Virus record (IMG/VR): IMGVR_UViG_3300012983_000002 | DNA length: 64,000 nucleotides | Strand: one strand, 5' to 3' | Source of the DNA: a virus | Taxonomy: Duplodnaviria > Heunggongvirae > Uroviricota > Caudoviricetes | Shown: piece by piece, positions 1-64,000 of the stretch | Position numbering within the stretch: the stretch's first letter is position 1 | How the letters are laid out: each line of letters starts with the position of its first letter | Translations under genes and position numbers: made by a program | The notes under the pieces: generated by a model | Databases searched by the model: none | What the model was told of the DNA's origin: nothing | What the model saw: only the letters and a program-made list of their open reading frames with translations

Positions 1-1539
1 AATTCCAATAGAGTAAGAACCTATTCTCTTACCATTCTCGATCTCCTCCTGCCAGCCTACAAAACCTGCAGCAGCCTTGGTCATATTATCGCGGATAAGA
101 TAAAGACTCTCATGACCAGGGATATCCAGTCCGTATGGCCAATAAGAAGGATCTTCGTCGTAAATCTTCTTCATTATACCACGTGCTTCTTCTCTGGCAG
201 ACATATCAATGGCAGATGCCTGCTTAGTGAAAGGGTATGCGTTGCGCTGGTACAGCTCGATGGTATAAGGCAGTTCTGAAGCAGACTTATTCAGTGCATT
301 TCTGAGAGACTGTGCGGCCAGGCGGATGTTCTCTGGACCTGAACCTCCCATACCTACACTATTGTGTCTTTGTTCCATCGCAGGAGGGGGTGTATCTCCT
401 ACAGGTCTAGGGGTCTGCTTGTTAGCAGGAGGTGGAGGAGGAGCTCCCTGAGGACCTTGTGCTGGAGGAGGCGGTGCTGGAGCACTTGCGTACTTGCTAA
501 GATCTGCTGAATCGAATGCAGCGTCAGATGCAAGAGTATTAGCAAAAGATAATTTATTCTTATACTTATCAGGATCTTCTACCTGAGTAAGACGACGCTC
601 ATTCTGATAAGCAGCGTAACCGGGTACGAGATATTCCGCAAGTGGGGAGTGCTTATCGTGAATGTACTGCTCTGTGTCCTTACGGTTCCACATCAGATTC
701 GACAGAAGGCGTCCTAGAAGAATCGGTCCTAAACCGCCAATGGCTGCGCCGCCAAGGCTACCTAAGAGTGCGTTCTCAGGACTCACCACCCTGCTACCGA
801 TAGCGGATCCAATACCAGCTCCAGCTAGACCTGTTAGCATCTGTCCGGCACCTTCTGCCCACTCTCTAGTAGAGGCTTCCTTATTTAAATATTCTGGATC
901 GTACATAGTATTTTTATATTTTTCTTCCCACTCTTCTATTGGGATATTTTTTCCTGTCTCAGGATCTCTCTTCATAGAGTTAGCACGCACATTCTTTCTA
1001 GCCTGCACTCTAACTCCTCTATTAAGACCCTCCAGCAGAGAAGGACTCATCTGAGGCATGTCTATAGGAAGAACAACCTCAGCATCAGTACCAGGCTCTC
1101 CCTTCTTACCAGGAAGCTTGAGTTTGATTGATCCCATATCTGTCTTGGGATCTTTCTGTGTAAGATATTTACCGAGACCGATAGCACCCAGACCAAGAGC
1201 ACCAATACCAAGTCCTGCTAGCAGCTTATGGTTACTGTCTACCTGATCCAGAGTCTTGTTCAGCTTGTCTGGAGTATCCTGGAAGTTAAGAATGAGATCC
1301 TTAGCAGGAGCCAGGGATGCCATACCTGTAGCGCTGACGATATCCTTAGCTTTGCCGCTACCTCCTATGAATCCAGCGCCACCACCAATCATGGCATTGA
1401 GAATGGCGTTTCCGATGCGTTTCTTGTCGAAGCTTTCTGCTGAGAAATCATCATGCTGAAGGACATCCATACCTACAGGAAGTCCTAGAGCGCCAGCGAG
1501 AGCTGTAATTATTTTTGCTTTACTTGACTGCTTATTCAT
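1..1539 (-). CDS. hypothetical Gly/Ala/Pro-rich protein; the N-terminus lies at 1539 and the ORF runs off the window start (partial)
   Basis: Continuous minus-strand frame from an ATG at 1537-1539 (MNKQSSKAKIITALAGALGLPVGMD...) to the window edge. It has glycine-rich segments and a proline-rich linker (PAPPPPAQGPQGAPPPPP). The listed plus-strand ORFs 662-1459 are P/R-rich antisense artefacts. Confidence 0.5.
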   Translation of the reverse strand, partial: MNKQSSKAKIITALAGALGLPVGMDVLQHDDFSAESFDKKRIGNAILNAMIGGGAGFIGGSGKAKDIVSATGMASLAPAKDLILNFQDTPDKLNKTLDQVDSNHKLLAGLGIGALGLGAIGLGKYLTQKDPKTDMGSIKLKLPGKKGEPGTDAEVVLPIDMPQMSPSLLEGLNRGVRVQARKNVRANSMKRDPETGKNIPIEEWEEKYKNTMYDPEYLNKEASTREWAEGAGQMLTGLAGAGIGSAIGSRVVSPENALLGSLGGAAIGGLGPILLGRLLSNLMWNRKDTEQYIHDKHSPLAEYLVPGYAAYQNERRLTQVEDPDKYKNKLSFANTLASDAAFDSADLSKYASAPAPPPPAQGPQGAPPPPPANKQTPRPVGDTPPPAMEQRHNSVGMGGSGPENIRLAAQSLRNALNKSASELPYTIELYQRNAYPFTKQASAIDMSAREEARGIMKKIYDEDPSYWPYGLDIPGHESLYLIRDNMTKAAAGFVGWQEEIENGKRIGSYSIGI

Positions 1540-1661
1540 TACACGATTGCCTCTAATTTAATCTCAGGAAAGCCTGCTTCAGCGGTAAAAGTGATAGCTT
1601 CGCTAGGAACTACAACTACAGAAAAAGACGAGGAAGGAGTTACTAAAATCATAATTATAGT

Positions 1662-2279
1662 TTAATTTGAAAGATCACTACCAGCAAGCTTAGTAGGATC
1701 TACTCCTATCATGTACAACTGTTTTGCCAGCTGAGCAGTATTCTCACTAATAACTCTCTCAAAGTAAGGTTCATCAAAAGCTTCATCAAGCTCATCCACA
1801 TCATCCGGAACCTCTTCCAGGTCTTCCGCTACGCTGGCTATCATATCTCCAACATAGCTCATTACGGACGGAGAGAACATCGATTGAAACTCCTCTGACT
1901 CCTTAGGCTCTCCGATAAGTAATGATACTTCTTGTACAGCCCAGAGCATATCACCTACATCAGGAGTCTCTAGAATACCTTCAGGAATATCTCCAATGTC
2001 ACCTTCCGCAAATGCCAGGGTGATAGCGTTGAACATGTTCACATTAGTAAAGAACAGATCTGTGGTCATAGCAGTAATAGCTGCATTAATTCTGTTCTCA
2101 GACTCCTCAGAAAGATGACAATCGAAATAATCCTCAATATCAGCAAACAGGATAGAGCTGTCTTCGGTGAATAAATCATCACCGAAGACAGGAAGAAGAA
2201 TTGTCATCAACACAAAAGCATAAGTATCGTCGCTTGCAAGAAGTTTAGCTGCTTCTGATTTTTTAAACGGATAGGCCAT
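1662..2279 (-). CDS. highly acidic hypothetical protein (205 aa)
   Basis: Complete ORF with strong D/E excess (EDLEEVPDDVDELDEAFDEPYFE). No recognisable catalytic motif. Confidence 0.5.
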   Translation of the reverse strand: MAYPFKKSEAAKLLASDDTYAFVLMTILLPVFGDDLFTEDSSILFADIEDYFDCHLSEESENRINAAITAMTTDLFFTNVNMFNAITLAFAEGDIGDIPEGILETPDVGDMLWAVQEVSLLIGEPKESEEFQSMFSPSVMSYVGDMIASVAEDLEEVPDDVDELDEAFDEPYFERVISENTAQLAKQLYMIGVDPTKLAGSDLSN

Positions 2280-2306
2280 AGTTGTATTATACAGAAATAC
2301 CCGGTA

Positions 2307-4259
2307 TTAGTTAAGGGCTCCCTTATCTCCTGGCTTGATGATATGGGCCATGATCCAGTCTCTGAACTCAGGTCTTCCCTCCTTCTCCAGCGCTTCCCAC
2401 TTCTTATACGAATCATAGTGAACCATTATTCCACTCGAAGGTTCGTATGTATACCTGTTCCCTGATCTACAGAACGTAAATCCTGTAACGAAGTTATTAT
2501 CATACGTCAGCTCCCTGATAGGCTGTGCTGCAGATATCTCTGGTGAGCACCACTTTGTATTCATAGGAATATACATACCAACCTCAGCTCCTGGAGAGTC
2601 GGTTACGATGGCTACGTCCATACCTTTGTATTTGCTGAAACTCTCACGAACTGTAGATAACATATCTCCTCCTGCAACACTCTCTAGGGTATCAAATACA
2701 CGTACATAGTACTCGGCAGCTCCAGGGCCGGCTGTAGCGGCAAATGCTCCGAAATTAGATTTACCTGTAGCGTGAGCTGATCCTTCGTAATTAAGAACAG
2801 AGAATACAGAGTTATTGCGTCCAGATAAGATAGACATAAATCTCCAATACTCGTATCTATTCAGTCCTAGTTTACTATGACTGAGTGTTCTCATAGGTAT
2901 AGCATCAGAGGCCTTACCTGATGTTGTATATACTGTATTGTTCGAAGCTAGTCTTATAATGTGATCTATCATCACTGCAGGGAATACTAATGTATTCTCA
3001 CATGCTCCTGTTTTATCATAGCGCACAATAGACCTGTCCTGGGACTCGTCTCGCATACACACAGCAACACCCATAGAAATACCACTTAACGTAGAGCATA
3101 TATCTGATGGAAGTCTATCGTGGTAAGACATTGTAGATGCTAGATACAACGGATCATAGAAGTCATCATCGTCCATCTTCAGGTAAAAATCATAACCTTC
3201 GGGTACTTCAATGAAATTAATCACCTGAGATCTATTAGGAAGAGATGTGACCTTATGATGTACTGAGGTCAGCTCCAGATCAGCTCTGGTTTTAATAATA
3301 TCGTATGTAATCTTGTCACATCCTCGTACAACTATATGTACAGCAAGTCTGGAAGTATCCTTTACGTAACGCAACTGATCCTTTAAAGAAATTATCTGGC
3401 TTAGAAGTTGCATAGGACGGTTATAGCTAGACAACTGTATGCAATACCTGTAACCGTCTACCTTCTTCTTATGACCTCCTGCACGTACAAAGGCGTTAAA
3501 TGACAGTGTGCGTACCTTTAGCTTACCTGTAGCGGCAGCATATTCGAGAGCAGTATCTACTGGCATCCTGGTAGTACGGAACAGCTCTGACACTTTTCTT
3601 CTGGAATCATTAGATACAAACATAGCGTAAGTACCATCACAATAAGGACTAAGTCTGGTTCTCTCCTTACCAGCAGGCAGCTCTTCACTGACATTATCAG
3701 GAAGCTCTGTTATACACTCCTTGTCGTAGTCAAGATCTTCCAATTTATATCTATCATATGTATGTGTGTGAAATAGTCTTATTACGTCTGTATCCGGGTA
3801 TTCTGTGACTACTTTCTTAATAGCCCTATATAACAGCTTAGCGTCTACCATAGGTACAGCCCTACGCTCACATACGATATTGCCTTTTAAATCATTCTTG
3901 CAGATATGCATAATATCAAGAGCAAGCATCCAAGACATACGCAGGGAACGGATCTTTTCTTTTAATCCGTAAGCCTCTCCGTAATGCAGTTCTTCCGGTA
4001 TATAATTACCACCATCGTCAGAGTCATTAAGTAAAGACGCATCTGACCTCTCTGTGTATGGTATAGTAGGTACTAGTATAGGTTCGTACTGCAGCTGCTT
4101 ATACATGAACACCTGCTCCAGACGTTCTCCTTCGCTTACTAATATAGTTACAGGAAGCCTAGGTTCCTTGGCTTTCTTCTGTACTTCTACAAAACTATCT
4201 AATGTATTGAGGTATTCTTTCGCTGTATATAAGTTTGGCATGTAGTAATAATACCACAT
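2307..4259 (-). CDS. hypothetical protein (650 aa), possible virion/morphogenesis protein
   Basis: Long uninterrupted ORF tightly packed with neighbours. No diagnostic motif recognised. Confidence 0.55.
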   Translation of the reverse strand: MWYYYYMPNLYTAKEYLNTLDSFVEVQKKAKEPRLPVTILVSEGERLEQVFMYKQLQYEPILVPTIPYTERSDASLLNDSDDGGNYIPEELHYGEAYGLKEKIRSLRMSWMLALDIMHICKNDLKGNIVCERRAVPMVDAKLLYRAIKKVVTEYPDTDVIRLFHTHTYDRYKLEDLDYDKECITELPDNVSEELPAGKERTRLSPYCDGTYAMFVSNDSRRKVSELFRTTRMPVDTALEYAAATGKLKVRTLSFNAFVRAGGHKKKVDGYRYCIQLSSYNRPMQLLSQIISLKDQLRYVKDTSRLAVHIVVRGCDKITYDIIKTRADLELTSVHHKVTSLPNRSQVINFIEVPEGYDFYLKMDDDDFYDPLYLASTMSYHDRLPSDICSTLSGISMGVAVCMRDESQDRSIVRYDKTGACENTLVFPAVMIDHIIRLASNNTVYTTSGKASDAIPMRTLSHSKLGLNRYEYWRFMSILSGRNNSVFSVLNYEGSAHATGKSNFGAFAATAGPGAAEYYVRVFDTLESVAGGDMLSTVRESFSKYKGMDVAIVTDSPGAEVGMYIPMNTKWCSPEISAAQPIRELTYDNNFVTGFTFCRSGNRYTYEPSSGIMVHYDSYKKWEALEKEGRPEFRDWIMAHIIKPGDKGALN

Positions 4260-4299
4260 ACCATTAACTTTTCTACAACTATGACAAAGAAATCATAGT

Positions 4300-5649
4300 T
4301 TATGGGAGGTGACTAGATCTATTAAATATATCGTGGTTATAGTTTGCATACAGCTGTCTGAGCATTTCCTTCTCAACATCACCGGCGCCTACCAGATTAT
4401 CTATACGTGCCATACCATCCGCATTAGCATTAAGATTCCATCTTGCTAATCTACTAGCATCCACAGATCCACCTGGGCCTCCTTTCAGCATACGGTATCC
4501 GTCCGCTAAGGCTTCCTGCATGAGTTTAGGATTGTCCCATGGAATATTAAGACCATTTTTCACACCAACATTCCTTAAACGTTGTGCAAGATCTCCGACT
4601 ACAGCAGCATGCTCTTCTGGAGTCATTTTGTGAAGCGCTGCATGAGAACTCTCATGAGCATTCATATGTGCGTAACCTTTAGTCTTAGGACTGACCATAG
4701 TGACACCAGCTCCAGGAAGATAGCCAGCCTGACCTCCTCGTTCTATTAAATCTACGTAGGCGTCATCCCTTCCAATTACCTTATTAACGAGTCCTCTGAG
4801 CCTAGGATTATTACTAGAACGCAAGCGAGTATACAAAGCATTGGCCCTGGTACCTGGTTCTAATATGTTTTGCCCGTCCAATCTGGATAATGTTGTCTTT
4901 ATAGAGCGTGGCGTTTTTTCGAGTAAACCTTGGGAGTCTATATAAGTAAACGCATCTCCAGGTGCATGCTGTATGTCGTTTGCTGCAACTCTGGTAATCT
5001 TATTGTTCCTGGCAGCTCTCCATGTTCCTCCGTTATCGTATGGGAGAGATCTCATAGCTCCAACCATACGACGCATATAATCCATGCTAGGTAGCTGCTC
5101 GTCTTTTTTACCACCGCGCATGGCTTTAGCTGCAGAAGCTGATCCCGGGTTAGTTGGTCGACTAGGGAATAAGTTAAAATAGTAGTCGTGAACAAGATCT
5201 CCCTCGTTCAAAGGGGTATTCGTAGCACGGTGCATTGCTATAAGATCATCCCTGCTTACGACGTTGTGAGAATCTGTAGCTCTAGCAGGGAAAAGAGATC
5301 TTTTAACATCTCTCCAGTGCGCGCCGTCAAGCTGATAGCTACTGCGCAAATCCTTAGCGTCAGTCGTACCTTTAAGCCAGTTACTGTTCTGGTATCTCCC
5401 TTTAGATCTTATCGTAGGAGCATCTCCAAATACAGATTTAAGTCTGGGCTGTATCAGCGTGGCGTAACCATCCTCATACGCGATGCCTCTCTTTTTCGAG
5501 GCGATATTATCTATCTCACTACGAATGCGATCGTACCTGGCATTTCCGAGTTTCTTTCGTGCGAGATTTTCTGGCAAGGACGCTACAATATAACGCATCC
5601 TTGCAGCCGATACAGCTTGTTTAGTAATACCTACATCACTATCTCTCAT
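4300..5649 (-). CDS. hypothetical protein (449 aa)
   Basis: Long ORF in the same orientation as its neighbours. No motif recognised. Confidence 0.55.
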   Translation of the reverse strand: MRDSDVGITKQAVSAARMRYIVASLPENLARKKLGNARYDRIRSEIDNIASKKRGIAYEDGYATLIQPRLKSVFGDAPTIRSKGRYQNSNWLKGTTDAKDLRSSYQLDGAHWRDVKRSLFPARATDSHNVVSRDDLIAMHRATNTPLNEGDLVHDYYFNLFPSRPTNPGSASAAKAMRGGKKDEQLPSMDYMRRMVGAMRSLPYDNGGTWRAARNNKITRVAANDIQHAPGDAFTYIDSQGLLEKTPRSIKTTLSRLDGQNILEPGTRANALYTRLRSSNNPRLRGLVNKVIGRDDAYVDLIERGGQAGYLPGAGVTMVSPKTKGYAHMNAHESSHAALHKMTPEEHAAVVGDLAQRLRNVGVKNGLNIPWDNPKLMQEALADGYRMLKGGPGGSVDASRLARWNLNANADGMARIDNLVGAGDVEKEMLRQLYANYNHDIFNRSSHLP

Positions 5650-5740
5650 AAATGAAAGTATACAGTAATTACCACTTATACAAAAGAGAGGATACGTTTC
5701 CCAACGTACCCTCTCTGTAATAAATTATGAGATTAAACCT

Positions 5741-5929
5741 TTACTTCTTATACGGATCTACTGGGATGATGGTCCAGCTAGCATTGATGGAGCCATCGGC
5801 AGACTGAGAATAAGAAGCTGTACACCCTGTAAGAGTAGCAAGAAGAGCTACTGTAACAGAAGCTGACACTGCAAAGCTTATAGTAAACCTTAGTACTCCT
5901 GCAAGTATTTTCTTTGTTTTATTTGTCAT
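5741..5929 (-). CDS. small putative lipoprotein
   Basis: N-terminal hydrophobic signal followed by a lipobox-like LTGC (…ALLATLTGCTASYS…). Confidence 0.4.
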   Translation of the reverse strand: MTNKTKKILAGVLRFTISFAVSASVTVALLATLTGCTASYSQSADGSINASWTIIPVDPYKK

Positions 5930-5934
5930 AATGT

Positions 5935-6543
5935 TTATGCGTGATGAGAGTTGATATAATCTTCCAGAGCAATATTTACTTCTTCCTCAGTCTTCGCTGC
6001 ATCGATAGCAGCCCAACATACCTGCTTTCCTTGCTGTAAGGCAGTCTCGTGAGCTGCCAAATCTGCGTAAATTTTCTGAATATCCTCAGTAGATAGAGGA
6101 GCTACCGTCTGACCGTCGGCAAATTCATAATAAGTCAAGCCTCCCATCAACAGACCAGCAAGAAGATAAATATTATCCTTCTCAGTGTGCATCACAGCAT
6201 ATCCTTCCCTATAGCTAGGAACATCTACTCTGTGTGTATGCTTGCGAACGTAATCGAGATGTGCCTGTGCTTTATCCTTAGCGGCCTGGCGACACTCCGA
6301 TGTTACATAACCGTAATACGCCTCCGGATCTGCCAGAATAGCATCTTTATCGAGCACGTCTGTCTTCTCCCAGAAAATATACTGGTCGCCTTCCCAACTC
6401 TTGCGAGGAGTTTCTTCTTCGCCAGATGGCTCTTCCTGGTGCTCGGTAACGTTAATAGTAATAGTAACCTGAGTACTACCATTAAAATCGTAGAATACTA
6501 CAGGTGCCGGCTCTTCTGAAAAATTAGCGTGCTGCTTGCGCAT
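5935..6543 (-). CDS. hypothetical protein (202 aa), immediately downstream of the DGR RT with a 20-bp overlap
   Basis: ORF overlaps the RT stop, suggesting translational coupling. Its acidic N-terminus makes it unlikely to be Avd. Confidence 0.5.
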   Translation of the reverse strand: MRKQHANFSEEPAPVVFYDFNGSTQVTITINVTEHQEEPSGEEETPRKSWEGDQYIFWEKTDVLDKDAILADPEAYYGYVTSECRQAAKDKAQAHLDYVRKHTHRVDVPSYREGYAVMHTEKDNIYLLAGLLMGGLTYYEFADGQTVAPLSTEDIQKIYADLAAHETALQQGKQVCWAAIDAAKTEEEVNIALEDYINSHHA

Positions 6544-7669
6544 AATGAGAAATAATGTTTGATGCTCTACTGAACGATTTTATAGCATTAAGAGCTCTTT
6601 GTACATACCTTGTCGCAGCCGAATCCATGTATCCTTTATACGACATAAGTCTAAGGGACTGTCTTAACGACATAACGCCTCCCTTAACTTTAATAAGTAG
6701 CTTTCTTGCCTTTCTGAATATATGCTTGCGCAGCGTAACCAATCCTCCTGGAGATACTCGGAAACCCATCATGTCTACTGGGTGTCGTTTAGTAATTCTA
6801 TGAATCTGCCACGAAGGTTTTATCATTAGGTGTAATACAGAGGCCGCTCTCTTGGTAATAGCTTTTATCGCTTTGCACAGACTCCTTTTATTTGTACCTA
6901 TAAATAGCATGTCGTCCATGTAGAACAGAGTACGCTTTACCTGGTTATTACGCTTACAGGATCTCTTAGTAACACACTCCTCCTTTGCGAAGTGATAAAG
7001 ATCAGACAAATATATGTTAGCTAACGTCTGGCTAAGAAAACTACCGATAGCCATGCCCCTTGGTACAGAATACACTAGCTCACGTATAAGCCACATTAAG
7101 CGATCATTGCATATTCTTTTCTCCAACCAAGCCATCATGCAATCCCTATCCACAGAACCATAAAAGTCCTTGATATCTAATTTAGTAGCGTATAGCTTAT
7201 GATCCGAACTCAGCCACTTCTTTATAAACTTGATACCATAATGAGCACCGCGTCCTTTGATACTACTGACTTGAGTTACACCTATGCGCTTACATACCTC
7301 ATCAAGAGCCAGAACAGCTATATGATCAAACATAAGCTGTCTTATACCTAATACAGATATCTTTCTAGACTTGCCGCTTCCTGGATCTATTCTTATTACT
7401 TGCTTGGGTGTGGGTAGGCCTAAATCCTCACCAGACAATAAAGTATCCTGTAGATCCTTGGCTATAGAAAAACAAGCATCAAAGTACTGCTCGCCTCTAT
7501 GCTTAAGAATGCGAGCTACTTCTTTTCGCGAACAATTTGGTAGATATTTCTTAAACAGATGTACCGTATCGTGTCGCCGCCTTTTTCTGCTAGGCGCAAA
7601 ACACTGAAGCACTGCTCTGAGAATAAGGTCCCCATCGCAAATATCTACATTCTTACACTTACGTTTCAT
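6524..7669 (-). CDS. reverse transcriptase, diversity-generating retroelement type
   Basis: Catalytic motif FYMDDMLFIG (YxDD). The upstream motif GMAIGSFLSQTLANIYL carries the IGxxxSQ signature typical of DGR RTs rather than the QGxxxSP of group II intron RTs. It is adjacent to the TR and two VR-bearing genes. Confidence 0.85.
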   Translation of the reverse strand: MKRKCKNVDICDGDLILRAVLQCFAPSRKRRRHDTVHLFKKYLPNCSRKEVARILKHRGEQYFDACFSIAKDLQDTLLSGEDLGLPTPKQVIRIDPGSGKSRKISVLGIRQLMFDHIAVLALDEVCKRIGVTQVSSIKGRGAHYGIKFIKKWLSSDHKLYATKLDIKDFYGSVDRDCMMAWLEKRICNDRLMWLIRELVYSVPRGMAIGSFLSQTLANIYLSDLYHFAKEECVTKRSCKRNNQVKRTLFYMDDMLFIGTNKRSLCKAIKAITKRAASVLHLMIKPSWQIHRITKRHPVDMMGFRVSPGGLVTLRKHIFRKARKLLIKVKGGVMSLRQSLRLMSYKGYMDSAATRYVQRALNAIKSFSRASNIISHYAQAAR

Positions 7670-7860
7670 TCGTTAGTGATTTTGACCTTCAGAGCTTTTC
7701 GCCTGAGCTACTAACCTCTGTGTCCATTGGTCATTTGTATTTTGACTCCGTTCGGAGGGAGGCTGTGACTTTTAATGTTACAGGCGGAAAGAATAAATCT
7801 TTCCCGCGATATGACTCCATAAATTACAGGACAAGTCCTGCAAAACTATTTGCAAAATTG
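7670..7860 (-). ncRNA. DGR spacer RNA region between TR and RT start, with predicted hairpins
   Basis: Non-coding 190 bp between the TR and the RT ATG. It contains short stems (ctccgttcggag; caggacaagtcctg). By analogy with the Bordetella DGR, the TR-adjacent RNA primes cDNA synthesis. Confidence 0.45.
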
Positions 7861-7959
7861 CGGGCGCAGATGTTCCAGTTCGCGTTCCCAAGACCGTTGT
7901 TGAGGTTCAAGTAAGCAGATCCAGCGTTCGTACCGTTGTTCAGGTTACCGCCAGAAAGG
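7861..7959 (-). repeat. DGR template repeat (TR), about 99 bp
   Basis: About 99 bp homologous to the 3' ends of ORFs 8079..10292 and 10403..12640. Every mismatch falls on a plus-strand T (template-strand A). The TR read in the target frame contains about 10 AAC codons. Confidence 0.85.
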
Positions 7960-8026
7960 AACAATCGCTTCGAAATCATATCCCTAAAATTTTCTATATC
8001 CTATTAGTAACTACAAGTGGATCCTC

Positions 8027-8085
8027 TCGAGGGGTAGGAGCTCTGCCCCTCCCCCTCGAACTCCCCCACCCCGATGGACTAATCA
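8027..8085 (-). promoter_or_regulatory. IMH-like GC-rich element plus hairpin downstream of VR2
   Basis: This 59-bp flank is identical to 10351..10409. The minus-strand reading gtgattagtccatcggggtgggggagttcgagggggaggggcagagctcctacccctcgag contains a 9-bp stem ctcgagggg/cccctcgag. It is absent at the TR flank. Confidence 0.6.
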
Positions 8086-10292
8086 CGGGCGCAGAAGTAC
8101 CAGTACGCGCTCCCAAGACCGCCGTTGAGGTGCAAGGAAGCAGATCCAGCGTGCGGACCGTTGACCAGGGAACCGCCAGAAAGGAACTCCTTAGCCTCAT
8201 TAGTACTCACGTAGAACTTATCACCATGTCCCTCCTGATCAGACGAGCTACCTACCAGTACAGGATAAGCGACACCATTCCAGGAGATAGTCTCGTTATA
8301 GATGAATTTATCTGAAACAGTACCATCCACTACTCCAGAAGGCACATATCCAGCCGTTATCCATGGGGACAATGTATTAGATGTACTGCTCAGTCTAGCT
8401 TTACCATCAGGACATGTAAGGATTACCATCTGACTTGTTGCTGGAGTGATAGAGACTCCATCAATAGTAAGAGCAGTAGATCCATCTCCCTTTACAGCTA
8501 CAGTATCTCCTGCGCAAATGTAACCGCCAGGCATGTACTCTGTACCTTGTACGCGATATGGATGTTTTTGATTTGTAAGAGATGTTACAGACCCGTCGTG
8601 CATTCCAAGTACTCCTGTTCCGCTTACACCACCATTCATCGTCTCTCCACCAAGAGAGAATCCTTGACACGCATATGCACAATACTGAACATCACTACCC
8701 AGGGCGTCCTGATCTGCCTTAGTAGTAACAACAACGAAAGGTTTGACAGGGAATGCTGTATTGTTGGCAGGATCAATTCGCAAGCACAGCTGTCCTGAAT
8801 CACTCTTGATCTCTGCAGTAGGATCAGTCAGATCATACTTAGCAATTTCCGCAATACGCACATACTGTGTAGCATTAGTAGTCGTATATCCGAATGCCAT
8901 AGCATTTCCGATAAGTGCAGCGCTGCCAGCAGAATTATAGCCATTCAAGCAGACTGTACATCCCACCTCGAATGCTCCCTGACTGGAGATAGGGAACAGA
9001 TAACTAGGGGTAGTAATAGCCGCAGCAGCCTTCACAGCGTTTTGGTTATTCTGCGACATACCAGTATGGATCTGCTGTGAGTTCTTATTAGCATTCTTAA
9101 CAATATCAAACAGCATACCGAATGCATTCACGCATGCCTTACCTGGATTAGCAGCGGCCTGATTTCCGAATGCGATAATGTTGTTATAGCTAAGGTTGTT
9201 TCTGAGAGGAGCGTTGAGCTTAGATACCAGACCCTGCGTACTTGTCGAATCATAACCTCCACAGAAGGCAGAATGACACCAATAAGGACGAAGTACAAAT
9301 GAATTGGTAGAAGCATCCCACACCTGACAGGAAGGCCACACATGGAAGTCTTCCTCTGTAAGACCGTGAGCCTCTAATTCGGCGATAGTATCAGCATCCA
9401 GTCCCTCGTATGTAATACCATCAGATACGACAGTACTCCAGGGGGAGTCTGAGATTACCCAGAGCTGTGAGATAGGGGATCCGTTCTCTGTTCCGTCTGC
9501 AGTCAGCCATGTACCGTCTGCTTGCTGGAACTTCTCCGTCTTTACAGCAAACCAGAAGATAGGACCGAATGCAGCAATGTTCTGAGTCTGATCGAATGCT
9601 GGGATATTAAACGTACCAGAAGGTGTAGCAACAGTACCTCCTGTTACACCTCGAATAGCTGTAATGTGCTTTACACCGTACTCGTCCTTAATGTAGTTTC
9701 CGTACTGCCAGTAGAACACCCATTCCTTACCAACATAATCATCTACGCCAAGCGCAGTATCGGTAGAGCAGGCGTGATTAAGATTTTCATTAGCCCACAG
9801 CTTAGCTGTCATATTATTGGCAAAGAAATTACCAGCAGCTGAAATAGTAGGCGCTACATTAGCTACAGCTCCGCTCGCATCCTTGTAAGCGTACGGTACA
9901 CGAGAACCATATACACGTCTAGGAGCTGCTGCCAGAGGGTAATTAGGCTGAGCTACTGCCTTATAATATTCATTGAAATAATTAACTGGGATAGCTGTAC
10001 TAGGAACGGCTGTAGTAGGATAGGTCGGAGCGTCTGCTGCCACATCAGCAAAAATCTGAGCAATCTGATTAAATTTTTCATGCTCAGCTGCTGTAAGATG
10101 TACGGTAGTATTCTGCTCGTGTTCCTGCAGTGAGGTACTCTGATCACCGATGGCCTTAATAACATCAGCCCCGTTTACAGACAGCCGTCCGGCCACTGTT
10201 GCGTCTCCTGTTACAGAGATATTCTTAACAGAGAGTACTGTAGTGTTTACAGTATCTGCTGTCACAACTCCTCGAGAAATTTTTACACTCAT
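8079..10292 (-). CDS. DGR target protein 2 (737 aa), putative receptor-binding/tail fibre protein with a C-terminal variable domain
   Basis: Paralogue of 10403..12640, with shared motifs YWCHSA, LFDI(V/I)K(N/T)ANKN, RVQGTEYM and a C-terminal ...CARD. The VR occupies the last ~35 codons, and a C-type-lectin-like variable region is expected. Confidence 0.8.
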   Translation of the reverse strand: MSVKISRGVVTADTVNTTVLSVKNISVTGDATVAGRLSVNGADVIKAIGDQSTSLQEHEQNTTVHLTAAEHEKFNQIAQIFADVAADAPTYPTTAVPSTAIPVNYFNEYYKAVAQPNYPLAAAPRRVYGSRVPYAYKDASGAVANVAPTISAAGNFFANNMTAKLWANENLNHACSTDTALGVDDYVGKEWVFYWQYGNYIKDEYGVKHITAIRGVTGGTVATPSGTFNIPAFDQTQNIAAFGPIFWFAVKTEKFQQADGTWLTADGTENGSPISQLWVISDSPWSTVVSDGITYEGLDADTIAELEAHGLTEEDFHVWPSCQVWDASTNSFVLRPYWCHSAFCGGYDSTSTQGLVSKLNAPLRNNLSYNNIIAFGNQAAANPGKACVNAFGMLFDIVKNANKNSQQIHTGMSQNNQNAVKAAAAITTPSYLFPISSQGAFEVGCTVCLNGYNSAGSAALIGNAMAFGYTTTNATQYVRIAEIAKYDLTDPTAEIKSDSGQLCLRIDPANNTAFPVKPFVVVTTKADQDALGSDVQYCAYACQGFSLGGETMNGGVSGTGVLGMHDGSVTSLTNQKHPYRVQGTEYMPGGYICAGDTVAVKGDGSTALTIDGVSITPATSQMVILTCPDGKARLSSTSNTLSPWITAGYVPSGVVDGTVSDKFIYNETISWNGVAYPVLVGSSSDQEGHGDKFYVSTNEAKEFLSGGSLVNGPHAGSASLHLNGGLGSAYWYFCARD
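8086..8184 (-). repeat. DGR variable repeat VR2 (3' end of target gene 2)
   Basis: 14 mismatches versus the TR, all at TR adenines. Confidence 0.85.
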
Positions 10293-10350
10293 GATATGTA
10301 TTTCGTTATATTTTGCGTTAATAAATTTGTCAATATAAGATTAGAGGCCC

Positions 10351-10409
10351 TCGAGGGGTAGGAGCTCTGCCCCTCCCCCTCGAACTCCCCCACCCCGATG
10401 GACTAATCA
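10351..10409 (-). promoter_or_regulatory. IMH-like GC-rich element plus hairpin downstream of VR1
   Basis: Identical to 8027..8085. Confidence 0.6.
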
Positions 10410-12640
10410 CGGGCGCAGATGCGCCAGGACGCGTACCCAAGACCGCCGTTGAGGCCCAAGCAAGCAGATCCAGCGTACGTACCGAAGTTCAGGCTACCGC
10501 CAGAAAGGTATTCATACACTCCCTTATTATTACTGCGATAGTAATAATCACCGAAACTATTACTAGAACTGGCACCCTGGCCTATGCTGAGTGTTACGAA
10601 TCCACCAGACTCTGACAGTGTTCCTTGGGCAACATAACCCTCAGTTATAGGACACATGGTCTGCACCTTATATCCAGCATTAATCCAATTAGACACAGTG
10701 CCAGCTCCATTATTAATACGTTTAACATGAGCAGGACAATTAAGGATCATGTAACGTTCTACTCCAGGCTCATTAGTATAGTATTCTCCATTAATCTCTA
10801 TGGGTGTTGTACCGTCATCTCTTATAGCAATCATGTCGGACGATACAGTCCAGGCTCCAACCATATATTCTGTTCCCTGTACTCTGAACGGATGTCTACC
10901 ATTAGTGAGATTAGTACATGCTCCGTCTGTTTTTCCAAGTACAGCATCAGTCTCCCCAGATAGTGCAAATCCCTGTTGAACATAACAGCATGCCCTTACT
11001 CCGGCAGCTTGTAACTCAGCACACGCCTCTTCGGTAGTTCTTACGAGGAATGGTTCAACTGTACCCGGATCTAATACGATACACGGAGCTGTTACTGTAC
11101 CGGCATCTACCGTATCGAACGTACGTAATTCCACAGCACTTATTCTCCCTATCTGTGTCTTTGCTGATCTGCCATTAGATACTCTTAAGATACCTCTATA
11201 CTTAGCCTTAGTAGAATCAACATACATAACACTCTCCAGGTATACTGTGCAGTGTTTCTCGAATTGCTTCTTGGCCTGATCTGCTGTGCCTATCGGGACT
11301 ATATAATCGGCAGAAGCAGTGTTATATGTAGGTACAGCCTTGTATGTTAAATTATCTGTAACGTTCTGATCGTTACTGTAGTTATTGCTCATACCAGTGT
11401 GATAGGCCTGTGTATTCTTATTAGCAGTCTTAATAATATCAAACAGAATCGGGAATCCTGTAATACATGCTGCAGTTCCTCCTCGATTAATAGAAGGGTA
11501 TACTCCACCTACAGCAGCACCATATGCAGCATTAAGGTGATTGTAGGAAAGATTGCTTCTACGAAGAGGAAGATTAGGTTTAGACACAATAGGTCCTGTT
11601 CCTGCCTCATTCTCGGCTCCTGCAAAATAAGCAGAATGGCACCAATACGGGCGTTCTATATACGTGTCGAGGGTAGAGTCATAAACAAGACACTCGGGCC
11701 ATATACGTAAATCTGAGGCCGTTATACCGTGAGAATAAAGTTCCAGGCGTTTCTCATCACTCAACTTATCCCACGGAGAATCAGATATACCCCATAGCTG
11801 AGTAATTGGTTGTCCTGTTTCTGTACCGTCATCTGTAGTCCATCTCTGAACTCCATTAGAGTCAGTGAACTTGTATAGCTCTGTTTTAACGAAGTACCAG
11901 AACTTAGGTCCGAAAGCACATACATTCTTATCTCTACTGAATACTCTACCCGTCTTAGGAAGATCTTTAACAGCAGTAATATGCTTATTACCGTCCTCGT
12001 CAGTAATGTAATTAGCATGTCCCCACCAGAACGCCCATTGCTTTCCTACGTAATCATCTACTCCAGGATTGGTATCTGTAGCGTATGTATGATTGAGGCC
12101 GGCATTATCCATCAGCTTGGCTTCCAGCTTAGCCTTATCAAACTTGGCTATTGGTGTATTAGCTGGAATGCTTGCTATGGAAGACATCAGATAAGTGGAG
12201 TCGAAATTAGCAGCTCCATCTACTTTCTGAGGATAAGGAACTCTGGATATGTAAACCTTACCTGGAGCCTCGTATACTCCCTTCTCTGCTCGATTAGCGA
12301 AGAAGTCATTAAAGAATTGCCAGGAATAAGAACCTGCTGGTAGACGAGGAGGTACAGTGGCTGTAGGAGTAAGCTTACCTGTATTATCAAAAGAGAACCG
12401 GGAAGTTATATTGTTAAAGCTTGTTCTCTCTTGACCAGTGAGATGAACTACTGAATCTGACTTGTGTGACTTCGTACCATCAGCCAATTCTTCGATATGT
12501 TCTCCTACCTTATATTCACCGTCGGTAGGTGTTCCTATGATTAGTTCTCCTTTTACACCCATATTACCTTCTAAGTCCAACGAAGGTCGAGTAAGAGAGT
12601 CTGATAGAATAATTGTTTCTGCATTTAGATCTGCTGCCAT
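10403..12640 (-). CDS. DGR target protein 1 (745 aa), putative receptor-binding/tail fibre protein
   Basis: Paralogue of 8079..10292 with a diverged N-terminus. It ends ...GGLGYASWRICARD, with the VR at its 3' end. Confidence 0.8.
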   Translation of the reverse strand: MAADLNAETIILSDSLTRPSLDLEGNMGVKGELIIGTPTDGEYKVGEHIEELADGTKSHKSDSVVHLTGQERTSFNNITSRFSFDNTGKLTPTATVPPRLPAGSYSWQFFNDFFANRAEKGVYEAPGKVYISRVPYPQKVDGAANFDSTYLMSSIASIPANTPIAKFDKAKLEAKLMDNAGLNHTYATDTNPGVDDYVGKQWAFWWGHANYITDEDGNKHITAVKDLPKTGRVFSRDKNVCAFGPKFWYFVKTELYKFTDSNGVQRWTTDDGTETGQPITQLWGISDSPWDKLSDEKRLELYSHGITASDLRIWPECLVYDSTLDTYIERPYWCHSAYFAGAENEAGTGPIVSKPNLPLRRSNLSYNHLNAAYGAAVGGVYPSINRGGTAACITGFPILFDIIKTANKNTQAYHTGMSNNYSNDQNVTDNLTYKAVPTYNTASADYIVPIGTADQAKKQFEKHCTVYLESVMYVDSTKAKYRGILRVSNGRSAKTQIGRISAVELRTFDTVDAGTVTAPCIVLDPGTVEPFLVRTTEEACAELQAAGVRACCYVQQGFALSGETDAVLGKTDGACTNLTNGRHPFRVQGTEYMVGAWTVSSDMIAIRDDGTTPIEINGEYYTNEPGVERYMILNCPAHVKRINNGAGTVSNWINAGYKVQTMCPITEGYVAQGTLSESGGFVTLSIGQGASSSNSFGDYYYRSNNKGVYEYLSGGSLNFGTYAGSACLGLNGGLGYASWRICARD
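10410..10508 (-). repeat. DGR variable repeat VR1 (3' end of target gene 1)
   Basis: 14 mismatches versus the TR, all at TR adenines, plus one boundary mismatch. Confidence 0.85.
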
Positions 12641-12762
12641 ATTTTCTATTATAGTTAATTATCTCTACGAGGATAGCACGGAGATGTGGTAGATAAAAGA
12701 AAGACACCCTCTCCTGTACTTGACGGAGAGGGTGTGTAGATTATATTGATGAAGATTAGTAA

Positions 12763-13272
12763 TTATCCGTAGATGAAATCAGGGCCTGTTGTTGCCGAGT
12801 TGTAGAACGGCTTTTTACTCACGGTGTCGAACATACAGGGCTTGCCATTCGGGTCTAGGCATGGAACGAAATTGTGAACCACCTCGGTGCCTTGCGATAT
12901 AGATACTTCATAAATGCGGCATCCTCCATTATTGGCCATCGCACCCGAATTATTAAATGCAAATAAATATGCACTATAGCCGATTGATTGTGGTATATCA
13001 CCCAGAGTCGCTGATATTATGTTTCTGTCACTTTGGGCTACAAATATAACCGATCTGCTATTCAGCCAGTTTAGCTCACTTCTGTATACGGAACCCCACT
13101 CACCTTCTGAAAGTGGGAACTTAAACCAGTCATCCCAGCCGTAGCCTATATCCAAAAGTGTCGGATTCGGCGGATAATACCTCGGCCTACATGCCATCCA
13201 CCTTAAATCCAACTCGACGTTTTTCGCAGCGCAAACATCATAATCAGCGGATGTTGTTGCTTGGGCAACCAC
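12763..13272 (-). CDS. hypothetical protein (169 aa), fibre-associated?
   Basis: ORF directly upstream (minus sense) of the DGR targets. Confidence 0.45.
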   Translation of the reverse strand: MVAQATTSADYDVCAAKNVELDLRWMACRPRYYPPNPTLLDIGYGWDDWFKFPLSEGEWGSVYRSELNWLNSRSVIFVAQSDRNIISATLGDIPQSIGYSAYLFAFNNSGAMANNGGCRIYEVSISQGTEVVHNFVPCLDPNGKPCMFDTVSKKPFYNSATTGPDFIYG

Positions 13273-13395
13273 GTATGTGCCGCTTTCGTTGTCGGGTACA
13301 AAGTGCGTGTCAATATACTGCGTACTGTGCTCTGCAGATACTTCACCCGTTTGTACCCGACAGGCAGCACCTCCCCAGCACCCATCGGGCTTATT

Positions 13396-14073
13396 TTACA
13401 CGGAATACTCATATGCTTTGGTAATTACCGTTGTTCCGTTACCTTCATTACGCACTGCAAAACGATAACGCTTATTTGCCGGCAAAATAAAAGAAGGAGC
13501 AGCCCCATTGGGTTCATCTGGCCATACGACTCCTTCGGGCCAGGTTACAGAGTACCCTGTATCTCCAGTCTCCATCCAGATCTCACAGGTCTGCACATAA
13601 CCAGGAGCTGACTTGAATGCGATAGCAGAGAGATCCTGATTACTATTAATTACTCCGAGATCATACACACGACCTGATACCATCTCAGAAGGAATAACAG
13701 CAGGAAGATAAATCTGGGCCTCTCGAAGAAACTCATCAGAAGTTGACACTTCTCCAGATACAGTAACATCACCTTCAACGACCTGATCGCCGGTAAATGT
13801 ATTTCCTCCCTCCAATAATGCTACGCCGGTCAGATCGATAGGACCGCCTGATCCTCCAGACCCACCTGTACCTCCAGAACCACCAGCTCCTACACCGGTT
13901 ACTTCGACAATAATAGCATTATTATCAGACACAAGTACTTCCTCATCAGGAGCAATAAATGTGGTCTGAACATTTGCAGGAATAGTGGCGAGAGTTGTAC
14001 CGTCAGCGGAGATTGTACAACCACTGATACTGTTTACAGAATAGGTTTTACCTGGAGAAGTTAAGAAAATCAT
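13396..14073 (-). CDS. glycine-rich fibre-like protein
   Basis: Collagen-like G-rich tract GVGAGGSGGTGGSGGSGGP, located in a tail-fibre-like module. Confidence 0.5.
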   Translation of the reverse strand: MIFLTSPGKTYSVNSISGCTISADGTTLATIPANVQTTFIAPDEEVLVSDNNAIIVEVTGVGAGGSGGTGGSGGSGGPIDLTGVALLEGGNTFTGDQVVEGDVTVSGEVSTSDEFLREAQIYLPAVIPSEMVSGRVYDLGVINSNQDLSAIAFKSAPGYVQTCEIWMETGDTGYSVTWPEGVVWPDEPNGAAPSFILPANKRYRFAVRNEGNGTTVITKAYEYSV

Positions 14074-14077
14074 AGTA

Positions 14078-14296
14078 TTAATTATAGATTATATTGTTGC
14101 CTATAGTGTTATTATAGTTTCTGATTTCCTGGATTACAGCATCTGGGTCTGTTATATCCAGTTGCTGTCTCGGCGCTACTATTTTAACGGAGCCACCGAT
14201 CGGAATCTCAGCAATAAGCTTGTTGTCCTTAGTATACACAAGTCCTCCCGCTACACTAGCGATTATATACACTTTACCTACAACAAAGTCACGCAT
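14078..14296 (-). CDS. small hypothetical protein
   Basis: 72-aa ORF tightly spaced with its neighbours. Confidence 0.35.
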   Translation of the reverse strand: MRDFVVGKVYIIASVAGGLVYTKDNKLIAEIPIGGSVKIVAPRQQLDITDPDAVIQEIRNYNNTIGNNIIYN

Positions 14297-14404
14297 TTTC
14301 TATCTCTTCTATTGGTGTTTCCTCTTCTGTCGGAGGTTCGGTTTCTACCCATTCGCAAATAAGCTGAGTATCGGTCTCACGCCACTCAGGTACCCAATAA
14401 CCAA

Positions 14405-14914
14405 TCATAGCATAGAGGTGTTGCTATTGGGTATATACCCCGTGTCAACATACTGTGTCCCCGTAGACTCCAGATACTCCAACCTCGTATAAGTAATAGG
14501 TATTTCGTCAATTTCTGTCACCACATTGCTCGGCAACACACGCTCCAGCAAGCTATTCACCTCTTCAATCTGCTCGATAGTAACTTCAGGAGAAAACTGC
14601 AGGTATAACTTATTCTCAGCCGGGATATAATTAATATCAAAATTGGCCTCCCCGACAATAGAGACAAGACCTGATAGAACATCACTAAGCCAGGATGGAA
14701 CTGGTCTGCTACCTACTGCAGTGTTTGTACCCCATCGTACTTCGACAAACTTTGCAGCGTCGTCCCCATCGATAACAATCTTTTTATCTAGAGCAAGAAT
14801 AATAGATTGCCCTCCTGCAGGGATATCTATTGCCATAGCTCCGTTAATGGCCGTACAACCAATTTCACTTGATACGGCGTACATACGTCCTCGACTTGTG
14901 TCTCTTACTTTCAT
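14405..14914 (-). CDS. hypothetical structural protein
   Basis: 169-aa ORF. A 39-aa ORF follows in another frame at 14297..14404. Confidence 0.45.
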   Translation of the reverse strand: MKVRDTSRGRMYAVSSEIGCTAINGAMAIDIPAGGQSIILALDKKIVIDGDDAAKFVEVRWGTNTAVGSRPVPSWLSDVLSGLVSIVGEANFDINYIPAENKLYLQFSPEVTIEQIEEVNSLLERVLPSNVVTEIDEIPITYTRLEYLESTGTQYVDTGYIPNSNTSML

Positions 14915-14954
14915 TAATTCTAATTCTATGCGTTCAGTGGTCCGAGGACTAGTA

Positions 14955-15518
14955 TTAAAATGCGCTAATACCCTGAATATACTTATTTGCTGCGTTGCTA
15001 ATCCGTGCCCCCATCCTATTTAACCGTCCTGTATAGTCAGGCTTTGGTGCAGCGAAGATAGAAGAAACAATCCTACGCTCGCTAGGAGCAGTCCTATGCA
15101 ACGCGGCACCTATAAAATCTCCACCAGGTACAAGGGATTGAAACAACTGATAGGCTGACTTTCTACCGTAATCAAAAGCATTTTTGGGATTCGCAGGATT
15201 GATGTAAGCTTGGAACTTGTTGGCAGCTGAGGCGCGTCCAGCTCCTATTTTTCTAGCAATACCTCTTACAAAATTAGACCTTGAAGGGTCGCTGGATATT
15301 CTACGGGCCTGCCCTGCTATAATTCGTGATGCGTAAGGTCCTGTTAGTTTCTCCGCAGCGTCAAGCCCGTCGAACAGACCCATTTTCATCCCTTTTCCTA
15401 CGTTAGCAATTCTCTGAAACGTATTCCGATACTCCATACCGCGCCAACCGTGACGTGCACCCATCGCGCTTCCTAAAACTCCTAAAACAGCTGATAAATT
15501 AAATGAACGTTTTTCCAT
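14955..15518 (-). CDS. hypothetical protein
   Basis: 187-aa ORF. Confidence 0.5.
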   Translation of the reverse strand: MEKRSFNLSAVLGVLGSAMGARHGWRGMEYRNTFQRIANVGKGMKMGLFDGLDAAEKLTGPYASRIIAGQARRISSDPSRSNFVRGIARKIGAGRASAANKFQAYINPANPKNAFDYGRKSAYQLFQSLVPGGDFIGAALHRTAPSERRIVSSIFAAPKPDYTGRLNRMGARISNAANKYIQGISAF

Positions 15519-15743
15519 ATATAAAATTAAGCCATAGGTTTCTTCATGAATGTTAGCGGCGAGATGTACTGTAAGCCACCTAGCGCCTTATCTGTTAACT
15601 CTTTTAATTTATCTAACATAATTATTAGTTTTGTAAGTTACGCAATATATTAAACGATTGCTATAAATAAAAGTATAAAGACTCGCTAGCTAAAAAGAAA
15701 GACACCCGGGGGAGCCGTAGCTCCCCCGTAGTGCCATTAACTA

Positions 15744-16088
15744 TTACTCTGCCGGAGGTGTAAGCTCAGGCATATTCATTAGACTCAGTTGATCCTGCAC
15801 GTCATCAGGGAGACGAGTACTATCAATATCCCTGATGCTACGCAGATACGCACATGCCGTAGAATACTCTCGATTAGCCTTCATGGTAGAGAATGTCTTT
15901 TTCTTCAAAGCTCTCTTAGCCGACTTGTCATCGGGATGCTCGAGGCAATGAATCTTCAACCGAGCCATTTCCACATATTGCTTCCTCCATTCGTCCTGAA
16001 GGTCAGTACATGCTTCCAGGAGATCATTCACAAGCTTGTCCTTCTTTACAACAAGCTTAGCCAACTTCTTTGCTACAGGTTTCTTCAT
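15744..16088 (-). CDS. hypothetical basic/coiled protein
   Basis: 114-aa ORF. Confidence 0.45.
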   Translation of the reverse strand: MKKPVAKKLAKLVVKKDKLVNDLLEACTDLQDEWRKQYVEMARLKIHCLEHPDDKSAKRALKKKTFSTMKANREYSTACAYLRSIRDIDSTRLPDDVQDQLSLMNMPELTPPAE

Positions 16089-16188
16089 TATTTATCTATT
16101 TCGTAATTTAATTAATAATCGTCAGGATCTCTTAAAGACCAGGCTATTGTTATACAAACAATTAATCCAAGAATAAGCCACATACTAT

Positions 16189-17304
16189 TTATTTATCAGC
16201 GAACACAGCGCCAGCCGCCTTCATAACACCCTGAATAATCTCAGAGCCTACCAATGTACTGGGCAGCTTCAGATCCCTGATGTTCTCTACAAACTTCAGA
16301 CGAACATAGTTATCACCTACAGATTCACTATAGGCCCTAACAGCCGCAGCTTCTGCCTTCTTACCTTCAGCTCGAGCCTTAGCAAGCATCAGCTCACCTT
16401 CAGCTGCCTTCTGAGCCAGGTACAACTCGGCATCTGCCTTACGCTGCGCCTGATACAGTTCAGCATCTGCCTTAGACTGCGCAGCAAGACGTTCGCCTTC
16501 TGCGACCTGCTGAGCGCGACGAGCTTCGGCACGACCTTCTGCTTCTCGAATCTCTTCATTCTTACGAGCGATTGACAGATCGATATCGCGCTTCTCGTCA
16601 GTCTGAGTTGCCTCTACCTTAGCCACGATACCAGCCACAACTTCCTTGGGAGGAGTAGTGCGACCGATATTAATAGACCTCAAAACGAACGGAGTACCGG
16701 CAAGTTCCTTCTGCATGGACTTCTCTACCTGAGCAGTGATCTCAGGAATATGGAGAGCTGCATCAAGCCCGCGATACTGACTTACGGCAGTACGCACAGC
16801 AGTCTGGAACGGCTTCTGCACAAAGGATTCGTAGGCGTCCTTGATCAACGACTCCGGAGACGCATCGACCTCAGCCATAGCACCATAGTTCTCCACGAAC
16901 TCCCTAATCTTGTTACGATCGATTACGAACACAATAGAAGCCTCGGCTGATGTCATCAGATTATCCTTGGACTGGATATTATCAAATGACTCAGCCATAC
17001 GCCACGGAGTAGTAGATACAATACAGGCCTTCTTACGCCAGGTAATACCCGTTGAGTTGGGACCTGTAAGTACGCCTACAAATTCCTTCTTACCAAAGAT
17101 AGGATCACTGTATACGTAGGCAGCATAGCCACCATCTACCTTCACATTGTCCAGGTTACACGACAGGAATATTGTAGTAAGGAGTAAGATTACACCCGTT
17201 ACAACACCTGCAATTATCTTCTTCATAGCTGCCGCTTCCTTAGCTTCTTCAATTTCACGAGCCTTGCGCTGCTCTTCCAAAATAGCTTGATAATTAGTTG
17301 CCAT
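16189..17304 (-). CDS. SPFH/band-7 (prohibitin/HflK-like) membrane protein
   Basis: N-terminal TM segment, followed by an SPFH-like core and a long Ala/Glu/Arg coiled-coil tail (AEARRAQQVAEGERLAAQSKADAELYQAQRKADAELY). Confidence 0.65.
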   Translation of the reverse strand: MATNYQAILEEQRKAREIEEAKEAAAMKKIIAGVVTGVILLLTTIFLSCNLDNVKVDGGYAAYVYSDPIFGKKEFVGVLTGPNSTGITWRKKACIVSTTPWRMAESFDNIQSKDNLMTSAEASIVFVIDRNKIREFVENYGAMAEVDASPESLIKDAYESFVQKPFQTAVRTAVSQYRGLDAALHIPEITAQVEKSMQKELAGTPFVLRSINIGRTTPPKEVVAGIVAKVEATQTDEKRDIDLSIARKNEEIREAEGRAEARRAQQVAEGERLAAQSKADAELYQAQRKADAELYLAQKAAEGELMLAKARAEGKKAEAAAVRAYSESVGDNYVRLKFVENIRDLKLPSTLVGSEIIQGVMKAAGAVFADK

Positions 17305-17310
17305 AATATA

Positions 17311-17544
17311 TTAGAGTCGTTTGATGTTTGTTGTTTCGTAAATGATAAAGTCATTCATGTCAAAGGAATGACCTCGTTCTTTATTATCGTCAATAGCCTT
17401 TAATAAGGCCTTAATCCTATTCTCCGCAGGATATATACCGATGAGCTGACAGTTCTCTGTGTCATTACCGGCATCGTCCTGAGAGGAACCTCCTTGAGTT
17501 ATCACTACATAATGTTTTACTATTGGACGTGGTTTAACTTTCAT
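17311..17544 (-). CDS. small hypothetical protein
   Basis: 77-aa ORF. Confidence 0.4.
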   Translation of the reverse strand: MKVKPRPIVKHYVVITQGGSSQDDAGNDTENCQLIGIYPAENRIKALLKAIDDNKERGHSFDMNDFIIYETTNIKRL

Positions 17545-17547
17545 TAC

Positions 17548-18030
17548 TTACTTAACCTCTACAATGTATCTTATTGTTGCTTTACTGCTTATTAATTTCT
17601 TGATGCGTTCCACCTCCCACCTACGATAATCTTCTTCCAGCTTACGCAACACTTCAGCATGAGACCTAGGTCTAATATGTATCTCCTGCATGTCTGCTAA
17701 ATCATCGAACACTGCATTTCGCGTCATGTCTGATATAATATTGTGCGAAGCGAGAGAGGAGACGATAGAGTTGATTCTATCATCACGCGACATACACTCA
17801 GCCGTGCTAGCGGCAGAATGTCCGACAGCATTTTGTGCTATGGCTTCTAACGTGTTACACACACTGTCAGCGGCCATCACGTAAGCCGAATTATTACGTA
17901 TGCGAGGGAATGTTGGGCTCTGGGCGAAACGCTCATCTAAAAAATTACTAGTATTAAATCTATCTAATATGGGATTACTGCAAACAATATTGCGAAGATC
18001 CCTATCGTATTCGGCGTAGTCAAAGGGCAT
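17548..18030 (-). CDS. hypothetical protein
   Basis: 160-aa ORF. Confidence 0.5.
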   Translation of the reverse strand: MPFDYAEYDRDLRNIVCSNPILDRFNTSNFLDERFAQSPTFPRIRNNSAYVMAADSVCNTLEAIAQNAVGHSAASTAECMSRDDRINSIVSSLASHNIISDMTRNAVFDDLADMQEIHIRPRSHAEVLRKLEEDYRRWEVERIKKLISSKATIRYIVEVK

Positions 18031-18545
18031 TATTCATCTACTGTGCTTATTACATAGTCATCGTACTGTGGAATCTGAATAGGACGATAATCCTGACGCT
18101 CTACAGATACACACCAGGAATTCTCTGTCCTTGTTACAAAGTTATCATTTCCATGCACATGACCATATATGTTGAAATACGGGGCTTTGAATCTCTTGTA
18201 CAGAGGCGCATGACTGAGGATAAAGAAATCCTTAAGAATCACAGGGTATCTGGATACAAATGTACACCCACACTCCCTGTAAAAGTCATCACTCCTTGTA
18301 TCATGATTCCCTTTGATGAGACGTATATGACCATTAAGCCTGGAGAAGATATGCTTGATGTATTCCTTCTTTGTGCTGAGGGTTACGTCTCCCAATAACC
18401 ACACTATATCGTGTTTGGTTACGGTATTATTCCAATTAGTTATGAGAGCTTCATCCATCTCCTCTACAGAAGCGAACGGACGATTCTCATACTCGATTAC
18501 TGCTTTGTGTCCGAAGTGCGGATCTGCTATAAAGAATGTTCTCAT
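18030..18545 (-). CDS. calcineurin-like metallophosphoesterase
   Basis: Motifs FIADPHFGH, LLGDV and GNHD in canonical order. Confidence 0.75.
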   Translation of the reverse strand: MRTFFIADPHFGHKAVIEYENRPFASVEEMDEALITNWNNTVTKHDIVWLLGDVTLSTKKEYIKHIFSRLNGHIRLIKGNHDTRSDDFYRECGCTFVSRYPVILKDFFILSHAPLYKRFKAPYFNIYGHVHGNDNFVTRTENSWCVSVERQDYRPIQIPQYDDYVISTVDE

Positions 18546-18548
18546 AGT

Positions 18549-18585
18549 AAAAGAAAAACGACCCAGGATGTTGTGTCCTGGGTCG
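18549..18585 (-). terminator. rho-independent terminator-like hairpin
   Basis: 10-bp stem cgacccagga/tcctgggtcg with a 7-nt loop, followed on the minus strand by tttttcttt. Confidence 0.45.
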
Positions 18586-18603
18586 CTGATTAATTTTTAG
18601 CTA

Positions 18604-18786
18604 TTACTTGTTAGTTGGCATCAGTACGATCAGTCTTTTGTTGTATTCTGATTTGAGAATCTCAGACAAATCGTTAATTGAAGTTGCAAGATCGTAGGCA
18701 CGTTGCGTGGAGCAAAGGTGTTCCTCCAGCACACCTACCATAACCTTGATAGCCTTGACAATCTTCTTCTCGACGGTATGTTCCAT
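18604..18786 (-). CDS. small hypothetical protein
   Basis: 60-aa ORF preceding the terminator. Confidence 0.4.
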   Translation of the reverse strand: MEHTVEKKIVKAIKVMVGVLEEHLCSTQRAYDLATSINDLSEILKSEYNKRLIVLMPTNK

Positions 18787-18788
18787 AA

Positions 18789-19568
18789 TTGCAGTATTAT
18801 TATATAATTAATTATATGATCACAAAATCTGCAAATTTAATGGCACTACAGTATTTACTGACAGCGCCGGAAGAAATGATGGAAAAGGAAGCTGCACGTA
18901 GAAGAATTGCGCGACAAGTGCGAAGAAACGCTCAAAGGAAAGTAATGCGTCAGCCTGCCGTACAAGCTCACAATAACGCTCACGCACCCCTCGGTAACAA
19001 TATCCGGGCGGCGGTGCAGCCATCCGCGCAGGGACCTGCCACCGCAAGGCAGATGACACCTGATCAGGCTATGACTAATCAATCAACTATGCCTCATGCC
19101 AGTCGTGCCGTTGCTGTCAAAGGTACGGCACCGAGCTCCCCTGCTCCTCAAGGTCCGTCCTTCCGTCACGGAATGTCTCAAGTGGGACAAGGCTTTGGTG
19201 AAATGGGCAGCGCCATCGCGCAGGGAGGAAGAAATGCTATCAACAGAGGCCTACAGGCTGGTGCAAACGCTGCCAACGCTGTAAGAAACGGATTGCAAGC
19301 TACAGGCAATGCTATCGCCGGCGGAGCCAGAGCTACCGGTAATGCTATCGCTAGTGGAGCTAGAGCCACAGGAAACGCTATCGCTGGCGGTGCTAGAGCT
19401 GTAAAGAACGGATTGCAAGCTACCGGTAATGCTATCGCTAGTGGAGCTAGAGCTGCAGGTGGGGCCGTAATGAATGGAGGAAGAAATGCTCTAGAATGGG
19501 CACAAAAGAATCCTGGACTCGCGCTTGGCGGTGGTTACATGCTGTACGACCAACTGACAGATAACTAA
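18789..19568 (+). CDS. Ala/Gly-rich tandem-repeat protein
   Basis: Five 12-aa repeats (ATGNAIA(G/S)GARA) encoded by ~36-bp DNA repeats at about 19280..19465. It is the only plus-strand gene in the first 39 kb. Confidence 0.55.
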   Translation: MQYYYIINYMITKSANLMALQYLLTAPEEMMEKEAARRRIARQVRRNAQRKVMRQPAVQAHNNAHAPLGNNIRAAVQPSAQGPATARQMTPDQAMTNQSTMPHASRAVAVKGTAPSSPAPQGPSFRHGMSQVGQGFGEMGSAIAQGGRNAINRGLQAGANAANAVRNGLQATGNAIAGGARATGNAIASGARATGNAIAGGARAVKNGLQATGNAIASGARAAGGAVMNGGRNALEWAQKNPGLALGGGYMLYDQLTDN

Positions 19569-19590
19569 AAATAACCCAATAACTTTAAAC

Positions 19591-19626
19591 TCCCGCAACT
19601 ATTAAGGCTGCGGGAGTTTTTATTTA
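19591..19626 (+). terminator. rho-independent terminator between convergent genes
   Basis: 8-bp stem ctcccgca/tgcgggag, followed by tttttattt. Confidence 0.6.
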
Positions 19627-19635
19627 ATCTTCCTG

Positions 19636-19929
19636 TTAAAGTGCTCCTGCCAATCCAGATGCCACTTGCCCTGCACCTGCAAGTACCACAGGGGTATCAG
19701 CAGACATAACTACAACAGTAGGAAGCATAGATACACTATACTTCTGAGCCAAAGTTATACCTTCAGGCGTACTCGTATCTACTTCATAGAAAGAATAATC
19801 TGAATGCTCTGATGCAACTTTCTCTATGCGCGGCTTGAGCATCTTACACTGTCCACAAGTAGGACTGGTAAACATAAACACAGTATTACTCTTGCTATCA
19901 GAATCAATATTAGAAGCGTATTTGTTCAT
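19636..19929 (-). CDS. thioredoxin/glutaredoxin-like protein
   Basis: CxxC active-site motif (TSPTCGQCKML) in a ~97-aa thioredoxin-sized protein. Confidence 0.6.
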   Translation of the reverse strand: MNKYASNIDSDSKSNTVFMFTSPTCGQCKMLKPRIEKVASEHSDYSFYEVDTSTPEGITLAQKYSVSMLPTVVVMSADTPVVLAGAGQVASGLAGAL

Positions 19930-19948
19930 TATTGTATATTAAATATTA

Positions 19949-20239
19949 TTACCAAAGAGAGGAAGGACAACAGTCGCGAGAGGCACCCATATAAGCGAAG
20001 TAAGTATCAATACTCTCTTCGTCGTTAGCGCCGTCAGAAACACCGTACCTAGCGCGAGGACAAGCTACAGCAGTATCATTCTCCAGTTCCAGGATAGCCA
20101 TCTCGATGGAGACTGCGTGTTTGAGGAGATACCTCTCCTTGCCCGTGAGCCGTACGTGCATTACCTCTTTACTCTTTGCCGTTGCTACAGCGTTTACGAA
20201 TTCGTTATAGGTAAGCTCGATAAGTTCGTCGCGGTACAT
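19949..20239 (-). CDS. hypothetical protein
   Basis: 96-aa ORF. Confidence 0.45.
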   Translation of the reverse strand: MYRDELIELTYNEFVNAVATAKSKEVMHVRLTGKERYLLKHAVSIEMAILELENDTAVACPRARYGVSDGANDEESIDTYFAYMGASRDCCPSSLW

Positions 20240-20261
20240 AGTAGTTTTAGTTGTTTAGGGT

Positions 20262-20624
20262 TTAGTTAAGGGAAGAATTAAGATCGACATTATTACAATA
20301 GTCCATAAGCTCTTCTATAGACGCTTTCTTAATGAACGAGAAGTTATAACACTCAGCGTACTGACCTTGCTCGAACTTACTGTACTCGCTCTCTGTAAAC
20401 ATCATGATATGATTATCATCTGTAAAGATATGCGGGTAATCGTCAATGCTTACGTCAATGTAATCATATGATATTACATTCCTGAGCTTCATAGTACGAG
20501 TATTACTATCATACCTAAAAACTTCATAGTCTATATGCCTCATGTAGAACTTTCTGTCCGATATTCTACCTTCAAGGATCTTCTCAAGAATATCCTCCAA
20601 CTTAGCGTGTGCAATTCTTTCCAT
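20262..20624 (-). CDS. hypothetical protein
   Basis: 120-aa ORF. Confidence 0.5.
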   Translation of the reverse strand: MERIAHAKLEDILEKILEGRISDRKFYMRHIDYEVFRYDSNTRTMKLRNVISYDYIDVSIDDYPHIFTDDNHIMMFTESEYSKFEQGQYAECYNFSFIKKASIEELMDYCNNVDLNSSLN

Positions 20625-20686
20625 ACGTGTAAAAGAAAAGAGAGGTAACTTACGCTACCTCTCATGTTAAAGATTTTATTAAGTTA

Positions 20687-21460
20687 TTACTTACCGGGCT
20701 CAACGAAGTGTTTTCGCTCGTTAAACTCTCCCTGCTTACCTGCGTTAAACGTTTCTACAGGCCGATGATACTTTTTGTCGACTGTTGCTTCCGCCGCTGC
20801 GGTAACCTCGTTCAGTCTGTCAAGGTAGCCCTTAACCATACCGTACTTTCTTGATAATTTGTACGTAGGGTTGTCACCATAGAGATAATTAGCCAGCTTT
20901 ACAGTATCCTTCTTAGCGAATCTTATTCTGAATACAGATCCGTTACGAACGATATGCTTCTTCTCGCTTATCACTCCAGCTTCTACTAAGATATTTTTCA
21001 CATCTACTAGAAGTGGCATCTGTCCTGTTATTTCTGCGTACAAGTAATTATTATGTTGACCACCATAATAAAAGCTACCATCAGCGTCAAACAAACCTCT
21101 TAAAAAGTCTTTGACTACATCAGGATGTAACAGCCTTAGGTGCAATCTTCCTCTATCAGATTTTCGTCTAGTAAGTTCATACTTTTTTATAATGTTGTGA
21201 ACTTTCCATGAACGAAACTCTATAGAAGCATTATGACACCTGTCAGTTATTATCTCTTTAACCGGGCGATCCTCGGATCCTATGAAATTACGGAAAGCAA
21301 ACAAATGCTCCCGATCACTCCACTGAATTTGGACACGCACTTTGTTTTCCTGGGTGCAATTTCCATCTCCGTATAAGAATCCGATCCAGTACGCTAAGTC
21401 AGGTGTTAGCGTACCCCATACTTGTTCGTTTAATTTATATTTGCGTTTATTATTGCTCAT
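20687..21460 (-). CDS. LAGLIDADG homing endonuclease (two-motif, monomeric type)
   Basis: Two LAGLIDADG-like motifs, WIGFLYGDGN and LRGLFDADGSF. Confidence 0.75.
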   Translation of the reverse strand: MSNNKRKYKLNEQVWGTLTPDLAYWIGFLYGDGNCTQENKVRVQIQWSDREHLFAFRNFIGSEDRPVKEIITDRCHNASIEFRSWKVHNIIKKYELTRRKSDRGRLHLRLLHPDVVKDFLRGLFDADGSFYYGGQHNNYLYAEITGQMPLLVDVKNILVEAGVISEKKHIVRNGSVFRIRFAKKDTVKLANYLYGDNPTYKLSRKYGMVKGYLDRLNEVTAAAEATVDKKYHRPVETFNAGKQGEFNERKHFVEPGK

Positions 21461-21700
21461 AATTGAACTGTAGCCTGTAGGCTCTTGCTTTCCTCATCTT
21501 CACTCTTTTGTTATAAGAGCTTTAGATTTCTATTAGAGGTTATTTTACATGGGCTATCACTTAACCCATAACTCGCGTATACACAGTGCATTTGGTACGT
21601 TCGTCTTCGTGTGCCTTCAGCACTTCCTCCGGTGATTTCTTAATCTTAGTTTCTTCCGTCATAGTTAAATAATTATACTCTTTAAATACATTTCTCTCAA

Positions 21701-22054
21701 CTACTGAACAGTTACATTAATGCACCAACCAAGAGAAGGTCGTGTGACTTTGAATAGCGTCCTGCAGAATTCATCTAGAGGATACATCCTGCCAAAATAG
21801 TTTTCATGATGTAGTATCATCTTTACATAAATCCCATCCCTCCGCCAATCCACACAGAACGCGCCTAGAAGCTGATGCATAGTTGCATGTGGATGCCTAG
21901 CCCACTGAAACACAAAGGGATATGTCTCTTCAAGTATTCTTACATCGTGTAACCATTTGCGCAGTTCTGCGACATCATCAACAGCAATTTCTATACTAGT
22001 ATCTTGCCCGTCTATAGTAACAGCAGGTAGCGTATATCTCTTTACCATATGCAT
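21701..22054 (-). CDS. paralogue-family protein 1 (C-terminal GWC(I/A/V)TVKV motif family)
   Basis: MHMVKRYTLPAVTIDGQDTS...RPSLGWCINVTVQ. Close DNA-level paralogue of 22062..22421. Confidence 0.6.
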   Translation of the reverse strand: MHMVKRYTLPAVTIDGQDTSIEIAVDDVAELRKWLHDVRILEETYPFVFQWARHPHATMHQLLGAFCVDWRRDGIYVKMILHHENYFGRMYPLDEFCRTLFKVTRPSLGWCINVTVQ

Positions 22055-22061
22055 CCTAAGA

Positions 22062-22421
22062 CTAACATACTTTCACAGTAATGCACCAACCAAGAGAAGG
22101 TCGTGTACATTTAAATGGCATCAGCATCATCCTGCAGAATTCATCTAGAGAGTACATCGCGTCACAATAATAAGATCTATGACATAACTTAATCTTTATA
22201 TAAATCCCGTCCTGGTACCATAGCACACAAAACAAACCTAGAAGTGTAGGCGCAGTTGAACGTGGATTTGTATCCCAATTAAAATTAAAGGATTGTACAG
22301 CTATACAGCTTCTTACCTGCAATAACCATTCGCGCAGTTTTGCGTAGTCATAAATCACAACTCCTACACTAGTATCTTGCCCATCTGCAGTAACAGCAGG
22401 TAATATGTATCTCTTTATCAT
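22062..22421 (-). CDS. paralogue-family protein 2
   Basis: MIKRYILPAVTADGQDTS...RPSLGWCITVKVC. Confidence 0.6.
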   Translation of the reverse strand: MIKRYILPAVTADGQDTSVGVVIYDYAKLREWLLQVRSCIAVQSFNFNWDTNPRSTAPTLLGLFCVLWYQDGIYIKIKLCHRSYYCDAMYSLDEFCRMMLMPFKCTRPSLGWCITVKVC

Positions 22422-22434
22422 ATGTATCCTAAGG

Positions 22435-22791
22435 TTAACATACTTTCACAGTAGCACACCAACCAAACGAAGGTCGTGTGCCTGAGGATAGCATCCTGCA
22501 GAACTCATACAACGTGTACTCTGGGTTATGATAACTAGATATGCACAGATCAACCACTATACGAATACCGTCTTGTCTATACTCCGGACAGAACTCACCA
22601 AAAAGAGTGTAGTACGCAGCCACATCTGGATGTTCTGTCCAATGAAACTTAAAAGGCTGTACAATCATACGCCTGCTTAAGTCGTGCACCCATTTGTTGA
22701 GCGTACTAGCGCTGTTCACCTTAATACCTATACTAGTATTTTGCCAGGCTGTAGTAACAGCTGGTAGCGTGTATCTCCTGTTCATATACAT
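22435..22791 (-). CDS. paralogue-family protein 3
   Basis: MYMNRRYTLPAVTTAWQNTS...RPSFGWCATVKVC. Start trimmed to an internal Met to avoid overlap with the upstream gene. Confidence 0.55.
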   Translation of the reverse strand: MYMNRRYTLPAVTTAWQNTSIGIKVNSASTLNKWVHDLSRRMIVQPFKFHWTEHPDVAAYYTLFGEFCPEYRQDGIRIVVDLCISSYHNPEYTLYEFCRMLSSGTRPSFGWCATVKVC

Positions 22792-22802
22792 CCTCCAAAC
22801 TT

Positions 22803-23177
22803 TTATACCTTCACGGTGACACACACCCCGAAACCCTCCGGGCGTCCTATCCCGAGACACAAAAACCTTTCAAAAGCCTCCAGCGAGGGGTATTTTATAT
22901 CTCTATACCCACCACTCATTAGACGTAAATATATCTCGGTGCGCGCGGTCGAACTTGCAGAACGTGCAGCTCGAAGGCGTCCAATGTTAGACAATCTAAG
23001 ATCACCTTCCGCGCCCCACCGCACTACATATGAAAATGTAAAATATCCTGATTTTACTAACTTCAACCAACCAATAAAACGATCAGAATACCCATCTATT
23101 CCTAAGACTACATTATGTTTAGTACCGTCATCTCTACTAACAGCCTGTACAGTGTAAAGTCTATCTCTGTTCATCAT
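22803..23177 (-). CDS. paralogue-family protein 4 (divergent)
   Basis: MMNRDRLYTVQAVSRDDGT...RPEGFGVCVTVKV. Confidence 0.55.
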   Translation of the reverse strand: MMNRDRLYTVQAVSRDDGTKHNVVLGIDGYSDRFIGWLKLVKSGYFTFSYVVRWGAEGDLRLSNIGRLRAARSASSTARTEIYLRLMSGGYRDIKYPSLEAFERFLCLGIGRPEGFGVCVTVKV

Positions 23178-23212
23178 TCTTTTCTTCTCATACCGCTTTT
23201 AAAACACATTAA

Positions 23213-23587
23213 CTATTTCACATCAATCGTCACACACATTCCAAACGGTGGACGACTCGGACTTGATACTCCTCTAAAAAACACACTCTCAAATTCGGGC
23301 AAGGTAAAAGTCATCTCCCTAACATTACACAAAAAAAAATCCACATAAACCACTGGGAAATTCGAACCCACCGATCTCCCTATCCTAAAGCTACCTGGAT
23401 ACACTCTGCTCCTATCACTAACATATGTCCAAGTAAATAGATACTTCCCTCCTGGACGCCTGGCATCTAGCCTATTGCGACGCCACCAACTGACAAATTC
23501 TAAAGGACTGTCTATATCCACCTCTATATCACGCAGTGAGGACGTATCTCGAGACCATGTAGTCAGTACATGAAATCGTTTATTCAT
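23213..23587 (-). CDS. paralogue-family protein 5 (divergent)
   Basis: MNKRFHVLTTWSRDTSS...RPPFGMCVTIDVK. Start chosen at the Met abutting the upstream stop. Confidence 0.5.
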   Translation of the reverse strand: MNKRFHVLTTWSRDTSSLRDIEVDIDSPLEFVSWWRRNRLDARRPGGKYLFTWTYVSDRSRVYPGSFRIGRSVGSNFPVVYVDFFLCNVREMTFTLPEFESVFFRGVSSPSRPPFGMCVTIDVK

Positions 23588-23922
23588 ATGCAACCTCCGC
23601 AAGATCCACTACGAAAATCCTGTTTGTTGATTAACTCGAACACCTGAGGATATTCTGACTTATCTATTGGTAACTCTTTAAGCCAATACTTATTAGCATC
23701 AATCCAATCTTCTGAGTCGAGACCTTCCCAGCGACTACGCCACTTCACATCGTAGCCATTACGGAAACACCAGGAATCGTACCGTCCTTCTGTTCCCATG
23801 TCGGACGTGCGAAGATCTTCAGGTATCTTGTCAGAACAATTAACACCGTCAATCTCTATTACCCACTCACCAAGACAAAGAGACGGCCAACTGCCTGTCC
23901 ATTCTATTTTAATATTGCTCAT
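23584..23922 (-). CDS. hypothetical Trp/Cys-containing protein embedded in the paralogue array
   Basis: 112-aa ORF ending ...SGSCGGCI. It is not obviously a family member. Confidence 0.45.
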   Translation of the reverse strand: MSNIKIEWTGSWPSLCLGEWVIEIDGVNCSDKIPEDLRTSDMGTEGRYDSWCFRNGYDVKWRSRWEGLDSEDWIDANKYWLKELPIDKSEYPQVFELINKQDFRSGSCGGCI

Positions 23923-23924
23923 TG

Positions 23925-24323
23925 TTATTTTACGTTTATTAAAATACTCATACCTATATCGGCAGGCTTTGTCACGGGCAGTTGGCTCTCGTAATAAGAA
24001 AGGGGTGCGCTAAAGTATCTGCGTAGTTTTCCTAGAGGATTTTCTTCCGTACTGTAACCGTCGTATAGAGAGGCACTTACAAAAATAGTCTCACCCCCTA
24101 TAGAAGTACAAGCATAAAGCACGCACGGAGCTTCAAGATAATCATCATCATCTATAGTACCAGACCACAGTACCGAATCACAGATCCTGGTATAATCGCT
24201 CACTCCTGAGCTACACAGTAATCGTATGTACGGTATAAGTCTGTCAGACGTGAGCTCCACATGCGTGTATGCATCTTCAGAAATCTCTCTAAGTCTGAGT
24301 GTGTTTCTTTTACTTCTGCTCAT
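23925..24323 (-). CDS. paralogue-family protein 6 (most divergent)
   Basis: Similar size and position. It has a ...IGMSILINVK C-terminus. Confidence 0.45.
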   Translation of the reverse strand: MSRSKRNTLRLREISEDAYTHVELTSDRLIPYIRLLCSSGVSDYTRICDSVLWSGTIDDDDYLEAPCVLYACTSIGGETIFVSASLYDGYSTEENPLGKLRRYFSAPLSYYESQLPVTKPADIGMSILINVK

Positions 24324-24667
24324 AATACATTAATGCAGCTACTGATACACCAACCTGAATTGCCTATGCGGAAGAGTTTCATAAACTCTTCCATCGTACA
24401 ATGAAACACAGGATAGAAAGACACATATAAATTCACAGACATGCAACCTCTGTCATCACATGTAAATCTACCAGACAACGTACAATGATCTACATTAATA
24501 TTATCACCGTCGTACCAGTTAAACCGATACGAACGCGATACGCTGGCGTCGTTACTTTTTACGCGCTTCACCCAGTCACTTAATGAAAGATTGTCATTTT
24601 CCTCGCGGCAGGATGTATCTATAACTACTGTGTGCGGTAATCTTACAACATAACGAGTCTTGTTCAT
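24320..24667 (-). CDS. paralogue-family protein 7
   Basis: MNKTRYVVRLPHTVVIDTS...GNSGWCISSCINVL. Start trimmed because the longer ORF would cover the terminator hairpin. Confidence 0.5.
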   Translation of the reverse strand: MNKTRYVVRLPHTVVIDTSCREENDNLSLSDWVKRVKSNDASVSRSYRFNWYDGDNINVDHCTLSGRFTCDDRGCMSVNLYVSFYPVFHCTMEEFMKLFRIGNSGWCISSCINVL

Positions 24668-24671
24668 AAAA

Positions 24672-24712
24672 TAAAAAAAATCCCGATAACTTAACGTCAC
24701 CGGGATATATAG
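24672..24712 (-). terminator. weak terminator-like hairpin plus T-run downstream of the endolysin gene
   Basis: tcccg...cggga stem, followed on the minus strand by ttttttttatttt. Confidence 0.35.
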
Positions 24713-24733
24713 TAAAGGATTGATAATTTAATT

Positions 24734-25627
24734 TTAACCTATGTACACGATAATACCGTCACATATAGCCTTACCGATCCTGTCAATATTAGTAGCCATC
24801 CAGTATAGATTATCCAGATTATCGTAGAAACCTACTTCGATAAGGGTTGCAGGCATATCAGCCTTAGCATTGCGAAGCACACCCACTGTCGACGTGTGAA
24901 TGTGTTCTGCACGATTATCAGGTCCTTTAAGCGCTAACAATTTGTTAACAATAGTCTGACCTAAATCCTTGCCCTTACTTCTTCCAGGATAATATAGCGC
25001 TACTGGTCCTCTGGCTTTGCATGCCAAATCTTCCCAGCCTGAAGCTCCTGCTGCATTGTTATGAATGGATACAAACACTCTAGGATCACAAGCATTGGCT
25101 CTTGTGTACACCTGACGAATTTCTGCATTATTGGACAAAGAAGGATCGTCATACAGTACTACTTTCTTGCCCTCAGATTCCAAATGCTTCTTAGTAGCTT
25201 CTGCAATTTTTACATTGAGAATGTGCTCAACACTATCGGATGTAGTCGAGGTAAACCCAAGCGCATCTGCTATCTCCTTACACTTTCCCTTAGACCAATC
25301 AACTCCCTTGAACTGTCTTGGATGCTCTCTACTGTAATCAGACGTGTGTCCCGGATCAAGGAATACGTCTATTCTGGTTGTTTTTGGCTTGGGGTTTTTT
25401 ATACGAAGCTTTTCTAGAATAGCGGTGAGAGTTCTACTGCCTATTATCCCGTCAGCTGTGGTGCCGACGGTTTCCTGGATACTGACATTATTAGGTTGGC
25501 ATCCTAGCTCAGAGGCTACGGCCGATCTTGTCTTAGGTCCCCAGAGTCCGTCAGCTTCTACTCCCACCATTCGTTGTATCTCACTGATCTTATCAGAATT
25601 AGTACTCATATAGATATTATAGACCAA
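24734..25627 (-). CDS. endolysin: N-terminal peptidoglycan-binding domain fused to an N-acetylmuramoyl-L-alanine amidase (Amidase_3-like)
   Basis: PG_binding_1-like GVEADGLWGPKTRSAVASEL. Amidase motifs DPGHTSDY and FVSIHNNAAG. Confidence 0.75.
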   Translation of the reverse strand: MVYNIYMSTNSDKISEIQRMVGVEADGLWGPKTRSAVASELGCQPNNVSIQETVGTTADGIIGSRTLTAILEKLRIKNPKPKTTRIDVFLDPGHTSDYSREHPRQFKGVDWSKGKCKEIADALGFTSTTSDSVEHILNVKIAEATKKHLESEGKKVVLYDDPSLSNNAEIRQVYTRANACDPRVFVSIHNNAAGASGWEDLACKARGPVALYYPGRSKGKDLGQTIVNKLLALKGPDNRAEHIHTSTVGVLRNAKADMPATLIEVGFYDNLDNLYWMATNIDRIGKAICDGIIVYIG

Positions 25628-25692
25628 GATACAACAGGTAAAAGAGATTACAGCCTGGGGCCCTGTAAGGACCCCAGGCTGTAAGTTGTGTG

Positions 25693-26028
25693 TTACGCAC
25701 CAAACCCGGAGATCAGGCCAGCCACGATATCGCCAGAGCGAAGCATGCCCTTAAAGGGCACACCCTTGCGCTTAGCGTCGTATGCCAGCGTGGAGGCTAC
25801 AGTGAAATACACCTTATCCCCGTTTTCCTTCTCAGCCCAGAAGCTGATATGGTCATACGGATTGATGCCACCTGCCACAGTAGTATGAGACTTGCTAATG
25901 ATTTTGGCCTTCTTGCCACAAAGAGCAAGTCCATCAGCAACATCAAAGTTCACGATATCACCGGGCTCGATCATATCGAATGCGGTGTCCATGTTCTTGT
26001 AGAGGTGGGAAGGAACGTTCTTCTTCAT
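25693..26028 (-). CDS. hypothetical protein
   Basis: 111-aa ORF. Confidence 0.5.
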   Translation of the reverse strand: MKKNVPSHLYKNMDTAFDMIEPGDIVNFDVADGLALCGKKAKIISKSHTTVAGGINPYDHISFWAEKENGDKVYFTVASTLAYDAKRKGVPFKGMLRSGDIVAGLISGFGA

Positions 26029-26163
26029 AATTATTGTATTTCTATTGTTAAGGTTATTGTTTGTTTGATATTACTTAACTGTATTACTTACAATATATTA
26101 CTTTGAATAACTCAGGTAACGCCACCTTCGTCAAATATATATAGCATGTATGTGTGTATTTTT

Positions 26164-26487
26164 TCACCACAACACGTCTACCTGTAGAGAAGCTTTGAAG
26201 AACTTAGAATCAGACACATCTCGTTCTGCGTCGCAGTCATGATCTTTAGGATGCATTAACACGTGCCAATCTTTTCCATTGTAAAACAATGATACACGTA
26301 CGTTACTCTTGGTTCCATCCTTAGTAACATGCTTAGCATCATCTACTGGGTGACCGCACCCTTTGATAGATTTAGCCACGGATACGTCCACGTGAGGAAC
26401 TATTACTACACAACCGTCCTCTAAATAAAATGCACTGAAATGTTTCTTCATACAATTAATCATTAAAGATAATTGTCTACGCTTCAA
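26164..26487 (-). CDS. hypothetical protein
   Basis: 107-aa ORF. Confidence 0.45.
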   Translation of the reverse strand: MKRRQLSLMINCMKKHFSAFYLEDGCVVIVPHVDVSVAKSIKGCGHPVDDAKHVTKDGTKSNVRVSLFYNGKDWHVLMHPKDHDCDAERDVSDSKFFKASLQVDVLW

Positions 26488-26750
26488 CCGTTTTCATTGA
26501 TACGATTCAGCGCTCCTACTACAGCATCTCTTATTACTTCAGCAGTGTTATCTGCTCGTTTATCGCCACTTGGCATTACCATGATCTGCACATCCACCGC
26601 ATCGGTAGATGTGTCAGTCGCAGCAATAATATTGATTCTTGTATACTTCCTATCAGCGTAATAAATGCGATACATCTGATGCATCCCAAATCCCGCAAAG
26701 AAACTCACAACAACCAGGATAATTAACTTTAATACAAAAAATAACGTCAT
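26484..26750 (-). CDS. small membrane protein, holin candidate
   Basis: Single N-terminal TM helix (LFFVLKLIILVVVSFFAGFG), about 1 kb from the endolysin. Confidence 0.35.
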   Translation of the reverse strand: MTLFFVLKLIILVVVSFFAGFGMHQMYRIYYADRKYTRINIIAATDTSTDAVDVQIMVMPSGDKRADNTAEVIRDAVVGALNRINENG

Positions 26751-26753
26751 GCT

Positions 26754-27230
26754 TTAAATATTAATAGTATATGAAACTATAGCGCCAGGAGGACGCTCTC
26801 CGATCAGTGGGGATGGAAAACGACTCACATCAAATATAGCCTCAATAACAGAATCGCCTATTCCTTCCAGTACAACATTAAAGTTGATAATATCAGGACT
26901 TCTAAACACCACCGCACCATGCAGCACGCTTATATCGAATCTATCAAACAATTCTGTCTCTACCGGCGAGATATATACCGATCCAGGCATAACGCGCCGC
27001 ACACAAGAACTGTCATCAAGGAAATCAAGGTCGATCTCATCTCCAAAAAATGTAGTAGTGATATCGCTCTCAGGCCGTGCCTGTCCGAGCTCCAAGCAAG
27101 TAGCGTAGCAATTATCAACAGCGAGCTTCCTTCGTCGTAAAAGAGCCTTCCACAACTTTGTAGGAATCTTCACGTCAAACTGAAACATTCTCTCCCCGAA
27201 TCCTTGTATATCGGGGAGAGAATTTAACAT
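26754..27230 (-). CDS. hypothetical protein
   Basis: Start trimmed to an internal Met to avoid a 98-bp overlap, so the start is uncertain. Confidence 0.4.
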   Translation of the reverse strand: MLNSLPDIQGFGERMFQFDVKIPTKLWKALLRRRKLAVDNCYATCLELGQARPESDITTTFFGDEIDLDFLDDSSCVRRVMPGSVYISPVETELFDRFDISVLHGAVVFRSPDIINFNVVLEGIGDSVIEAIFDVSRFPSPLIGERPPGAIVSYTINI

Positions 27231-27252
27231 TCTAGTCGTTGGGTCACACGGC

Positions 27253-27804
27253 TTAAGAGAGCGCAACTTCAGAGTCGTTAACTTCATCTTTCTTGGCCGG
27301 TACGTTAAACGTAAATACCATGGCAGCAGAATCCCTGAGGTCACAGCCAATTAACTCCTTCCTCAGAATCTCCCGTGTAAGATCTATGGTGATGTAATCT
27401 GTTTCGTCGTACTCACCATAATTAGTAACCTCATCGTCCTCGTCATAATAAAGGTTACAATACTCCACCTCAAAATCTACTACTATCCTAGGGTTATCTT
27501 CGTAGTCGAGATCAGCGTACACTTGTGCGCTCGAGCAAATACAATCATAATCACAATCATCGTAATACAACGGAAAAGGATCAGAACGCCTACGGTTTAT
27601 AGGATATACTCGAAACGCAGATATGATACTTGTAAGAATATCTGGGGTGGCTCCGTTCAACTGAGCTGTAGTAGCCCTTTGTATTATTCTCTTAGCTTTG
27701 GCAACTATAATATCCGGTATCTCTAGAATTGTACGTCCATATAGCACGCATACCTCTCCAGCTCGATCGTCATTGTCCGTAAAATCAGAAAGAGTAAATC
27801 GCAT
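27253..27804 (-). CDS. hypothetical acidic protein
   Basis: 183-aa ORF. Confidence 0.5.
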   Translation of the reverse strand: MRFTLSDFTDNDDRAGEVCVLYGRTILEIPDIIVAKAKRIIQRATTAQLNGATPDILTSIISAFRVYPINRRRSDPFPLYYDDCDYDCICSSAQVYADLDYEDNPRIVVDFEVEYCNLYYDEDDEVTNYGEYDETDYITIDLTREILRKELIGCDLRDSAAMVFTFNVPAKKDEVNDSEVALS

Positions 27805-27809
27805 AATTT

Positions 27810-28172
27810 TTATTCTGTTAAAAAATGATTAGTAATATCGTAGGTCATACGATAGCTTCCTATCTCACACTCCAATACATACAGTACATGTTCAACAGAC
27901 ACAACTATCGCACGGTTAGGTCTACTGCCAAACAAAGAACTAAAGCGACAATACAACTTCCCTTCCACCATCGGCGCCTGCATAACAATATAAGCCTTAT
28001 CCATAGAATTACTATACAGCGTGTGCAGTACCCTTATAGATTTCCTGGCAGCGCAGATGGCCTCTTTAAGTTTATTCGGTATCTTCAGTAATACATTGGA
28101 GTCGGGTATAGGGGCGGACACAAGTCCGTTATACCTATCCCACTCAGTGTCCAGCAAAGCTATATTAAGCAT
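27810..28172 (-). CDS. hypothetical protein
   Basis: 120-aa ORF. Confidence 0.5.
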   Translation of the reverse strand: MLNIALLDTEWDRYNGLVSAPIPDSNVLLKIPNKLKEAICAARKSIRVLHTLYSNSMDKAYIVMQAPMVEGKLYCRFSSLFGSRPNRAIVVSVEHVLYVLECEIGSYRMTYDITNHFLTE

Positions 28173-28783
28173 TAGTAGAATGATACTGAAGTTGCAGTTG
28201 TTGCTGGTGAATAGTACTGCAGCAACGACGAGATATCATAAGTAACATGTTCTACATTGGCAGTATCTGTATTATCATCAACAGACACAAGCTCGATCCT
28301 GTAAAATAACTTGCATCCCTGAACAATAAACACAGCTCGCGCAGCCTTCTTACACATTGTATTAACTGCGAGCTTGGCAGACGGACAGATAGGAGCTGCC
28401 AGCACAGAGTAGCACATTCCATTGAGAGTTTTCTCCTGTATATAAACTACATTGTGTGCTCGGCGCATAAACCCGATAGTCTTCGTAACACCTGCAGGGA
28501 ATTTAAGTTTGAAGAGAGACGGAAGTAGAGCACCAACACCTGTCGGATCGTCTACAATCATCTTCTTAGTTACAGTAATCTCTGTATATTTCCAGCCGGT
28601 CACAGTGCCCATACCGGCAGACCAATAATTATTAGGCTTAGCGTCCTCAGGCTCTATAACTCGAGGTAACTCTATCTCGAGTTTCTCCTCCACGTCTATA
28701 GTAGGAATATGCCCCTGTTCTTCTGCAACCGTGTCGCTTTTACGACACCCAAAAATAGATCGAATAGTATTAATATTAATCAT
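28172..28783 (-). CDS. hypothetical protein
   Basis: Start trimmed to an internal Met. Confidence 0.45.
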   Translation of the reverse strand: MININTIRSIFGCRKSDTVAEEQGHIPTIDVEEKLEIELPRVIEPEDAKPNNYWSAGMGTVTGWKYTEITVTKKMIVDDPTGVGALLPSLFKLKFPAGVTKTIGFMRRAHNVVYIQEKTLNGMCYSVLAAPICPSAKLAVNTMCKKAARAVFIVQGCKLFYRIELVSVDDNTDTANVEHVTYDISSLLQYYSPATTATSVSFY

Positions 28784-29141
28784 TTTTAAGTAACTGTTCG
28801 TATTTCTTCTGAGCTTCAGACCTGGGTAACACATCTGCCTTGATGGATACCCCTGCCTCTTCCAATACACTCTTCAATACATCTATCGCCACTATTGTAC
28901 GTACGAAATACGCCTGAGAGCTATCTTCGGCTGCTGCCTCTAACATACCTAACTCCTTAATATACGCAGATATCAATGCACTGGCCATCAGATACACTGT
29001 CCCGTTATTAAGGTCGTTGTTAATGATATTACCAGCTGCAAGCCTGGACTTCTTGCATAAGTCTTCCAGGAACTCTTGCTCTGTCCCGTCATCAACAACG
29101 ATAGAAGCTCTGCTCTTATGCTTGATTGCAAATCTAGTCAT
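28776..29141 (-). CDS. hypothetical protein
   Basis: 121-aa ORF. Confidence 0.45.
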   Translation of the reverse strand: MTRFAIKHKSRASIVVDDGTEQEFLEDLCKKSRLAAGNIINNDLNNGTVYLMASALISAYIKELGMLEAAAEDSSQAYFVRTIVAIDVLKSVLEEAGVSIKADVLPRSEAQKKYEQLLKND

Positions 29142-29935
29142 TACTTTTTCTTAGCAGAGTCCTTTGCATTATTGGACGATCGGAAGAAATGCCAACCATG
29201 ATGAGCTAACAGCAACTTACTTCCGCTGGTAGAGGTTGTTGTCTTTGCAGGCTCGGGTTCAGTTTGAGAATAACCGTAAGCCCTCCAATCATACTCGTCG
29301 TCATCATAACCATAGTCATAATCGTAGTCATAGTAAGCCTTATAAGAATTACTATAACCCCCATAACTATACTTCTTGGTTGTAGTTGCTGGTGCCTTAT
29401 ATTCCTTATACGTACCATTAGAGAACTGAACCCCAGGATAATCCTTGTCTGTCACGTACGTGCCATAGGTTACAATAGAACCGTCCTTCTTCATGAATGC
29501 GAACTTGGAAGATCCGATAATAGCCTCAACTACATGCGCACCATCCCCGCCGCCGTTAACAGCAGGAATATACAGATTGCGGAAGAATGTCTCCGAATCA
29601 GTCATACCTCCGTGCGCCTTAATAGACAGAGTACCGTTATGACAGAAAATCAAATCTGTACGCTCATCGCGCCAGCAGTGACAGTTCTCTATATTAATAG
29701 GACCAACAGACTTAATACGAGCGTGCAATACCCATGACGTGTTATCATCCTCTGTGATAGGCTTCATGTACTCAAGGAACTCTTTCTTATCGAGAGTACG
29801 CTTTACCTCGGGACGCTCCATACCGGCCTTATGCCAAGCAACAGCAAATCCATCAGGATTACGCTCACAAGAAGTGACGATGCTGTTCCAGGAGGGAGAC
29901 TTGATACCTTTGGGCTTGGTAAGAATAATGCACAT
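29141..29935 (-). CDS. class-II glutamine amidotransferase-like Ntn-hydrolase domain protein with a Tyr/Asp low-complexity C-terminus
   Basis: Begins MCIIL, with Cys2 as the nucleophile typical of GAT-II/Ntn hydrolases. C-terminal YYDYDYDYGYDDDEYDW tract. Adjacent to the amidoligase gene. Confidence 0.55.
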   Translation of the reverse strand: MCIILTKPKGIKSPSWNSIVTSCERNPDGFAVAWHKAGMERPEVKRTLDKKEFLEYMKPITEDDNTSWVLHARIKSVGPINIENCHCWRDERTDLIFCHNGTLSIKAHGGMTDSETFFRNLYIPAVNGGGDGAHVVEAIIGSSKFAFMKKDGSIVTYGTYVTDKDYPGVQFSNGTYKEYKAPATTTKKYSYGGYSNSYKAYYDYDYDYGYDDDEYDWRAYGYSQTEPEPAKTTTSTSGSKLLLAHHGWHFFRSSNNAKDSAKKK

Positions 29936-30018
29936 AATATTTTAATCTAGTGTTATTTGTTTGATATTTAAGTTTGCTAATACTTTTAACTTATTACTTA
30001 CTAAACCTAGTAGGTATA

Positions 30019-31023
30019 TTACATGTCCTCCTCATCGGAGCAACGACCGTTACCTCGGGGATTGGGGGCGCTTTCGCGCTTACCATCAGGGGAAGGAGTA
30101 TTGAAATAGAAGTGAAGAAGCCAGCTGTTCTCTCGAACATTCTCCTTCATGAACTGCTCGAACGAAGCAAGATTGCAGTCCTTACCAATACGAACCTTCA
30201 TGGTCCACAGGCAGAACAACAGTACGAACTCATTAATAGCGGCTACGCGCTCAGGGCACAGACTACCCTTACCCATACGGAACTCGATAGTATATTTATT
30301 AAGGGTATTGATCTCACAAGTACGACGACGGTTAGCCTCCTTAACAGACGATACAAGAATCTGATACAGTTTAGGCTCAGAGATCATCATATCGGGTACA
30401 GCCTCAGTGAACTTAGCAATAGTATCATCCTTCATCTTGACCTGGTTATAACACACCTTTCGCCCGAACACACGATGTGCGCTCTCATTGTCTTCAATAA
30501 ACATTGCATACAGAGCGGTAAGCTTACCTACAGCTGTACGCATCTGACGGTATTGTGTGGACAGCGCTGCGTCAGGATTGCAGAAGATTGTACGACTAAT
30601 GTGAACGTGGTGACCTGTAGTATTATTGGTCCAGGAACGTGCTCCCTTGGAACTAAGCTCAGAAAGCAGAGGACGCCAGAAATCCGGGTTAGTAGCGTCC
30701 TCAGGATGCAACGGAATAGTAATCAGCTCCATGGGAGCAGATCCGGATAAAGAACCGTCATTCTCACAACAATACCAGTTAGTCTTGTGATCGCAGAACT
30801 CACGACGAGCACGCTCGCTACGGAAAGCCAGTTCAATCTCACTACCCATCAGATAACGAGAGTCAGGACGACTATCTGAAGAGATAGGATGATTGAATAC
30901 ACGATTACAAGACTGGGAGTGATACCCCGTATGGTAACCATACATATAAGTTTCCTGTGTGTAGTTATCATTAACATAGGGACTTACCTTGGCATCTGCA
31001 TCGATAGACTGTGTAGTAGGCAT
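30019..31023 (-). CDS. amidoligase (glutamine synthetase-like COOH-NH2 ligase family)
   Basis: Motifs in family order: GSEIELAF (GxExE), CENDGSL (DxS), MELITIPL and TGHHVHISRT (GxHVH). Confidence 0.6.
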   Translation of the reverse strand: MPTTQSIDADAKVSPYVNDNYTQETYMYGYHTGYHSQSCNRVFNHPISSDSRPDSRYLMGSEIELAFRSERARREFCDHKTNWYCCENDGSLSGSAPMELITIPLHPEDATNPDFWRPLLSELSSKGARSWTNNTTGHHVHISRTIFCNPDAALSTQYRQMRTAVGKLTALYAMFIEDNESAHRVFGRKVCYNQVKMKDDTIAKFTEAVPDMMISEPKLYQILVSSVKEANRRRTCEINTLNKYTIEFRMGKGSLCPERVAAINEFVLLFCLWTMKVRIGKDCNLASFEQFMKENVRENSWLLHFYFNTPSPDGKRESAPNPRGNGRCSDEEDM

Positions 31024-31082
31024 ACTGATTATTTTCTATGTGGTTATTAATTAAATTTTTAACTTAATACTTTTCAGATTAC

Positions 31083-31811
31083 TTACATATTTACAGTCGG
31101 AGCCAGGGCAGTACGCTCCGAAGGGGAGAGTACATAGATAGATCCCTTAAGTTCACTGCTACATTCTTGAAGGAACTTAGTAAATACAGCTGCCATATCA
31201 GGCTCCTCACCAACATCCTCCATCAGAGCACGAGAACTGAGAAGCAGTTGCTCCCACACGCACGGATCAATACCCTCGATAACATCACTCGAAAGACGAA
31301 TATCGACAGAGCCCCTATAGTCAACATCAGGATTATTCTCGAGCCATGCGTTGTAACGCTCCTCGAACTTAGCGCGATCAAGCGCACCAGCTCTAAGTAT
31401 ATTGATCAGACCAGTCGTACTGATCGTTCCATACACATCCACAGTAGCCAGACTTACAGACTCCTTACCGAGCGCATCGCATCCAATAAAGCTAAGATAC
31501 GTATTAGAGCCCCAGTACTTCTTAACAAAATAATTAATGTAAGCTTCCACTACGGAAGTTACAGAAATACCTACCTCCCAAGAGCCAGCCTCCGGGGTAT
31601 CCTCAATACAGGCAGGATCCCACATAGACTTCCAATGCTCTGCAAATATAGACTCGAGAATAGGATCATGTACCTCAGGAACGTACTTATAAGGAACCTT
31701 CATCAAAATACTAGAGGAATCTATATCACTAGCTTTTACGGCCTCCAACTTAGTATTAATACCAGTAACGCGTGTAAGCTCAGTAACCTTGCCGTTGATT
31801 TCGATTAACAT
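31083..31811 (-). CDS. hypothetical protein
   Basis: 242-aa ORF. Confidence 0.5.
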   Translation of the reverse strand: MLIEINGKVTELTRVTGINTKLEAVKASDIDSSSILMKVPYKYVPEVHDPILESIFAEHWKSMWDPACIEDTPEAGSWEVGISVTSVVEAYINYFVKKYWGSNTYLSFIGCDALGKESVSLATVDVYGTISTTGLINILRAGALDRAKFEERYNAWLENNPDVDYRGSVDIRLSSDVIEGIDPCVWEQLLLSSRALMEDVGEEPDMAAVFTKFLQECSSELKGSIYVLSPSERTALAPTVNM

Positions 31812-31866
31812 GTTGTTGTGTTCTTTCTAGTTTTAAATTCAAATACACACAGCTATATTACTTTTA

Positions 31867-32064
31867 TTACCACGCAGAACGACGATTGCTACCAGCATCT
31901 CTATTAGTAGCAGCAATAATGTCATACAACGTATCTGTAGCATCCATTCGCCTTCCTGTGTCTGAATTAACATACACAGTCTTAGCGCTAGCATTCTTAG
32001 CAAGACGCGCCTCCCATGCCTTACGGATCTCTTCTTCCGTTGGTTCTTGTTTTTCTTCTTTCAT
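31867..32064 (-). CDS. small hypothetical protein
   Basis: 65-aa ORF. Confidence 0.4.
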   Translation of the reverse strand: MKEEKQEPTEEEIRKAWEARLAKNASAKTVYVNSDTGRRMDATDTLYDIIAATNRDAGSNRRSAW

Positions 32065-32291
32065 CGTAGTGAATCAGTTGCCCACACTCTACACAAAGTA
32101 TCATGCAGCGTTAAATCCAAGAATTCTCGCCCATCGTCGGACAAGTTTATTACACATTTCTCTATAACCGGGTAGGAGTCTGATCCTATCTCTACAATTA
32201 CTTCCGATCCGTACCTATTGCATATAGACACCACAATAGGCATACCTACTCTACTTCTGTAGGTTACGTTCTTGTGGAATTGAACCAGCAT
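32061..32291 (-). CDS. small hypothetical protein
   Basis: 76-aa ORF with a 4-bp overlap. Confidence 0.4.
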   Translation of the reverse strand: MLVQFHKNVTYRSRVGMPIVVSICNRYGSEVIVEIGSDSYPVIEKCVINLSDDGREFLDLTLHDTLCRVWATDSLR

Positions 32292-32292
32292 G

Positions 32293-33153
32293 TTATTTAC
32301 GCTTCGTATTCTTTGTAGCGTCTACATTCCACCGTGGGTCTAGAGATGTTCCCAACCACACATGCTCTACAACGTTAGAGATCTTATCGAGATACGTCTC
32401 AATAAACTTGCTCTTACCGTGCTTCGCTATCTGACCTTCACAGAACTTGTTAAACACAGTCATGGGTAGATCAGTACTCTTGCTACCTTTATCCTTATCC
32501 CTCAATTTTTTAAATAACCCCACCTTAGAAGGTTTGATGTGGTAGAATTCCATAATAGTACCACCCTCATATATCTCAGCGCCAGACTCATCAGTAATAA
32601 TAGAACCATCACTGGAATAAAAAGGCGATGTGAGATATTCCATCGACAGCGTTCCATCTTTCGGAAGTAGGAGAGTATACTCATCCCCTTCCGGAACTTC
32701 TCTTGGCAAAAGGTTATCTCGAATAAATACAATCACTTCAGCAACGGCATAGGCCTTGAAGATACCATAGCTATGACCGTCGCCGGCTGCCGACCACCCT
32801 CTCTTTATACAAAGGACATGCGACGACGGTAGATATTCTTTTGAGTCGTAAAAACAATCCTCGACATACTCAAGGTCGTTATTCATAACATCCCATCGAT
32901 GTTTATCGATCCAGTCACAATACCAGTCGGTAAAATACTTATCAATTAACAGCTTCTTGTTGACTTCCGTCATTACAGTACTCTCAGGAACATCTATGTA
33001 ACCTGCCTTTATGTCGGCAAGAAACTGAGTAATCATAGTACCCTCGTCCTGATCTTCGCTGTACTTGTCCGAACACCAAAGAACTATATCATCAGTGCTA
33101 GGCTCCGGAAACGTTACATCCCAGGTATCTTTGTCGTTTATTGTTACGTTCAT
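32293..33153 (-). CDS. hypothetical protein
   Basis: 286-aa ORF. Confidence 0.5.
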   Translation of the reverse strand: MNVTINDKDTWDVTFPEPSTDDIVLWCSDKYSEDQDEGTMITQFLADIKAGYIDVPESTVMTEVNKKLLIDKYFTDWYCDWIDKHRWDVMNNDLEYVEDCFYDSKEYLPSSHVLCIKRGWSAAGDGHSYGIFKAYAVAEVIVFIRDNLLPREVPEGDEYTLLLPKDGTLSMEYLTSPFYSSDGSIITDESGAEIYEGGTIMEFYHIKPSKVGLFKKLRDKDKGSKSTDLPMTVFNKFCEGQIAKHGKSKFIETYLDKISNVVEHVWLGTSLDPRWNVDATKNTKRK

Positions 33154-33197
33154 ATTTGCTAGCTAAAAGTTGAGAATTACTAAGAGCAGAATAACTT

Positions 33198-33240
33198 AAT
33201 ACAAAATAGCCGCCGACAATCTCACGACTGTCGGCGGCTA
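33198..33240 (-). terminator. rho-independent terminator
   Basis: 12-bp stem tagccgccgaca/tgtcggcggcta with a 10-nt loop, followed on the minus strand by ttttgtatt. Confidence 0.55.
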
Positions 33241-33311
33241 TACACTTACCATTAGTTTGAACCAACAGGGTAAACAGTCCCTATCAGTTATATATAACAC
33301 ACATAGGCGTA

Positions 33312-33665
33312 TTATTTCACTTCATCCAATATGATGATCTTTCCTAAATAGGCGTTATGTGATTGCAACTCTGTGGTAGGAAGTTCTACTAATTTATTAT
33401 ACCAATCCACCCAGGCTACATAATCCATACTATCGCTAAACTTGTCTCCCGTATAAAACTCTTTAGTTCGCTCGATGTACTCCCTGGTATCCCTAAGAAT
33501 ACACCAATGCATAGGCTTAAGCTTAGCCCAGTTACGAGAAATATAATTTCTAGTCACCTCGGGCATATAGCTATGACGGGGCAAAGCATAACGTAAGGCG
33601 GATACAACTATAGCACAATAATCAGGATCTTGTTCTTCAGACGTATTTAGCAACTGAGTTTCCAT
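33312..33665 (-). CDS. hypothetical protein
   Basis: 117-aa ORF. Confidence 0.5.
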   Translation of the reverse strand: METQLLNTSEEQDPDYCAIVVSALRYALPRHSYMPEVTRNYISRNWAKLKPMHWCILRDTREYIERTKEFYTGDKFSDSMDYVAWVDWYNKLVELPTTELQSHNAYLGKIIILDEVK

Positions 33666-34132
33666 ACCAGTATATCGTCGTCCTGCATTGTCTCTACAAT
33701 GCTGTAAAGTCCTGTCAGAATATTCGTCATCTTATGAGGCTCTTCGAAATTATCAATACACCTATTATGCCTAACATACTTATACTTACGCCACATCGCG
33801 CGCAAGATAGAGTACGCATCAAGTGCCAGCTTGCTGGCATTAGACTGATCTTCAGCCCATACCACATTCTCGCAGAAATCTTCATACCCTTCACTAAGAA
33901 TGCAATACTCTTTGTAAAGCTCACTACTCATAGTAGATATAAGCTTGAGTAGTTGTAGCGGAGTGAACGTAACATAGCCGTCAGGTAAGTCCTCTTTCAC
34001 AGAGCCAAATTTACGCACAACGTCCGCCAAGTCTCTAGCACCACACTGCCAGTGATAAGTACGTCCATCTAAATTATCATCATTTAGAGTAGACTCATTA
34101 CGTTTAAGATAAAATGTATGTTGAAATCCCAT
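33647..34132 (-). CDS. hypothetical protein
   Basis: 161-aa ORF. Confidence 0.5.
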   Translation of the reverse strand: MGFQHTFYLKRNESTLNDDNLDGRTYHWQCGARDLADVVRKFGSVKEDLPDGYVTFTPLQLLKLISTMSSELYKEYCILSEGYEDFCENVVWAEDQSNASKLALDAYSILRAMWRKYKYVRHNRCIDNFEEPHKMTNILTGLYSIVETMQDDDILVWKLSC

Positions 34133-34147
34133 TTCTATTTTACTTGT

Positions 34148-34747
34148 TTACGTTAAATGCTGGACAGACTCCAGCGATCTATGAGACATATGTCTCTCTA
34201 CTATCTCAATAATACTATTACACAACGTTACCTGGTGCATATTCATATCGTTGCGTTCAGCACCTAACAAAACACGCACAGCTTTCAGGTAGCGTTTCTC
34301 CTGACTAATCCTGGAACCATTGCTTTCCTCGATATTGGCGAGCATATCGCAAAGCTTCACAGTCAGCGCAAGAGAGCTTGCTGTAAGAAGAAGTTGTGCC
34401 AGATACCACACCTTGCCGTTACGTTCAATTTCCTTCTGATCCCAAGTATCGGTGAGTTTAAGCACTGGCAAGTACACGTCGTCCCAGCGCCTATCATATT
34501 GCGTTACATATCTGAATACGTCACGCTTACTCTTTACAGGAACATGCCATTCCTGCTCTATACGCGGAATACCTTCTTCGAAAACATCATGAAGCCAAGC
34601 AACGCACACGGCGCACTCATCTCCCCCATTACGTTCTACTAACTCTGCAACCCTGGCAGGATGGTTGATAAATGGAGTCACACCATCTGCGCGGAACTGA
34701 CCTTCATGAATCTTTGTAGCGAATTCTTTAGCATAGTCTTTTGTCAT
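34148..34747 (-). CDS. HD-domain phosphohydrolase
   Basis: H...HD metal-binding pattern (FINHPARVAELV ... VAWLHDVFEEG). Confidence 0.55.
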   Translation of the reverse strand: MTKDYAKEFATKIHEGQFRADGVTPFINHPARVAELVERNGGDECAVCVAWLHDVFEEGIPRIEQEWHVPVKSKRDVFRYVTQYDRRWDDVYLPVLKLTDTWDQKEIERNGKVWYLAQLLLTASSLALTVKLCDMLANIEESNGSRISQEKRYLKAVRVLLGAERNDMNMHQVTLCNSIIEIVERHMSHRSLESVQHLT

Positions 34748-34769
34748 AATTTTTATCTAGTTAGATGTG

Positions 34770-34804
34770 TATAAAAACCCACCGCAGGAATTATCCTGCG
34801 GTGG
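34770..34804 (-). terminator. rho-independent terminator downstream of the tRNA region
   Basis: 11-bp stem ccaccgcagga/tcctgcggtgg with loop atta, followed on the minus strand by gttttta. Confidence 0.55.
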
Positions 34805-34849
34805 TAAACCCCAAATAAACACAGTATGAAAAGAACAAGAACAGAAGTA

Positions 34850-34920
34850 TACCCTCGGACGGTAACGATCCGCCTCTCTCAGTGTGTAAAACTGATTTGC
34901 TACCTTTACAACACAAGGGC
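34850..34920 (-). tRNA. candidate tRNA-Val(TAC) with a non-canonical T-loop
   Basis: Hand-folded cloverleaf: acceptor GCCCTTG/CGAGGGT, anticodon stem TCAGT/ACTGA with loop TTTACAC, but T-loop ATCGTTA instead of TTCGAAT. Intergenic. Needs tRNAscan confirmation. Confidence 0.4.
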
Positions 34921-34995
34921 TACTCTTACCCAAGTTGCCATCGGTTCAGGATTGGTTACCTGATTGTATAGTTACCGACGGACTTGGATCATTAA

Positions 34996-35070
34996 TTGCG
35001 GAGGAGGGATTCGAACCCACGACCTCCAGGTTATGAGCCTGGCTAGCTACCTGACTGCTAACACCCCGCG
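34996..35070 (-). tRNA. tRNA-Met(CAT), initiator-like
   Basis: Resembles bacterial tRNA-fMet (CGCGGGGTG...CTCATAA...GGTTCGAATCC...CCGCAA) with a C1:A72 mismatch. Confidence 0.7.
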
Positions 35071-35121
35071 ATTGCTAATTAAGAATATAATAAGCTTTGG
35101 GTGTAGAGTCAACAATAAAAA

Positions 35122-35361
35122 TTAATTTTTTATAGATACATCAACAATAACATCACCTTCATCCACAAGCTGTAATAATTTAGCCTGTTCAATACCGACC
35201 AGCTTAGCTACAAATGGTGTCATGTTCCATCCATAGCAAGTACTGATCTCACCGGTAGAAGACTTAGTGTAAGCTCCTAATTGCATAGTATCTCCCTGGA
35301 CTACGAGCTCAATTGAGAAAATCCCATCGCCTTTTTCTTTTGATTTAAGTGTAATTTTCAT
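35122..35361 (-). CDS. small hypothetical protein
   Basis: 79-aa ORF. Confidence 0.45.
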   Translation of the reverse strand: MKITLKSKEKGDGIFSIELVVQGDTMQLGAYTKSSTGEISTCYGWNMTPFVAKLVGIEQAKLLQLVDEGDVIVDVSIKN

Positions 35362-35362
35362 G

Positions 35363-35956
35363 TTAACCTAAATTATATTTTTCTACAATTTTAGTTGGTA
35401 CATCTTCAGGCCACCTATCCAACATATACTTAAGCTGATCCTCTGCAGGTTCTCCGAATCTATCGTAGCGTAAACAATTCTCAGGACCACAAGCAGCGAC
35501 AAGCATAGCTTGATTAAAGAAGTACTCGTCGCATACGGATTCCATATAACTTACCGACGTATACATCTCATCGCGCTCCTTACTAAGACGTTCAAACTCC
35601 TTCAGATAGGCTATCCTATCTGTAGGCATACAAAGAATATGATAGACCCTATTACTTCTAATAAGACCATGCATGGAGTGTAAGAACTTGCTGGCGTTCT
35701 TTACTACAGGAACATCGGATGCAGCAGAATACGCGTAATTAGACATAATGTATCTATCTACGAGTACACCGCCATACCGCAACGCGTTATCTGCCTCTGC
35801 AAACTGAGCATACATAGCTTCAGGATCCTTAATGTATGTCAGATGCATATACTGAAGCTCTAACGCTTTACATAACTTCTTAGCCAGGGTAGTCTTTCCT
35901 GATCCGTCCGGGCCTTCCAATACTATTGCTGGTTTTTTATCTCTTGCCATAAACAA
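35363..35956 (-). CDS. tmk: thymidylate (dNMP) kinase
   Basis: P-loop LEGPDGSGKTT at the N-terminus. Size and layout fit dTMP kinase. Confidence 0.65.
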   Translation of the reverse strand: MFMARDKKPAIVLEGPDGSGKTTLAKKLCKALELQYMHLTYIKDPEAMYAQFAEADNALRYGGVLVDRYIMSNYAYSAASDVPVVKNASKFLHSMHGLIRSNRVYHILCMPTDRIAYLKEFERLSKERDEMYTSVSYMESVCDEYFFNQAMLVAACGPENCLRYDRFGEPAEDQLKYMLDRWPEDVPTKIVEKYNLG

Positions 35957-35984
35957 AAATAGCGACCTGTTATGGTCGCTAGAA

Positions 35985-36056
35985 CATCCCCAAGCGGAAT
36001 CGAACCGCTGTCGCAGGAATGAAAATCCTGTGTCCTAACCGCTAGACGATGGGGAC
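35985..36056 (-). tRNA. tRNA-Glu(TTC)
   Basis: GTCCCCATCGTCTAGCGGTTAGGACACAGGATTTTCATTCCTG...GGTTCGATTCC. Close to canonical bacterial tRNA-Glu. Confidence 0.75.
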
Positions 36057-36061
36057 ATTAA

Positions 36062-36133
36062 CGAACCATATCGGAATCGAACCGATGTATCCGCAGGGAC
36101 AGTGCGGTGTACTAACCACTGTACTAATGGTCC
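36062..36133 (-). tRNA. tRNA-Asp(GTC)
   Basis: Acceptor GGACCAT/ATGGTTC, D-stem GTAC/GTAC, anticodon loop CTGTCCC, T-arm ATCGG-TTCGATT-CCGAT. Confidence 0.75.
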
Positions 36134-36143
36134 TTTTATATCA

Positions 36144-36214
36144 AGCGGATAACGGGAGTCGAACCCGTCTAGTAAGCTTGGAAGGCTTCTGCATTACCGA
36201 TATGCTATATCCGC
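36144..36214 (-). tRNA. tRNA-Gly(TCC)
   Basis: Acceptor GCGGATA/TATCCGC, anticodon loop CTTCCAA, T-arm ACGGG-TTCGACT-CCCGT. Confidence 0.7.
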
Positions 36215-36263
36215 GCAATAACATTACTATAAAATATAAAACTATAAATACAATAAAATAAAT

Positions 36264-37013
36264 TTAAATTTCATGTATAAACTTATACGCAGCACTTATC
36301 GCCCATTTTGGATCTGAACAAACACTCTTCCAGGGAAGTCTTAATACCCTCCACCCAGAGACTTCGATGTGCTTATCTTTACGCTTATCCCTGTCCATAT
36401 ATTCTTGAAACCTATAATGCTGATCGCCATCTATCTCTATGCATTTCTTTCTGTGCTCCCATGCAAAGTCTAAAGAATAAATACCAAGAGGATATTCGCG
36501 AACATAACACTTATCATCAAACTCATTTTCTATCACCCTCATAAACCATGTCTCAGGCCAGGACGGGGAGTTATTGTGTCTGGAGCTTCCGATATTATGA
36601 GCCCTACCCTCGGCGTGAGCTCTTTTCATGCTCTCTGATATTTTAAATTTTGTCTCCTCGGACAGTTTACAACCAGTCCTTTTCTTTATGCATCCATCAG
36701 CATAACGCATCTTATAAGTAGCCGCCGATTTAGCAACAGATACACTTGTAGACTTAGTCAATCCTTTATTCCATATGCCTGCTGTATTACGGTGCTCTTT
36801 TCTTACATGTTCGTATAAAAGTTTGCGCGTCCTGAAACACTCCCCGCAATGCACGCATTTCCATCTACCAGGCTCAGCCGCTGGTGGGGTTTTAAAATTA
36901 CACTTATGGTTGCGAGTTTTGCTTGCCGCGTACTTAGTAGCACAAGACTTAGAACAAAACCTGCCAGAACCGAAATCCCCACAGTGCTCTTTTTCGCAAA
37001 ACTCACAAACCAT
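36264..37013 (-). CDS. zinc-finger plus DUF559/Vsr-like PD-(D/E)xK endonuclease (homing-endonuclease-like), adjacent to the tRNA cluster
   Basis: N-terminal Cys clusters (CEFCEKEHC...CSKSC; C2H2-like CVHCGECF...HVRKEH). C-terminal YSLDFAWEHRKKCIEIDGDQH, matching the DUF559 D...E(I/V)DG pattern. Confidence 0.6.
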   Translation of the reverse strand: MVCEFCEKEHCGDFGSGRFCSKSCATKYAASKTRNHKCNFKTPPAAEPGRWKCVHCGECFRTRKLLYEHVRKEHRNTAGIWNKGLTKSTSVSVAKSAATYKMRYADGCIKKRTGCKLSEETKFKISESMKRAHAEGRAHNIGSSRHNNSPSWPETWFMRVIENEFDDKCYVREYPLGIYSLDFAWEHRKKCIEIDGDQHYRFQEYMDRDKRKDKHIEVSGWRVLRLPWKSVCSDPKWAISAAYKFIHEI

Positions 37014-37026
37014 AATAACTATCTAC

Positions 37027-37097
37027 CTCCCCCGCCAGGTAACGATCCTGGCCTAACGGATTAACAGTCCGCTGTGCATCCTCTACACCTCAGGGGA
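37027..37097 (-). tRNA. candidate tRNA-Asn(GTT) with a non-canonical T-loop
   Basis: Acceptor TCCCCTG/CGGGGGA, anticodon stem GCGGA/TCCGT with loop CTGTTAA, T-stem CCAGG/CCTGG with loop ATCGTTA. Intergenic. Needs confirmation. Confidence 0.4.
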
Positions 37098-37151
37098 ATA
37101 TCAACTAATGCTCTTAAAGTATTACAGAAACATTTTTAAATGTAAACACTA

Positions 37152-37517
37152 TTAATAAAATATTTTTAAAATTTTTTCCAATTCGTCCACCGGATAATTC
37201 AGATGACAATTATAGTCTCTATCTATCTTTATCCTTATACCATTTACTTCGAATGTTTCCAGTACAAGAATATCACCACGTCTAGACTCAGACTTCTGAA
37301 GCATATTAATATTCTTGTCTATAGTACCTCTGGCTATATCACACTGTTCCAGGAACATATCCAGAAGATCGTCCTGGATCTGTACATTAGGATCAGGCAG
37401 TACCCACTTTTCATTACCAGTCAGGCCGTACTCAGCGTAACTATCCCTAGATATTGAATAGAAATGTGTCTCGTATGGATGAATTGCCGCGTATGTTGGA
37501 TTAGTTATCTTCATCAT
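37152..37517 (-). CDS. hypothetical protein
   Basis: 121-aa ORF. Confidence 0.5.
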   Translation of the reverse strand: MMKITNPTYAAIHPYETHFYSISRDSYAEYGLTGNEKWVLPDPNVQIQDDLLDMFLEQCDIARGTIDKNINMLQKSESRRGDILVLETFEVNGIRIKIDRDYNCHLNYPVDELEKILKIFY

Positions 37518-37603
37518 AATTGTATTAATAAAGCTAGCGTACCAGGAGCAGACAATCTCCTGGTACGCTTTGCACTATGCTGCAATATACAATATAAGTC
37601 CTA

Positions 37604-37921
37604 TTAAGAAAATACAGTCGTCACATCTACTTCCATTTTTTCCCCGCTTAGAGGACATAGAGTAAATAACGTCTTGTCCTTGTAAACGTCTATAAATACC
37701 TTTCTAGTTTGTTTTCTAAATACCTCTTTACTGAACAAAAATCCGACGAATCCTGAGGTATGTAGTTGTACTGGCAATTGCACTGACTGACTAGCAAACT
37801 CCTGATCGAAATAATCTGACTTAAGAGACTTTATCTTCGCTAAAGCATCCTCTGATACTTCTGCTGTTCCTATTACTGTGTTTCCATTTTTAATCTCGAA
37901 TGTTATCACTGTTATTATCAA
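37604..37921 (-). CDS. hypothetical protein
   Basis: 105-aa ORF. Confidence 0.45.
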   Translation of the reverse strand: MIITVITFEIKNGNTVIGTAEVSEDALAKIKSLKSDYFDQEFASQSVQLPVQLHTSGFVGFLFSKEVFRKQTRKVFIDVYKDKTLFTLCPLSGEKMEVDVTTVFS

Positions 37922-38957
37922 ATAGCATGGATTTATCTATTACAAACAGATTACCTCCCCGCTGACACTCTACAAGACGAAGCTTCGAGGTATTAGCAGA
38001 ATCGCCAAGCATACGAGCTACTTCGGTAGCTGTCTTGCCGGTAATAGACTCTGCCTGGGGTAGAGTTACGAATTCCTTACCTTCCTTGATCTCGTCTCCA
38101 AACTTATCCGCTATAAGCCTAGCAAGCTCGGCCTCCTTATTGGCTGCGGCCATGTTAAGTGCCACCCTGAGCATTCGAAGTCCGCAGGGAACTGTATGCA
38201 CTCCCCATATCTTTGCTGAAGCCTTCTCGAGAATAGTAATAGCTGAGATAATAGAGACATTACCACAGTCATCACTATCAATAAAACTGAGAAGGTCGCA
38301 CACACCAGGAATTAATTTGATAGTGTAATCCGTACCTAACACATTGAGTAGAGAATCTAGATCGATCAGATAATCAGAGTTACTGAGAATACCCACATCA
38401 ATAAGATCCTCTTCCAACTTACTACGCGTAATAATGAACTCATCCTCTACATGACGGCCGGCCAGCCTAGCCACACACGAGGCTGCTGCATGCAAGCCTC
38501 CGCTAGCATACGCAGCATCTACGCAGTCAGCTGTAGAACACTTACCTGGAGTAATGTGGATATGCTTATACTTCCAGCGAGGAATGTCTACCTTTTCTAA
38601 TGCACTGAGATACTCGCATGCTATTTTAGGATCACTGGGTATAGGATAGTCATTCAAGCCAGCGTGAGTTCTAATTAAATCCGCAGCATTCTCGATAGCT
38701 TCTAGCCTCTTCTCATCCATATCCAGGTCGACAGCGAATACAGCTCCTTCGTCATCGAGGGCAAGGTCGTCCTCTTCAATCTCCTTCACAACCATGTACT
38801 CTTCAGGAATATCCTGCAACTCGCAATCAACTTCAGCAGGTTCTACAGGACTAGAAATCTTGGAAACCAGTGCTGCTGTCACTAACTTAGCTAGTTCAGA
38901 GAAAGAAGAAGCAAGATCAACAAAGGACTCTTCTACGCTTTTACCATTAATCATCAT
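37890..38957 (-). CDS. hypothetical acidic protein (355 aa)
   Basis: Long ORF with acidic patches. Confidence 0.5.
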   Translation of the reverse strand: MMINGKSVEESFVDLASSFSELAKLVTAALVSKISSPVEPAEVDCELQDIPEEYMVVKEIEEDDLALDDEGAVFAVDLDMDEKRLEAIENAADLIRTHAGLNDYPIPSDPKIACEYLSALEKVDIPRWKYKHIHITPGKCSTADCVDAAYASGGLHAAASCVARLAGRHVEDEFIITRSKLEEDLIDVGILSNSDYLIDLDSLLNVLGTDYTIKLIPGVCDLLSFIDSDDCGNVSIISAITILEKASAKIWGVHTVPCGLRMLRVALNMAAANKEAELARLIADKFGDEIKEGKEFVTLPQAESITGKTATEVARMLGDSANTSKLRLVECQRGGNLFVIDKSMLFDNNSDNIRD

Positions 38958-39051
38958 AGTCTTTATGTTACTTTATTTGGGTTAATTACAAACGCAATAG
39001 GACTCCCTTTGTCAGAGAGTCCTATGGGTTAGAAGTTTATTACTAAATGGA

Positions 39052-39468
39052 TTAAATACCTACAGATTTAACAATCATAGCCGCCAGAGGAGACAGAGCC
39101 TTATCGCAGGCATGAGCTGTCTTAATGGGCGTATCCGTAAGATTCTCGAAGAAGCCATACACTACGTCCTTAAGCGCAGCAGTACCAAGGCGATGTACCA
39201 ATTCGGGATTTTCTGCAACAAAGGCATCTACCTTACCTTCAAGGTATTCACCTAGATCAAAAGTCTCCTCCTCCTTCTTAGTCTCAGGCATACCCTTGAT
39301 AAGAAGAGTGATAGAATTTCCCTCAGAGAGAAGCTTCTTCACATCGTCATTATCAGGAAGAGTACTAAGACTGCCGGATAGGCAGGCGAGATAATCATTA
39401 AGAGTCTCACCTTCGGACGGGCTAAAAATAATATCTGCTGTTGTAGTGGTTTCTATGTCGTTTGCCAT
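39052..39468 (-). CDS. hypothetical protein
   Basis: 138-aa ORF. Confidence 0.5.
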   Translation of the reverse strand: MANDIETTTTADIIFSPSEGETLNDYLACLSGSLSTLPDNDDVKKLLSEGNSITLLIKGMPETKKEEETFDLGEYLEGKVDAFVAENPELVHRLGTAALKDVVYGFFENLTDTPIKTAHACDKALSPLAAMIVKSVGI

Positions 39469-39699
39469 GGTTGTAATTTAAAACTTAAAGCATTTAACTA
39501 CAACAGTTTTATGTGTCATAATGCTTTTATTTATTTATGAAGCTTACAAACAGACACGTAACACACTAACACTCAATACTGTATTACTAAAACAAAATTA
39601 CACAGCATTTACATTTTTTGTAAAAATAACATCGCAACACATATAAGTCACTTATAAAAACTCACATAAATTTAAATGTCATTTACAAAAAATGTAAGT

Positions 39700-39918
39700 T
39701 TATTTAGCAGGTTGCTCCTGCGCCCAGCGATCATACATAAGCTCCAACCACTCAGAATCGAATCCATCATCTTCCATGAGGTCTTCCAATTCTTCAAATA
39801 TTTTATCGATCGGCTTATCCAAGTATCGCTTAGCAAAATACTTGTTAATTGCTACTGTCAAATTCTCGGAAGGAACCGGGAACGTTACTTTGCGTAGGTC
39901 TTTTTCTTTTAATGACAT
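39700..39918 (-). CDS. small hypothetical protein
   Basis: 72-aa ORF in the divergent promoter region. Confidence 0.4.
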   Translation of the reverse strand: MSLKEKDLRKVTFPVPSENLTVAINKYFAKRYLDKPIDKIFEELEDLMEDDGFDSEWLELMYDRWAQEQPAK

Positions 39919-39967
39919 AAGGATATAAAACTTTTAATTAATTTAAATTTAATGGATACTTGGTCAC

Positions 39968-42900
39968 ATGGCGGAAAATCCGGTAGAACAAGGCAAAACT
40001 GTAACATGGGAACCTGTGCGTCAGCTAGCGCAAGATATATCAGAGCTATATTCTAGCAAAAAAATATTTGAACCCAAGAGAGAAGATCTGGACGGGGCCG
40101 ACACGATTATATCAAAGAAATCGACCAGGTTTACAGATCCTAATGCGAGTGTATGTACTATAAGTTCTGCCGACAAAGGATATGTTTATTTGTCCAAAGA
40201 TATAACTGCTCCATTCCGTGTAGAGAAATTAGGACAATCAGGAGACATTGAAGAAAAAGTATTAGCGTTTGAGTTCGCCTACCACCCTGATTTTTACGAA
40301 GAATATCTAAATGGTACAAAAAAACCAGTATTAACAACTCAATATTTACTGTACAGGGAGGCAATAGAAAACGATCCAGAATTCCCACTGGACCATCTTG
40401 TCTATACCTCTGACAATATAGCCGTGGAGTTGTGTAACAACCCTAATTCTGCTACCAGTAACGATTTTTTAACTATTTCTAACTTAATAGAAAGTGACAG
40501 ATCTAAAATAAGAAAATTCTGGAGTTACAAAGAAGGCTCTTATGATGGTGCAGATTTCTACGCTGAAGATACAGAAATTGCCGGCGAATTATACATGTTA
40601 TTCGACGATCCTATGGGTACTGGCAAGAACTGTTGCTACATAGCCAGAGTGGCTTTTGCCGGAATGCACAATAACGGTAACGGAAACAGTAACGGTCCTG
40701 ACGGGATACCTGCACCTTGGGTAAACGGACATATCGCTGCAGATGAATACTATTTTGTTAAAGACAATCAATCCCCGTGGATGTCAGTTAATAAGGCTGT
40801 AACGCTCACTGGTGTATCTATGGATAGGTCGTACAAATCTTGCGACGACCCGTCAACCAACTGCAACACCGATGTAGTAAATACTGTTAAGGGATTCAGA
40901 CCAGAGACTCCTGGAGCAGAGGATGCTGTTTATCCGCCACCGCCTGTAGGTTGCAGCTCACAATTCATATGGCCTACGTTAGGTGTTGAAGGAGGAGGCA
41001 GCAATAGTTTTTACTCACCTGCTATATTATCTCAATACGTAGACTGGGCTGACTGGAGAGACCAGTACAAAACACCACTCACGGACGATACTATACAGTA
41101 TATTAAAGCTACAACGTTAGAACCAAGTCCTGACGACGAACACTTTCCTTGTTACCTGGGAGAAGAGCGCACTGGCGATCTTTCAGGATCGTACGCCTAC
41201 CTATCAAATAATAAAAGCATAGAACTACCATACCAGAGATGGGTAAAAGTAAATGATACCACATACGTCAGAATGGTTCCTATGGAATTTAAAGTTTCAG
41301 CGAACGACCCTCGTAAAGCTTTATTAGCAGTTCCTACTACAATAGCCAAAATACTTAAACCCAAATCATATCAAACAGCTATACGAAAGAGATGGTACGA
41401 CATGATGTATTACTCGCTAAGAAATATAGCTGGATATAAATATAAAAAATACATAAACGAAAATATAAGCGATTATCGTATTATCGGGGTTACGTGGGAT
41501 AGAATGAAAATGCTCAATCCTATCGAGCTCGGTTACATGAATCCATGTCTTAACAACCCTAACGAAGAGGATTGTCTATGCACTAAGTGCAGTTACGAAC
41601 GATGGAAAATGCTAGACCTGGGAGGAGAGAATCATGACTCCGACATGCTTGTAACTCCTTTCGTAGGATCAGAGAGCGACTTTCAGACTCGCAACATAGA
41701 AGGCAATAATGCTGCTCAGTTATGGACCTGGGACAAAGATCGGTTGTTAACGGTTAACACGTATACGGATAATTTAACTGACTTCGATCACGACATCCTG
41801 TTCCCAGAGTTGTACTTTGAGCGATTACTGTGCTACAACAACGAGACGCTATACAGCAGCGATCCAGGAGGTTTTGTAAACGAGGAAAAAGAAAACAAAC
41901 TGTGCGAATGTATGGTATGCTACTACACATCGTACCCAGAATCTCCAATAGAACTTCCGTGGGAAGGTGGCGGCAGAAATACAACTTGCGAATCAGAGGA
42001 AGGTGATACTACATCCACCAACGCACAACCTACAGAAGTTACTATTTACAACACACATGCGTACACATTTAAGATTCTACAAGAATTAACTAAATTTATT
42101 GCCGATTATAAATTACCAGAAGACGAGCCTAGAACTATAAATAAATTAGAAATAGGTTACTGCTACTGCCCTGCCACTATGGGAGAAGATTCCTTAGGTA
42201 TCACACTTAAAGATAGAACATTTTCCCATCACGCATGCTTAAGCGATGGCACTATCGAGTGCGGCACACCAAAAGTAGCAGATCTTGTCCTTCCAGAAAT
42301 ACCATCGTACTACAATACGCTATCCAAGAACGAAAAAGCATTGCTAGAACCAACAGGAATAGAATGTGTATTAGAGATCGATAAGACACTTAAACCTTTC
42401 GGTTACAATGCTTACATATGGAAAGCTGTTGATATTGGAGGTTACGATGAAAACAGAAAAGATATAAAAATAGAATTTGCACATTACAGCACTCCAGCCA
42501 AGGTATGTAGTAGTGGTACTATTATGAGTCCTGACTTAGTAGAAAAAGTTTCTGGAGATGACGATGATGACCTCTTATACATGTACAATACTAATTGCTA
42601 CTCGTCCAAGTCTGCTTCTACTGCGAGTGTAGTTACAGAATCCCCGTGTGATGCTCCTCCTCCTGCTGTGCTATGTCCTAATCACGAAGGATCCATAAGA
42701 GCATTCAATTACAACAGACAGAGTAATGATGATGTATGGGAAGAAGCATTATATTGGAGTAACGAGAAACGTACTAACTGTCTCGATGCCCCTGATCCTG
42801 CTAGTATGGCTTCTGCAAAAATATGGCACAGAAATAACGAACTCACATCTATAGGAACGATAGAATTATACGTTGCACCATTCTGTATACCTGGAGATGA

Positions 42901-43417
42901 TACGCACAAGCATCGTGCTAAATTCTTAGGAAGCTGCAATATACAATTAGTACCAAGCGAAGAAACGCCGCTTACACCAACAGAAGCATTGGGCTTAGAA
43001 GTAGTAACTTATTATTGCTCCACACATGCGCCTGTAAGCGAAGATATGTACCCTGATCAAGAAATACAAATCAACGAAGATCAAACATTTACAGCTGATA
43101 ATACTAATGTTATCGAATTTACCTTAAATTCACCAGAAGACAAAAGCTTCGTACAAGTAGATATCACCATACCAAGGGATATGCTCATAGAAGAAAAGCC
43201 AGATAGTTCTAGCGGAATAGATTTAAGACAGAAGTATATTATATTAGCCACTAGAGCCAGTCATACAAATATACATTCCGGACTTGCTGGGCTTAATGGA
43301 CAGGTTTCACAAAATATGCCGGATACTGTCAAGACATGGGCGACCACATACGCCGGAGCATGTCGCTACGCAGAATTCAAAACAGCTTACAGATTCTCAT
43401 CAGTCTCCACCACGTAA
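39968..43417 (+). CDS. very large Cys-rich hypothetical protein (1149 aa), candidate virion protein
   Basis: Uninterrupted 3.45-kb plus-strand ORF with many paired Cys (CLCTKCSY, CECMVCYY). Confidence 0.6.
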   Translation: MAENPVEQGKTVTWEPVRQLAQDISELYSSKKIFEPKREDLDGADTIISKKSTRFTDPNASVCTISSADKGYVYLSKDITAPFRVEKLGQSGDIEEKVLAFEFAYHPDFYEEYLNGTKKPVLTTQYLLYREAIENDPEFPLDHLVYTSDNIAVELCNNPNSATSNDFLTISNLIESDRSKIRKFWSYKEGSYDGADFYAEDTEIAGELYMLFDDPMGTGKNCCYIARVAFAGMHNNGNGNSNGPDGIPAPWVNGHIAADEYYFVKDNQSPWMSVNKAVTLTGVSMDRSYKSCDDPSTNCNTDVVNTVKGFRPETPGAEDAVYPPPPVGCSSQFIWPTLGVEGGGSNSFYSPAILSQYVDWADWRDQYKTPLTDDTIQYIKATTLEPSPDDEHFPCYLGEERTGDLSGSYAYLSNNKSIELPYQRWVKVNDTTYVRMVPMEFKVSANDPRKALLAVPTTIAKILKPKSYQTAIRKRWYDMMYYSLRNIAGYKYKKYINENISDYRIIGVTWDRMKMLNPIELGYMNPCLNNPNEEDCLCTKCSYERWKMLDLGGENHDSDMLVTPFVGSESDFQTRNIEGNNAAQLWTWDKDRLLTVNTYTDNLTDFDHDILFPELYFERLLCYNNETLYSSDPGGFVNEEKENKLCECMVCYYTSYPESPIELPWEGGGRNTTCESEEGDTTSTNAQPTEVTIYNTHAYTFKILQELTKFIADYKLPEDEPRTINKLEIGYCYCPATMGEDSLGITLKDRTFSHHACLSDGTIECGTPKVADLVLPEIPSYYNTLSKNEKALLEPTGIECVLEIDKTLKPFGYNAYIWKAVDIGGYDENRKDIKIEFAHYSTPAKVCSSGTIMSPDLVEKVSGDDDDDLLYMYNTNCYSSKSASTASVVTESPCDAPPPAVLCPNHEGSIRAFNYNRQSNDDVWEEALYWSNEKRTNCLDAPDPASMASAKIWHRNNELTSIGTIELYVAPFCIPGDDTHKHRAKFLGSCNIQLVPSEETPLTPTEALGLEVVTYYCSTHAPVSEDMYPDQEIQINEDQTFTADNTNVIEFTLNSPEDKSFVQVDITIPRDMLIEEKPDSSSGIDLRQKYIILATRASHTNIHSGLAGLNGQVSQNMPDTVKTWATTYAGACRYAEFKTAYRFSSVSTT

Positions 43418-43448
43418 CGTCAACACACAAGAAAACTAGTATACCAAT

Positions 43449-43934
43449 ATGGCAGAATCGTTAGAAGAGTATAATGACCTTTTAGATAAGATTCATCAAC
43501 ATAGATTGCAATTCCTGGGACTTATAGATATGTCTCGTGAAGAGGCTATTGATAAACTCCGCAATCTAAAATTCAGCACATACGCGGCGTTAAAATCCAG
43601 CGTCAACTATCATGCTAAAAAACCATTCATGAATCTTAATCTACATCGCGCCTCTACTGTAAATAGAAATACAACACAATTAGTAGAGGATATCACTCCC
43701 GTGGTAGAACCTAAAGTGGAAGAGATTCCTACGCACAACTACAGAATCATATTAGATCCTGACACAGATCCTGATACTATAGATTCAAAATATCTACCAA
43801 TAAGGGATGAGTATCTCCAGGAGCTAAGGGCTATGGTAAACAAGGGAGGTTGCTCAAGTTGTCAGAGAGGCAAACTTCGACGTAAGTTCATGGAGAAACT
43901 TACAGCTCTAGACAAATCTAACAGCGAATCGTAA
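43449..43934 (+). CDS. hypothetical protein
   Basis: 161-aa ORF co-oriented with the large gene. Confidence 0.5.
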   Translation: MAESLEEYNDLLDKIHQHRLQFLGLIDMSREEAIDKLRNLKFSTYAALKSSVNYHAKKPFMNLNLHRASTVNRNTTQLVEDITPVVEPKVEEIPTHNYRIILDPDTDPDTIDSKYLPIRDEYLQELRAMVNKGGCSSCQRGKLRRKFMEKLTALDKSNSES

Positions 43935-44316
43935 ATGCGACTACAGCGTTTCCTTTTCTGCGATCCAGAGCATTGATATAAGTACGGCTCCAGAGCTGCG
44001 CTCGTTCGGCTCGCTCGGCTAGGTCGTCCGGTTCTCCACTAACAAACCTCCAAACCTCTTCCGCATCCAGCATTACAGCTTGCACGTCTCTTGAGGACAT
44101 ACCGCTACTACCCTCAAGACGACGTGCAAGATACCAATTCATAAATTCCTCTCTATCCTGTGGAGGTACTAGCTCTTCATTTCTGATATCACGAGTTAGG
44201 TTATAAGGATCAGAACGCAAATCTACAATATATTCGATCTGTGTAGGCATGTTATAGCGTACACTGCGAGCCTCGGAGGTAATGGTCCTAAATCTAGGAC
44301 GATCAACATTTGGCAT
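43918..44316 (-). CDS. hypothetical protein
   Basis: 132-aa ORF. Confidence 0.5.
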   Translation of the reverse strand: MPNVDRPRFRTITSEARSVRYNMPTQIEYIVDLRSDPYNLTRDIRNEELVPPQDREEFMNWYLARRLEGSSGMSSRDVQAVMLDAEEVWRFVSGEPDDLAERAERAQLWSRTYINALDRRKGNAVVAFTIRC

Positions 44317-44526
44317 AAAATATTCTTGACATTATTAGTTGTTATTGATATTGGTCTCGAAATATGCGACAGTAGACGTACTATGAGAACACTATTATTA
44401 ATCGCAATATTTACGTTTACAGTGCATAATTCACTGCCGCCTACCTGGGAACTAGTAGATGAAACAATAAAAACCGCTAGCCAAAGTTAATTTGACTAGC
44501 GGTTCTTGTTTTACAGTAACTCTACG

Positions 44527-46457
<1,931 letters not shown>

Positions 46458-46656
46458 ATTGTTTGTTTGATTTCTAGATTACCAAAACTATATTACTTAT
46501 GCGAGACTATGCAAGTCTCAAATTTGACATATTACGTAAAAAGAGAGCGACTGGCGCTCTCTGAATTTATTTAGTTATTGTCGTTGTTACTGTTATCGTC
46601 GTTCATCACGTAAGCAGTAACAACAGCACCTATAGTAATACCAAGTACTAATGTAA

Positions 46657-47052
46657 TCATAGTATATTTTCTGTTTGTTCGTATTCTTCCTGTTCGAGGA
46701 TATCCTCGAATTCACTGTGAGGCACTACACGGCTCACAGTACCTGCAAAAATGAGTGTCTGCTCTGATGTCAAACGCTCATTGAGGGTGCAATTAAATAC
46801 ACCCCTAACTGTCACCTTTTCATTATCGATCTCCAGGGATTCGATATCGCCCAAGGAGATAGACAGACCTTCTCTAGCTACCCCATCGTCGGAATGTATA
46901 GGCCAGCTTATATAGAGAAGATCTGGGTGACGGATCTCCATGGTACACACACTGTCGCCGTAGCCAAACAGTATAAGGTCTTCCCACCGGAGCTTGCGCT
47001 GAATTGACTTCAATGTCAACTCAACGTCAGTCTTGTCTGTATAAAACAACAT
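46657..47052 (-). CDS. hypothetical protein
   Basis: 131-aa ORF. Confidence 0.5.
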   Translation of the reverse strand: MLFYTDKTDVELTLKSIQRKLRWEDLILFGYGDSVCTMEIRHPDLLYISWPIHSDDGVAREGLSISLGDIESLEIDNEKVTVRGVFNCTLNERLTSEQTLIFAGTVSRVVPHSEFEDILEQEEYEQTENIL

Positions 47053-47383
47053 GAGATATGTATTCCTTTCTCATGTATATATACCGCGAAATAGGCCTAT
47101 TTTTCGTCATAACTCATTGACGTTAGAGCGCTTATGACTTTTCAAAGTTGTAAGTTATTGAAAATGAACAACTTGCGTTTGACACTCCTGGAAAATGGCG
47201 TTAAAACACGCTCTGCAAAATTTGCCGTCTTATCGTATATATATTCATATATACTCCTATATCACTTCGTTCTATAGGAGTATATCTTCTATATATACTC
47301 TGCTTATCTCGTAATTACTTCGTAATTACTCGAACGCAAGAAAGAAAGCAAGTAGCATATGCGCGCGTGCGCGCGCGACCTTT
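47053..47383. promoter_or_regulatory. AT-rich intergenic region with inverted and direct repeats, candidate promoter cluster or origin
   Basis: 13-bp inverted repeat atatactcctata/tataggagtatat. Direct repeat cgtaattact x2. Alternating GC hairpin gcgcgcgtgcgcgcgc. Confidence 0.4.
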
Positions 47384-48340
47384 TTATTCAGAACTACCTT
47401 TATCGAGTATATTCATCTTCTGCCACGCAGCTATAACCTGAGAGTACTTTTCAGGATCTTTTTCCAGAAGCACTTCATGAATCTCATCAGCATTAATTTC
47501 TACAACAAGTCCTGAATGATTCCCTGGAACTATAGTATGCAATAGCTCTTCCGCAAAAGAAGCTAGAGCACACATAGGATTCACATCCTCCAGGTATTTT
47601 ACTATCTCCCTTGAATTTCCTCGAAGGACCTCAGCTATAGTTATAGGGCTGGCCTCCTTCAGGAAATAGTCCAGGCTTATATCCACGTGCCCTACTCCTA
47701 CTATATGCAGACGTCCCCTTAAAGTACCATCATCCATAACCCTATCCGCATGCTTCCTGGCAGCCTCTGCGTAAGCCTTCAGACTGGACTTGATCTCGTG
47801 CATTGTACACACCCTTAACCCGGCGACAGGAATGGTGTTTATATCGAAGAAATCAGCACCCAGGATAGGAGGTTTTACGTTAAGGCGCCAGAACCACTCT
47901 AGAAACGCGTTTTGGGACTCGCCTAGGTAGTTTATCCCAAACGGCTCTAAAAGCTCGTCAGAGCCGCTCTGAGAGCGCAGAATGGCCCCTACTGTTCGAA
48001 GCTTGTGAGACAGTTGGAATGGATATACGTTTATGATGCGGTTTATCGGTACTCCAGGAACGCCGTCTACGTCTATATCCAGATCAACTTTATGTATATC
48101 CGTGCTGCAAATCTGACATTCGTTCACAGCCAGTTCCAGTACGTAGCAACTATCTGTAGTGTCTGCGGATCTAGATAGCACGTCAGCCAGAGCCTTTCGT
48201 ATGTGATTCTGATCTAGTGTGCCTGTCTCGTTGTATACGCTCTCAAGGAACTGACGTTTAAGAGATTCTTTTGTCAAGCCTCCAGCTTCTATAATTCTGG
48301 CCAGATCACTCTCTGTGATACCAGTGTATACTATATTCAT
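47384..48340 (-). CDS. hypothetical protein (318 aa)
   Basis: Long ORF. Confidence 0.5.
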   Translation of the reverse strand: MNIVYTGITESDLARIIEAGGLTKESLKRQFLESVYNETGTLDQNHIRKALADVLSRSADTTDSCYVLELAVNECQICSTDIHKVDLDIDVDGVPGVPINRIINVYPFQLSHKLRTVGAILRSQSGSDELLEPFGINYLGESQNAFLEWFWRLNVKPPILGADFFDINTIPVAGLRVCTMHEIKSSLKAYAEAARKHADRVMDDGTLRGRLHIVGVGHVDISLDYFLKEASPITIAEVLRGNSREIVKYLEDVNPMCALASFAEELLHTIVPGNHSGLVVEINADEIHEVLLEKDPEKYSQVIAAWQKMNILDKGSSE

Positions 48341-48345
48341 TTAAT

Positions 48346-48816
48346 TTATAATGTTCCGTTATAACGCATAGGCAAAACCTTACCTGCCTGGTTGAATACC
48401 AGTTCTAGCGTCTTTGATTTTTTGAGGACTCTGGATTCTAAGTGATACGCATCCTCTTCTTCTTTAGTACATAGATTACTTTTTGCGACTATCTTAATGT
48501 CGCTCAGCACATTGTTAAACTTACGCGCTGTAATATCCACAGCATCTTTGCAGTGTACAACGAAATACACAGAAGTCTCATCATAGTCTTCCGGTATGAA
48601 ATACACAGCATCCGAATACCCCGGCACAGCCTGCCATATCTGATCAATCTTTTTTCCGTCGATAGTCATATTGTACTTACCTTCGGAATATAAAAGAATG
48701 AGCCTGGCTAAGTCTCCTGCTTTATGTACTGTATTGTGTACGTAGGACACGGCCCCCGGAGCGGGGGCCGTGCTGCGCTTTACTACTCTCTTACGCATTG
48801 TAGAAAGAGTCTGCAC
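48346..48816 (-). CDS. hypothetical protein
   Basis: 156-aa ORF. Confidence 0.5.
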   Translation of the reverse strand: MQTLSTMRKRVVKRSTAPAPGAVSYVHNTVHKAGDLARLILLYSEGKYNMTIDGKKIDQIWQAVPGYSDAVYFIPEDYDETSVYFVVHCKDAVDITARKFNNVLSDIKIVAKSNLCTKEEEDAYHLESRVLKKSKTLELVFNQAGKVLPMRYNGTL

Positions 48817-49903
48817 CAGGAACCTGATCGATAATATCGTTGATGGAGGAAGCTACCGCCTTAGCGATGATCTCTGCCATACCAGCTTCGTTAAAGCGAC
48901 GCTGGAATGTAGCTCCCTGTACAAGCGTGGTATTCTCCGCAGATACTGCTCCGCTCTTGATCCAGTTGCGGATTGTAAGTTCGCTAACTCCAGCACTCTC
49001 TACCATGTCGCGCATGGTGTAGCAGAATGTATTGAGTAGCTTGTTACGATCTTCACCATCAGCAAGGATATAGTACGAACGTTCTCGCTTAGAAGGATAG
49101 ATACCTAAACTAGCAAGAGATCCATAGGTCGTCCAACGTTCCTTACCGATGTACTCACCCATCTTCTGTTTCGACACATACTTAATAGTTTCTGGACTAT
49201 TATCGATTCGAATCTCTTTGATGAGATCGATCACGCGAGGGGAGAACAGCTCGATGGGCGTGGTGTTATACACATTACCGCGAATGAGAGTTGTACGAAT
49301 ACCATCCCATCCGTAAGTAGCCTCTACTTTGCGCAGAGCCAAATCAAGCCATGCTTTGCTTACATTAAGAGTCTTACGTACGGACTCAAACGTAAGCGGG
49401 AAGCGATTAATCTTATTACAAGCTGCAATGGTATCAGCTTCACTGTATGCATTATGCCCCACGTGAGCGATACCGCAGCAATCCGCCATGTGAGCAACAA
49501 AATAGAAAAGACCGAAGATGTGATTGCAGCCGTACTCTACAAATTTCTTCGATACCTCTTCAGCTGTGAGATCCTTGTCGCCTTCCTTACGAGCATCGTA
49601 CGGACGCTTGCGACGAAGTCCACGTATAACAACTTTCTTAAACTCAGTGAGCATTTCGGTGCGCGTAGTGCGGCACTCAGAATTAATAATAAACTCACGA
49701 TCCAACTGTACTACCTGGCTCTGAGGAATCTCAAAGCTGTAATTATTACTACTACCAACAAAACTAATTACATTAGAACCGAGCTGTCGCTCGAACTGGT
49801 ACGAAATGCCTTCGTCCATGACGCTTACGCGTGAGGTTGTTCCGTCGATGAAGCAGATATCGTTACGGTTGTTATTGAAGGTGATTTCGATGTTGGTTGA
49901 CAT
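48791..49903 (-). CDS. hypothetical protein (370 aa)
   Basis: Long ORF. Confidence 0.5.
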   Translation of the reverse strand: MSTNIEITFNNNRNDICFIDGTTSRVSVMDEGISYQFERQLGSNVISFVGSSNNYSFEIPQSQVVQLDREFIINSECRTTRTEMLTEFKKVVIRGLRRKRPYDARKEGDKDLTAEEVSKKFVEYGCNHIFGLFYFVAHMADCCGIAHVGHNAYSEADTIAACNKINRFPLTFESVRKTLNVSKAWLDLALRKVEATYGWDGIRTTLIRGNVYNTTPIELFSPRVIDLIKEIRIDNSPETIKYVSKQKMGEYIGKERWTTYGSLASLGIYPSKRERSYYILADGEDRNKLLNTFCYTMRDMVESAGVSELTIRNWIKSGAVSAENTTLVQGATFQRRFNEAGMAEIIAKAVASSINDIIDQVPGADSFYNA

Positions 49904-49976
49904 AATTGGGATTGCTTTCTATTTTTGATTGTTAGATAAAAAAGCGGCACATCAATGTGTGCCGCTGTCGGTAATA

Positions 49977-50447
49977 TTACTTTATGGTGGTCAAATTTCT
50001 CGCATGTCTGCGAGCATCGCCCACCATATCCTTGGCCACTGATTTTGCCCAATGGGCCATATCGTCCGCGGATATTTTAAATACTACTTTGCCCAAAAAG
50101 CGGTTAAGCTTATAAGCCACTCCTTTGTGCACAGCACTTATGGGAGGTAGCTTATTACCCCTGTATATACACTCTCCTTTAACAGTGGTGACCGTGTAGG
50201 TTACCGATTCTGTCTTGGAGTTTCTTTTTAATTTGAGCACAGCAATACTCTCCTCCTTTTGATGGAGGACAGGATATATGTTGCTGTACTCAGTTCCAGG
50301 TCGGCTTGGAGCAGGGCAGACCTTAAGGTCTACCTTACCCAAGCGAACCCCTACAGCCACTTCCAGTGAATCCTGGTCGGCAGACAACTTTACTTCTGTA
50401 GATAGTGCCATTATGTAATAGGTTGGTTCTCCAATTATATATAGCAC
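49977..50447 (-). CDS. hypothetical protein
   Basis: 156-aa ORF. Confidence 0.5.
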   Translation of the reverse strand: MLYIIGEPTYYIMALSTEVKLSADQDSLEVAVGVRLGKVDLKVCPAPSRPGTEYSNIYPVLHQKEESIAVLKLKRNSKTESVTYTVTTVKGECIYRGNKLPPISAVHKGVAYKLNRFLGKVVFKISADDMAHWAKSVAKDMVGDARRHARNLTTIK

Positions 50448-50461
50448 TCATAGTTAATAAT

Positions 50462-51106
50462 TTACATCATTAGACTACACTTATGTTTCTCTTCTTCTAG
50501 ATATTTACAATACTTACAAGCATCGCATTTTATAGGCACCTTATTAGGGTTGTCCCATTTGGCTACAAATTCCTCCATCCTCTCGGTGGCTTCACTCTCA
50601 CTGAAGACTTTTGACTTCATAATCTTAAAGTCACAGAACACAAGACGCGTATCCATGTAATCGCTGTTAGTGGACTTAATACCATGGTACGCGTATGGAA
50701 GCATCTGCATCTCGTAGTCTCTGATACCTCCACTCTTCAAGTCAAAGATAAGTTTTCCCGAAGGGCAATATGTATCCATTTCGCCTGAGATAAGAACGTC
50801 TCCTATTGTGAACTTAAATCTACAGTCTGTCTTTTTGCACAGGATGGGTTCTTTGCCACAAGTGTGTCTGATCGTATTACCTGCCCACTCAATGGCGGCG
50901 AAATCTTTCTTCTTTAACATTTTGTGAGCAATGCCGTTCAGGGACTCCATATTGTGAAACAGGTAATTTCTTAGGAATCCGTCCATAGCCGTACCTCTCA
51001 ACATAGCGTCATTAGGAGGGGTGGGTTTTCTTTCCCAACACGGACATTGATTTATGTAAGTGAACGACGATGGTGTGAGCTTTTTTACTTCTTCTTTTAT
51101 CGACAT
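50462..51106 (-). CDS. Cas4-like PD-(D/E)xK nuclease with Fe-S cysteines
   Basis: D...DLK and QMLPY (QxxxY) motifs. One N-terminal Cys (NQCPCW) plus a C-terminal CDACKYC cluster. Confidence 0.5.
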   Translation of the reverse strand: MSIKEEVKKLTPSSFTYINQCPCWERKPTPPNDAMLRGTAMDGFLRNYLFHNMESLNGIAHKMLKKKDFAAIEWAGNTIRHTCGKEPILCKKTDCRFKFTIGDVLISGEMDTYCPSGKLIFDLKSGGIRDYEMQMLPYAYHGIKSTNSDYMDTRLVFCDFKIMKSKVFSESEATERMEEFVAKWDNPNKVPIKCDACKYCKYLEEEKHKCSLMM

Positions 51107-51705
51107 ACTTTAATTGCAAAATTTTTATACTCTTCTGGAAATTGAAGGAGTTCTTCTGTCTCAGACTCGACGTCTACAGCGTCGTATCTTAGTGTAGGAA
51201 AATCATGTAATAAGCATTCATTTTTATCTTCCTCTTCAACCTCCAACTCATATAGCCATACATTTTCAGGAAGTCCTCCTTCTGTACACATTAGATTGAT
51301 CCAGTAATTATTCAGCATACTGCGATCACAAGACGACACTATCCAAGTCTTGTAGGATAGTTCTCCAGCTATTTTTATAACTGTTACTAATGAGTCCAGC
51401 GATGTAAAATCTCCACCAAAGAACAACCTGGATTTATCTCCTGGTAATACCTCTAAAAGCTTTCGTATAACTTTTGTATATTCATTATTACTCAGATAAT
51501 TATTCTTATTAAACAACTTAGTGTTACGCGCCACCATCTCTTTAAACTTAGGGCTGCGTTGACTACCTAAATATGCAGCACTGAGTTTAAAATTCTTAAT
51601 CGGTCTGCACATTGTTTTTTCACTCAAAGGTATAGCAGATACTATCGCGCCTTTATCGGAAGCGTACACATAAGTTAAATCTCCTGTATCAACAACGTTT
51701 AACAT
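51097..51705 (-). CDS. hypothetical protein
   Basis: 202-aa ORF. Confidence 0.5.
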   Translation of the reverse strand: MLNVVDTGDLTYVYASDKGAIVSAIPLSEKTMCRPIKNFKLSAAYLGSQRSPKFKEMVARNTKLFNKNNYLSNNEYTKVIRKLLEVLPGDKSRLFFGGDFTSLDSLVTVIKIAGELSYKTWIVSSCDRSMLNNYWINLMCTEGGLPENVWLYELEVEEEDKNECLLHDFPTLRYDAVDVESETEELLQFPEEYKNFAIKVCR

Positions 51706-52198
51706 TATTACTTTTTAAAAACAATCCAGGTACTACCGCCGGTTCTATCGTACCGTCTAGTACCGCATACTGTATTTGAGCGGCAAGTTGATTGTAGGAT
51801 AAAGAAAAATTTTCTAACCAACTTTTGTGTGAGCATGCAGAGTCAGTTAGAAAACTAATCTTACCTTTTCTATAACTTACCAGTCCACTTTTAAGATATC
51901 TATTATCTATATAAAATACACAGCAGCAAGCTGTCATCTCGCTGACAGGTCTACTACTGTGTATCAACTTGCCTACTTTGGCGATAAGAATTACTCTAAA
52001 TCCAAATGAGTTTACAAAAGAAATAATTTTATCGGTTATTTCTTTCGGTAAGAAGGGATGCTCTCTGAGTGCATTTTTACGATGCGTTCGAGTAGAGGTT
52101 TTACTACGATACCTTCTGCGATTTTTTCCATCGGAATCATCGCTGTGAATAATCCTTCCGGAGTTGTGTACATGAAGTGAATCGTCCGAGGAGAGCAT
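51689..52198 (-). CDS. hypothetical protein; overlaps the next ORF in another frame
   Basis: 169-aa ORF with a 160-bp overlap with 52036..52332. Confidence 0.4.
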   Translation of the reverse strand: MLSSDDSLHVHNSGRIIHSDDSDGKNRRRYRSKTSTRTHRKNALREHPFLPKEITDKIISFVNSFGFRVILIAKVGKLIHSSRPVSEMTACCCVFYIDNRYLKSGLVSYRKGKISFLTDSACSHKSWLENFSLSYNQLAAQIQYAVLDGTIEPAVVPGLFLKSNNVKRC

Positions 52199-52332
52199 AC
52201 TACCGAATAATTATACCAGCCGTATTTATACTGAAGGCCGAGAGCTGCCAAGTCTACTACTTTGCGAACAGCCTCTGTATCTTTAGCATCTGATATCTGG
52301 CAATTTTCTTCTAAATATTTAACCCAGTTCAT
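52036..52332 (-). CDS. hypothetical protein
   Basis: 98-aa ORF. Confidence 0.4.
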   Translation of the reverse strand: MNWVKYLEENCQISDAKDTEAVRKVVDLAALGLQYKYGWYNYSVVCSPRTIHFMYTTPEGLFTAMIPMEKIAEGIVVKPLLERIVKMHSESIPSYRKK

Positions 52333-52835
52333 TTCTTTATATCAGCTGGTACAATGATCTTAGATTTACCTGGAACAAATAAACTGTTCTCAGGATTCTG
52401 CCATCCTGGTTTAGCAAATCGGAAAATAGTAGGATTCTCTTTCATACCCGTACTGACGTGAGGATACCTTTGAGCTTCCTTCCAGAATTCCTTATACTGA
52501 TCCTCTGTTAATTTTTCAGCCTCAGATGGAAGCAGTGTACTTACTCTAGGAAATTCTTCCCAATCAGGAATTCCTGGTTTTACACGTTCCCAGATAATAA
52601 ATGCCTGGTATGCTGTGTACTGCGCGTCGTTTACGCTAGGGGCTCTTAGGAAAATGGTATAGTCTAGTAGAATAGGCTCTGAAGCGCCTACGTCATTTTC
52701 AACCTTCAGGTCTACCTTCCACGGCTGGAACGCGGCGCACTCTTCAAGAGAGTAACACTCAGGGTGCTTAGGCTTTTCCAGCCTTACCCATTTCTTCTTC
52801 TTGTAATCTGTATAGCAATCGTCTTTATCACTCAT
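52329..52835 (-). CDS. hypothetical protein
   Basis: 168-aa ORF. Confidence 0.5.
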   Translation of the reverse strand: MSDKDDCYTDYKKKKWVRLEKPKHPECYSLEECAAFQPWKVDLKVENDVGASEPILLDYTIFLRAPSVNDAQYTAYQAFIIWERVKPGIPDWEEFPRVSTLLPSEAEKLTEDQYKEFWKEAQRYPHVSTGMKENPTIFRFAKPGWQNPENSLFVPGKSKIIVPADIKK

Positions 52836-52933
52836 GATATAAAGACGATAGCGACATTCTTTTTAGTATCAATAAAAAAATCCAGGCGTAGTAAAATTTT
52901 TACCACACCTGGACAATTATTATGCTAGATTAC

Positions 52934-53224
52934 TTACGAAAAGTAGCGCTCGATAATTTCAGCCTTAGTGCCCGATACATCAGCATCCTCGCCGTGTACG
53001 GTCTGGATGTAATCGATAAGCTCGCTCTTCTTCATTTCCTTAGGATTGATTTCCTCGAGAACTTCAGTAGCATCAAGTTCTATTACGGCAGGAGCGGGCT
53101 CTTCTACTACTACCGGTTCTGATGCAGGAGTATCTGTCACAACAGATGCGTCAAGGGTTACATACTGCTTCGGATACATATAAGTATTCACTGCTTTTAC
53201 TGTGGATTTATACATTTCGTTCAT
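52934..53224 (-). CDS. hypothetical protein
   Basis: 96-aa ORF. Confidence 0.45.
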   Translation of the reverse strand: MNEMYKSTVKAVNTYMYPKQYVTLDASVVTDTPASEPVVVEEPAPAVIELDATEVLEEINPKEMKKSELIDYIQTVHGEDADVSGTKAEIIERYFS

Positions 53225-53233
53225 AAATTAAAA

Positions 53234-53971
53234 TTAGTAAGAATTTAAAGTATACTGCACTCTCATAGCTTTGTCACAAAGATCTTTAATATCTACCTTG
53301 TTAAATATATCAGTCGCCTGGTTAAGATACTGGAAGTTAATAGCTCCTATAAGTTTGCCTCTACTATCATGCAAAGGGATAGAGTACATCACGTCGATGC
53401 CGAGACTTTCGAATAAGTAACGTGTTGCGCTGAACTTCATCTTATCAGTCTCGTAACGTATGATTCTTGCATCTCCGTTAGAATAAGATAGTCCTGAAAT
53501 TGGTGCAAACTTTGTGATACCTTCTCCGAGGTAATTGTCACCGTATAGAGGACCTATAAGATCTAAATAATTACTGACAATCAGACGTTTGACGGGATCC
53601 GAAGCAGGCTTTACTCCAGGGGATAAGAATTCGTGAGAGCATGTGAATTTAAAGATAGGATTCTGAACTGAGAAAGATTCTCCGTTATGGAATTGACAAA
53701 TGGACACTCGATCCGTATGTGTGTTATCTTGCATCACAGCTAACATATTATCTATGGAGTAATATTTAGCCAGATCTTCGGGCTCCGGTATGTGACGACT
53801 TTTATGCTTTGCTGCAAAGTCCTTACCCCACTTAATTATCTTGTCCCTGATCTTTCTGAAACACAAAGGTATAACAATAGCCAATATCGTCACAACTGTA
53901 TCCAGCAGCGGTGAATATGTGATCATATCCACCACTCCATTTTCTAGCTGTTGCACGACGGTATTCTGCAT
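53234..53971 (-). CDS. hypothetical membrane-anchored protein
   Basis: N-terminal TM helix (LLDTVVTILAIVIPLCF). Confidence 0.5.
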   Translation of the reverse strand: MQNTVVQQLENGVVDMITYSPLLDTVVTILAIVIPLCFRKIRDKIIKWGKDFAAKHKSRHIPEPEDLAKYYSIDNMLAVMQDNTHTDRVSICQFHNGESFSVQNPIFKFTCSHEFLSPGVKPASDPVKRLIVSNYLDLIGPLYGDNYLGEGITKFAPISGLSYSNGDARIIRYETDKMKFSATRYLFESLGIDVMYSIPLHDSRGKLIGAINFQYLNQATDIFNKVDIKDLCDKAMRVQYTLNSY

Positions 53972-54018
53972 AATCTTATTATACGAGACAAGTTAATAAA
54001 AGTGCAACTTAGTGTATG

Positions 54019-54684
54019 TTATTCTGATTTTTCTTCTAGCTCTGCCACGCTATTCGCCAAAAGTTCAGCTACATATTTAGACCATCCCTCGAGCTTTTCG
54101 TAACGCTCTGTTCCAGGGGCAATATCAGGGATAGTTACCCACTCTACAGAAGTGAGAGCATCCTCCACATTGATATTGGGAACATCTGCTAGGATAACAG
54201 TGTACAGAAGTCCAATGTGTACAGATGATACAGCTTCACTGTCGTCGTAGATGGGTGTATCGTGAAGCATTACAGCTTCGCAGTTCAGTTCCTCGACACC
54301 AAGCTCTTCGAAAAGCTCTCGGAACAGACATGCAGAGCATGGAGAATCTTCTGTAGGGGATCTAAAGTAATTTTCTACATCGATACCGTTAATGTGTCCT
54401 CCTATACCAATAGAATATTTGTCCTGTAAACGAGACTCTCCTCCCTTCGAGCTACGCTTGTACATAAGTACCTTTGCTTCTCCGTCTTCTCCGAACGGTG
54501 CAATTACTACAGCGTACGGAATAGGTTGCAGCAAACTTGTGTCTGTCTCCACATCACCGCGCCTATGAAGCGTAGCAATACCAGGAGCTGTTGTGGCTTT
54601 TACTACCAGTTCGGCTGTCGGAATACCCAGAAGGAACAGACGGCCCTTATCTACACACATGATCACTTCGTTGTCTTTACTCAT
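54019..54684 (-). CDS. Nudix hydrolase-like protein
   Basis: Nudix-box-like GGHINGI...FRELFEELGV (REUxEExGU). Confidence 0.5.
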   Translation of the reverse strand: MSKDNEVIMCVDKGRLFLLGIPTAELVVKATTAPGIATLHRRGDVETDTSLLQPIPYAVVIAPFGEDGEAKVLMYKRSSKGGESRLQDKYSIGIGGHINGIDVENYFRSPTEDSPCSACLFRELFEELGVEELNCEAVMLHDTPIYDDSEAVSSVHIGLLYTVILADVPNINVEDALTSVEWVTIPDIAPGTERYEKLEGWSKYVAELLANSVAELEEKSE

Positions 54685-54707
54685 ATTATTAAGTTTTGTT
54701 AAATAGT

Positions 54708-55181
54708 TTACGCAATAATATCACTGCCGTTAACACGTACAAGTGCCACGGGCTCCTTAGTTTTTACAAGAATACCTTCTTCTTTACCAGTCTTTCCTGG
54801 TATAAATTCGAAGATATCTGCAAGACTATCGATACTACCAAGCCTCTTCATGAGCTTATGATTTTCTTTCATAGCCTTAGCGCAGCTCTTAAGACGATTA
54901 CTTACATCGAGATCTCCCCACTTGAGTAGAGCTCCACTCTCTTTATTAATGTACGCTGATTTCTGAATGACCCATACTTGCAGGTCGTCCGGAACATTTC
55001 CTTCAGGGTCGTTAATGACAACCATCCAGTCTTTCTTTTCGCGTTTGCTTTTTTCTGTGGGGACTTTTTCTTGTTCATCTTTCTGACGTGCTTTGTAAAT
55101 AAGGGTTTCTACTACAGTGGGCTCGATGCCCAACTCTTCACATACTAACTTGAGATTCTCTTCGCTGATTTTGTTTGCCAT
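54708..55181 (-). CDS. hypothetical protein
   Basis: 157-aa ORF. Confidence 0.5.
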   Translation of the reverse strand: MANKISEENLKLVCEELGIEPTVVETLIYKARQKDEQEKVPTEKSKREKKDWMVVINDPEGNVPDDLQVWVIQKSAYINKESGALLKWGDLDVSNRLKSCAKAMKENHKLMKRLGSIDSLADIFEFIPGKTGKEEGILVKTKEPVALVRVNGSDIIA

Positions 55182-55187
55182 AATAAT

Positions 55188-55691
55188 TTAACTTATAAAA
55201 CGGGTTACTATTTCTTTTATTACTTTGTTTGGTATAGGCGCATTGCCAGAATACCATTTCTTCACCTCTAAAGGTTTCACTTTCAACATGCTAGCCAGGT
55301 CTGCATCAGACATACCTGTAGCTGCTATAAGTGCAGACTGTATGAGAGGTACATACATGTTCGGTAGTTCCCAATCTGCGTACTCTATAATCCAGTCTGT
55401 ACCGTCGTCAGTGTCTATTTGGATGGGATTTTCTTCTAGTAATCTCCATGTTCTTTTTCTGACGGTTTTACCTTCACATATAAGTACGCCTGTACAACTG
55501 GACTTGGTTGTTAGTTCTCTTACTTTACCGCAACATATTTCAACAGATGGGTCAGATACTGCATAATCAGTAGTATCCACTATAGCCACATTCTTAACGC
55601 AACCAGGATGCCTCAACCACCACTTGCGTGTGCGGGCTTGAACTTCATTTACAGCTCTCTTTATTACTAGTTGACCGGAGTCAGGTACCAC
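55188..55691 (-). CDS. hypothetical protein
   Basis: 167-aa ORF. Confidence 0.5.
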   Translation of the reverse strand: MVPDSGQLVIKRAVNEVQARTRKWWLRHPGCVKNVAIVDTTDYAVSDPSVEICCGKVRELTTKSSCTGVLICEGKTVRKRTWRLLEENPIQIDTDDGTDWIIEYADWELPNMYVPLIQSALIAATGMSDADLASMLKVKPLEVKKWYSGNAPIPNKVIKEIVTRFIS

Positions 55692-56188
55692 GGAGTGTAC
55701 CTTGGAGCCTCTACCGGTATCAGCTCCTCTTCCAGTTTGTTTATTGCGTTTAATATTTTTGTATTTCTATCTGTTGCTGCGCTGGTAGATGTGAGAATAT
55801 CTACGCACAATGGTTTACTATAAATGAGGCCGGTAGTCTTATATTTTATCCTGCCAACACCAAGTACAGCTCTATCTAGAGACTCCCAACGCATAAAGCG
55901 TTCGGATTCTACGGTTCTCCATAACGACGACCTGTTTATTTTCGTAAGTATTAAAGGGGCCTCAGCGGGCATATCCTTCATCATTACCTGCAAGTCTACG
56001 TACAGATCTCCTCCGTATTTTCCGGATCCCATGAGCAAAGACTTCATAGCCTGGTATCCGTAGCAAGGAAGAATGTATCTACCAGGACCTCCGCTTTCGG
56101 CATATCCCAGTAGTGCTTTGTCCCAACGATCATCCATGAATTGAAGATCGCAAGAAACTGCTTCTGTTATCTTTTCTCTATTTAACAT
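55667..56188 (-). CDS. hypothetical protein
   Basis: 173-aa ORF. Confidence 0.5.
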   Translation of the reverse strand: MLNREKITEAVSCDLQFMDDRWDKALLGYAESGGPGRYILPCYGYQAMKSLLMGSGKYGGDLYVDLQVMMKDMPAEAPLILTKINRSSLWRTVESERFMRWESLDRAVLGVGRIKYKTTGLIYSKPLCVDILTSTSAATDRNTKILNAINKLEEELIPVEAPRYTPWYLTPVN

Positions 56189-56249
56189 TGCGTGTCATAG
56201 TATCGTATATTTGTTGATTCAATAAAACTCTAATCATATTATTTAATGC

Positions 56250-56870
56250 ATGAGCAACCCCAAGCGTACAACAAAGAAGTGGATCTTAGGAGCAGACCCT
56301 GGTAAGAACGGTGCTATCGTTCTTATTAATGCTAAGAAGAAGTTCGGTGAATTTACTTCTGACGATGTAGTGTGCATTCCAACCAAGACGAACGACGGCA
56401 AGATCGATGTTGTGCGTATGGTAGACGCTCTGACTCCTTATGCAAAAGATATCGTTCTGATGGTACAGGAGCATGTGCATGCTATTTACGGATCGTCCGC
56501 TAAAGGTAGCTTTGAATTCGGTGATGCAAACGGCGCACTTCGAGCTGCTCTATCGATAGTATCTCATATTGCAGGTACCGATCTGCCTGTACACCTCGTG
56601 ATGCCTAAGAAGTGGCAGGAAGTTGCCTGGAAGCCCATTAGTGTCGTAGGAGCCCCTATCATCGATAAAGAAACAGGAGAGCCGCAGCTGTTACGCAACG
56701 GCTCTATCAAGATCAAGATAGATACAAAGGCCACGTCACTTTCCGCAGCTCACTCCACTTTTCCTGGCGTATCTTTCGTTCAGCCTAGGTGCAAGAAGGA
56801 GCACGACGGTTGCGTGGACGCGGCCCTTATAGCTTATTATGGTCTTCGTAAATTAATTTCCAGGAGATAA
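56250..56870 (+). CDS. RuvC-like Holliday-junction resolvase
   Basis: N-terminal ILGADPGKNGAIVLI, resembling the RuvC/YqgF L-G-x-D-x-G motif. Later acidic residues (GDANGALRAAL...DGCVDAALIAYYG). Confidence 0.5.
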   Translation: MSNPKRTTKKWILGADPGKNGAIVLINAKKKFGEFTSDDVVCIPTKTNDGKIDVVRMVDALTPYAKDIVLMVQEHVHAIYGSSAKGSFEFGDANGALRAALSIVSHIAGTDLPVHLVMPKKWQEVAWKPISVVGAPIIDKETGEPQLLRNGSIKIKIDTKATSLSAAHSTFPGVSFVQPRCKKEHDGCVDAALIAYYGLRKLISRR

Positions 56871-58133
56871 GATCTTATCGATCACGTCATCGTCCTGTAG
56901 CTTTTTGGCCAGACGGAAACCTCTCTTGGAGCTATACACAAATTTACTTTTCTTTTTCTTATTAATGTTAGCTTCTTCCCGAGATGTGTCTGTAGAGTCA
57001 TTCGACTCGTGGCTATTATATTCTTCCGGAACGTCTAATAAAGATTCAAAAATTGCACCACTAACATCGGCCTTTTTGGTTAAGGAACCTGATGTGATAC
57101 CTGAGTTCTCAGCTATTTCTGAGCGAATAGCGTGACCAAAGATGCAGGCTATTTTATATAGAGCATTTTTCTTCTTCTCGCTGAGATTGGAGGCTGCTTT
57201 AAAAAATGCAGGATAAAGCTCTGCAAATTCGGACGCAGCAAGTAACTCTGTCTGAGCACCAACAGCCGCAGACTTAGCGATACAAGATATTGCGATCTGC
57301 TCTGTTAGTGGGTCTACGTCTAACGAGCTGGAAGCTCCCTTGACGGTATCTAGAGCATCAGCAAACCCTATCATACCTGCTGTATTTCTGAAGTCTTTAA
57401 GACGTCCGTCGGCAGCGGTAGCGATAAGATTACTTACATCAGAAGATGCAGCCTTTGTCATATTGATAGTACGTAGGAGGAACTCAAATCCGTCCGTGTC
57501 TGTGACACCTGCGCTTTTATCGAGCTCTTCTTCTTCCTCTACAGGAGCATCTACAATCTCAATACGCTTAGGGGATTGTACATCTTTCTTTTTAATCGGG
57601 AAAGATTTGTTGAGGAGTTTGTGAGCTACCACGCCGGATCCAAGCGCCATAAGGATAGGAAGTGCAAGAGGTATAGAAATGCCCAATTCTGAAGCGCTCA
57701 TACCTTTACCTGCGGAGGCTGATTTTTCCGATTCCTCCTCCTCTTTTGACGGTTTCTTTTTTTTATCTAACTTCTTGTAACCCTGAGTCTCTAGAAAGAT
57801 ATTTTGGGCCTCGTCAAGTTTGTCTTGTGCTTGCTTTTTGCGCAGTGCTTCGTACAGCTTATTCACTAAAGCGTATGTACCTGCAGCACTTACGATACCA
57901 CCAGTCAGGGCTAGCGGACCACCAAGAGTCATAGCTACTTTTTCTTGCGGGGCTTGTTTATAAATCTTAATGGTATCATCATCGTCATCAGACTCGTCAG
58001 CGTCGTCTTTCAGATGTCTAAGATAATTAACAAGCGCTGTAGCTAGCGCAACTCCTCCTCCGGTAGCCGCACCACCTATAAGATAGTTGCGTACCAGATC
58101 CTTATCGCGTTGTGATAAAATCGATGAGCTCAT
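56853..58133 (-). CDS. hypothetical membrane protein (426 aa)
   Basis: Several hydrophobic helices, plus acidic and Lys-rich segments. Confidence 0.5.
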   Translation of the reverse strand: MSSSILSQRDKDLVRNYLIGGAATGGGVALATALVNYLRHLKDDADESDDDDDTIKIYKQAPQEKVAMTLGGPLALTGGIVSAAGTYALVNKLYEALRKKQAQDKLDEAQNIFLETQGYKKLDKKKKPSKEEEESEKSASAGKGMSASELGISIPLALPILMALGSGVVAHKLLNKSFPIKKKDVQSPKRIEIVDAPVEEEEELDKSAGVTDTDGFEFLLRTINMTKAASSDVSNLIATAADGRLKDFRNTAGMIGFADALDTVKGASSSLDVDPLTEQIAISCIAKSAAVGAQTELLAASEFAELYPAFFKAASNLSEKKKNALYKIACIFGHAIRSEIAENSGITSGSLTKKADVSGAIFESLLDVPEEYNSHESNDSTDTSREEANINKKKKSKFVYSSKRGFRLAKKLQDDDVIDKILSPGN

Positions 58134-58136
58134 TAT

Positions 58137-58538
58137 TTACTTTTTTGTCGGTAATTGATATAGAATGTCTGCGTACTCTATGTATACGTAGAACACTCCG
58201 CGGTAAAACTGTCTGTCTATAGTATAAACTTCAATCTTGGGTGATGGCAACTTTGTACGCTCTAGTAACTTGGAGTACTTTTCTTTATCCTCCTCACCAT
58301 CCAATTGAAACACCTGGAACTTCCTAGGACCGTAGGTAAATAGGTCTGGATTGCTGTATTGATTTTCAAACACCGCCTGAGTGGAGTGCGTGCGCAGACC
58401 TAGGCGGTCTGTTAAGTAAATATTATCATCTACAGCTTTAGCAGCTTCTACAGTGTCTGCTTTAAGCATAGGAACCCCTATACCTACATTTGTAGAAGGA
58501 TCGTTATTGTTAAGAAAAGATGGTACAGAACCTTTCAT
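58137..58538 (-). CDS. hypothetical protein
   Basis: 133-aa ORF. Confidence 0.5.
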   Translation of the reverse strand: MKGSVPSFLNNNDPSTNVGIGVPMLKADTVEAAKAVDDNIYLTDRLGLRTHSTQAVFENQYSNPDLFTYGPRKFQVFQLDGEEDKEKYSKLLERTKLPSPKIEVYTIDRQFYRGVFYVYIEYADILYQLPTKK

Positions 58539-59182
58539 TACAGGATAAATGCGCCTTCTCCCTGCTCCTCTGCACTATTCTTGATGGCTTTCTTAGATTT
58601 AGGTTCAGGCTCTATATTAAGTCGTTTCTTAATATCTTTTGCTATCTGTTTATAGTGCTTAGCTTGCTCTTCTTTAGCCTCTACATCAGCACTGTCCTGA
58701 GCAGCATCTCTATTTAAATACCAGGTGAGAGCTCCTGTGGCAGTACCAGCGCCCGCACCCAGAAGTGCGTACATTTTATACAGCTCTGGCAGGGTACCTG
58801 TTGCTGTACCAAATACTTTAGACAGAAGTCCTCCGAGTACGCTAGGAGATGCTGATTTTTCCATCAGTTCCTCATGTACAGCGCGAGCTTGCTTGTGTAG
58901 CGACTTCACTACAGGTACGATAAATTTCTCTACGGATACAGGAGAAAGTACTGAGGCACTTTTTGCCATAGTATCGTAGAGATGGAATTCTACAGAAGAG
59001 TCCATTCCTGCTGCTTTAAAACACGCCGCAGCAATTTTGCAGATGTCTTTCTGGATAGTTGTATCAGAAAGCATAGCATTCGAGAAAGCGGAATGTCGAA
59101 CTACCTCTCCTGGAGTAACTCCTAAATTTGCACAGGCGATCTTTACACCGGCGTTGAAACCTTTGCTGTAATTTTCATTCAT
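58538..59182 (-). CDS. hypothetical protein
   Basis: 214-aa ORF. Confidence 0.5.
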   Translation of the reverse strand: MNENYSKGFNAGVKIACANLGVTPGEVVRHSAFSNAMLSDTTIQKDICKIAAACFKAAGMDSSVEFHLYDTMAKSASVLSPVSVEKFIVPVVKSLHKQARAVHEELMEKSASPSVLGGLLSKVFGTATGTLPELYKMYALLGAGAGTATGALTWYLNRDAAQDSADVEAKEEQAKHYKQIAKDIKKRLNIEPEPKSKKAIKNSAEEQGEGAFIL

Positions 59183-60012
59183 AATATATCTCTATAAGAA
59201 AGTGGTCTAAAGTTAAAGTCAAATGTTGTCTGTTGGGGTTTAAAGAAATTATTAGCAATAATATTTGTCCCTAGTGCTCCTAGTACACCTCCTAACAATG
59301 TGCCTGTGGCAGAGCTGGTTCCAAATAAGAATTTTGCAATTATAGCCCCTACACCGAAACCTAGTGCAGCTCTTACAAGGTTTGCTAATTTTTCTGCATC
59401 ACTGCGGCTCATATTTTTAACAGCCGCAGCAAGACGTACTTTCTCGCCAACTCCTATATCATTTGCACTTTGCAGTTTTTCTAAAATGAAATTGCGAGGG
59501 TCGGTGTAGGTAGCGGCTGATTTTTGAAGATACATTGCTGACGGATTTCTTCTGCTGCGAACAAACCCATTATGACCTCCTAACAACGCACCTAAAGCTC
59601 CGCCAGCTAAAGCCCACTTACCTACAGACGTTTTACCTAAAAATAATCTAGCAATAAGACTAGCTAAAGCTCCTCCTCCAGCTCCCAGTACACCTCCTAC
59701 TGTAGCGCCGCTAAGAATACCACCATTAGCGGCTCGGCCTAGGAATCCATCTACTCGCGACTGGCTTTTATCTCGTAAATATTTTCCTACACTGTAAGCT
59801 ATAGGTGACTGATCTGCGGGACTGTCATACGGGCTATATCCAAATTTAAAGGCTTTGTCTGGATTATTGGCTCTCCACTCCGCAGCAGCAGGGGTGTCAG
59901 CCATAGCCATAGCCCTGTCCCCTGTAAATTTAAATGTATCGCCGTTGATGTAGCGACGCTCTATAGTTGGCTCAGGTCCTGGTATAATTGTATCTTCGTA
60001 TGTAGCTGGCAT
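59179..60012 (-). CDS. glycine-rich membrane-like protein
   Basis: Repeated GGxLGAxGG hydrophobic glycine zipper segments. Confidence 0.5.
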   Translation of the reverse strand: MPATYEDTIIPGPEPTIERRYINGDTFKFTGDRAMAMADTPAAAEWRANNPDKAFKFGYSPYDSPADQSPIAYSVGKYLRDKSQSRVDGFLGRAANGGILSGATVGGVLGAGGGALASLIARLFLGKTSVGKWALAGGALGALLGGHNGFVRSRRNPSAMYLQKSAATYTDPRNFILEKLQSANDIGVGEKVRLAAAVKNMSRSDAEKLANLVRAALGFGVGAIIAKFLFGTSSATGTLLGGVLGALGTNIIANNFFKPQQTTFDFNFRPLSYRDIL

Positions 60013-60013
60013 T

Positions 60014-60343
60014 TTAACTTATCGAGTATGCGTTTCTTGCGGGACTTTCAACCCAATATCTGCGACCGTACCCAGTGCCGCTTATGCAGTTTTTAAAATC
60101 ATTAGTGTATCTTCCAAACGGAGCACGAGCGACATCTGGTGATACATTTTTATTAGCACTTGGTTTAGGCACGTCAGTCTTATCAAACTTAACCAAGTCA
60201 GCCTTCCTTTCCTCGCTACCATTTATCTTCACAATTCCAGGTTTTATGCCCGGCTTCGGTGGAGTATAGTCTCTGGACGCTGCAGCTGTAGGACTGTACG
60301 TATACGATGCACTTGCTAGTTTTAATATATATAAGTCATTCAT
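60014..60343 (-). CDS. hypothetical protein
   Basis: 109-aa ORF. Confidence 0.45.
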   Translation of the reverse strand: MNDLYILKLASASYTYSPTAAASRDYTPPKPGIKPGIVKINGSEERKADLVKFDKTDVPKPSANKNVSPDVARAPFGRYTNDFKNCISGTGYGRRYWVESPARNAYSIS

Positions 60344-60355
60344 ACTTTTGTCCTG

Positions 60356-62194
60356 TTACTGTTGACCTGCCATCTTTCTTCCCTGAGAAGCTCCCTGCTG
60401 TCGTATTTCCTCCATATGACGTTTAACAACAGCGTATAGAGTCGGGTTAGACGCTTCGATTTGCATCATAGCTTTTCTACGTTCACCATTATCCTGTATC
60501 TGCAGAAGTCTCATGGCCTCTTGCTCACCTTGCTGCTCAATGTCCAGAGGAGTAACACCTCCCTGACCACCGCCACCTCCAGCCGGAGCAGCACCTTCAG
60601 CAGGCATACCTCCTCCAGGTCCTCCGGTAGCTTGCATCATAGCTTCCACTACTTGGTTGGCGGAGCCTAGTGTCATTTCGCGTTCGAAATCTTCGCTGGC
60701 TTTTTGTCTAGCTTTTTCGATTTCGAAATCTTCTTGCGATCGCCTCATTACCTCTTGTACGGGATTGTCGATATTAAAGGCTCTGTATGCTGTAGCGCGA
60801 GATACCTCACCTCCAGCCGCAAGCTGTAACCATACGTGTCTCTTCTCCATATCGTCAGCGACAGAAGGAAGCATAAGCTTAATACTTACAGGCTCTTTTT
60901 CAAGATAACCTAAGATATTTTTTACAGCCCAGCGTACTGCGTTATTGAAGTTTCTTTGTAAATGTACGAATGTGGATTCAAACAGGCGTATCGCTGTTGG
61001 AATTTGAGCAGTCTGTAATGACATGTGCCATAGTTCTGCTGGGTAGCCCATACCGTCTAATAGCTCGTCCTGATGGAATTTCATCAACTCTACAGGAGCA
61101 AGTGCTTTACCGTTAGCACCAAGTTCCTGGTATGTTACAGGGAATGGTACTGTCTGAATAGATGTGAGATCTTTACGGCGAGCAGCAATAAGTTGCTTCA
61201 TAGCTGCATGCCACGCGCCCAGGTTGGTAGACATAGCAACATCATTTCCGTGTTGACTGCCAACTGGAGTAGGGCTGAGCAATCTGAAAGGAAGCATGTA
61301 ATCCATACCTACAGCTTCATTAATACAACGTAAAACTTGAAGCTGGTGAATGTTATTATAATTCAGAAGAATATTAGGAATACCCCAGCCGTTGTATGAC
61401 AACCCTGATATGAATGGATTCTTGAAGTGATAAATGTTACCTTGGTTGAAGGCGAAATTACAATTATCACGAATAGCTTGGAGCATGTCCATCGGAGTAT
61501 CATTAATTTGATGAATATGCGATCCCTCCCTAACAGCTGCTGCAAAGAATTCTTCGAATCGATATATGTACTCGCATTGTCCAGAAATTAGGTTCATGTT
61601 GATCATCATACGTAATGGGTTCAGTAGACGAACTTTGATACGATTTTGATCAAATGACTTTCTATCAATGAATTCCATATCCACTCTACTCTGCTTGTCG
61701 GACTCCATATGCAGAGTTCTGGGATCAGGAACATTGTATGTCATGTTGGAGAGATTAAATTTAATATCTCTACCAAAAGCTTCTACAGCTATCTCTTTGT
61801 AACCCCCACCTCGACGATCCACCAGGAATCTATTAAAAGGATAATAGATCCACATGAAGCTGTTGCCATAAATCATCTGCTCCATTCCTGCCTGCTGTAG
61901 AATATCCAGCATGCGAATAGAGTTTGTCAGATAATCTTTTAAGTTGTTTTGCTCCTCTGGATCTCCTGCCTTTCCTACAAACTCGAAATCAGTAATAAAG
62001 TGTGAAACTGTGCGCCTAGTAGCCTGAGTGTAAGAAGGATTCTGAATTGCCAGGAAAAGGCAGAATTCCAGAGCGGTATAAAAATCTTTGGGAATATAAA
62101 GATTAGAGCTCATCACGAACGGGTCGTGGAACTCTTTTGTCCCGTGAAAAAAAGACTTTAAGTTAGGATCTCCTGAAGTGATAGCTGAAGACAT
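60356..62194 (-). CDS. large hypothetical structural protein (612 aa), possible portal
   Basis: Size and Gly-rich C-terminal tail (GGPGGGMPAEGAAPAGGGGGQGG). No definitive motif. Confidence 0.35.
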   Translation of the reverse strand: MSSAITSGDPNLKSFFHGTKEFHDPFVMSSNLYIPKDFYTALEFCLFLAIQNPSYTQATRRTVSHFITDFEFVGKAGDPEEQNNLKDYLTNSIRMLDILQQAGMEQMIYGNSFMWIYYPFNRFLVDRRGGGYKEIAVEAFGRDIKFNLSNMTYNVPDPRTLHMESDKQSRVDMEFIDRKSFDQNRIKVRLLNPLRMMINMNLISGQCEYIYRFEEFFAAAVREGSHIHQINDTPMDMLQAIRDNCNFAFNQGNIYHFKNPFISGLSYNGWGIPNILLNYNNIHQLQVLRCINEAVGMDYMLPFRLLSPTPVGSQHGNDVAMSTNLGAWHAAMKQLIAARRKDLTSIQTVPFPVTYQELGANGKALAPVELMKFHQDELLDGMGYPAELWHMSLQTAQIPTAIRLFESTFVHLQRNFNNAVRWAVKNILGYLEKEPVSIKLMLPSVADDMEKRHVWLQLAAGGEVSRATAYRAFNIDNPVQEVMRRSQEDFEIEKARQKASEDFEREMTLGSANQVVEAMMQATGGPGGGMPAEGAAPAGGGGGQGGVTPLDIEQQGEQEAMRLLQIQDNGERRKAMMQIEASNPTLYAVVKRHMEEIRQQGASQGRKMAGQQ

Positions 62195-62379
62195 TTACTG
62201 GCAAGTTTACTTATCACCAGTATACATTGCCTCCATGGCCTTTTCAAGTTTCTCAGCAGCTCCTGTTAGCTTGTCTTTTTCTCCTTTAGTAAATGCGTTT
62301 CCGTTTTTAATAAAATCGGAACGTTTACCTGATTCTATAGAAGGTGTAATACCTTCTCTTATTACTGCTTGTTTTTCCA

Positions 62380-62841
62380 TTATTCTACTATGACGAATGA
62401 TATATGTTTAAATTTTCCAAAGTTATGACTACCGCCAGCCCAGCACACTTTGTAAGGAGCCCCTTCGACTGTGAGGTGTAGCGGTGTTAGTTTTGGAAGT
62501 TTTAATTGAATAGTGTCTTGCATAAGAATAGATACACTATCCTCGCTTATATCTACACTCATTGCTTTTAGACCCACAGACATCAATTTTGTATCATGTG
62601 GGTATGCTACCTCAAAGTGTATATTTTTATTTTCTATAGTTACTGTATTCTCGTCTGTATGAGAGGAGCATACTTCTTCGACGTACTGGACAGGAGTGCT
62701 TGCTACTCTAGAGTCGTGTGTTTGTTTTTTAGGCAACTCCTCTACAACTTCTCCGGCAGCTCTTCTCATCATACGCTCAGATAAATTATTAGAACGTCTG
62801 AACCCAGCTGCATTAGTACTGTTTAATTCGTGATCTACCAT
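62380..62841 (-). CDS. hypothetical protein
   Basis: 153-aa ORF. Confidence 0.5.
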   Translation of the reverse strand: MVDHELNSTNAAGFRRSNNLSERMMRRAAGEVVEELPKKQTHDSRVASTPVQYVEEVCSSHTDENTVTIENKNIHFEVAYPHDTKLMSVGLKAMSVDISEDSVSILMQDTIQLKLPKLTPLHLTVEGAPYKVCWAGGSHNFGKFKHISFVIVE

Positions 62842-63511
62842 TTGGTTTTAATTTATTTATGAATTTTTTTAGTAAACGGACAGCTTTTGCTATATTACTA
62901 TCAGATATATCGCACACGTACTTACTAGCTAGATCTTCTCCTGTAGATACTAACAATTCCAAGTTGTATGACGCCCCAGAAGGAAAGTGCGATAATCGAA
63001 ATATAAAGTTAACCCCAGGCAATTCTACAGGGGTTACGTGTAAATTTACGTAACTAGGATAAGTATTAAATACAGTATCCGCTGATATTACGAACATTGT
63101 ATTAGGCATGAAGATTTGTATATGTGTGGCCAATCTAGTGGCTATAGCTGACAAAGCCAAAGTAGCCGCACTCTTATCCCTGGATAGTAGTGGTTGGGTA
63201 AGAATTGTCTCGTTACCATCAAATCCTCCTAATAAAAAATTAATACTTAGTTGCGTGTCCGTCGCGGATACCCCGGCTTCGCAAAGTTCTTTTATACGAA
63301 GTCTATGGGTGTGACTTTTAGGGATACATTTGCCTTGCTCCCAGTTTACTATTGTGTGTACAGTAGTACCTAGCTCGTAAGCTAACGCTGTTTTGGTCGC
63401 TTTAGGTAAGGCTAGCCTAGCCAACTTTACTCTTGTTGGCCATGACAGTCTGTTGTAATCGGTCAGAGTCATAAAATTGTGGACGTCCATTACTATAATG
63501 GACGTCCACAA
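62813..63511 (-). CDS. hypothetical protein
   Basis: 232-aa ORF. Confidence 0.5.
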   Translation of the reverse strand: MWTSIIVMDVHNFMTLTDYNRLSWPTRVKLARLALPKATKTALAYELGTTVHTIVNWEQGKCIPKSHTHRLRIKELCEAGVSATDTQLSINFLLGGFDGNETILTQPLLSRDKSAATLALSAIATRLATHIQIFMPNTMFVISADTVFNTYPSYVNLHVTPVELPGVNFIFRLSHFPSGASYNLELLVSTGEDLASKYVCDISDSNIAKAVRLLKKFINKLKPNGRSRIKQY

Positions 63512-63536
63512 TAAATTAAATAATTAATTATTATTA

Positions 63537-63770
63537 TTAGCGACCTTGACGCATAGCTGCTACTTTAGCCATTACACCTTCGCGTACAGCAGCAATGCGA
63601 GAAGCGCGTTTGTGCAGTAGACCACCTTCGGCAGTGTAAAGTGTTGTAGCGTCTTTGGCCATTTCAGGAGTGAACCCGTGATTGATAAGACTCTGAGCGA
63701 AACCTGCAGAAGCTGCTTTAACTTGAGCTTCTCGAATCGCGACGATCTGTTCGTTAGTGAGATTATTCAT
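63537..63770 (-). CDS. small hypothetical protein
   Basis: 77-aa ORF. Confidence 0.45.
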   Translation of the reverse strand: MNNLTNEQIVAIREAQVKAASAGFAQSLINHGFTPEMAKDATTLYTAEGGLLHKRASRIAAVREGVMAKVAAMRQGR

Positions 63771-64000
63771 AATGTTGAAACGTATACGTTAATCATATTA
63801 TGAATATTTAGCAAAGAGTTGTCAACAGTCCCATGGATCGTCAGGCTCTTCATACGCTCCCTGCCACACAATAACCTGATCGTCTCTTATACCGAAGTTG
63901 CTTAAAGTGTCGTACAGGTTTAATGTGTAGTCTACACTTTTAACTTTTCCGGAAAGTGTTTTGGCGGAACATGTATTAACTAAATTAGAAAGTTCCGAGT

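Follow-up and report, generated by a model that had tools for sequence, protein, structure and literature searches.

A two-target, evidently active DGR in an uncultivated phage of roughly 196 kb

The prototype DGR, that of Bordetella phage BPP-1 (gene order mtd-avd-TR-brt), is characterized by an adenine-specific flow of sequence from an AAC-rich template repeat (TR) to a VR at the C-terminus of a lectin-fold, receptor-binding protein, by a GC-rich repeat end followed by a GC hairpin behind the VR only, and by a noncoding spacer between the TR and the reverse transcriptase (RT). Avd is essential in the Bordetella system; it occurs in about 74% of DGRs and is not universal. Other DGRs have a simpler order of genes, target-TR-RT, which was named Architecture A1 and makes up 29% of 372 DGRs (Wu et al. 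2018, NAR 46:11, PMC5758913). The same paper gives two targets at 13%, indels opposite AAC at ∼7%, non-A substitutions at 23%, and GC inverted repeats at 34%.

Here, we describe a locus on the minus strand of a 64-kb stretch of phage DNA, referred to below as the window (Table 1). The locus resembles the BPP-1 DGR in all of the above features except avd, with spacers of roughly 140 to 190 nt in the two systems and with the receptor-binding role of the BPP-1 protein presumed for the targets found here. It differs in that no avd gene was found, in having two targets instead of one, and in an RT that is only detectably similar to bRT. With Architecture A1 it shares the order target(s)-TR-RT and the lack of an avd, HRDC, MSL, or CH1 gene; two targets, indels at AAC sites, non-A changes, and GC inverted repeats are all present here or in close relatives. 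This likeness is one of gene layout, as distinct from a placement of the RT in the tree of Wu et al. (avd-less "Lineage 3"), and in contrast to their A1 set, the carrier here is an uncultivated virus of ∼196 kb to which no GenBank phage is closely related. Observed at this locus were the adenine pattern, the DGR components in their order, the lectin fold, a TR that does not vary, and two VRs that are hypervariable in the population, and we consider it almost certain that it is a functional DGR of this phage. It is an ordinary additional DGR of a well-described type, and as Avd-less DGRs are already documented, the contribution is incremental.

Table 1 Positions of the components of the DGR locus in the window
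Feature	Position	Strand	Remarks
DGR reverse transcriptase, 381 aa	6524..7669	minus	RVT_1, PHROG 1423
Spacer between TR and RT with local hairpins, presumably the 3′ portion of the DGR RNA	7670..7860	minus	putative function
TR, template repeat	7861..7959	minus	24 adenines, 10 AAC codons; VR2 homology to 7964
VR2 3′ flank: presumed IMH tail, GC-rich hairpin (8027-8059)	8026..8085	minus	near-copy of the VR1 flank
Target gene 2, 737 aa, tail-fibre-like, C-terminal C-type-lectin fold	8079..10292	minus	fold comparison
VR2, 3′ end of target gene 2	8086..8184	minus	14 mismatches to TR, all at TR adenines
VR1 3′ flank: final two codons with stop, presumed IMH tail, GC-rich hairpin (10350-10384)	10350..10409	minus	59/60 match
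VR1, 3′ end of target gene 1	10410..10508	minus	14 mismatches to TR, all at TR adenines
Target gene 1, 745 aa, tail-fibre-like variable protein, ends in CARD and stop	10403..12640	minus	PHROG 17147, 5302

The original prediction, made from the letters of the sequence, was that the TR differs from VR2 by 14 mismatches and from VR1 by 14 plus one at the boundary, every one of them at a plus-strand T of the TR. Ungapped alignment over 99 nt returned exactly 14 mismatches for each pair, and their tabulation placed 28/28 on a plus-strand T of the TR, which is an adenine on the coding strand, and none on G, C, or A (plus-strand composition of the TR, G29 C25 T24 A21); nothing comparable was thus seen at non-adenine template positions in the window (0/28). 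By an exact hypergeometric calculation, the confinement of 14/14 mismatches to 24 T positions has a probability of 5.2e-11 for each pair and of 2.7e-21 for both pairs jointly, and all 20 sites that vary in either VR lie among the 24 (P = 2.5e-17). The extra boundary mismatch is also genuine: homology between the TR and VR2 extends past the 99 nt (to 7964 in the TR and 8189 in VR2), and positions 7960-7964 of the TR read GGAAC, where VR1 has GGTAT, so that the VR1 homology is ∼3 nt shorter than that of VR2. The 3′ boundary of the repeat in the coding sense falls exactly at 7861, 8086, and 10410 in the three copies, and no additional copy was found in the 64-kb window.

The two VRs carry different bases at 17 of the variable sites, which agrees with the proposal that they were diversified independently. 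In the coding sense, the changes comprise five A>T, five A>C, and four A>G in VR2, and seven A>G, five A>T, and two A>C in VR1; all three outcomes of A are seen, and A-to-I style editing is therefore not the source. Read in the frame of the targets, 10 of the 33 codons of the TR are AAC, the number anticipated, and its adenines fall at codon positions 1 (12), 2 (11), and 3 (1), with the changed ones at positions 1 and 2 only. The TR lies outside any long ORF, and a 51-aa ORF at 7824-7979 is merely the TR in the VR frame. The reading of this adenine signature as a DGR is backed by an RT 190 nt downstream of the TR, a lectin-fold target, and variation restricted to the VRs. A DGR can thus be recognized from raw sequence alone with base-level accuracy.

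The RT gene starts 190 nt 3′ of the TR, and its ORF is intact with catalytic motifs. The protein matches RVT_1 (E = 1.4e-10) and PHROG 1423, "Reverse transcriptase" (E = 8e-55), and its best relative of solved structure is 8ub7_A, a chain of 328 aa that it matches over about 210 residues (E = 5.7e-10) and that we take to be the bRT of the Bordetella phage. Its IGSFLSQ aligns with IGSLTSQ of 8ub7_A (segment I-G-x-x-x-S-Q) and its YMDD with YMDD. In bRT, residues I181, G182, and Q187 of the IGxxxSQ segment contact the template and the incoming dNTP. Assignment to the group II intron, retron, or defence RTs was rejected on bit scores (group II, 52 against a cut-off of 300; retron St85, 41 against 235; Drt3a, 28 against 200). 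On profile, best PDB relative, and motif alignment, we assign the enzyme to the RTs of the DGR clade.

The targets are paralogues with 38% identity, and both PHROG families matched by target 1 are annotated "tail protein." A sequence search of the PDB with target 2 gave no match, and fold comparison alone succeeded: the model of target 2, the only one of the two to be modelled, has a C-type-lectin fold that resembles known DGR variable proteins. Among these is TaqVP, the DGR variable protein of Thermus aquaticus (PDB: 5vf4), which is only 15% identical in sequence to target 2 and is a 381-aa cellular protein, unlike the 737-aa phage tail protein found here with its large N-terminal part. As in other DGRs, where the fold that holds the VR is typically C-type lectin or Ig, the VR lies within the C-terminus of a coding target and the adenines lie at codon positions 1 and 2. 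Changes in the VR would presumably alter receptor specificity, as in the Bordetella phage.

In the raw sequence, the flanks 3′ of VR1 and VR2 are identical at 59 of 60 positions. This 60-nt flank with its GC hairpin stands behind each VR, and the TR lacks it. The hairpin in the VR1 flank has a 15-bp imperfect GC stem and a 3-nt loop (DNA fold z = −3.4), and as there is no T-run, the VR hairpins are not terminator-like. Analogous GC hairpins with other stem sequences lie 15 to 30 nt after the VR in relatives (12 loci examined). Unlike in BPP-1, IMH and IMH* have just a GC-rich 10-mer in common; TR and VR diverge almost at once after it, and the pair is therefore weakly definable. No sigma-70-like promoter was found upstream of the TR.

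The spacer contains a UAGUA (plus-strand TACTA, 7709-7713). Comparison of nine divergent relatives showed that TAGTA is invariant, that a subsequent CGAAA-like stretch is loosely conserved, and that a covarying hairpin lies upstream of the TAGTA. The predicted fold of the TR plus spacer RNA was no more stable than those of shuffled sequences (z = −0.9), and a consensus structure for the spacers of the nine relatives (8 pairs, −0.4 kcal/mol) was set aside as too weak to claim. A search of Rfam matched no family in the DGR region and found only tRNAs, elsewhere.

An A-biased VR-TR-RT layout is present at the loci of all 24 relatives with a detectable VR/TR pair; at one locus, L020, no repeat pair was detected. 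In L012, a relative with 46% identity, two targets are laid out as in the window and 39/40 mismatches fall at A, and a related phage, L011, has both target paralogues, with TR and RT absent. A megablast search of positions 5900-12700 against GenBank phages gave no match, and at the protein level, the highest identities among GenBank phages were 37% (RT) and 28% (target). The closest GenBank-phage RTs (30-37% identity) are those of three unannotated human-gut phage records from faeces, MT835469, MT835477, and MT835485; in MT835469, the RT lies beside a homologue (28% identity) of the target C-terminus, and none of the records showed DNA-level similarity to this locus. A search of 185,579 reference genomes for exact occurrences of the VR flank was negative and thus gave no sign of a prophage or host. 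Host inference from GroEL (∼58% identical to many unrelated taxa) and from the portal protein (22-24% identical to those of Salmonella and Vibrio phages of about 180-187 kb) was uninformative.

Contigs from other samples are identical to the window over 3 to 7 kb except within the VRs. The contig L001 is 99.8% identical over 7.1 kb, with 10 substitutions and one 3-nt indel, all in VR2 and at TR-adenine positions. This second VR2 haplotype, carried by L001, L002, L004, and L007, accounts for the sole differences in 7.1 kb, with 6 further differences in L002 that lie in VR1, again all at TR adenines. VR1 occurs as three haplotypes among near-identical contigs, and the TR is byte-identical in 10/10 related contigs (L001-L010) while the VRs vary. 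Pooling five nucleotide haplotypes, which are metagenome-assembly consensus sequences with possible chimerism within the VR, gave 56/58 substitutions at A; the VR1 haplotype of L003 and L010 has two T>G changes at non-adenine positions. In clusters of 90% protein identity, the VR2 peptides differ in all 12 full-length members listed and the VR1 peptides in all 14, and the cluster consensus is undefined only at TR-adenine codons (12 and 14 members listed). Over the last 33 columns, the mean column entropy of the two clusters was 0.93 and 1.01, compared to 0.06 and 0.13 elsewhere. The first 66 nt of VR1 are the same in the window and in L003, and all differences lie within positions 67-90, a pattern that fits 3′-anchored partial conversion. 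VRs thus vary between otherwise identical genomes around a constant TR, which suggests that the DGR is still diversifying.

A dead element, in which the differences record past activity and diversification has ended, is very unlikely. Such a fossil would be in keeping with the failure to detect Avd and with L011, where the cassette is absent; it is opposed by the intact RT ORF with its catalytic motifs, by the different VRs of genomes that are identical elsewhere over 3 to 7 kb, by the unique VRs of 26/26 full-length cluster members listed against an invariant TR, and by a VR1 pair that differs in the 3′ third only, implying a recent event. Ordinary divergence or gene conversion of three paralogous repeats, combined with selection on tail-fibre tips and with no reverse transcription, is effectively refuted: although such tips are often hypervariable through recombination and the targets are paralogues, 28/28 mismatches sit on one template base (P about 3e-21), the pattern is directional, with A always in the noncoding, RT-adjacent copy, and the same bias recurs at all relatives' loci where a repeat pair could be detected. 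Adenine-targeted editing or damage of VR DNA or reads, for instance by a deaminase, or a repeat assembly artefact might account for the excess of changes to G in the VR1 of L003, its two T>G included, and for the frequent contig breaks at VR1, but is extremely unlikely given that A>T, A>C, and A>G occur in similar numbers, which deamination cannot produce, and that independent JGI, ENA, and Logan assemblies hold the same haplotypes with the remainder of each contig identical.

If the locus works as a DGR, the TR would be transcribed together with its 190-nt downstream spacer, and the adjoining RT would copy the TR RNA into a cDNA that is faithful at G, C, and U and has any base opposite A. The cDNA would then take the place of the 99-nt VR homologous to it, at the 3′ end of one or the other of the two paralogous target genes. 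Homing would begin at the GC-rich end common to TR and VR (TCTGCGCCCG), and the VR-only 60-nt flank with its GC hairpin would direct it to the VRs rather than to the TR. Each event would re-randomize ∼12 residues on the ligand-binding face of the C-type-lectin domain, free of stop codons because the adenines lie at codon positions 1 and 2, mostly in AAC. The Bordetella phage is our model for the RNA intermediate, for cis-priming by the spacer, for the roles of IMH and hairpin, and for the receptor-binding function, all of which would apply here by analogy.

No Avd was found among the 74 ORFs of 85 to 185 aa in the 64-kb window using Pfam, NCBIfam, and PHROGs, and the interval from VR2 to the RT offers no space for an ORF. 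In the NCBIfam scan, the best 25 of 39 families were listed, and a very weak match could hide; because Avd is poorly conserved, a false negative is possible. A 202-aa DUF4376 gene that overlaps the RT stop was rejected as an accessory factor, its counterpart being at the same place in L011 without TR and RT; more distant RT relatives lack a counterpart. ORFs of 105 to 118 aa that overlap the 3′ end of the RT in distant relatives had no family matches and no counterpart in the window. As no Avd is detectable, an accessory-gene-free target-TR-RT architecture is most likely. Since Avd is essential in Bordetella and none was found here, either the details of the mechanism are not the same or the factor is encoded in the ∼130 kb of the genome outside the window.

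It is possible, though less likely than not, that this RT lineage (24 loci with 32-52% RT identity, arranged as target-TR-RT wherever a repeat pair is detectable) needs no Avd-like partner and relies instead on its own spacer RNA to position the template and prime the cDNA. The parts of the spacer that would serve this end are the invariant UAGUA, the loose CGAAA-like stretch, and the covarying hairpin downstream of the TR. If true, large gut or environmental phages would harbor a compact two-component (RT + RNA) system of adenine mutagenesis. Given the absence of Avd in the lineage and the conservation of motifs in its spacer, it is reasonable to regard it as a candidate for the study of Avd-independent mutagenic retrohoming, or as one for a smaller engineering scaffold. 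The locus adds a two-target, evidently active DGR to a deep-branching group of ∼190-200-kb uncultivated phages, and as the DGR marks them in phages with almost no annotated proteins, its two ∼740-aa target genes are likely to encode receptor-binding proteins.

We re-read the region 7500–10800 and aligned the three repeat copies without gaps. The template repeat (TR) of the predicted diversity-generating retroelement (DGR) differed at 14 positions from each of the two variable repeats, VR1 and VR2, as originally predicted, and the additional VR1 mismatch was found just beyond the VR1 5′ boundary. All 28 mismatches fell on a plus-strand T of the TR and none on G, C or A; because the genes lie on the minus strand, these positions are template adenines. 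With 24 T among the 99 nt of the TR (29 G, 25 C, 21 A), all 14 mismatches of one pair would land on T with an exact chance probability of 5.2e-11; for the two pairs taken together the figure is 2.7e-21. Read in the coding sense, VR2 carries five A>T, five A>C and four A>G changes, and VR1 seven A>G, five A>T and two A>C. At least one VR was altered at 20 of the 24 TR adenines, and the predicted difference between VR1 and VR2 was seen at 17 sites. The TR in the target reading frame (LSGGNLNNGTNAGSAYLNLNNGLGNANWNICAR) holds 10 AAC codons, the approximate number anticipated; its adenines occupy codon positions 1 (12), 2 (11) and 3 (1), and VR changes were confined to positions 1 and 2. Alignment, frame and boundary all agree, so the original prediction was correct to the base. 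No fourth repeat copy was found in the 64-kb window. A 51-aa ORF called at 7824–7979 (minus) in public assemblies is the TR in the VR frame (MISKRLFLSGGNLNNGTNAGSAYLNLNNGLGNANWNICARNF...) and probably not a real protein.

Elements of the cassette in minus-strand order, 5′ to 3′
Feature	Position	Strand	Remarks
Target gene 1	10403–12640	minus	745 aa, VR1 at end
VR1	10410–10508		
60-nt element	between target genes 1 and 2	minus	behind VR1
VR1 hairpin	10350–10384		DNA fold z = −3.4
Target gene 2	8079–10292	minus	737 aa, 38% identical to target 1, VR2 at end
VR2	8086–8184		
Second 60-nt element	behind VR2	minus	one base different from element behind VR1
VR2 hairpin	8027–8059		DNA fold z = −2.8
TR	7861–7959	minus	after second 60-nt element
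Spacer	7670–7860	minus	190 nt, non-coding, TR to RT
UAGUA	7709–7713	minus	plus-strand TACTA, within spacer
Reverse transcriptase (RT)	6524–7669	minus	381 aa

The RT has an RVT_1 domain, and its PHROG match is the family 'Reverse transcriptase' (8e-55). Its closest solved-structure relative is the 328-aa RT in entries 8ub7–8ube, which we take to be bRT of the prototype Bordetella phage DGR; in the alignment, its segments IGSFLSQ and YMDD correspond to IGSLTSQ and YMDD in that structure. In bRT, I181, G182 and Q187, within the IGSLTSQ segment, touch the template base and the incoming nucleotide. Scores for group II intron, retron and DRT families were far under threshold. The ~750 nt preceding target gene 1 (12641–13395; 1274–2030 in the related contig L003) have no gene call in the public assembly, and their sole ORF, a GTG-start 169-aa frame (12763–13272), has zero family matches.

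No ORF fits the VR2–RT interval, and no match to the accessory variability determinant (Avd) or to a four-helix bundle was found among the 74 window ORFs of 85–185 aa (Pfam, NCBIfam with the best 25 of 39 families, and PHROGs). ORFs of this size (positions unreported) matched GroES, thioredoxin-like and phosphoesterase families. The 202-aa DUF4376 gene overlapping the RT stop was considered as an accessory; its presence in the RT-less relative L011 and its absence from distant RT relatives mark it as belonging to the phage rather than to the DGR.

Alignment of the TR–RT spacer from nine divergent relatives (RTs 32–52% identical) revealed that TAGTA is invariant and that a loosely conserved CGAAA-like stretch comes after it. 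A short hairpin upstream of UAGUA (GCGGGAAAG...CUUUCCGC in the window) is kept with compensatory changes across the nine; the predicted consensus structure is weak, with 8 pairs at −0.4 kcal/mol, and the whole-RNA fold is not unusually stable. The Bordetella spacer provides the adenosine used for priming and base-pairs to the 3′ end of the TR. In the present Avd-less lineage, these spacer elements may be where the RT binds the DGR RNA or where priming takes place.

TR and VRs share a GC-rich end (TCTGCGCCCG) and diverge beyond it. Behind both VRs, and absent behind the TR, lies a near-identical stretch with an imperfect 15-bp GC stem and a 3-nt loop; these hairpins have no T-run, and terminator prediction made no call. 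In relatives, the corresponding position is occupied by hairpins whose stem sequences differ. This arrangement resembles the IMH (3′ element of the VR) plus GC inverted repeat of the Bordetella element, and a similar function is presumed here.

Ten related contigs (JGI, ENA and Logan assemblies) were recovered by exact VR-flank search and RT protein look-up, and the TR was identical in all of them. Over 7.1 kb, L001 shares 99.8% identity with the window, with all 10 of its substitutions and its sole 3-nt deletion within VR2, at TR-adenine positions; L002 adds six differences in the covered part of VR1, all at TR adenines. Across five nucleotide haplotypes, 56 of 58 substitutions were at template A, the exceptions being two T>G changes (GGT>GGG, ATC>AGC) in one VR1 allele from two samples. 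Compared with the window VR1, this allele is the same over its first 66 nt and differs solely in the 3′ third, at positions 67–90, as expected if homing begins 3′ and resolves at a variable upstream point. The allele lies at L003 4160–4260 and L010 1485–1585; of its 12 adenine changes, 9 yield G. Several contigs terminate within VR1, where hypervariability of the repeat would be expected to interrupt assembly. In the 90% protein clusters of the two targets (22 and 27 members), the VR peptides all differed among the 12 and 14 full-length members listed, the consensus was undefined solely at TR-adenine codons, and mean column entropy was 0.93 and 1.01 in the last 33 columns versus 0.06 and 0.13 elsewhere.

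The VR2 allele of L001, L002, L004 and L007 (JGI and ENA assemblies) lacks three nucleotides in frame, equivalent to window 8170–8172, losing an AAC-derived codon (GGT AAC to GGC), and another cluster member has a one-residue insertion (indel-bearing proteins P0071 and P0078). In L010, a 3,795-nt contig, a VR1-type gene end is fused straight to the TR, without target gene 2, reflecting either a true 2.3-kb deletion through recombination of the 164-nt VR-plus-flank repeat or assembly collapse.

The mismatch pattern, components, fold and population variability were observed directly in this element and support the predicted DGR, and mutagenic retrohoming as in the Bordetella phage is the best explanation. 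A TR–spacer transcript would be produced and primed, cDNA would be made with random incorporation opposite A, and this cDNA would replace either VR, starting from its 3′ end; the targets would have a receptor-binding role. A fossil element is unlikely, since otherwise identical genomes carry unique VRs. The pattern is base-specific and directional, which rules out ordinary divergence; deamination or artefact is excluded because A>T, A>C and A>G are evenly represented and because the same haplotypes recur across independent assemblies.

Target homologues lie on contigs of 164–202 kb and the RT on a 196,555-bp contig, and phage relatives of the window's portal-like and GroEL genes are all remote, indicating that the source of the window is a large uncultivated phage that is deeply divergent. 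The window also encodes a cluster of six tRNAs (34850–37098, minus: Val-TAC, Met-CAT, Glu-TTC, Asp-GTC, Gly-TCC, Asn-GTT), a full GroEL (44527–46149, minus; PHROG 5725, E = 3.5e-171), an endolysin (24734–25627) and a 612-aa remote portal homologue (60356–62194; 22–24% identity to ~180–187 kb phages).

The more distant locus L012 (targets 46% and 42% identical) is laid out in the same way, with two targets, and 39 of its 40 mismatches fall on A. Its targets are separated by an insertion (4317–5967) carrying a resolvase/MerR-HTH gene and a TnpB-like (Cas12f1-like TNB) fragment. We compared 23 further IMG/VR loci (RTs 32–50% identical). Every one with a detected repeat pair had a single target, the TR ~70–115 nt on and the RT after 160–185 nt, with strongly A-biased mismatches. 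No repeat pair was detected in L020. The 950-aa target homologues of L014 (3219–3632), L015 and L016 (both 3179–3658) contain an internal tandem array of ~63–84-nt repeats, 83–93% identical, without adenine bias and unrelated to the DGR repeats. L011 (28,413 nt; target 64% identical) keeps both paralogues (724 and 746 aa, ending ...CARD) with VR-like C-termini, and TR and RT are absent between target 2 and the DUF4376-like gene, a layout implying that the cassette is gained or lost there as a unit.

In a catalogue of 372 DGRs, any accessory gene is absent in 29%, two-target cassettes occur in 13%, GC inverted repeats in 34% and non-A substitutions in 23%; indels opposite AAC (~7%) are a known minor outcome, and an avd-less RT lineage was already reported (Wu et al. 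2018, PMC5758913). This catalogue gives precedent for every feature of the element, which belongs to a well-known kind of DGR. Its value is modest: an active, Avd-less, two-target DGR of a poorly known large-phage lineage.

Follow-up and report, generated by a model that had tools for sequence, protein, structure and literature searches.

A G-rich box and a GC-rich hairpin behind both variable repeats of a phage diversity-generating retroelement, a probable acceptor signal for retrohoming

The DGR locus and its components

The 64-kb phage sequence analysed here (the window) carries a diversity-generating retroelement (DGR) on its minus strand, with one template repeat (TR) and two variable repeats (VR1 and VR2). 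This organization had been proposed in a preliminary description and is borne out by reverse transcriptase (RT) motifs and by TR/VR mismatches at adenine sites (Table 1). The RT matches Pfam RVT_1 (1.4e-10) and PHROG 1423 (8e-55). The [I/L/V]GxxxSQ motif is the signature of DGR RTs, and 34 homologues share it without change. When phage records were searched with the RT protein, the only relatives retrieved were at ≤37% identity, most of them unannotated. When each VR was compared with the TR, 15/16 mismatches were located at TR adenines and 1 elsewhere. Only 5 nt separate the end of each VR from the stop codon of its gene, and the two target proteins share 37% amino acid identity. The TR follows VR1 after 118 nt and precedes the RT gene by 190 nt. 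No ORF was found between VR1, TR and RT, and searches of the neighbouring proteins against Pfam and PHROGs returned no match to Avd. A conserved 202-aa DUF4376 protein overlaps the RT stop codon.

Table 1. Features of the DGR locus, with positions in the window.
Feature	Position	Strand	Description	Basis
DGR-type reverse transcriptase	6524..7669	-	381 aa; IGSFLSQ and YMDD in translation
TR-RT spacer	7670..7860	-
TR-bracketing duplex, downstream arm	7808..7819	-	TGGAGTCATATC; pairs with 7971-7982
Template repeat (TR)	7861..7962	-	3' end CTGCGCCCG common to both VRs
TR-bracketing duplex, upstream arm	7971..7982	-	GATATGATTTCG; between hairpin 1 and TR
Identical block, copy 1	8026..8095	-	invariant VR1 3' end, stop, G-box, hairpin	exact identity, identity profile
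Hairpin 1	8027..8059	-	TCGAGGGG-G-AGGGGC (AGA) GCTCCT-A-CCCCTCGA	DNA and RNA folds
G-box GGGGTG, copy 1	8067..8072	-	between stop codon and hairpin; then GGGGAGT (8060-8066)
TAG stop, target gene 1	8079..8081	-	protein end ...CARD*	ORF list, sequence
Target gene 1	8079..10292	-	737 aa, tail-protein-like
VR1	8086..8187	-	3' end of gene 8079-10292
Identical block, copy 2	10350..10419	-	content as copy 1, behind VR2
Hairpin 2	10351..10383	-	identical to hairpin 1
G-box GGGGTG, copy 2	10391..10396	-
TAG stop, target gene 2	10403..10405	-		ORF list
Target gene 2	10403..12640	-	745 aa, paralog of target 1
VR2	10410..10508	-	3' end of gene 10403-12640

The TR-RT spacer presumably corresponds to the 3' portion of the DGR RNA. 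Within it are a stem-loop, CTCC-GAAC-GGAG and then TCAAAAT (7739-7757), and a conserved GGTTAGTA motif, whose TAGTA is at 7709-7713. By analogy, these spacer elements appear comparable to the RNA elements reported in bioRxiv 10.1101/2023.10.23.563531. The duplex that brackets the TR has the same layout, with other sequences, in the related loci L146, L155, L002, L003 and L056.

The flank behind the variable repeats

The 59 bp behind the two VRs (8027-8085 and 10351-10409), described earlier as identical, do match exactly, and they are contained in a maximal identical block of 70 bp. Identity between the VR1 and VR2 modules is 1.0 in the flank and 0.67-0.9 inside the VRs, where the differences sit at TR adenines, and drops to 0.2-0.37 directly outside. 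The flank was also correctly reported as specific to the VRs. Beyond CTGCGCCCG the TR continues as CAATTTTGCAAATAG..., an AT-rich flank without box or hairpin that shows no relation to the VR flank after the first 5 nt or so. A search of the window for the 33-nt hairpin with ≤3 mismatches recovered 2 sites, both of them VR flanks, with 0 expected from 100 shuffles. An energy-based scan of both strands of the 64 kb for GGGGT[GC] plus a hairpin recovered the same 2 sites only.

Outside the window, an IMG/VR scan with the target protein gave L001, a near-identical contig, as its sole match. L001 ends 24 nt short of the second flank, so that copy 2 is known from the window alone. Megablast of the cassette against phage records gave no match, and an E-value search of positions 6000-13000 against Rfam gave no family. 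An IMG/VR scan in which the outer stem was fixed and the inner region left free returned 12 unrelated hairpins and L001, with no intermediate variants of the window type.

Both copies of the flank show the same order: stop codon, 6 nt, GGGGTG box and 33-nt hairpin (Table 1). The hairpin starts 19 nt after the stop codon, and for copy 1 this is 26 nt past the common CTGCGCCCG and 21 nt past the last alignable base. The gene bearing VR1 has its start codon 58 nt downstream of hairpin 2. The predicted structure is composed of an 8-bp outer stem with 6 G-C pairs, a 1x1 internal loop (G/A), a 6-bp inner stem (AGGGGC/GCTCCT, with one G.T pair) and an AGA triloop, the two stems together forming a 14-bp interrupted helix. 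The hairpin of the preliminary description is thus retained as a stable compound fold, and its stem and loop have to be redrawn as longer, with 8+6 bp and a 3-nt loop. A simple 9-bp stem (ctcgagggg/cccctcgag) is not present, the 5' arm being TTCGAGGGG, not CTCGAGGGG, and the perfect outer stem being the 8 bp of TCGAGGGG/CCCCTCGA; a ninth outer pair is available only through T.G, and only in the VR2 copy.

A stable secondary structure is predicted for the flank both as DNA and as RNA. The folding energy of the 33-mer is -13.7 kcal/mol as sense-strand DNA and -24.5 kcal/mol as RNA. As RNA it has a z-score of -4.1, and for an 81-nt DNA region z is -2.7; in each case 0/200 shuffles were equally stable. 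The hairpin of the antisense strand is about 4 kcal/mol weaker than that of the sense strand because the inner stem needs the G.T pair, which makes it a poor fit to a symmetric cruciform. The hairpins of relatives are mostly perfectly symmetric in sense and antisense stability, and this symmetry does not discriminate between hairpin and cruciform.

The flank had been labelled IMH-like. By definition, the IMH forms the VR's own 3' end and opens with a GC tract common to the TR, which holds a similar, non-identical IMH* (PMC5758913, PMC3240598). The label was therefore misplaced, since the G-rich tract and hairpin sit downstream of the IMH position and have no TR counterpart. An IMH role fits CTGCGCCCG together with TGATT (VR) versus CAATT (TR). 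Like an IMH, CTGCGCCCG is a GC-rich tract at the VR 3' end that is common to the TR and bounds adenine mutagenesis, and VR and TR differ after it. It is identical in TR, VR1 and VR2, and no variable site occurs 3' of it. Unlike in the IMH, the GC tract here is 9 nt, not 14. After it the VRs continue as TGATTAGTCCATC... and the TR as CAATTTTGCAAAT..., with 3/5 of the first nucleotides matching and chance-level similarity from there on (about 9/26 matches, by hand count from the alignment). The BPP-1 IMH/IMH* is a 21-bp near-repeat with 5 differences, and none such follows CTGCGCCCG. Of the proposed IMH/IMH* asymmetry, the VR-specific flank absent from the TR is upheld, and the similar pair of about 21 bp is not found.

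Conservation of the element in related DGRs

Related DGRs with RT identities of 28-76% provided 30 unique VR flanks of the RT clade. The GGGGT[GC] box is present in 30/30 of these flanks, starting 0-27 nt past the end of the detected TR/VR alignment, and a GC hairpin follows within about 10 nt of the box in nearly all of them. The stems of relatives differ in sequence with pairing kept, for example CAGGGGC/GCCCCTG, CCGC/GCGG, GCCGGGC/GCCCGGC and ATGCCGGG/CCCGGCAT. A MAFFT alignment of box and hairpin from 20 lineages misaligned the variable-length stems, and a loop-anchored table was used instead, in which 22 distinct hairpins with different paired sequences occupy the homologous position. The 5' arm is G-rich in most close relatives, so part of this conservation may be due to sequence or composition and not to pairing. 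A strict scan for box plus hairpin over 1.45 Mb of loci returned 40 sites at VR ends and 7 elsewhere, 3 of these 7 being VR ends that the detector had missed. The contigs of the closer RT relatives P0003, P0006, P0012 and P0001 break at or near the TR/VR repeats and do not include a VR flank.

The flank of the locus L144 is identical to that of the window at 59/59 positions (100%), compared with 88.5% identity in the TR, 82.6% in the spacer and 78.7% in the RT gene. The chance of 59/59 matches at a background identity of 88.5% is about 7e-4. As judged from these sequences, the flank is strongly constrained and under purifying selection. The identity of the two flanks had been attributed to gene conversion or strong selection; the cross-lineage comparison shows selection, and conversion between the two copies is possible. 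It is barely credible that the identity merely records a recent event of duplication or gene conversion affecting the VR module, with a flank that has no function. The borders of identity are as sharp as expected for a converted tract, but the flank of L144 is unchanged despite 12-21% divergence in TR, spacer and RT, and the architecture is kept down to about 28% RT identity with changed stem sequences.

The hairpin might instead serve as a transcription terminator or mRNA 3' stabiliser with nothing specific to retrohoming, a reading that we regard as unlikely. As in a rho-independent terminator, a GC-rich stem-loop follows the stop codon closely and is strong as RNA, and in L056 and L068 a T-run occurs 7 nt past the homologous hairpin. 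Unlike such a terminator, neither copy in the window has a U/T tract (the stems are followed by GAGAGGATCC and GGGCCTCTAA), and a terminator scan calls neither. The second copy lies only 58 nt upstream of the next co-oriented gene. The concern that the flank is a generic terminator common to many genes is not borne out, as the motif is used after no other gene in the window, and a canonical terminator at 5685-5716 has another sequence. Furthermore, L067, L149 and L153 have a separate canonical terminator (11-bp stem, TTATTT) about 50 nt past the VR hairpin. Termination would also leave unexplained the conserved G-box and the link to clean VRs described below. Wu et al. (PMC5758913) reached the same conclusion for DGR inverted repeats generally.

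Paralogs that differ in the element were identified in three lineages. L155, L146 and L153 each have a second paralog in which the TR-like end is kept and box and hairpin are absent; in L155 and L146 this paralog matches the active copy exactly up to about 9 nt past the stop codon. The element-less paralogs have 11 (L155), 7 (L146) and 16 (L153) non-adenine mismatches to the TR, versus 1, 1 and 0 in the element-bearing copies of the same lineages. In the window the element is present at both VRs, and both VRs are clean, with 1 non-adenine mismatch each. At the level of sequence, the contrast in three lineages shows that the element is linked to clean VRs. The order of cause and effect could be the reverse, with VR decay preceding hairpin loss. 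The paralog contrast lends support to the view that a gene needs more than an IMH-like end to stay a DGR target.

The distances between VR and TR bear on a further reading, in which the flank acts within the DGR RNA, as an upstream segment needed around the TR for RT binding and cDNA synthesis, and the VR2 copy was carried along by gene conversion. Only 70-120 nt lie between the VR flank and the downstream TR in most relatives, and the flank could be co-transcribed with the TR; cDNA synthesis in BPP-1 requires RNA both upstream and downstream of the TR. Flank-spacer complementarity is above shuffled controls in L013, L014, L155 and L067. In the window it is at chance: pairing of spacer RNA with the VR flank in the manner of EBS/IBS was rejected at z = 0.38, with a mean z of about 1 over 16 lineages. 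These values come from an ungapped test; the RNAduplex output for spacer and flank was unrealistic, with huge interior loops. Moreover, the TR has its own covarying duplex, whose upstream arm lies about 5-23 nt before the TR and past hairpin 1. This duplex matches the published upstream/downstream 'cPRT Stop' duplex (bioRxiv 10.1101/2023.10.23.563531), so that the hairpin is dispensable for the RNA core. Even where VR and TR are far apart, about 500 nt in L067, L149 and L153 and 2.4 kb for VR2 of the window, the element is found beside the VR, and paralogs that have an intact IMH-like end and no hairpin do not stay clean. We consider a role within the DGR RNA very improbable.

A probable acceptor signal for retrohoming

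Taken as an acceptor signal, the flank can be compared with characterised hairpin elements. In phage BPP-1, efficient homing depends on a hairpin/cruciform 4 bp past the VR, and the combination of IMH and hairpin suffices to retarget a heterologous gene (PMC3240598). The size and sequence of its 4-nt GRNA loop are critical, and stem extensions are tolerated with falling activity (PMC3240598). Published hairpins are located 4-34 bp from the VR and have stems of 7-10 bp (Guo et al. 2011, PMC3240598). The hairpin of the window was proposed to occupy the same position, and at 21-26 nt past the TR/VR homology it lies within this range. Like the BPP-1 element, it is found just past the TR/VR homology and after the target-gene stop codon, and stem sequence varies among relatives with pairing kept. 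The comparison agrees in position and in absence from the TR, and fails for the 4-nt GRNA loop. A 3-nt AGA loop is found here, and the loops of relatives are mostly 3 nt and C-G closed (AGC, AGT, GGA, GAA and GCA). The outer stem of 8 bp by itself fits the canonical 7-10 bp; with the inner stem added, the helix has 8+6 bp, interrupted by an internal loop and including a G.T pair, unlike the canonical stem. The conserved GGGGT[GC] box ahead of the hairpin is a further difference. 'Tentaclins' (PMC10743442) were discarded as a comparison, being about protein beta-hairpins, not DNA hairpins.

According to Wu et al. 2018 (PMC5758913), GC-rich inverted repeats follow the IMH in 127/372 DGRs (34%) and are mostly not terminators. 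The window hairpin belongs to the same feature class, at the same position and, like most of those repeats, without a terminator T-tract. The published myDGR rule (PMC6602519), which requires a stem of 7-10 bp, a GRNA loop of 4 nt and a spacing of 4-34 bp, would not call the window hairpin. A clade-wide G-box and tandem or nested multi-hairpin layouts are not described in the consulted passages of PMC5758913 and PMC6602519.

Collectively, we consider it probable that the flank is a cis-acting acceptor signal of this phage DGR. It is most likely a clade-specific variant of the target-recognition hairpin/cruciform element of Guo et al. 2011, as suggested by analogy, that is, a known kind of signal in unusual form, in which a G-rich box and a GC hairpin tag a gene as cDNA acceptor. 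The RT would copy the TR RNA into adenine-mutagenised cDNA, which would overwrite VR1 and VR2. Acceptor identity would be given first by the common GC-rich 3' end CTGCGCCCG, at which mutagenesis would stop, then by the VR-specific TGATTAG, 6 nt and GGGGTG box, and finally by the GC-rich hairpin, which may be extruded from supercoiled or single-stranded DNA. These three parts in succession would set a VR apart from the TR and would correspond to the BPP-1 requirement for IMH plus hairpin/cruciform. The TR would never be overwritten because it has neither box nor hairpin. With the same module on both target genes, one RT and one TR could diversify two tail-like proteins. We infer hairpin formation in vivo, as well as the strand or molecule recognised at the flank. 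By analogy with BPP-1, the element would be required for homing and may act as a cruciform.

The G-rich character of the flank suggests another physical state. Both flanks contain four G-runs, GGGG-T-GGGGG-AGTTCGA-GGGGG-A-GGGG (GGGGTGGGGGAGTTCGAGGGGGAGGGG). They are the only 2 canonical G-quadruplex motifs (four runs of ≥3 G, loops of 1-7 nt) on either strand of the 64-kb window. L146 and L155, the nearest lineages whose hairpins are compound, show this run layout in other sequences, again with loops of 1, 4-7 and 1 nt, and the sense strand is the better hairpin former. The element could thus be mainly a sense-strand G-quadruplex, or a G-quadruplex/hairpin switch, that holds the duplex open beside the VR and stalls replication or exposes DNA for cDNA integration, but we regard this as quite unlikely. 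The motif occurs in 5/30 unique flanks (3 distinct sequences: window/L001/L144, L146 and L155), compared with the G-box in all and the hairpin in nearly all. Runs 3 and 4 double as the 5' arm of the hairpin, and the G-richness may follow from a G/C-segregated stem. In the literature library searched, no paper was found that ties DGRs to quadruplexes. For the subclade of the window, L146 and L155, there is a slim chance that the acceptor is a bistable sense-strand element, a compound hairpin or four-run G-quadruplex, instead of a symmetric cruciform. This structure would create a single-stranded or stalled-replication state beside the VR, in which the antisense cDNA could anneal and take the place of the resident strand. 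If this is correct, it would offer a concrete and testable physical mechanism for cDNA integration.

How the cDNA finds and replaces its target is, to our knowledge, the least understood step of mutagenic retrohoming, with functional data from few model elements only. By itself, the finding of such an element is that of an expected DGR component. The clade of uncultured phages to which the window belongs, however, offers an acceptor signal that is recognisable and deviates from the canonical rule in its triloop, compound stem and extra GGGGT[GC] box. Annotation rules such as the myDGR hairpin search (PMC6602519) would miss such hairpins. The identity between two otherwise diverged genes draws the borders of a minimal transplantable module of about 165 bp, comprising VR homology, GC end, box and hairpin, which would be useful for engineered DGR-based targeted diversification.

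Organization of the DGR cassette and its two VR flanks

A compact diversity-generating retroelement (DGR) cassette was identified on the minus strand, in the 5'-to-3' order target gene 2, target gene 1, template repeat (TR), spacer and reverse transcriptase (RT) gene. The RT matches RVT_1 and PHROG 1423 and contains the IGSFLSQ and YMDD motifs. Each of the variable repeats (VR1 and VR2) shows 16 mismatches to the TR, 15 of them at TR adenines; the sixteenth is a C/T difference immediately 3' of CTGCGCCCG. The locus is a DGR, and the preliminary description was right in substance here. The C-termini of the target proteins match phage tail-type PHROGs. No Avd-like gene was recognized in the cassette neighbourhood with Pfam and PHROGs, so a possible accessory factor for the clade is a protein of 202 aa that matches DUF4376 weakly and whose gene has a 20-nt overlap with the end of the RT gene, stop codon included; it may equally be just a tail component. 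A DUF4376-type protein (198–203 aa) also directly follows the RT in relatives. The window further carries a cluster of six tRNA genes (Val-TAC, Met-CAT, Glu-TTC, Asp-GTC, Gly-TCC and Asn-GTT).

Positions of the DGR cassette and associated features in the window
Feature	Position	Strand
Target gene 2, ending in VR2	12640-10403	minus
VR2	10508-10410	minus
Target gene 1, ending in VR1	10292-8079	minus
VR1	8187-8086	minus
TR	7962-7861	minus
Spacer, TR to RT (190 nt)		minus
RT	7669-6524	minus
Identical block after VR1	8026-8095	
Identical block after VR2	10350-10419	
Canonical G-quadruplex motifs	8046-8072 and 10370-10396	minus
TR-bracketing 12-nt duplex, GATATGATTTCG with TGGAGTCATATC	7971-7982 and 7808-7819	minus
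Spacer stem-loop, CTCC-GAAC-GGAG then TCAAAAT	7739-7757	minus
GGTTAGTA motif	7709-7713	minus
DUF4376-type protein gene	5935-6543	minus
Canonical terminator-like hairpin	5685-5716	minus
Six-tRNA cluster	34850-37098	minus

The 59 identical nucleotides first reported after both VRs were borne out, and the maximal identical block is longer, at 70 bp. At the nucleotide level, the two loci have an identity of 1.0 in the flank, 0.67–0.9 in the VR and 0.2–0.37 immediately on either side; the repeated unit is thus exactly the VR plus its flank. The two target proteins share only 37% amino acid identity. The second flank copy is known from the window alone, because contigs of relatives are often interrupted within or beside the VR/TR repeats (the related contig L001 stops at window position 10327, and those of L144, L150, L152 and L154 also end in or near these repeats).

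The flank has a G+C content of 64%, compared with 43% for the window. In the sense direction, CTGCGCCCG is followed by TGAT TAG TCCATC GGGGTG GGGGAGT, the hairpin TCGAGGGG G AGGGGC AGA GCTCCT A CCCCTCGA, and a G. Strict TR/VR identity stops after CTGCGCCCG, beyond which the TR reads CAATTTTGCAAATAG... and agrees with the VR at 3 of the next 5 nt. In the predicted fold of the 33-nt hairpin, a 1x1 internal loop separates an 8-bp outer stem from a 6-bp inner stem that includes one G.T pair, and the inner stem is capped by an AGA triloop. The 9-bp stem of the preliminary description requires revision: the arm written as ctcgagggg is actually ttcgagggg, and the inner stem was missed. A stable structure is predicted at the flank, with −13.7 kcal/mol for the 33-mer as sense DNA, −9.8 kcal/mol as antisense DNA and −24.5 kcal/mol as RNA (z = −4.1 against shuffles), and −19.3 kcal/mol for an 81-nt DNA region (z = −2.7; 0 of 200 shuffles as stable). 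The hairpin sequence occurs at two sites only in the 64 kb with up to 3 mismatches allowed, with 0 expected by shuffling.

Conservation of the box and hairpin among related DGRs

A total of 168 loci were gathered from RT homologues and their alignment (IMG/VR, GTDB genomes, metagenomes and Logan/ENA contigs), and TR/VR pairs were found by self-BLAST with an adenine-mismatch filter. A GGGGT[GC] box is present in all 30 unique VR flanks of the RT clade (approximately 28–76% amino acid identity), starting 0–27 nt past the end of the detected TR/VR alignment, and nearly all of them have a GC hairpin within approximately 10 nt after the box. Among the collected loci, the box is absent altogether from DGRs with more distant RTs. 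Pairing is kept across the clade with changed stem sequences, including GCAGGGGC/GCCCCTGC, TCCGC/GCGGA, TGCCGGGC/GCCCGGCA, TATGCCGGG/CCCGGCATA, TTTGTGGG/CCCACAAA and CACGGC/GCCGTG. The loops are mostly 3 nt with a C-G closing pair (AGA, AGC, AGT, GGA, GAA, GCA and TCT). Compound hairpins resembling that of the window, but of different sequence, occur in the nearest lineages, L146 and L155. More distant clade members carry GGGGTGAAT, a variable hairpin, and a second hairpin GAGGGG-nnnn-CCCCTC, whose stem has the sequence of the window outer stem. A second DGR on the contig of L041 (10474-10520) has the VR flank ACTCCCC-TGAC-GGGGGAGT TTGAGGGGGT-CGCG-ACCCCCTCAA, sharing GGGGGAGTT[CT]GAGGGGG...CCCCTC[GA]A with the window flank.

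When 1.45 Mb of loci were scanned strictly, on both strands, for the box plus a perfect hairpin, 40 hits fell at VR ends and 7 at other places; three of these 7 are VR ends at contig starts or VRs that the detector overlooked. A looser scan by folding energy has lower specificity in GC-rich relatives (41 hits versus 37); within the window it finds the two flanks only.

Between the window and the related locus L144, the flank shows the highest conservation within the cassette, being identical at 59/59 positions despite a TR at 88.5%, a spacer at 82.6% and an RT at 76% amino acid (78.7% nucleotide) identity. The chance of 59 unchanged nucleotides at an 88.5% background is approximately 7e-4. Recent conversion alone therefore cannot account for the identity of the two window copies. 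Of the initial suggestion of gene conversion or strong selection, the selection part gains support and recent conversion as the sole cause does not. A neutral conversion tract is contradicted by the L144 comparison and also by the clade-wide architecture of box and hairpin.

It is less likely that the flank acts as a G-quadruplex. Its four sense-strand G-runs fit the canonical pattern, and the two flank copies hold the only two canonical motifs on either strand of the 64 kb. Similar four-run layouts (loops of 1, 4–7 and 1 nt) occur in the L146 and L155 flanks, so the arrangement is kept in three lineages, but the motif is missing from most of the clade.

Relation of the element to terminators and to the DGR RNA

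If the VR hairpin were a transcription terminator, or the flank a generic one common to many genes, a T-tract and reuse would be expected; neither window hairpin is followed by a T-tract, and the element is not used elsewhere in the window. Copy 2 lies 58 nt ahead of the next gene. A terminator scan of the window reports neither hairpin; it finds a canonical terminator-like hairpin of unrelated sequence downstream of the RT and DUF4376 genes, with a 14-bp stem followed by TTTGTAT. In addition, a canonical terminator distinct from the VR hairpin lies approximately 50 nt past it in the related loci L067, L149 and L153. In L067 (~6230-6275, with equivalents in the other two) it reads GCAACGGGAGTT...ACTCCCGTTGC then TTATTT. 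The VR-TR distance in these three loci is approximately 500 nt.

The flank might alternatively be part of the DGR RNA. However, a covarying duplex of its own encloses the TR, and counterparts of changed sequence occupy the corresponding places in L146, L155, L002, L003 and L056. The upstream arm of this duplex is situated past hairpin 1 (after VR1) and ahead of the TR; the hairpin is therefore not required for the RNA core. Moreover, the element stays with the VR even where VR and TR are far apart, and in the window, guide-like pairing between spacer and flank does not exceed the chance level. An upstream/downstream 'cPRT Stop' duplex has been reported in many DGR RNAs (bioRxiv 10.1101/2023.10.23.563531), and the TR-bracketing duplex, being alike, looks like one of this type. 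The spacer contains a stem-loop and, approximately 25 nt beyond it, the GGTTAGTA motif. All close relatives (L002, L003, L056, L067, L146 and L155) likewise have in their spacers a stem-loop with AAAAT after it and a GG[CT]TAGTA motif. These are candidates for elements of the DGR RNA that act in RT binding or priming.

Paralogs lacking the element and comparison with BPP-1

L155, L146 and L153 each encode two paralogous target-like genes, with the box and hairpin only on the RT-proximal copy. The proximal copies have 1, 1 and 0 non-adenine mismatches to the TR, respectively, whereas the distal copies (~4160-4240, ~600-720 and ~3680-3790) have 11, 7 and 16. In the window, both paralogs keep the element and both VRs are clean, with 1 such mismatch each. 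A TR-like repeat is retained at the end of the distal copies. In L155 and L146 the distal copy does not differ from the active VR over the GC end, the stop codon and approximately 9 nt more, and diverges exactly at the expected start of the G-box. The L146 distal flank TGGAGGTGCCCAG resembles what a deletion would leave of GGGAGGGGGTGCAGG. As retrohoming restores the TR sequence at non-adenine positions, the mismatches in the distal copies give the impression that overwriting has ceased there, although the IMH-like ends are intact; these copies look like decaying former VRs. The association of the element with clean VRs is correlative, over three lineages, and agrees with the prediction from experiments on the Bordetella phage BPP-1.

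Efficient homing in BPP-1 depends on the IMH, which consists of a (GC)14 tract and a 21-bp element whose counterpart in the TR is IMH*. It also requires a GC hairpin/cruciform of 8 bp that is located 4 bp downstream and carries a GAAA loop; what matters in the stem is its structure rather than its sequence, and loop size and sequence are critical (PMC3240598). Related phage DGRs have stems of 7–10 bp, GRNA loops and distances of 4–34 bp (PMC3240598), the same values as in the rule given for myDGR (PMC6602519). Wu et al. describe GC-rich inverted repeats after the IMH in 34% of 372 DGRs, by their account mostly not terminators (PMC5758913). The window element resembles the BPP-1-type element in position, TR asymmetry, GC-rich pairing and distance, and by this analogy it probably works in the same way. 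It differs in its 3-nt loop, which is not GRNA, its interrupted 8+6 helix and its extra conserved G-box, and IMH* similarity beyond the GC tract is almost nil. The 'IMH' label first applied to the flank needs correction. As the canonical loop definition is not satisfied, the element is filed as a variant. Collectively, an element of this kind is to be expected in a DGR and here takes a form specific to the clade; it is noteworthy mainly for the paralog comparison and for its unusual arrangement of box, triloop and G-runs.

Follow-up and report, generated by a model that had tools for sequence, protein, structure and literature searches.

A diversity-generating retroelement with one template repeat and two paralogous, predicted lectin-fold targets in a large gut phage

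The targets of diversity-generating retroelements (DGRs) of phages have been described mainly as receptor-binding proteins (PMC10743442, PMC12386605), and Mtd of the Bordetella phage BPP-1 (PDB 1YU0) is the prototype DGR tail-fibre tip. TaqVP (PDB 5VF4), a DGR variable protein encoded by a Thermus aquaticus prophage, is a monomer of 381 aa with a single domain (PMC6328139), and a TaqVP-like receptor-binding protein is carried by crAssE-Sib (OR575929), an epsilon crAss-like phage (PMC11054128). Diversifying lectin-fold proteins with a DGR is the standard means by which gut phages adjust host recognition, and the kind of system analyzed here is thus well established; the protein family is new. 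The window, i.e. the whole stretch of 64,000 nucleotides of viral DNA that was analyzed, comes from a large (~140-196 kb) gut phage of a poorly described group whose genes are almost all unannotatable.

Anatomy of the retroelement and its targets

By its anatomy the locus is a DGR, in which a single reverse transcriptase (RT) and a single template repeat (TR) serve two variable repeats (VRs; Table 1). The RT matched RVT_1 in Pfam (1.4e-10) and phrog_1423, 'reverse transcriptase', in PHROGs (8.2e-55), and the motifs IGSFLSQ (GxxxSQ) and YMDD, read directly from its translation, identify it as a DGR-type RT; exact copies of the protein are present on 16 public contigs. The TR does not vary among the 10 related contigs in which it is present. 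Each VR lies at the 3' end of its target gene and is followed by a near-identical G/C-rich flank of ~57 nt, absent after the TR in the alignment, with a candidate IMH-type element and a hairpin (dG -19.3 kcal/mol, z -3.4, DNA fold). The accessory variability determinant (Avd) is common but not universal in DGRs, and it is also missing from most zeta crAss-like ones. No Avd gene was found here, the interval between target 1 and the RT holding no ORF besides the TR itself, and RVT_1 and DUF4376 were the only families matched among the flanking ORFs scanned against Pfam and NCBIfam.

Table 1. Features of the retroelement and its surroundings, in positions of the window
Feature	Coordinates	Strand	Basis
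202-aa protein, C-terminal DUF4376; candidate tail-fibre assembly chaperone (Tfa-like)	5935..6543	-	PF14301
DGR RT, 381 aa	6524..7669	-	RVT_1 and phrog_1423 matches; IGSFLSQ, YMDD
TR, non-coding	~7858..7961	-	reads FLSGGNLNNGTNAGSAYLNLNNGLGNANWNICARN in VR frame; 10 AAC codons
VR1 3' flank: G/C-rich element and hairpin with 14-bp stem; candidate IMH and target-site hairpin	8026..8082	-	alignment, DNA fold
Target 1, 737 aa	8079..10292	-	ORF; VR1 at its end
VR1, last ~34 codons of target 1	8083..8186	-	TR match
VR2 3' flank, matches VR1 flank	10350..10406	-	alignment
Target 2, 745 aa, paralogue of target 1	10403..12640	-	ORF; BLASTP
VR2, last ~34 codons of target 2	10407..10510	-	TR match
Upstream neighbour, disrupted by 1-nt deletion near 13322	12763..13412	-	orthologue comparison
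Upstream neighbour, 225 aa, short Gly-rich linker, not collagen-like	13396..14073	-	ORF, orthologue
Upstream neighbour, 72 aa	14078..14296	-	ORF
Upstream neighbour, 169 aa, truncated just after LEYLESTGTQ	14405..14914	-	L001 orthologue, 435 aa

The original prediction held that the two targets are paralogues with a conserved core, and this was confirmed by BLASTP, which aligned them from residue 9/10 to the end with 37% identity (E 4e-135), and by the presence in both of KHITA, RPYWCHSA, NLSYN, HTGMS and RVQGTEYM, which contain all the motifs named beforehand (HITA, YWCHSA, NLSYN, HTGMS, RVQGTEYM). Both proteins end in CARD and their last ~34 codons match the TR, in agreement with the placement of the VR in the last ~33 codons. 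Their N-termini had been called different. They are indeed divergent (18-25% identity over residues 1-125), and also homologous, alignable and of the same length, and thus not unrelated; this homology gives no ground for the further proposal that the two proteins are differently anchored. Many His, Asp, Cys and Trp residues are invariant in the central region, and the gene order of the target orthologues is kept in three relatives (L001, L002, L003). Searches of the targets against Pfam, NCBIfam and PDB sequences gave no match, and neither did megablast of positions 6000..15000 against GenBank phages. Among PHROGs, phrog_17147 matched the C-terminal ~180 residues of both targets and phrog_5302, 'tail protein', the C-terminus of target 2.

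Adenine-specific variation at both VRs

Mutagenesis at both VRs is adenine-specific. In the 101-nt core compared, of which 24 positions are A in the TR, all 14 mismatches of VR1 fall on TR adenines, as do 14 of the 15 mismatches of VR2, the lone exception lying at its 5' edge; the chance of 15 out of 15 substitutions falling on A is ~4e-12. The arrangement of one TR with two VRs recurs in L002, a relative with targets just 42-46% identical to those of the window, where 20/20 and 19/20 mismatches lie at adenines. The VR pattern LSGGxLxxGxxAGSAxLxLxxxLGxxxWxxxARD is common to 64 homologues and hypervariable at the AAC positions.

The retroelement is active: over 10-12 kb, contigs obtained from other samples match the window everywhere except in VR1 or in VR2. 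One of them (L005) shows six differences in 12,279 nt, all inside VR2 and two of them T-to-G changes that are not at adenines, and two others (L006, L009) differ over 10.4 kb in VR1 only, by 12 adenine-site changes and one 3-nt deletion. Certain VR alleles were assembled independently more than once (one is common to L009 and L012, another to L005 and L015). Judging from these sequences, turnover is ongoing at both VRs while the TR stays constant, and the idea that the phage has two independently adaptable specificities is borne out to the extent that the two tips diversify independently in natural populations.

Predicted fold and genomic surroundings of the targets

The AF2 model of the target (pLDDT 88.6, pTM 0.85) is compact and globular, not fibre-like, with the first ~95-120 residues helical and of low confidence. 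In target 1, such an N-terminus (~1-95) is followed by a domain without a fold match (~95-340) and by a C-type-lectin (CLec) region (~340-737) that is modelled as TaqVP-like and FGE-type, with inserts. TaqVP was the best Foldseek match of the model (probability 0.99), and the central domain (residues ~95-350) gave no match to known structures, enzymes included. Model and match agree in predicting an FGE-type CLec fold for the C-terminal domain, as had been anticipated for this region; a non-CLec fold or a clear enzyme would have spoken against that view, and the searches returned a CLec fold and no enzyme family. The targets did not fit the Mtd-type trimeric tail-fibre tips.

The upstream ORFs had been taken for Gly-rich, collagen-like fibre proteins, a description that had to be dropped. 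Only one of them (the 225-aa ORF) has a Gly-rich tract, of 19 residues (GVGAGGSGGTGGSGGSGGP), in place of which its 79% identical L001 orthologue has GIGADLTVAEAGSGGP; Pfam, PHROGs and NCBIfam returned no collagen or tail-fibre match for the ORF, tblastn found nothing among 50,697 phage records, and the extended conserved Gly-X-Y region of a collagen-like protein is missing. The intact orthologue of the disrupted neighbour has 216 aa and the motif LPxGYxRVEYLESSGTQYIDT. Neither the upstream neighbours nor their longer orthologues in L001-L003 had informative Pfam or PHROG matches, two of the neighbours gave no tblastn match against phages, and none within 8079..14914 carries a recognisable tail or fibre signature. 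Judged by eye, the N-terminal ~60 aa of the 72-aa ORF look like a module that recurs in its two neighbours.

On the other side of the cassette, the protein encoded after the RT scored 23.6 bits against PF14301 (E 7.6e-5), 1.4 bits under the cut-off of 25, and the DUF4376 match was found in all four of its orthologues (best E 8.7e-6). DUF4376 has been described as a fibre chaperone domain (PMC7882524, PMC10579305), and the gene lies directly after the cassette in every relative examined (L002, L003, L017, L019), even without an RT. A 688-aa collagen-motif protein with NGFRGTEEEWLESLKGPQGDTGPQGIQGPAGE and many tail-fibre PHROG matches is encoded just outside the window, past its start and ~5.5 kb beyond the RT. 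A profile of the N-termini of the targets compared with all local ORFs gave marginal values only, for this protein (E 0.0037) and for a small upstream ORF family (0.03), and was not relied on. The only sequence-level relative of the targets in the GenBank phage collection is the DGR target of MT835469.1, a 176-kb phage from human faeces, which is 28% identical to the window target over residues 338-737; phrog_17147 covers it entirely (8.7e-81) and its N-terminus contains tail-fibre PHROG motifs. In that genome the target follows a fibre-like protein of 2349 aa and a structural protein of the virion, and precedes an endolysin.

Among 20 larger ORFs of the window, no capsid, portal, terminase or tail genes were recognised with PHROG and Pfam. 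The corresponding locus of relatives is interspersed with genes for methyltransferases, a resolvase with TnpB, an acetyltransferase and RNA polymerase subunits, and is therefore not a clean structural module. For the location in a tail-fibre module and the receptor-binding role that had been proposed, indirect support comes from the DUF4376 gene, the 688-aa protein and the context of MT835469.1, all of them outside 8079..14914, and the unrecognisable upstream neighbours, with no fibre signature inside that interval, and these non-structural genes speak against them. The downstream 792-aa protein has no relatives in IMG/VR. In a GTDB scan, one 8-kb contig turned up in an Akkermansia-binned MAG, too weak a basis for assigning a host.

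Possible role of the targets and comparison with known systems

Taken together, these data reflect an active DGR whose targets are most likely two virion-borne receptor-binding proteins; attachment to the virion, trimerisation, receptor binding and the chaperone role of the DUF4376 protein are all inferred. The TR would be transcribed and copied into cDNA by the adjacent RT, with misincorporation opposite template adenines, and the cDNA would replace either VR, guided by the G/C-rich element and hairpin that follow both. Each VR would encode the C-terminal strands of the TaqVP-like, FGE-type CLec domain, in which the ten AAC codons plus ACG, TAC and ATC could yield ~4e13 variants per protein. 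The two targets, each composed of a short helical N-terminus, a family-specific domain and the lectin region, probably arose by a duplication that predates the divergence of the phage group, and their ligand-binding faces would be re-randomised independently, with the help of the Tfa-like DUF4376 chaperone.

Within a real and active DGR, the targets could instead act away from the virion, as secreted or cell-surface adhesins during infection or as intracellular binders of variable host factors, e.g. defence proteins. The lack of a recognisable structural gene among the window ORFs scanned, the methyltransferase, resolvase/TnpB, acetyltransferase and RNA polymerase genes around the cassette in relatives, the globular model and the stretch without a known fold (residues 95-350) would fit such a role, as would the fact that TaqVP, the closest structure, is monomeric, single-domain and without known ligand (PMC6328139). 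We nevertheless consider it unlikely, given that the Tfa-like gene keeps its place directly behind the cassette, also in the absence of an RT, that a collagen-motif fibre protein is encoded nearby, that the CLec region is homologous to the MT835469.1 target, with its tail-fibre N-terminal motifs and its place in a structural-lysis block, and that receptor binding is the function mainly described for phage DGR targets.

It is far less probable that the targets use the FGE-like fold catalytically, the VR tuning substrate specificity: the would-be active-site positions are the randomised ones, searches of Pfam, NCBIfam, PHROGs and PDB sequences yielded no enzyme family, the protein that matches best by a wide margin is a variable protein of a DGR and not an enzyme, and comparison of the conserved central domain with known structures did not return any enzyme. 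An enzyme might be suggested by the numerous His, Asp, Cys and Trp residues that do not vary in the central region, and Handa et al. regard enzymatic activity in such folds as not formally excludable. We give still less credit to a decaying cassette, in which the adenine pattern would be a trace of earlier activity and contigs would differ in their VRs through assembly noise in a repeat. RT and TR have been lost in some relatives (L003), many assemblies break at the TR or a VR, and there is the missing Avd; against this, the RT is encoded by an intact ORF and has its catalytic motifs, the TR is the same in 10 contigs, differences between samples fall almost only on adenine sites of VRs within 10-12 kb that are otherwise identical, and the same alleles appear in independent assemblies (L009/L012, L005/L015).

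Returning to the virion-borne receptor-binding proteins, the pair would offer, if this role is correct, a useful model for keeping two adaptable specificities. Going further, it is conceivable, at somewhat less than even chances, that the targets represent a receptor-binding architecture of a new type, with a short helical anchor, then a lineage-specific domain and a TaqVP-like lectin, which was duplicated early in undescribed large gut phages with pieces of a multisubunit-type RNA polymerase. One template would then keep two host-recognition specificities under independent, ongoing hypermutation, and this would be a two-channel tropism system of natural origin, in which changes in both channels have been seen in gut samples of humans or animals. 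In any case, the locus adds a clean natural record of one template feeding two paralogous targets independently, a rare domain, confidently modelled and without a solved structural relative, fused to a lectin, and a marker cassette for the poorly described 140-196 kb gut phages.

With respect to known systems, the window targets differ from TaqVP in ~340 additional N-terminal residues, including the domain without a solved structural relative, and their aligned sequence identity to it is ~15%. Kinship to crAssE-Sib, considered because of its TaqVP-like receptor-binding protein, was rejected at the sequence level, where neither the BLASTP E values (target 0.033, RT 0.021) nor the hhalign probability (0.2) are significant, in a comparison that covered, among crAss-like phages, crAssE-Sib only. 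In the DGRs of epsilon and zeta crAss-like phages, each TR serves a single target, or there are several TR-VR pairs (PMC11054128, PMC12386605), whereas in the window two targets share one TR, and its phage group, set against crAss-like phages, encodes multisubunit-type RNA polymerase pieces (Rpb2_6, Rpb1_5). In MT835469.1 a single target was found, with the RT nearby and an RNase H gene between the two, and the N-terminus with tail-fibre motifs takes the place of both the N-terminus and the central domain of the window family. The tentaclin DGRs nd4 and nd12 (PMC10743442) resemble the window locus in having one TR and two CLec-domain targets in gut phages. Their targets, however, differ in topology, one having the VR close to its 5' end and the other at its 3' end, and belong to small myoviruses (PMC10743442), while those of the window are full-length paralogues of the same architecture in a phage of ~140-196 kb.

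Cassette organisation and repeats

The original prediction of a DGR with two paralogous targets proved essentially right: all but one of the mismatches between template and variable repeats fall at adenines, and the targets are 37% identical over their full length (E 4e-135). Every gene of the region is carried on the minus strand. No Avd gene was found at the cassette, either by ORF inspection or in Pfam and NCBIfam scans of the flanking ORFs.

Features of the DGR locus and genes upstream of it
Feature	Coordinates	Strand	Matches and motifs
Non-structural genes upstream of the cassette: Band_7/SPFH-like protein, metallophosphoesterase, endonuclease, endolysin	16189..17304, 18030..18545, 20687..21460, 24734..25627	-	
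Small ORF, first in 5'->3' order	14405..14914	-	
Small ORF, second	14078..14296	-	
Small ORF, third	13396..14073	-	
Small ORF, fourth, frameshifted	12763..13412	-	
Target 2, 745 aa, 3' of small ORFs	10403..12640	-	
Target 1, 737 aa, 3' of target 2	8079..10292	-	
Template repeat (TR), inside 410-nt spacer between target 1 and RT	~7858..7961	-	
Reverse transcriptase (RT), 381 aa	6524..7669	-	RVT_1 1.4e-10; phrog_1423 8.2e-55; IGSFLSQ and YMDD present
202-aa ORF, overlaps RT gene	5935..6543	-	DUF4376 at C-terminus

The TR and the variable repeats of targets 1 and 2 (VR1 and VR2) are in gapless register in a three-way alignment. Within the 101 nt of the core, VR1 has 14 substitutions relative to the TR, every one at a template adenine, and VR2 has 15, with 14 at adenines and the exception at the 5' edge; since the TR holds 24 A in 101 nt, the chance of 15/15 substitutions falling on A is ~4e-12. 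In the VR frame the TR translates as FLSGGNLNNGTNAGSAYLNLNNGLGNANWNICARN, in which ten AAC codons, together with ACG, TAC and ATC, by calculation allow ~15^10 x 64, roughly 4e13, possible proteins per target. The scaffold LSGGxLxxGxxAGSAxLxLxxxLGxxxWxxxARD is kept across 64 homologues, and the AAC positions show high entropy. The ~57 nt 3' of each target stop codon are near-identical between the targets and missing on the TR side, and a G/C-rich run and a hairpin (14-bp stem, dG -19.3 kcal/mol, z -3.4) in the 3' flank of both VRs lie where an IMH and target-site hairpin would be expected, and are candidates for these elements. In the relative L002, one TR and two VRs were again present, with adenine-site mismatches of 20/20 and 19/20 and a 3' flank common to both VRs; another relative, L003, lacks both RT and TR, and its VRs have drifted apart.

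Activity on both targets

Near-identical contigs from other samples, retrieved by exact-protein look-ups, demonstrate that the DGR acts on both targets. Contig L005 (ERZ27246298) shows 6 mismatches with the window over 12,279 nt, all in VR2, while over 10,419 nt the differences of L006/L009 (ERZ27246363) are confined to VR1 (a 3-nt deletion plus changes at 12 adenine sites). The TR was identical in 10 of the 10 contigs holding it, and VR alleles recur across independent assemblies (L009 = L012; L005 = L015). Several assemblies end at the TR, as expected of a heterogeneous repeat, and breaks at the TR/VR repeat would fit a mixture of VR haplotypes within a sample. Contigs L010, L013 and L014 begin 45-75 nt before the TR, one such broken assembly being 196.5 kb long.

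Two of the six differences in L005 VR2 (window 10407..10510) are T-to-G changes at template thymines, off adenines. The VR1 allele of L009 and L012 (window 8083..8186) has the 3-nt deletion in frame at the VR 5' end (LSGG-LNYG...), so that retrohoming or recombination there can alter VR length.

Paralogy and fold of the targets

Identity between the targets is 42-48% in residues 126-420, 24% in residues 421-548 and 71% in the VR. All the common motifs listed in the original prediction occur in both; the N-termini, described there as different, are divergent yet homologous, identity in residues 1-125 being 18-25%. The pair is kept in the same order in the related contigs L001 (94% and 92% identity), L002 (46% and 42%), L003 (42% and 49%) and L017; the duplication is therefore older than the divergence of these phages.

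The AlphaFold2 model of target 1 (66 sequences; pLDDT 88.6, pTM 0.85) was weak only in residues 1-~120. Foldseek against the PDB returned a single significant family, that of TaqVP (5VF4; E 7.6e-4, probability 0.99), the Thermus aquaticus prophage DGR variable protein, which confirms the anticipated CLec fold, with TaqVP rather than Mtd as nearest structure. TaqVP, a monomer made of one FGE-type CLec domain, has three inserts and carries the VR at its C-terminus (PMC6328139). The sole GenBank phage homologue, from MT835469.1 (a 176-kb phage from human faeces), aligns to residues 338-737, and the lectin region therefore begins near residue 340.

Probable receptor-binding role, genomic context and known systems

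The assignment of the targets to a tail-fibre module, as receptor-binding proteins, is weak within 8079..14914 and finds supporting context outside it. The four upstream small ORFs and their longer orthologues matched no Pfam, PHROG or NCBIfam family, and tblastn with two of the ORFs gave no GenBank phage match. The proposed Gly-rich collagen-like fibre ORFs were not borne out: the Gly-rich tract of the third small ORF spans 19 residues, and a 79%-identical orthologue has non-Gly sequence in its place, so the collagen-like reading was rejected in favour of a linker. Downstream, the 202-aa protein matches DUF4376 at 23.6 bits (cut-off 25), three of three orthologues tested match it at their C-termini (best E 8.7e-6), and the gene comes after the cassette in all relatives examined, RT-less L003 included. 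Tail-fibre assembly chaperones, among them Mu U/Tfa, Alteromonas phage V22 gp27 and a Campylobacter CJIE1 protein, have DUF4376 as their conserved C-terminal domain (PMC7882524, PMC10579305). The product of an L005 gene ~5.5 kb past the RT, immediately outside the window, is 688 aa long, carries the classic fibre motif NGFRGTEEEWLESLKGPQGDTGPQGIQGPAGE and has many tail-fibre PHROG matches. The match of phrog_17147 to the MT835469.1 target runs over its whole length (8.7e-81), and the N-terminus of this target carries tail-fibre PHROG motifs; its gene follows those of a fibre-like protein of 2349 aa and of a virion structural protein, and precedes that of an endolysin. Two observations count against a fibre role: none of the window ORFs scanned was recognisable as a capsid, portal, terminase or tail gene, and the locus in relatives contains or adjoins genes for methyltransferases, a resolvase with TnpB, an acetyltransferase and beta and beta' pieces of RNA polymerase. 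With this evidence on both sides, a receptor-binding role is likely but unproven, and indirect evidence makes the tail-fibre reading plausible.

The fourth small ORF has a 1-nt deletion near 13322 with respect to its L001 orthologue (216 aa), within the conserved motif LPxGYxRVEYLESSGTQYIDT, which splits the gene into two frames. An assembly error is unlikely, because no gene was called across the matching stretch of L008, a near-identical contig from another sample; the ORF is probably a genuine pseudogene, with a programmed frameshift as a possible alternative. The first small ORF (169 aa) ends right after the motif LEYLESTGTQ, its L001 orthologue reaching 435 aa, so both carriers of the motif domain are disrupted in this strain. 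By eye, the three consecutive ORFs of 13396..14914 (169, 72 and 225 aa) have a common N-terminal module of ~60 residues (G.Y...S..G......IP.GG......D.DA...EV) and differing C-termini, resembling a cassette of interchangeable proteins.

Three minus-strand ORFs in 1662..5649, downstream of the DUF4376 gene, encode proteins of 449 aa (with a HESSH zinc-protease-like motif), 650 aa and 205 aa. The L002 and L003 loci lack counterparts of these ORFs, and an RNA polymerase gene follows the DUF4376 gene much sooner there; the stretch appears to be an insertion specific to this strain. Split multisubunit-type RNA polymerase pieces (Pfam Rpb2_6, Rpb1_5) were found in L005 (15288..17210), L002 (15336..17585) and L003 (13531..16995), the last with Hint and LAGLIDADG intein domains. 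The target locus seems to be a hot spot for insertions: the two paralogues are separated or flanked by a resolvase and a TnpB-like gene in L002 (8317..9967) and by DNA methyltransferases in L017 (3231..3845 and 7359..8312). Elsewhere, the window encodes on its minus strand a six-gene tRNA cluster (Val, Met, Glu, Asp, Gly, Asn; 34850..37098) and a GroEL-type chaperonin (44527..46149; phrog_5725, 3.5e-171); of the other large ORFs scanned, almost none matched a Pfam or PHROG family. A target-RT-DUF4376-like cassette, 45% identical, is present on an 8-kb contig (L019, JAFZGH010000284.1) binned in an Akkermansia sp. MAG from water-buffalo rectum; this hints only weakly, and perhaps spuriously, at Akkermansia as host.

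Among crAss-like phages, TaqVP-like CLec DGR targets have been reported from the epsilon (crAssE-Sib) and zeta groups (PMC11054128, PMC12386605). No sequence homology was detected between the window proteins and the crAssE-Sib RBP and RT. Phage DGRs with two targets have also been reported, in the tentaclin paper (PMC10743442); unlike those, the two targets described here are full-length paralogues. The protein family and the phage group are new, and the kind of system is well known.

Follow-up and report, generated by a model that had tools for sequence, protein, structure and literature searches.

What do the products of two adjacent phage genes, one encoding a predicted amidoligase and the other a predicted class-II glutamine amidotransferase (GAT), do, and do they act together? 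The genes lie in the window (the whole stretch of DNA that was analysed, 64 kb of a ~200-kb genome, to which all window-wide negative results refer), which comes from a large uncultured phage whose host is probably a member of the Bacteroidota. Such pairs have been known since 2009, when neighbourhoods of phage Amidoligase_2 (PF12224) and class-II GAT genes were predicted computationally (Iyer et al. 2009, as cited in later papers), and they are routinely annotated in phage genomes (phiEco32, the LUZ24-like phages PaP3, tf, UFV-P2 and TC6, RIO-1, 7-11, mycobacteriophage Marvin, and others); the window adds no new kind of system. The original prediction for this locus described the pairing as computationally predicted and its targets as uncharacterized, which matches the available portions of the literature, and no experimental characterization of an Amidoligase_2–GAT-II pair was found there. 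The pair is among the more widespread phage enzyme modules with only predicted chemistry, and its phage annotations are contradictory: superinfection exclusion, nitrogen auxiliary metabolism, secondary metabolites, and DNA hypermodification.

Folds and conserved catalytic residues of the two proteins

Both ORFs are present on the minus strand, at 29141..29935 and 30019..31023. Each has metagenome homologs at 49–97% identity, and for this reason we consider both to be real genes rather than chance ORFs. The features referred to in the text are:

30019..31023, minus strand: amidoligase gene, 334 aa, predicted Amidoligase_2 / glutamine-synthetase-fold carboxylate-amine ligase
30832..30846, minus strand: GSEIE motif (G60-x-E62-x-E64), first-strand acidic pair of the glutamine-synthetase-like active site
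30601..30615, minus strand: GHHVH motif (G137-x-H139-x-H141)
30277..30285, minus strand: E247-F248-R249 motif
29936..30018, minus strand: AT-rich intergenic spacer of 83 nt between the amidoligase and GAT genes
29141..29935, minus strand: GAT-like ORF, 264 aa
29378..29935, minus strand: GAT catalytic domain, residues 1–186, pLDDT mostly >90
29144..29377, minus strand: disordered Tyr/Ser/Lys/Asp-rich GAT tail, residues 187–264, pLDDT <50
29285–29335, minus strand: YYDYDYDYGYDDDEYDW stretch in the tail, GAT residues 201–217
29180–29215, minus strand: lineage-conserved LLLAHHGWHFFR motif in the tail, conserved in relatives at 61–97% identity

The amidoligase assignment was originally made from three ordered motifs (GxExE, DxS and GxHVH), all of which are present: G60-S-E62-I-E64, D89-G-S91 and G137-H-H139-V-H141. 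In an alignment of 77 sequences, reaching relatives at ~22% identity, these form part of an ordered acidic/His/Arg set (GxExE, DxS, E, GxHxH, R, ExR); G60, N82, E99, R188 and E247-F-R249 are invariant, while E62, E64, D89, S91, G137, H139 and H141 are each at least 90% conserved. Profile searches point to Amidoligase_2 and to no other family: the protein itself passes the Pfam gathering threshold marginally (23.0 bits, cutoff 22; E=8.6e-5), and 66 of the 77 aligned relatives match PF12224. A confident structural model has a glutamine-synthetase-like fold. Searches of PDB sequences with shallow and deep profiles returned nothing at E<=10, which leaves the predicted structure as the basis of the fold assignment. 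The protein is a short form, without the ~110–130-aa N-terminal extension of most relatives; identification of that extension as a WYL_2 domain was rejected (hhalign probability 0.1). Sequence and model together are best, if tentatively, explained by a predicted ATP-dependent carboxylate-amine ligase of the glutamine-synthetase / gamma-glutamylcysteine-ligase / PafA fold.

The second ORF had been singled out for its Met-Cys start, typical of class-II GAT/Ntn hydrolases, and this claim stood up well. It begins MCIIL, which puts Cys next to the initiator Met; the Met-Cys start is shared by 113 of 120 homologs. The model of residues 1–186 has the four-layer Ntn fold, and its Foldseek matches—the GlmS glutaminase domain 1xff (6.9e-6), EgtC, 3mdn, 1te5 and PurF—all have probability 1.00. 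EgtC is a gamma-glutamyl amidohydrolase. A phmmer search of the PDB with the single sequence found nothing; the family profile recovered 3mdn (3.6e-7), 1te5 (1e-6) and GlmS (3e-3), which places stand-alone YafJ-type proteins ahead of amidotransferases such as GlmS as the closest solved relatives by sequence. Against GATase_4 (PF13230) the protein on its own scores 17.2 bits, below the gathering cutoff of 23, and many homologs at 33–47% identity carry a precomputed PF13230 match. C2, R73, N100, G101 and D113 are invariant in the GAT alignment. In the profile alignment, HaRikthG of the GAT family corresponds to GlmS HTRWATHG (R73 to GlmS R73), HNG to GlmS N98-G99, and TDSE to TDSE of 1te5; the Arg and Asp that bind glutamine or a gamma-glutamyl group, and the Asn-Gly oxyanion hole, are all kept. 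The most plausible activity, put forward with slightly less than even confidence from these alignments and the model, is that of a stand-alone class-II GAT/Ntn cysteine amidohydrolase of the YafJ/EgtC type. Two outcomes set beforehand as refuting the prediction, namely an unrelated family for 30019..31023 and the lack of an Ntn fold in its neighbour, did not come out.

The GAT tail was initially described as an unusual Tyr/Asp repeat. The YYDYDYDYGYDDDEYDW stretch is indeed there, but such a tail does not set the protein apart: tails of low complexity and rich in Tyr occur family-wide, with a median of 12% Tyr in 108 homolog tails. At the DNA level the tail contains only a short 6/12-nt repeat.

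Strict pairing, with no other conserved partner

Within the window, no terminator-like site is predicted in the 83-nt spacer (29936..30018), and the two genes probably form a co-transcribed, autonomous two-enzyme module of a large phage. A candidate promoter motif upstream of both genes, AAAAGTATTA, was discarded: it has three copies in the window, a number equalled in 1 of 100 shuffles. The ORFs 31083..31811, 28776..29141, 28172.., 27810.., 27253.. and 32293.. have no match in Pfam, PHROGs, NCBIfam or PADLOC, and are conserved only in the closest lineage. The suggestion that either of the first two might resemble a gamma-glutamyl cyclotransferase was thus not borne out in these four databases.

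Contexts were then compared across 45 sources, dereplicated to 27 phage or mobile-element groups. An ORF matched by the amidoligase HMM adjoins the GAT gene on the same strand in 41 of the 45 sources (25 of the 27 groups). The amidoligase is upstream in all but one, and the distance between the genes ranges from gaps of ~500 nt to a 4-nt overlap. In two loci (L011 and L012), amidoligase–GAT pairs are tandemly duplicated as units. Neighbour clustering across the 27 groups gave no third conserved partner gene; after the amidoligase, the next commonest neighbour (terminase or portal) is found in five groups only, and domain scans of 139 neighbour ORFs turned up nothing beyond generic phage families for replication, recombination and packaging. 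In small phages, the pair is found where the replication/recombination module meets the terminase genes, among Sak, PD-(D/E)XK, ParB_N, DnaB and IstB genes, while in locus L007 it belongs to an early or leading-region-like set with SSB, ArdC, ERF and YqaJ. These comparisons show that the two genes alone constitute the conserved unit in a large, mostly Bacteroidota-associated subfamily.

The window pair resembles the phiEco32, LUZ24 and RIO-1 cassettes, whose function is also only predicted, in having the same two families adjacent, on the same strand and in an early/middle gene region. It differs from them in several respects: (i) those cassettes add an ATP-grasp enzyme, a COOH-NH2 ligase and an AIG2/GGCT cyclotransferase, whereas here there are two genes only, (ii) the window GAT, a core of ~180 aa plus a Tyr-rich disordered tail, is far shorter than theirs (486 aa in UFV-P2), and (iii) the window amidoligase is without the N-terminal extension that is usual in its family. 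The three additional genes were not found among the flanking ORFs or 62 other ORFs of the window, nor do they recur in related loci.

Searches of GenBank phages with the region (megablast) or with the amidoligase (tblastn, 1e-5) gave no match. The closest match among cultured phages is gp06–gp07 of the Methylophilales (OM43) phage MEP402. gp07 is a GAT homolog (tblastn 9e-8; HMM 8.6e-38), and gp06, which is directly upstream and overlaps it, matches the amidoligase HMM (7.6e-14) and has GIEME, DGS and GMHVH motifs. Identity is only ~29%, however, and MEP402 is a 44-kb podovirus of a betaproteobacterium; its gp06 is 548 aa long and annotated only as a hypothetical protein.

A gamma-glutamyl amide as the proposed shared adduct

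For both enzymes, structural relatives point to gamma-glutamyl-amide chemistry. In our best reading, to which we give nearly even weight, the ligase would form amides of the gamma-glutamyl type, which the Cys-Ntn enzyme would cleave; here we infer the type of chemistry (gamma-glutamyl), which way each reaction runs, and that the GAT is a hydrolase rather than an ammonia donor. By analogy with every characterized relative, the ligase would most likely phosphorylate the gamma-carboxylate of glutamate and couple the glutamate to an acceptor amine. In the GAT, the initiator Met would be removed, after which Cys1 would attack the gamma-carboxamide of glutamine or of gamma-glutamyl-X; the substrate would be held through its free alpha-carboxylate (by Arg73) and its alpha-amino group (by Asp113), with Asn100-Gly101 as the oxyanion hole. 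In the most likely arrangement, both enzymes would act on the same adduct, which the ligase writes and the amidohydrolase trims, releases or recycles.

A comparable logic is seen in PuuA/PuuD, AtdA1/AtdA2 and EgtA/EgtC. PuuA/PuuD and AtdA1/AtdA2 serve amine catabolism, each pairing a glutamine-synthetase-like gamma-glutamyl-amine synthetase with a gamma-glutamyl hydrolase that is GAT-like. Their hydrolases are class-I (triad) GAT-like, unlike the class-II Ntn protein here, and they sit in longer catabolic operons of cellular genomes, not phages. EgtA and EgtC, of ergothioneine biosynthesis, share ~14% identity or less with the window pair, and in the Egt pathway EgtB, EgtD and EgtE are required to connect the EgtA and EgtC steps; no such genes are present here. 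That the Puu, Atd and Egt enzymes are all embedded in longer pathways, while no third gene is conserved beside the phage pair, counts against a ligase and hydrolase sharing one adduct. So does the apparent futility of making and breaking one bond within a minimal operon, an objection that would lapse if host enzymes worked between the two steps or if the hydrolase took a different gamma-glutamyl compound. The marginal Pfam score of the amidoligase, the sub-cutoff score of the GAT, and the modest Foldseek TM-scores (0.3–0.5 across the amidoligase and GAT structure comparisons) also weigh against this best reading.

The main rival is a glutamine-to-ammonia relay, as in AsnB or MurT/GatD. The pair would then be a two-subunit glutamine-dependent amidotransferase: ammonia released from glutamine by the GAT would reach the amidoligase, which would convert a target carboxylate, via an acyl phosphate, to a carboxamide. 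The full set of glutamine-binding and catalytic residues in the GAT is in keeping with this. A specific heteromeric complex would agree with the near-universal same-strand adjacency, the very short gaps or overlaps, and the duplication as a unit; a stoichiometric glutaminase–synthetase complex would account equally well for tight linkage and translational coupling. Furthermore, LLLAHHGWHFFR, a lineage-conserved C-terminal motif that follows a disordered linker, could be a docking peptide. We nevertheless regard the relay as rather unlikely. To our knowledge, no glutamine-synthetase-fold enzyme that has been characterized is supplied with ammonia by a GAT, and the class-II GAT amidotransferases that we know of are fused to their synthase. 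Here, no GAT–amidoligase fusion was found among the 500–626-aa amidoligase homologs (no MC start, no GAT), and the nearest solved GAT relatives are stand-alone, hydrolase-type proteins. Finally, in other lineages (Firmicutes prophages and the fuller cassettes) a gamma-glutamyl cyclotransferase joins the amidoligase or replaces its partner; this is another enzyme that cleaves gamma-glutamyl bonds, and it cannot supply ammonia.

The conserved two-gene unit, its duplication as pairs, and the convergence on gamma-glutamyl amides narrow the experiment to two proteins and a defined reaction class.

Candidate targets

On what might the pair act? Remodelling of the cell wall for superinfection exclusion, by modification of peptidoglycan stem peptides or their cytoplasmic precursors, is the hypothesis published for the phiEco32, LUZ24 and RIO-1 cassette, and it recurs in papers that cite Iyer et al. 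2009 and Hardies et al. 2013. In the window, an Amidase_3/PG_binding_3 endolysin gene (24734..25627) lies 3.5 kb downstream of the pair, and in one related locus (L003) a gene matching the N-terminal ~80 residues of this endolysin, with a faint PG_binding_3 match, is directly 3' of the GAT gene. Endolysin proximity is, however, limited to the lineage of the window itself, and no obvious signal or membrane segment can be recognized in either protein. As reported above, the ATP-grasp, COOH-NH2 ligase and AIG2/GGCT genes of the cassette are missing from the window and do not recur in related loci. Overall, a cell-wall target seems unlikely.

Placement of the pair in early or leading-region-like gene sets, the tandem diversification of pairs, and the family-wide Tyr-rich tails with lineage-specific terminal motifs led us to consider a self-sufficient device with which phages and mobile elements would carry out covalent tagging or counter-defence. 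Here the ligase would gamma-glutamylate a macromolecular amine, and the Ntn amidohydrolase would edit or erase the mark; candidates for the amine are protein lysines (host or phage), aminated DNA bases, and the partner's own conserved Tyr/Asp-rich tail serving as a scaffold. We hold this to be quite unlikely. The comparison with pupylation by PafA/Dop is partial: no Pup-like tag gene is evident beside the window pair, and the partner of the window ligase is an Ntn amidohydrolase rather than a Dop paralog. The C-termini encoded by the small neighbouring ORFs 31867..32064 and 32061..32291 are ...NRRSAW and ...TDSLR rather than GGQ/GGE, and no small tag-like gene ending in Gln or Glu was found beside the pair or recurring across loci.

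DNA itself might be the target if the pair builds up a side chain, bearing an amino or carboxyl group, on a hypermodified pyrimidine of the phage genome. Amidoligase and amidotransferase Pfam domains are co-associated with 5-HMUDK/aGPT-Pplase clusters in viral contigs (Lee et al. 2021). The position of the small-phage pairs between the replication/recombination module and the terminase genes, and that of the MEP402 pair just upstream of primase, helicase and polymerase, would suit such a role, as would the SSB-tip-like DF(L/M)xDDYxF motif in which three distant GAT homologs end. Against this, no dUMP/dCMP hydroxymethylase, aGPT-Pplase, 5-HMUDK-like kinase or TET/JBP was found in the 62 window ORFs (Pfam and PHROGs; 64 kb of ~200 kb), and thymidine-hypermodification genes do not recur in 19 representative related loci. 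The only match of this kind in the window is a dTMP kinase (35363..35956). We judge hypermodification to be very unlikely. Even more improbable, to the point of being barely credible, is that the genes are auxiliary metabolic genes that boost host nitrogen assimilation as a glutamine synthetase and a glutaminase, a role that has been proposed for a Planctomycetes phage with the same gene types.

Elsewhere in the window, at ~6.5–12.6 kb, there is a clear diversity-generating retroelement.

Gene pair and its conservation

The locus consists of two adjacent ORFs:

30019..31023, minus strand, amidoligase-like ORF (334 aa)
29141..29935, minus strand, GAT-like ORF (264 aa)

Both lie exactly where the original prediction had placed, from the sequence alone, an amidoligase and a class-II glutamine amidotransferase (GAT) of the Ntn type; the observation of a pair is confirmed, and its interpretation is supported by the evidence below. 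The ORFs have metagenomic homologs at 49–97% identity and are therefore taken to be genuine genes. They are separated by an AT-rich spacer of 83 nt, in which terminator prediction gave no terminator. A strong terminator-like hairpin (33206-33241, minus strand; 16-bp stem with 9 GC pairs), upstream of ORF 32293..33153, may mark where the transcription unit containing the pair begins.

HMMs of the two families were run over the ORFs from 44 fetched loci and the window. In 41 of the 45 sources (25 of 27 dereplicated groups) the GAT has an amidoligase next to it in the same orientation, and two of the four unpaired sources end at a contig edge. The amidoligase lies upstream in all pairs except one (locus L014), the two genes being separated by as much as ~500 nt or overlapping by up to 4 nt. 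The same order is found in the cultured OM43 phage MEP402 (OP830907.1, 1616-3262), where gp07 is the GAT gene; gp06, annotated only as hypothetical, scores 7.6e-14 against the amidoligase HMM and runs into the beginning of gp07. Tandem copies of the whole pair occur at two loci: L011 (5497-11059; three amidoligases and two GATs, in the order A-A-G-A-G) and L012 (6805-10658; two of each, A-G-A-G). Such duplication suggests that the substrates or partners specific to each pair have diversified.

The pair itself is the conserved unit: no third gene was found to travel with it among the 27 dereplicated groups, the next commonest neighbour cluster being a terminase or portal (5/27 groups). In the window, conservation of the flanking ORFs is limited to the closest lineage, and none matched a family in Pfam, PHROGs, NCBIfam or PADLOC. 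Pfam searches of 139 neighbouring ORFs across loci identified terminase, portal, Sak, PD-(D/E)XK, ParB_N, IstB and DnaB families, and no recurrent ATP-grasp, COOH-NH2 ligase, thymidine-hypermodification enzyme or cyclotransferase, the last of which had been suggested as a neighbour. DNA hypermodification as the target of the pair has little or no support here; the same is true of the published peptidoglycan target, and of a role in nitrogen auxiliary metabolism. In one locus (L007, 1-16735) the pair lies among ERF, YqaJ, SSB, ArdC-N/MPTase, PRTRC_E, Hc1 and WYL_2 genes, a set resembling a plasmid/ICE leading region or a phage-plasmid early region.

Predicted activities of the two proteins

The motifs on which the amidoligase call was based are present (G60-S-E-I-E64, D89-G-S91 and G137-H-H-V-H141), and the protein alone passes, barely, the Pfam Amidoligase_2 cutoff (23.0 vs 22 bits). 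It also matches phrog_16683 and phrog_2443 ('amidoligase enzyme'), and an exhaustive profile search returned 2,143 cluster representatives at E<=1e-3. In an alignment of 77 sequences—66 of which match Amidoligase_2 alone among Pfam families—G60, N82, E99, W116, R188 and E247-F248-R249 are invariant, while E62, E64, D89, S91, G137, H139 and H141 are at least 90% conserved. Profiles gave no match to PDB sequences. The AlphaFold2 model built from this alignment is confident (pLDDT 93, pTM 0.93), with Foldseek matches to YbdK-like 1tt4, gamma-glutamylcysteine ligases, 1-naphthylamine glutamine synthetase (GS), gamma-glutamylmethylamide synthetase, the Pup enzymes Dop and PafA, and glutamine synthetases. 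The upstream gene is thus a predicted Amidoligase_2 ligase with, in the model, a clear glutamine-synthetase fold. Typical relatives are ~400 aa long, and the window protein lacks the poorly conserved N-terminal region of ~110–130 residues that most of them carry.

The Met-Cys start noted for the downstream ORF is present. The window protein alone falls below the GATase_4 cutoff (17.2 vs 23 bits), but many homologs at 33–47% identity carry PF13230. Sixteen positions are invariant among 24 aligned sequences (M1, C2, N26, G29, H71, R73, G78, N84, H86, H99, N100, G101, T112, D113, S114 and E115). Against the PDB, the family profile best matches stand-alone YafJ-type proteins (3mdn, 3.6e-7; 1te5, 1e-6), followed by GlmS and PurF. 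Arg73 aligns with GlmS Arg73, His-Asn-Gly with GlmS Asn98-Gly99, and TDSE with the TDSE of 1te5. The Ntn fold is supported by an AlphaFold2 model (residues 1–186 confident, 187–264 disordered), whose Foldseek matches are the GlmS glutaminase domain, EgtC, 3mdn, 1te5 and PurF. The gene is a predicted stand-alone class-II GAT/Ntn cysteine amidohydrolase. Together, the invariant residues, alignments and model indicate (i) a catalytic Cys and oxyanion hole, and (ii) retention of the residues that bind glutamine, or a gamma-glutamyl ligand, by its alpha-carboxylate and alpha-amino groups.

The Tyr/Asp stretch reported in the GAT tail is real (residues 201–217, YYDYDYDYGYDDDEYDW), but rather than being an oddity of this protein it belongs to a family-wide trait: the median Tyr content of 108 homolog tails is 12%. 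Tails differ in length and sequence, and some distant homologs have extra C-terminal domains; in the window lineage the tail ends with a conserved LLLAHHGWHFFR motif and then basic residues. Acidic-aromatic tips end 17 of 120 homolog tails. Three of these (DFLNDDYPF, DFMDDDYLF and DFLTDDYVF, in homologs P0039, P0060 and P0075) resemble the C-terminal tip of SSB, which in E. coli is DFDDDIPF; the window GAT has no SSB-like tip.

Possible chemistry and known relatives

To our knowledge, all characterised structural relatives of the ligase activate the gamma-carboxylate of glutamate and join it to ammonia or an amine, as in GS, GCL, PuuA-type enzymes, GmaS and PafA. The GAT keeps precisely the residues needed to recognise a gamma-glutamyl group whose alpha substituents are free. 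Both enzymes therefore indicate one common chemical entity, a gamma-glutamyl amide. We tentatively prefer an arrangement in which the ligase would first form this amide and the Ntn enzyme would then cleave it, for four reasons: (i) it is well established that a GS-fold ligase can partner a GAT-like gamma-glutamyl hydrolase (PuuA/PuuD, AtdA1/AtdA2, EgtA/EgtC), (ii) among solved structures, those closest to the GAT belong to stand-alone proteins of the YafJ/EgtC type, (iii) no GAT-amidoligase fusions were found among long amidoligase homologs, and (iv) the amidoligase of other phage lineages is accompanied by a gamma-glutamyl cyclotransferase, an enzyme that cleaves gamma-glutamyl bonds and cannot donate ammonia. 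A relay, in which the GAT feeds glutamine-derived ammonia into the ligase, is a serious if rather unlikely rival, since close coupling of the genes and their duplication as pairs would fit a specific complex.

Amidoligase-GAT pairing was reportedly predicted computationally by Iyer and colleagues in 2009, according to citing papers. We found no biochemical characterisation of the pair in the literature, in agreement with the original description of such phage pairs as computationally predicted and uncharacterised. The pairing underlies the Pfam family, and annotations of the pair exist for phiEco32, LUZ24-like phages, RIO-1, Marvin, OM43 phages and archaeal viruses. In contrast to the classic multi-gene cassette of phiEco32, LUZ24 and RIO-1, the window locus comprises only the two genes; its GAT is compact and has a Tyr-rich tail, and its amidoligase lacks the N-terminal extension. 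It is a divergent addition to an already-known phage pairing.

Source phage and other window features

Nearly all window genes, including six tRNA genes, are on the minus strand:

6524..7669, minus strand, reverse transcriptase ORF (RVT_1, 1.4e-10)
about 7801-7964, minus strand, template-repeat candidate
8079..10292 and 10403..12640, minus strand, paralogous large ORFs with the two variable repeats at their 3' ends
16189-17304, minus strand, SPFH/Band-7 protein (6e-12)
24734-25627, minus strand, endolysin (Amidase_3 and PG_binding_3)
34148-34747, minus strand, HD_4 (RelA/SpoT-type HD) phosphohydrolase (Pfam 3e-7; phrog_990 5.6e-22)
34850-37098, minus strand, tRNA cluster (Val-TAC, Met-CAT, Glu-TTC, Asp-GTC, Gly-TCC, Asn-GTT)
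35363..35956, minus strand, dTMP kinase gene, interspersed with the tRNA cluster
44527-46149, minus strand, GroEL-type chaperonin (Cpn60_TCP1, 2e-76)

A Holliday-junction resolvase and a tail-protein PHROG are also encoded. GenBank phages gave zero nucleotide matches to the window region, and a metagenomic contig of 202,268 bp carries a syntenic relative. We infer a large, jumbo-class uncultured phage as the source. Its host is probably a member of the Bacteroidota; GAT relatives in prokaryotic assemblies come, with few exceptions, from MAG contigs of Bacteroidales, Bacteroidaceae, Segatella, Tannerella or Azobacteroides.

The endolysin gene lies 3.5 kb downstream of the pair. In locus L003, the gene right after the GAT (11808-12509) matches the N-terminal ~80 residues of this endolysin at 59% identity and shows a faint PG_binding_3 match; proximity of endolysin and pair was not seen in other lineages. 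The HD_4 phosphohydrolase, whose counterpart in the 202-kb relative is 87% identical, could be an alarmone hydrolase. The reverse transcriptase, template-repeat candidate and variable repeats make up a diversity-generating retroelement (6524-12640, minus strand). Within the ~103-nt repeat core, mismatches fall at template adenines in 15/16 and 15/17 cases for the two variable repeats, and one template repeat appears to serve two targets.
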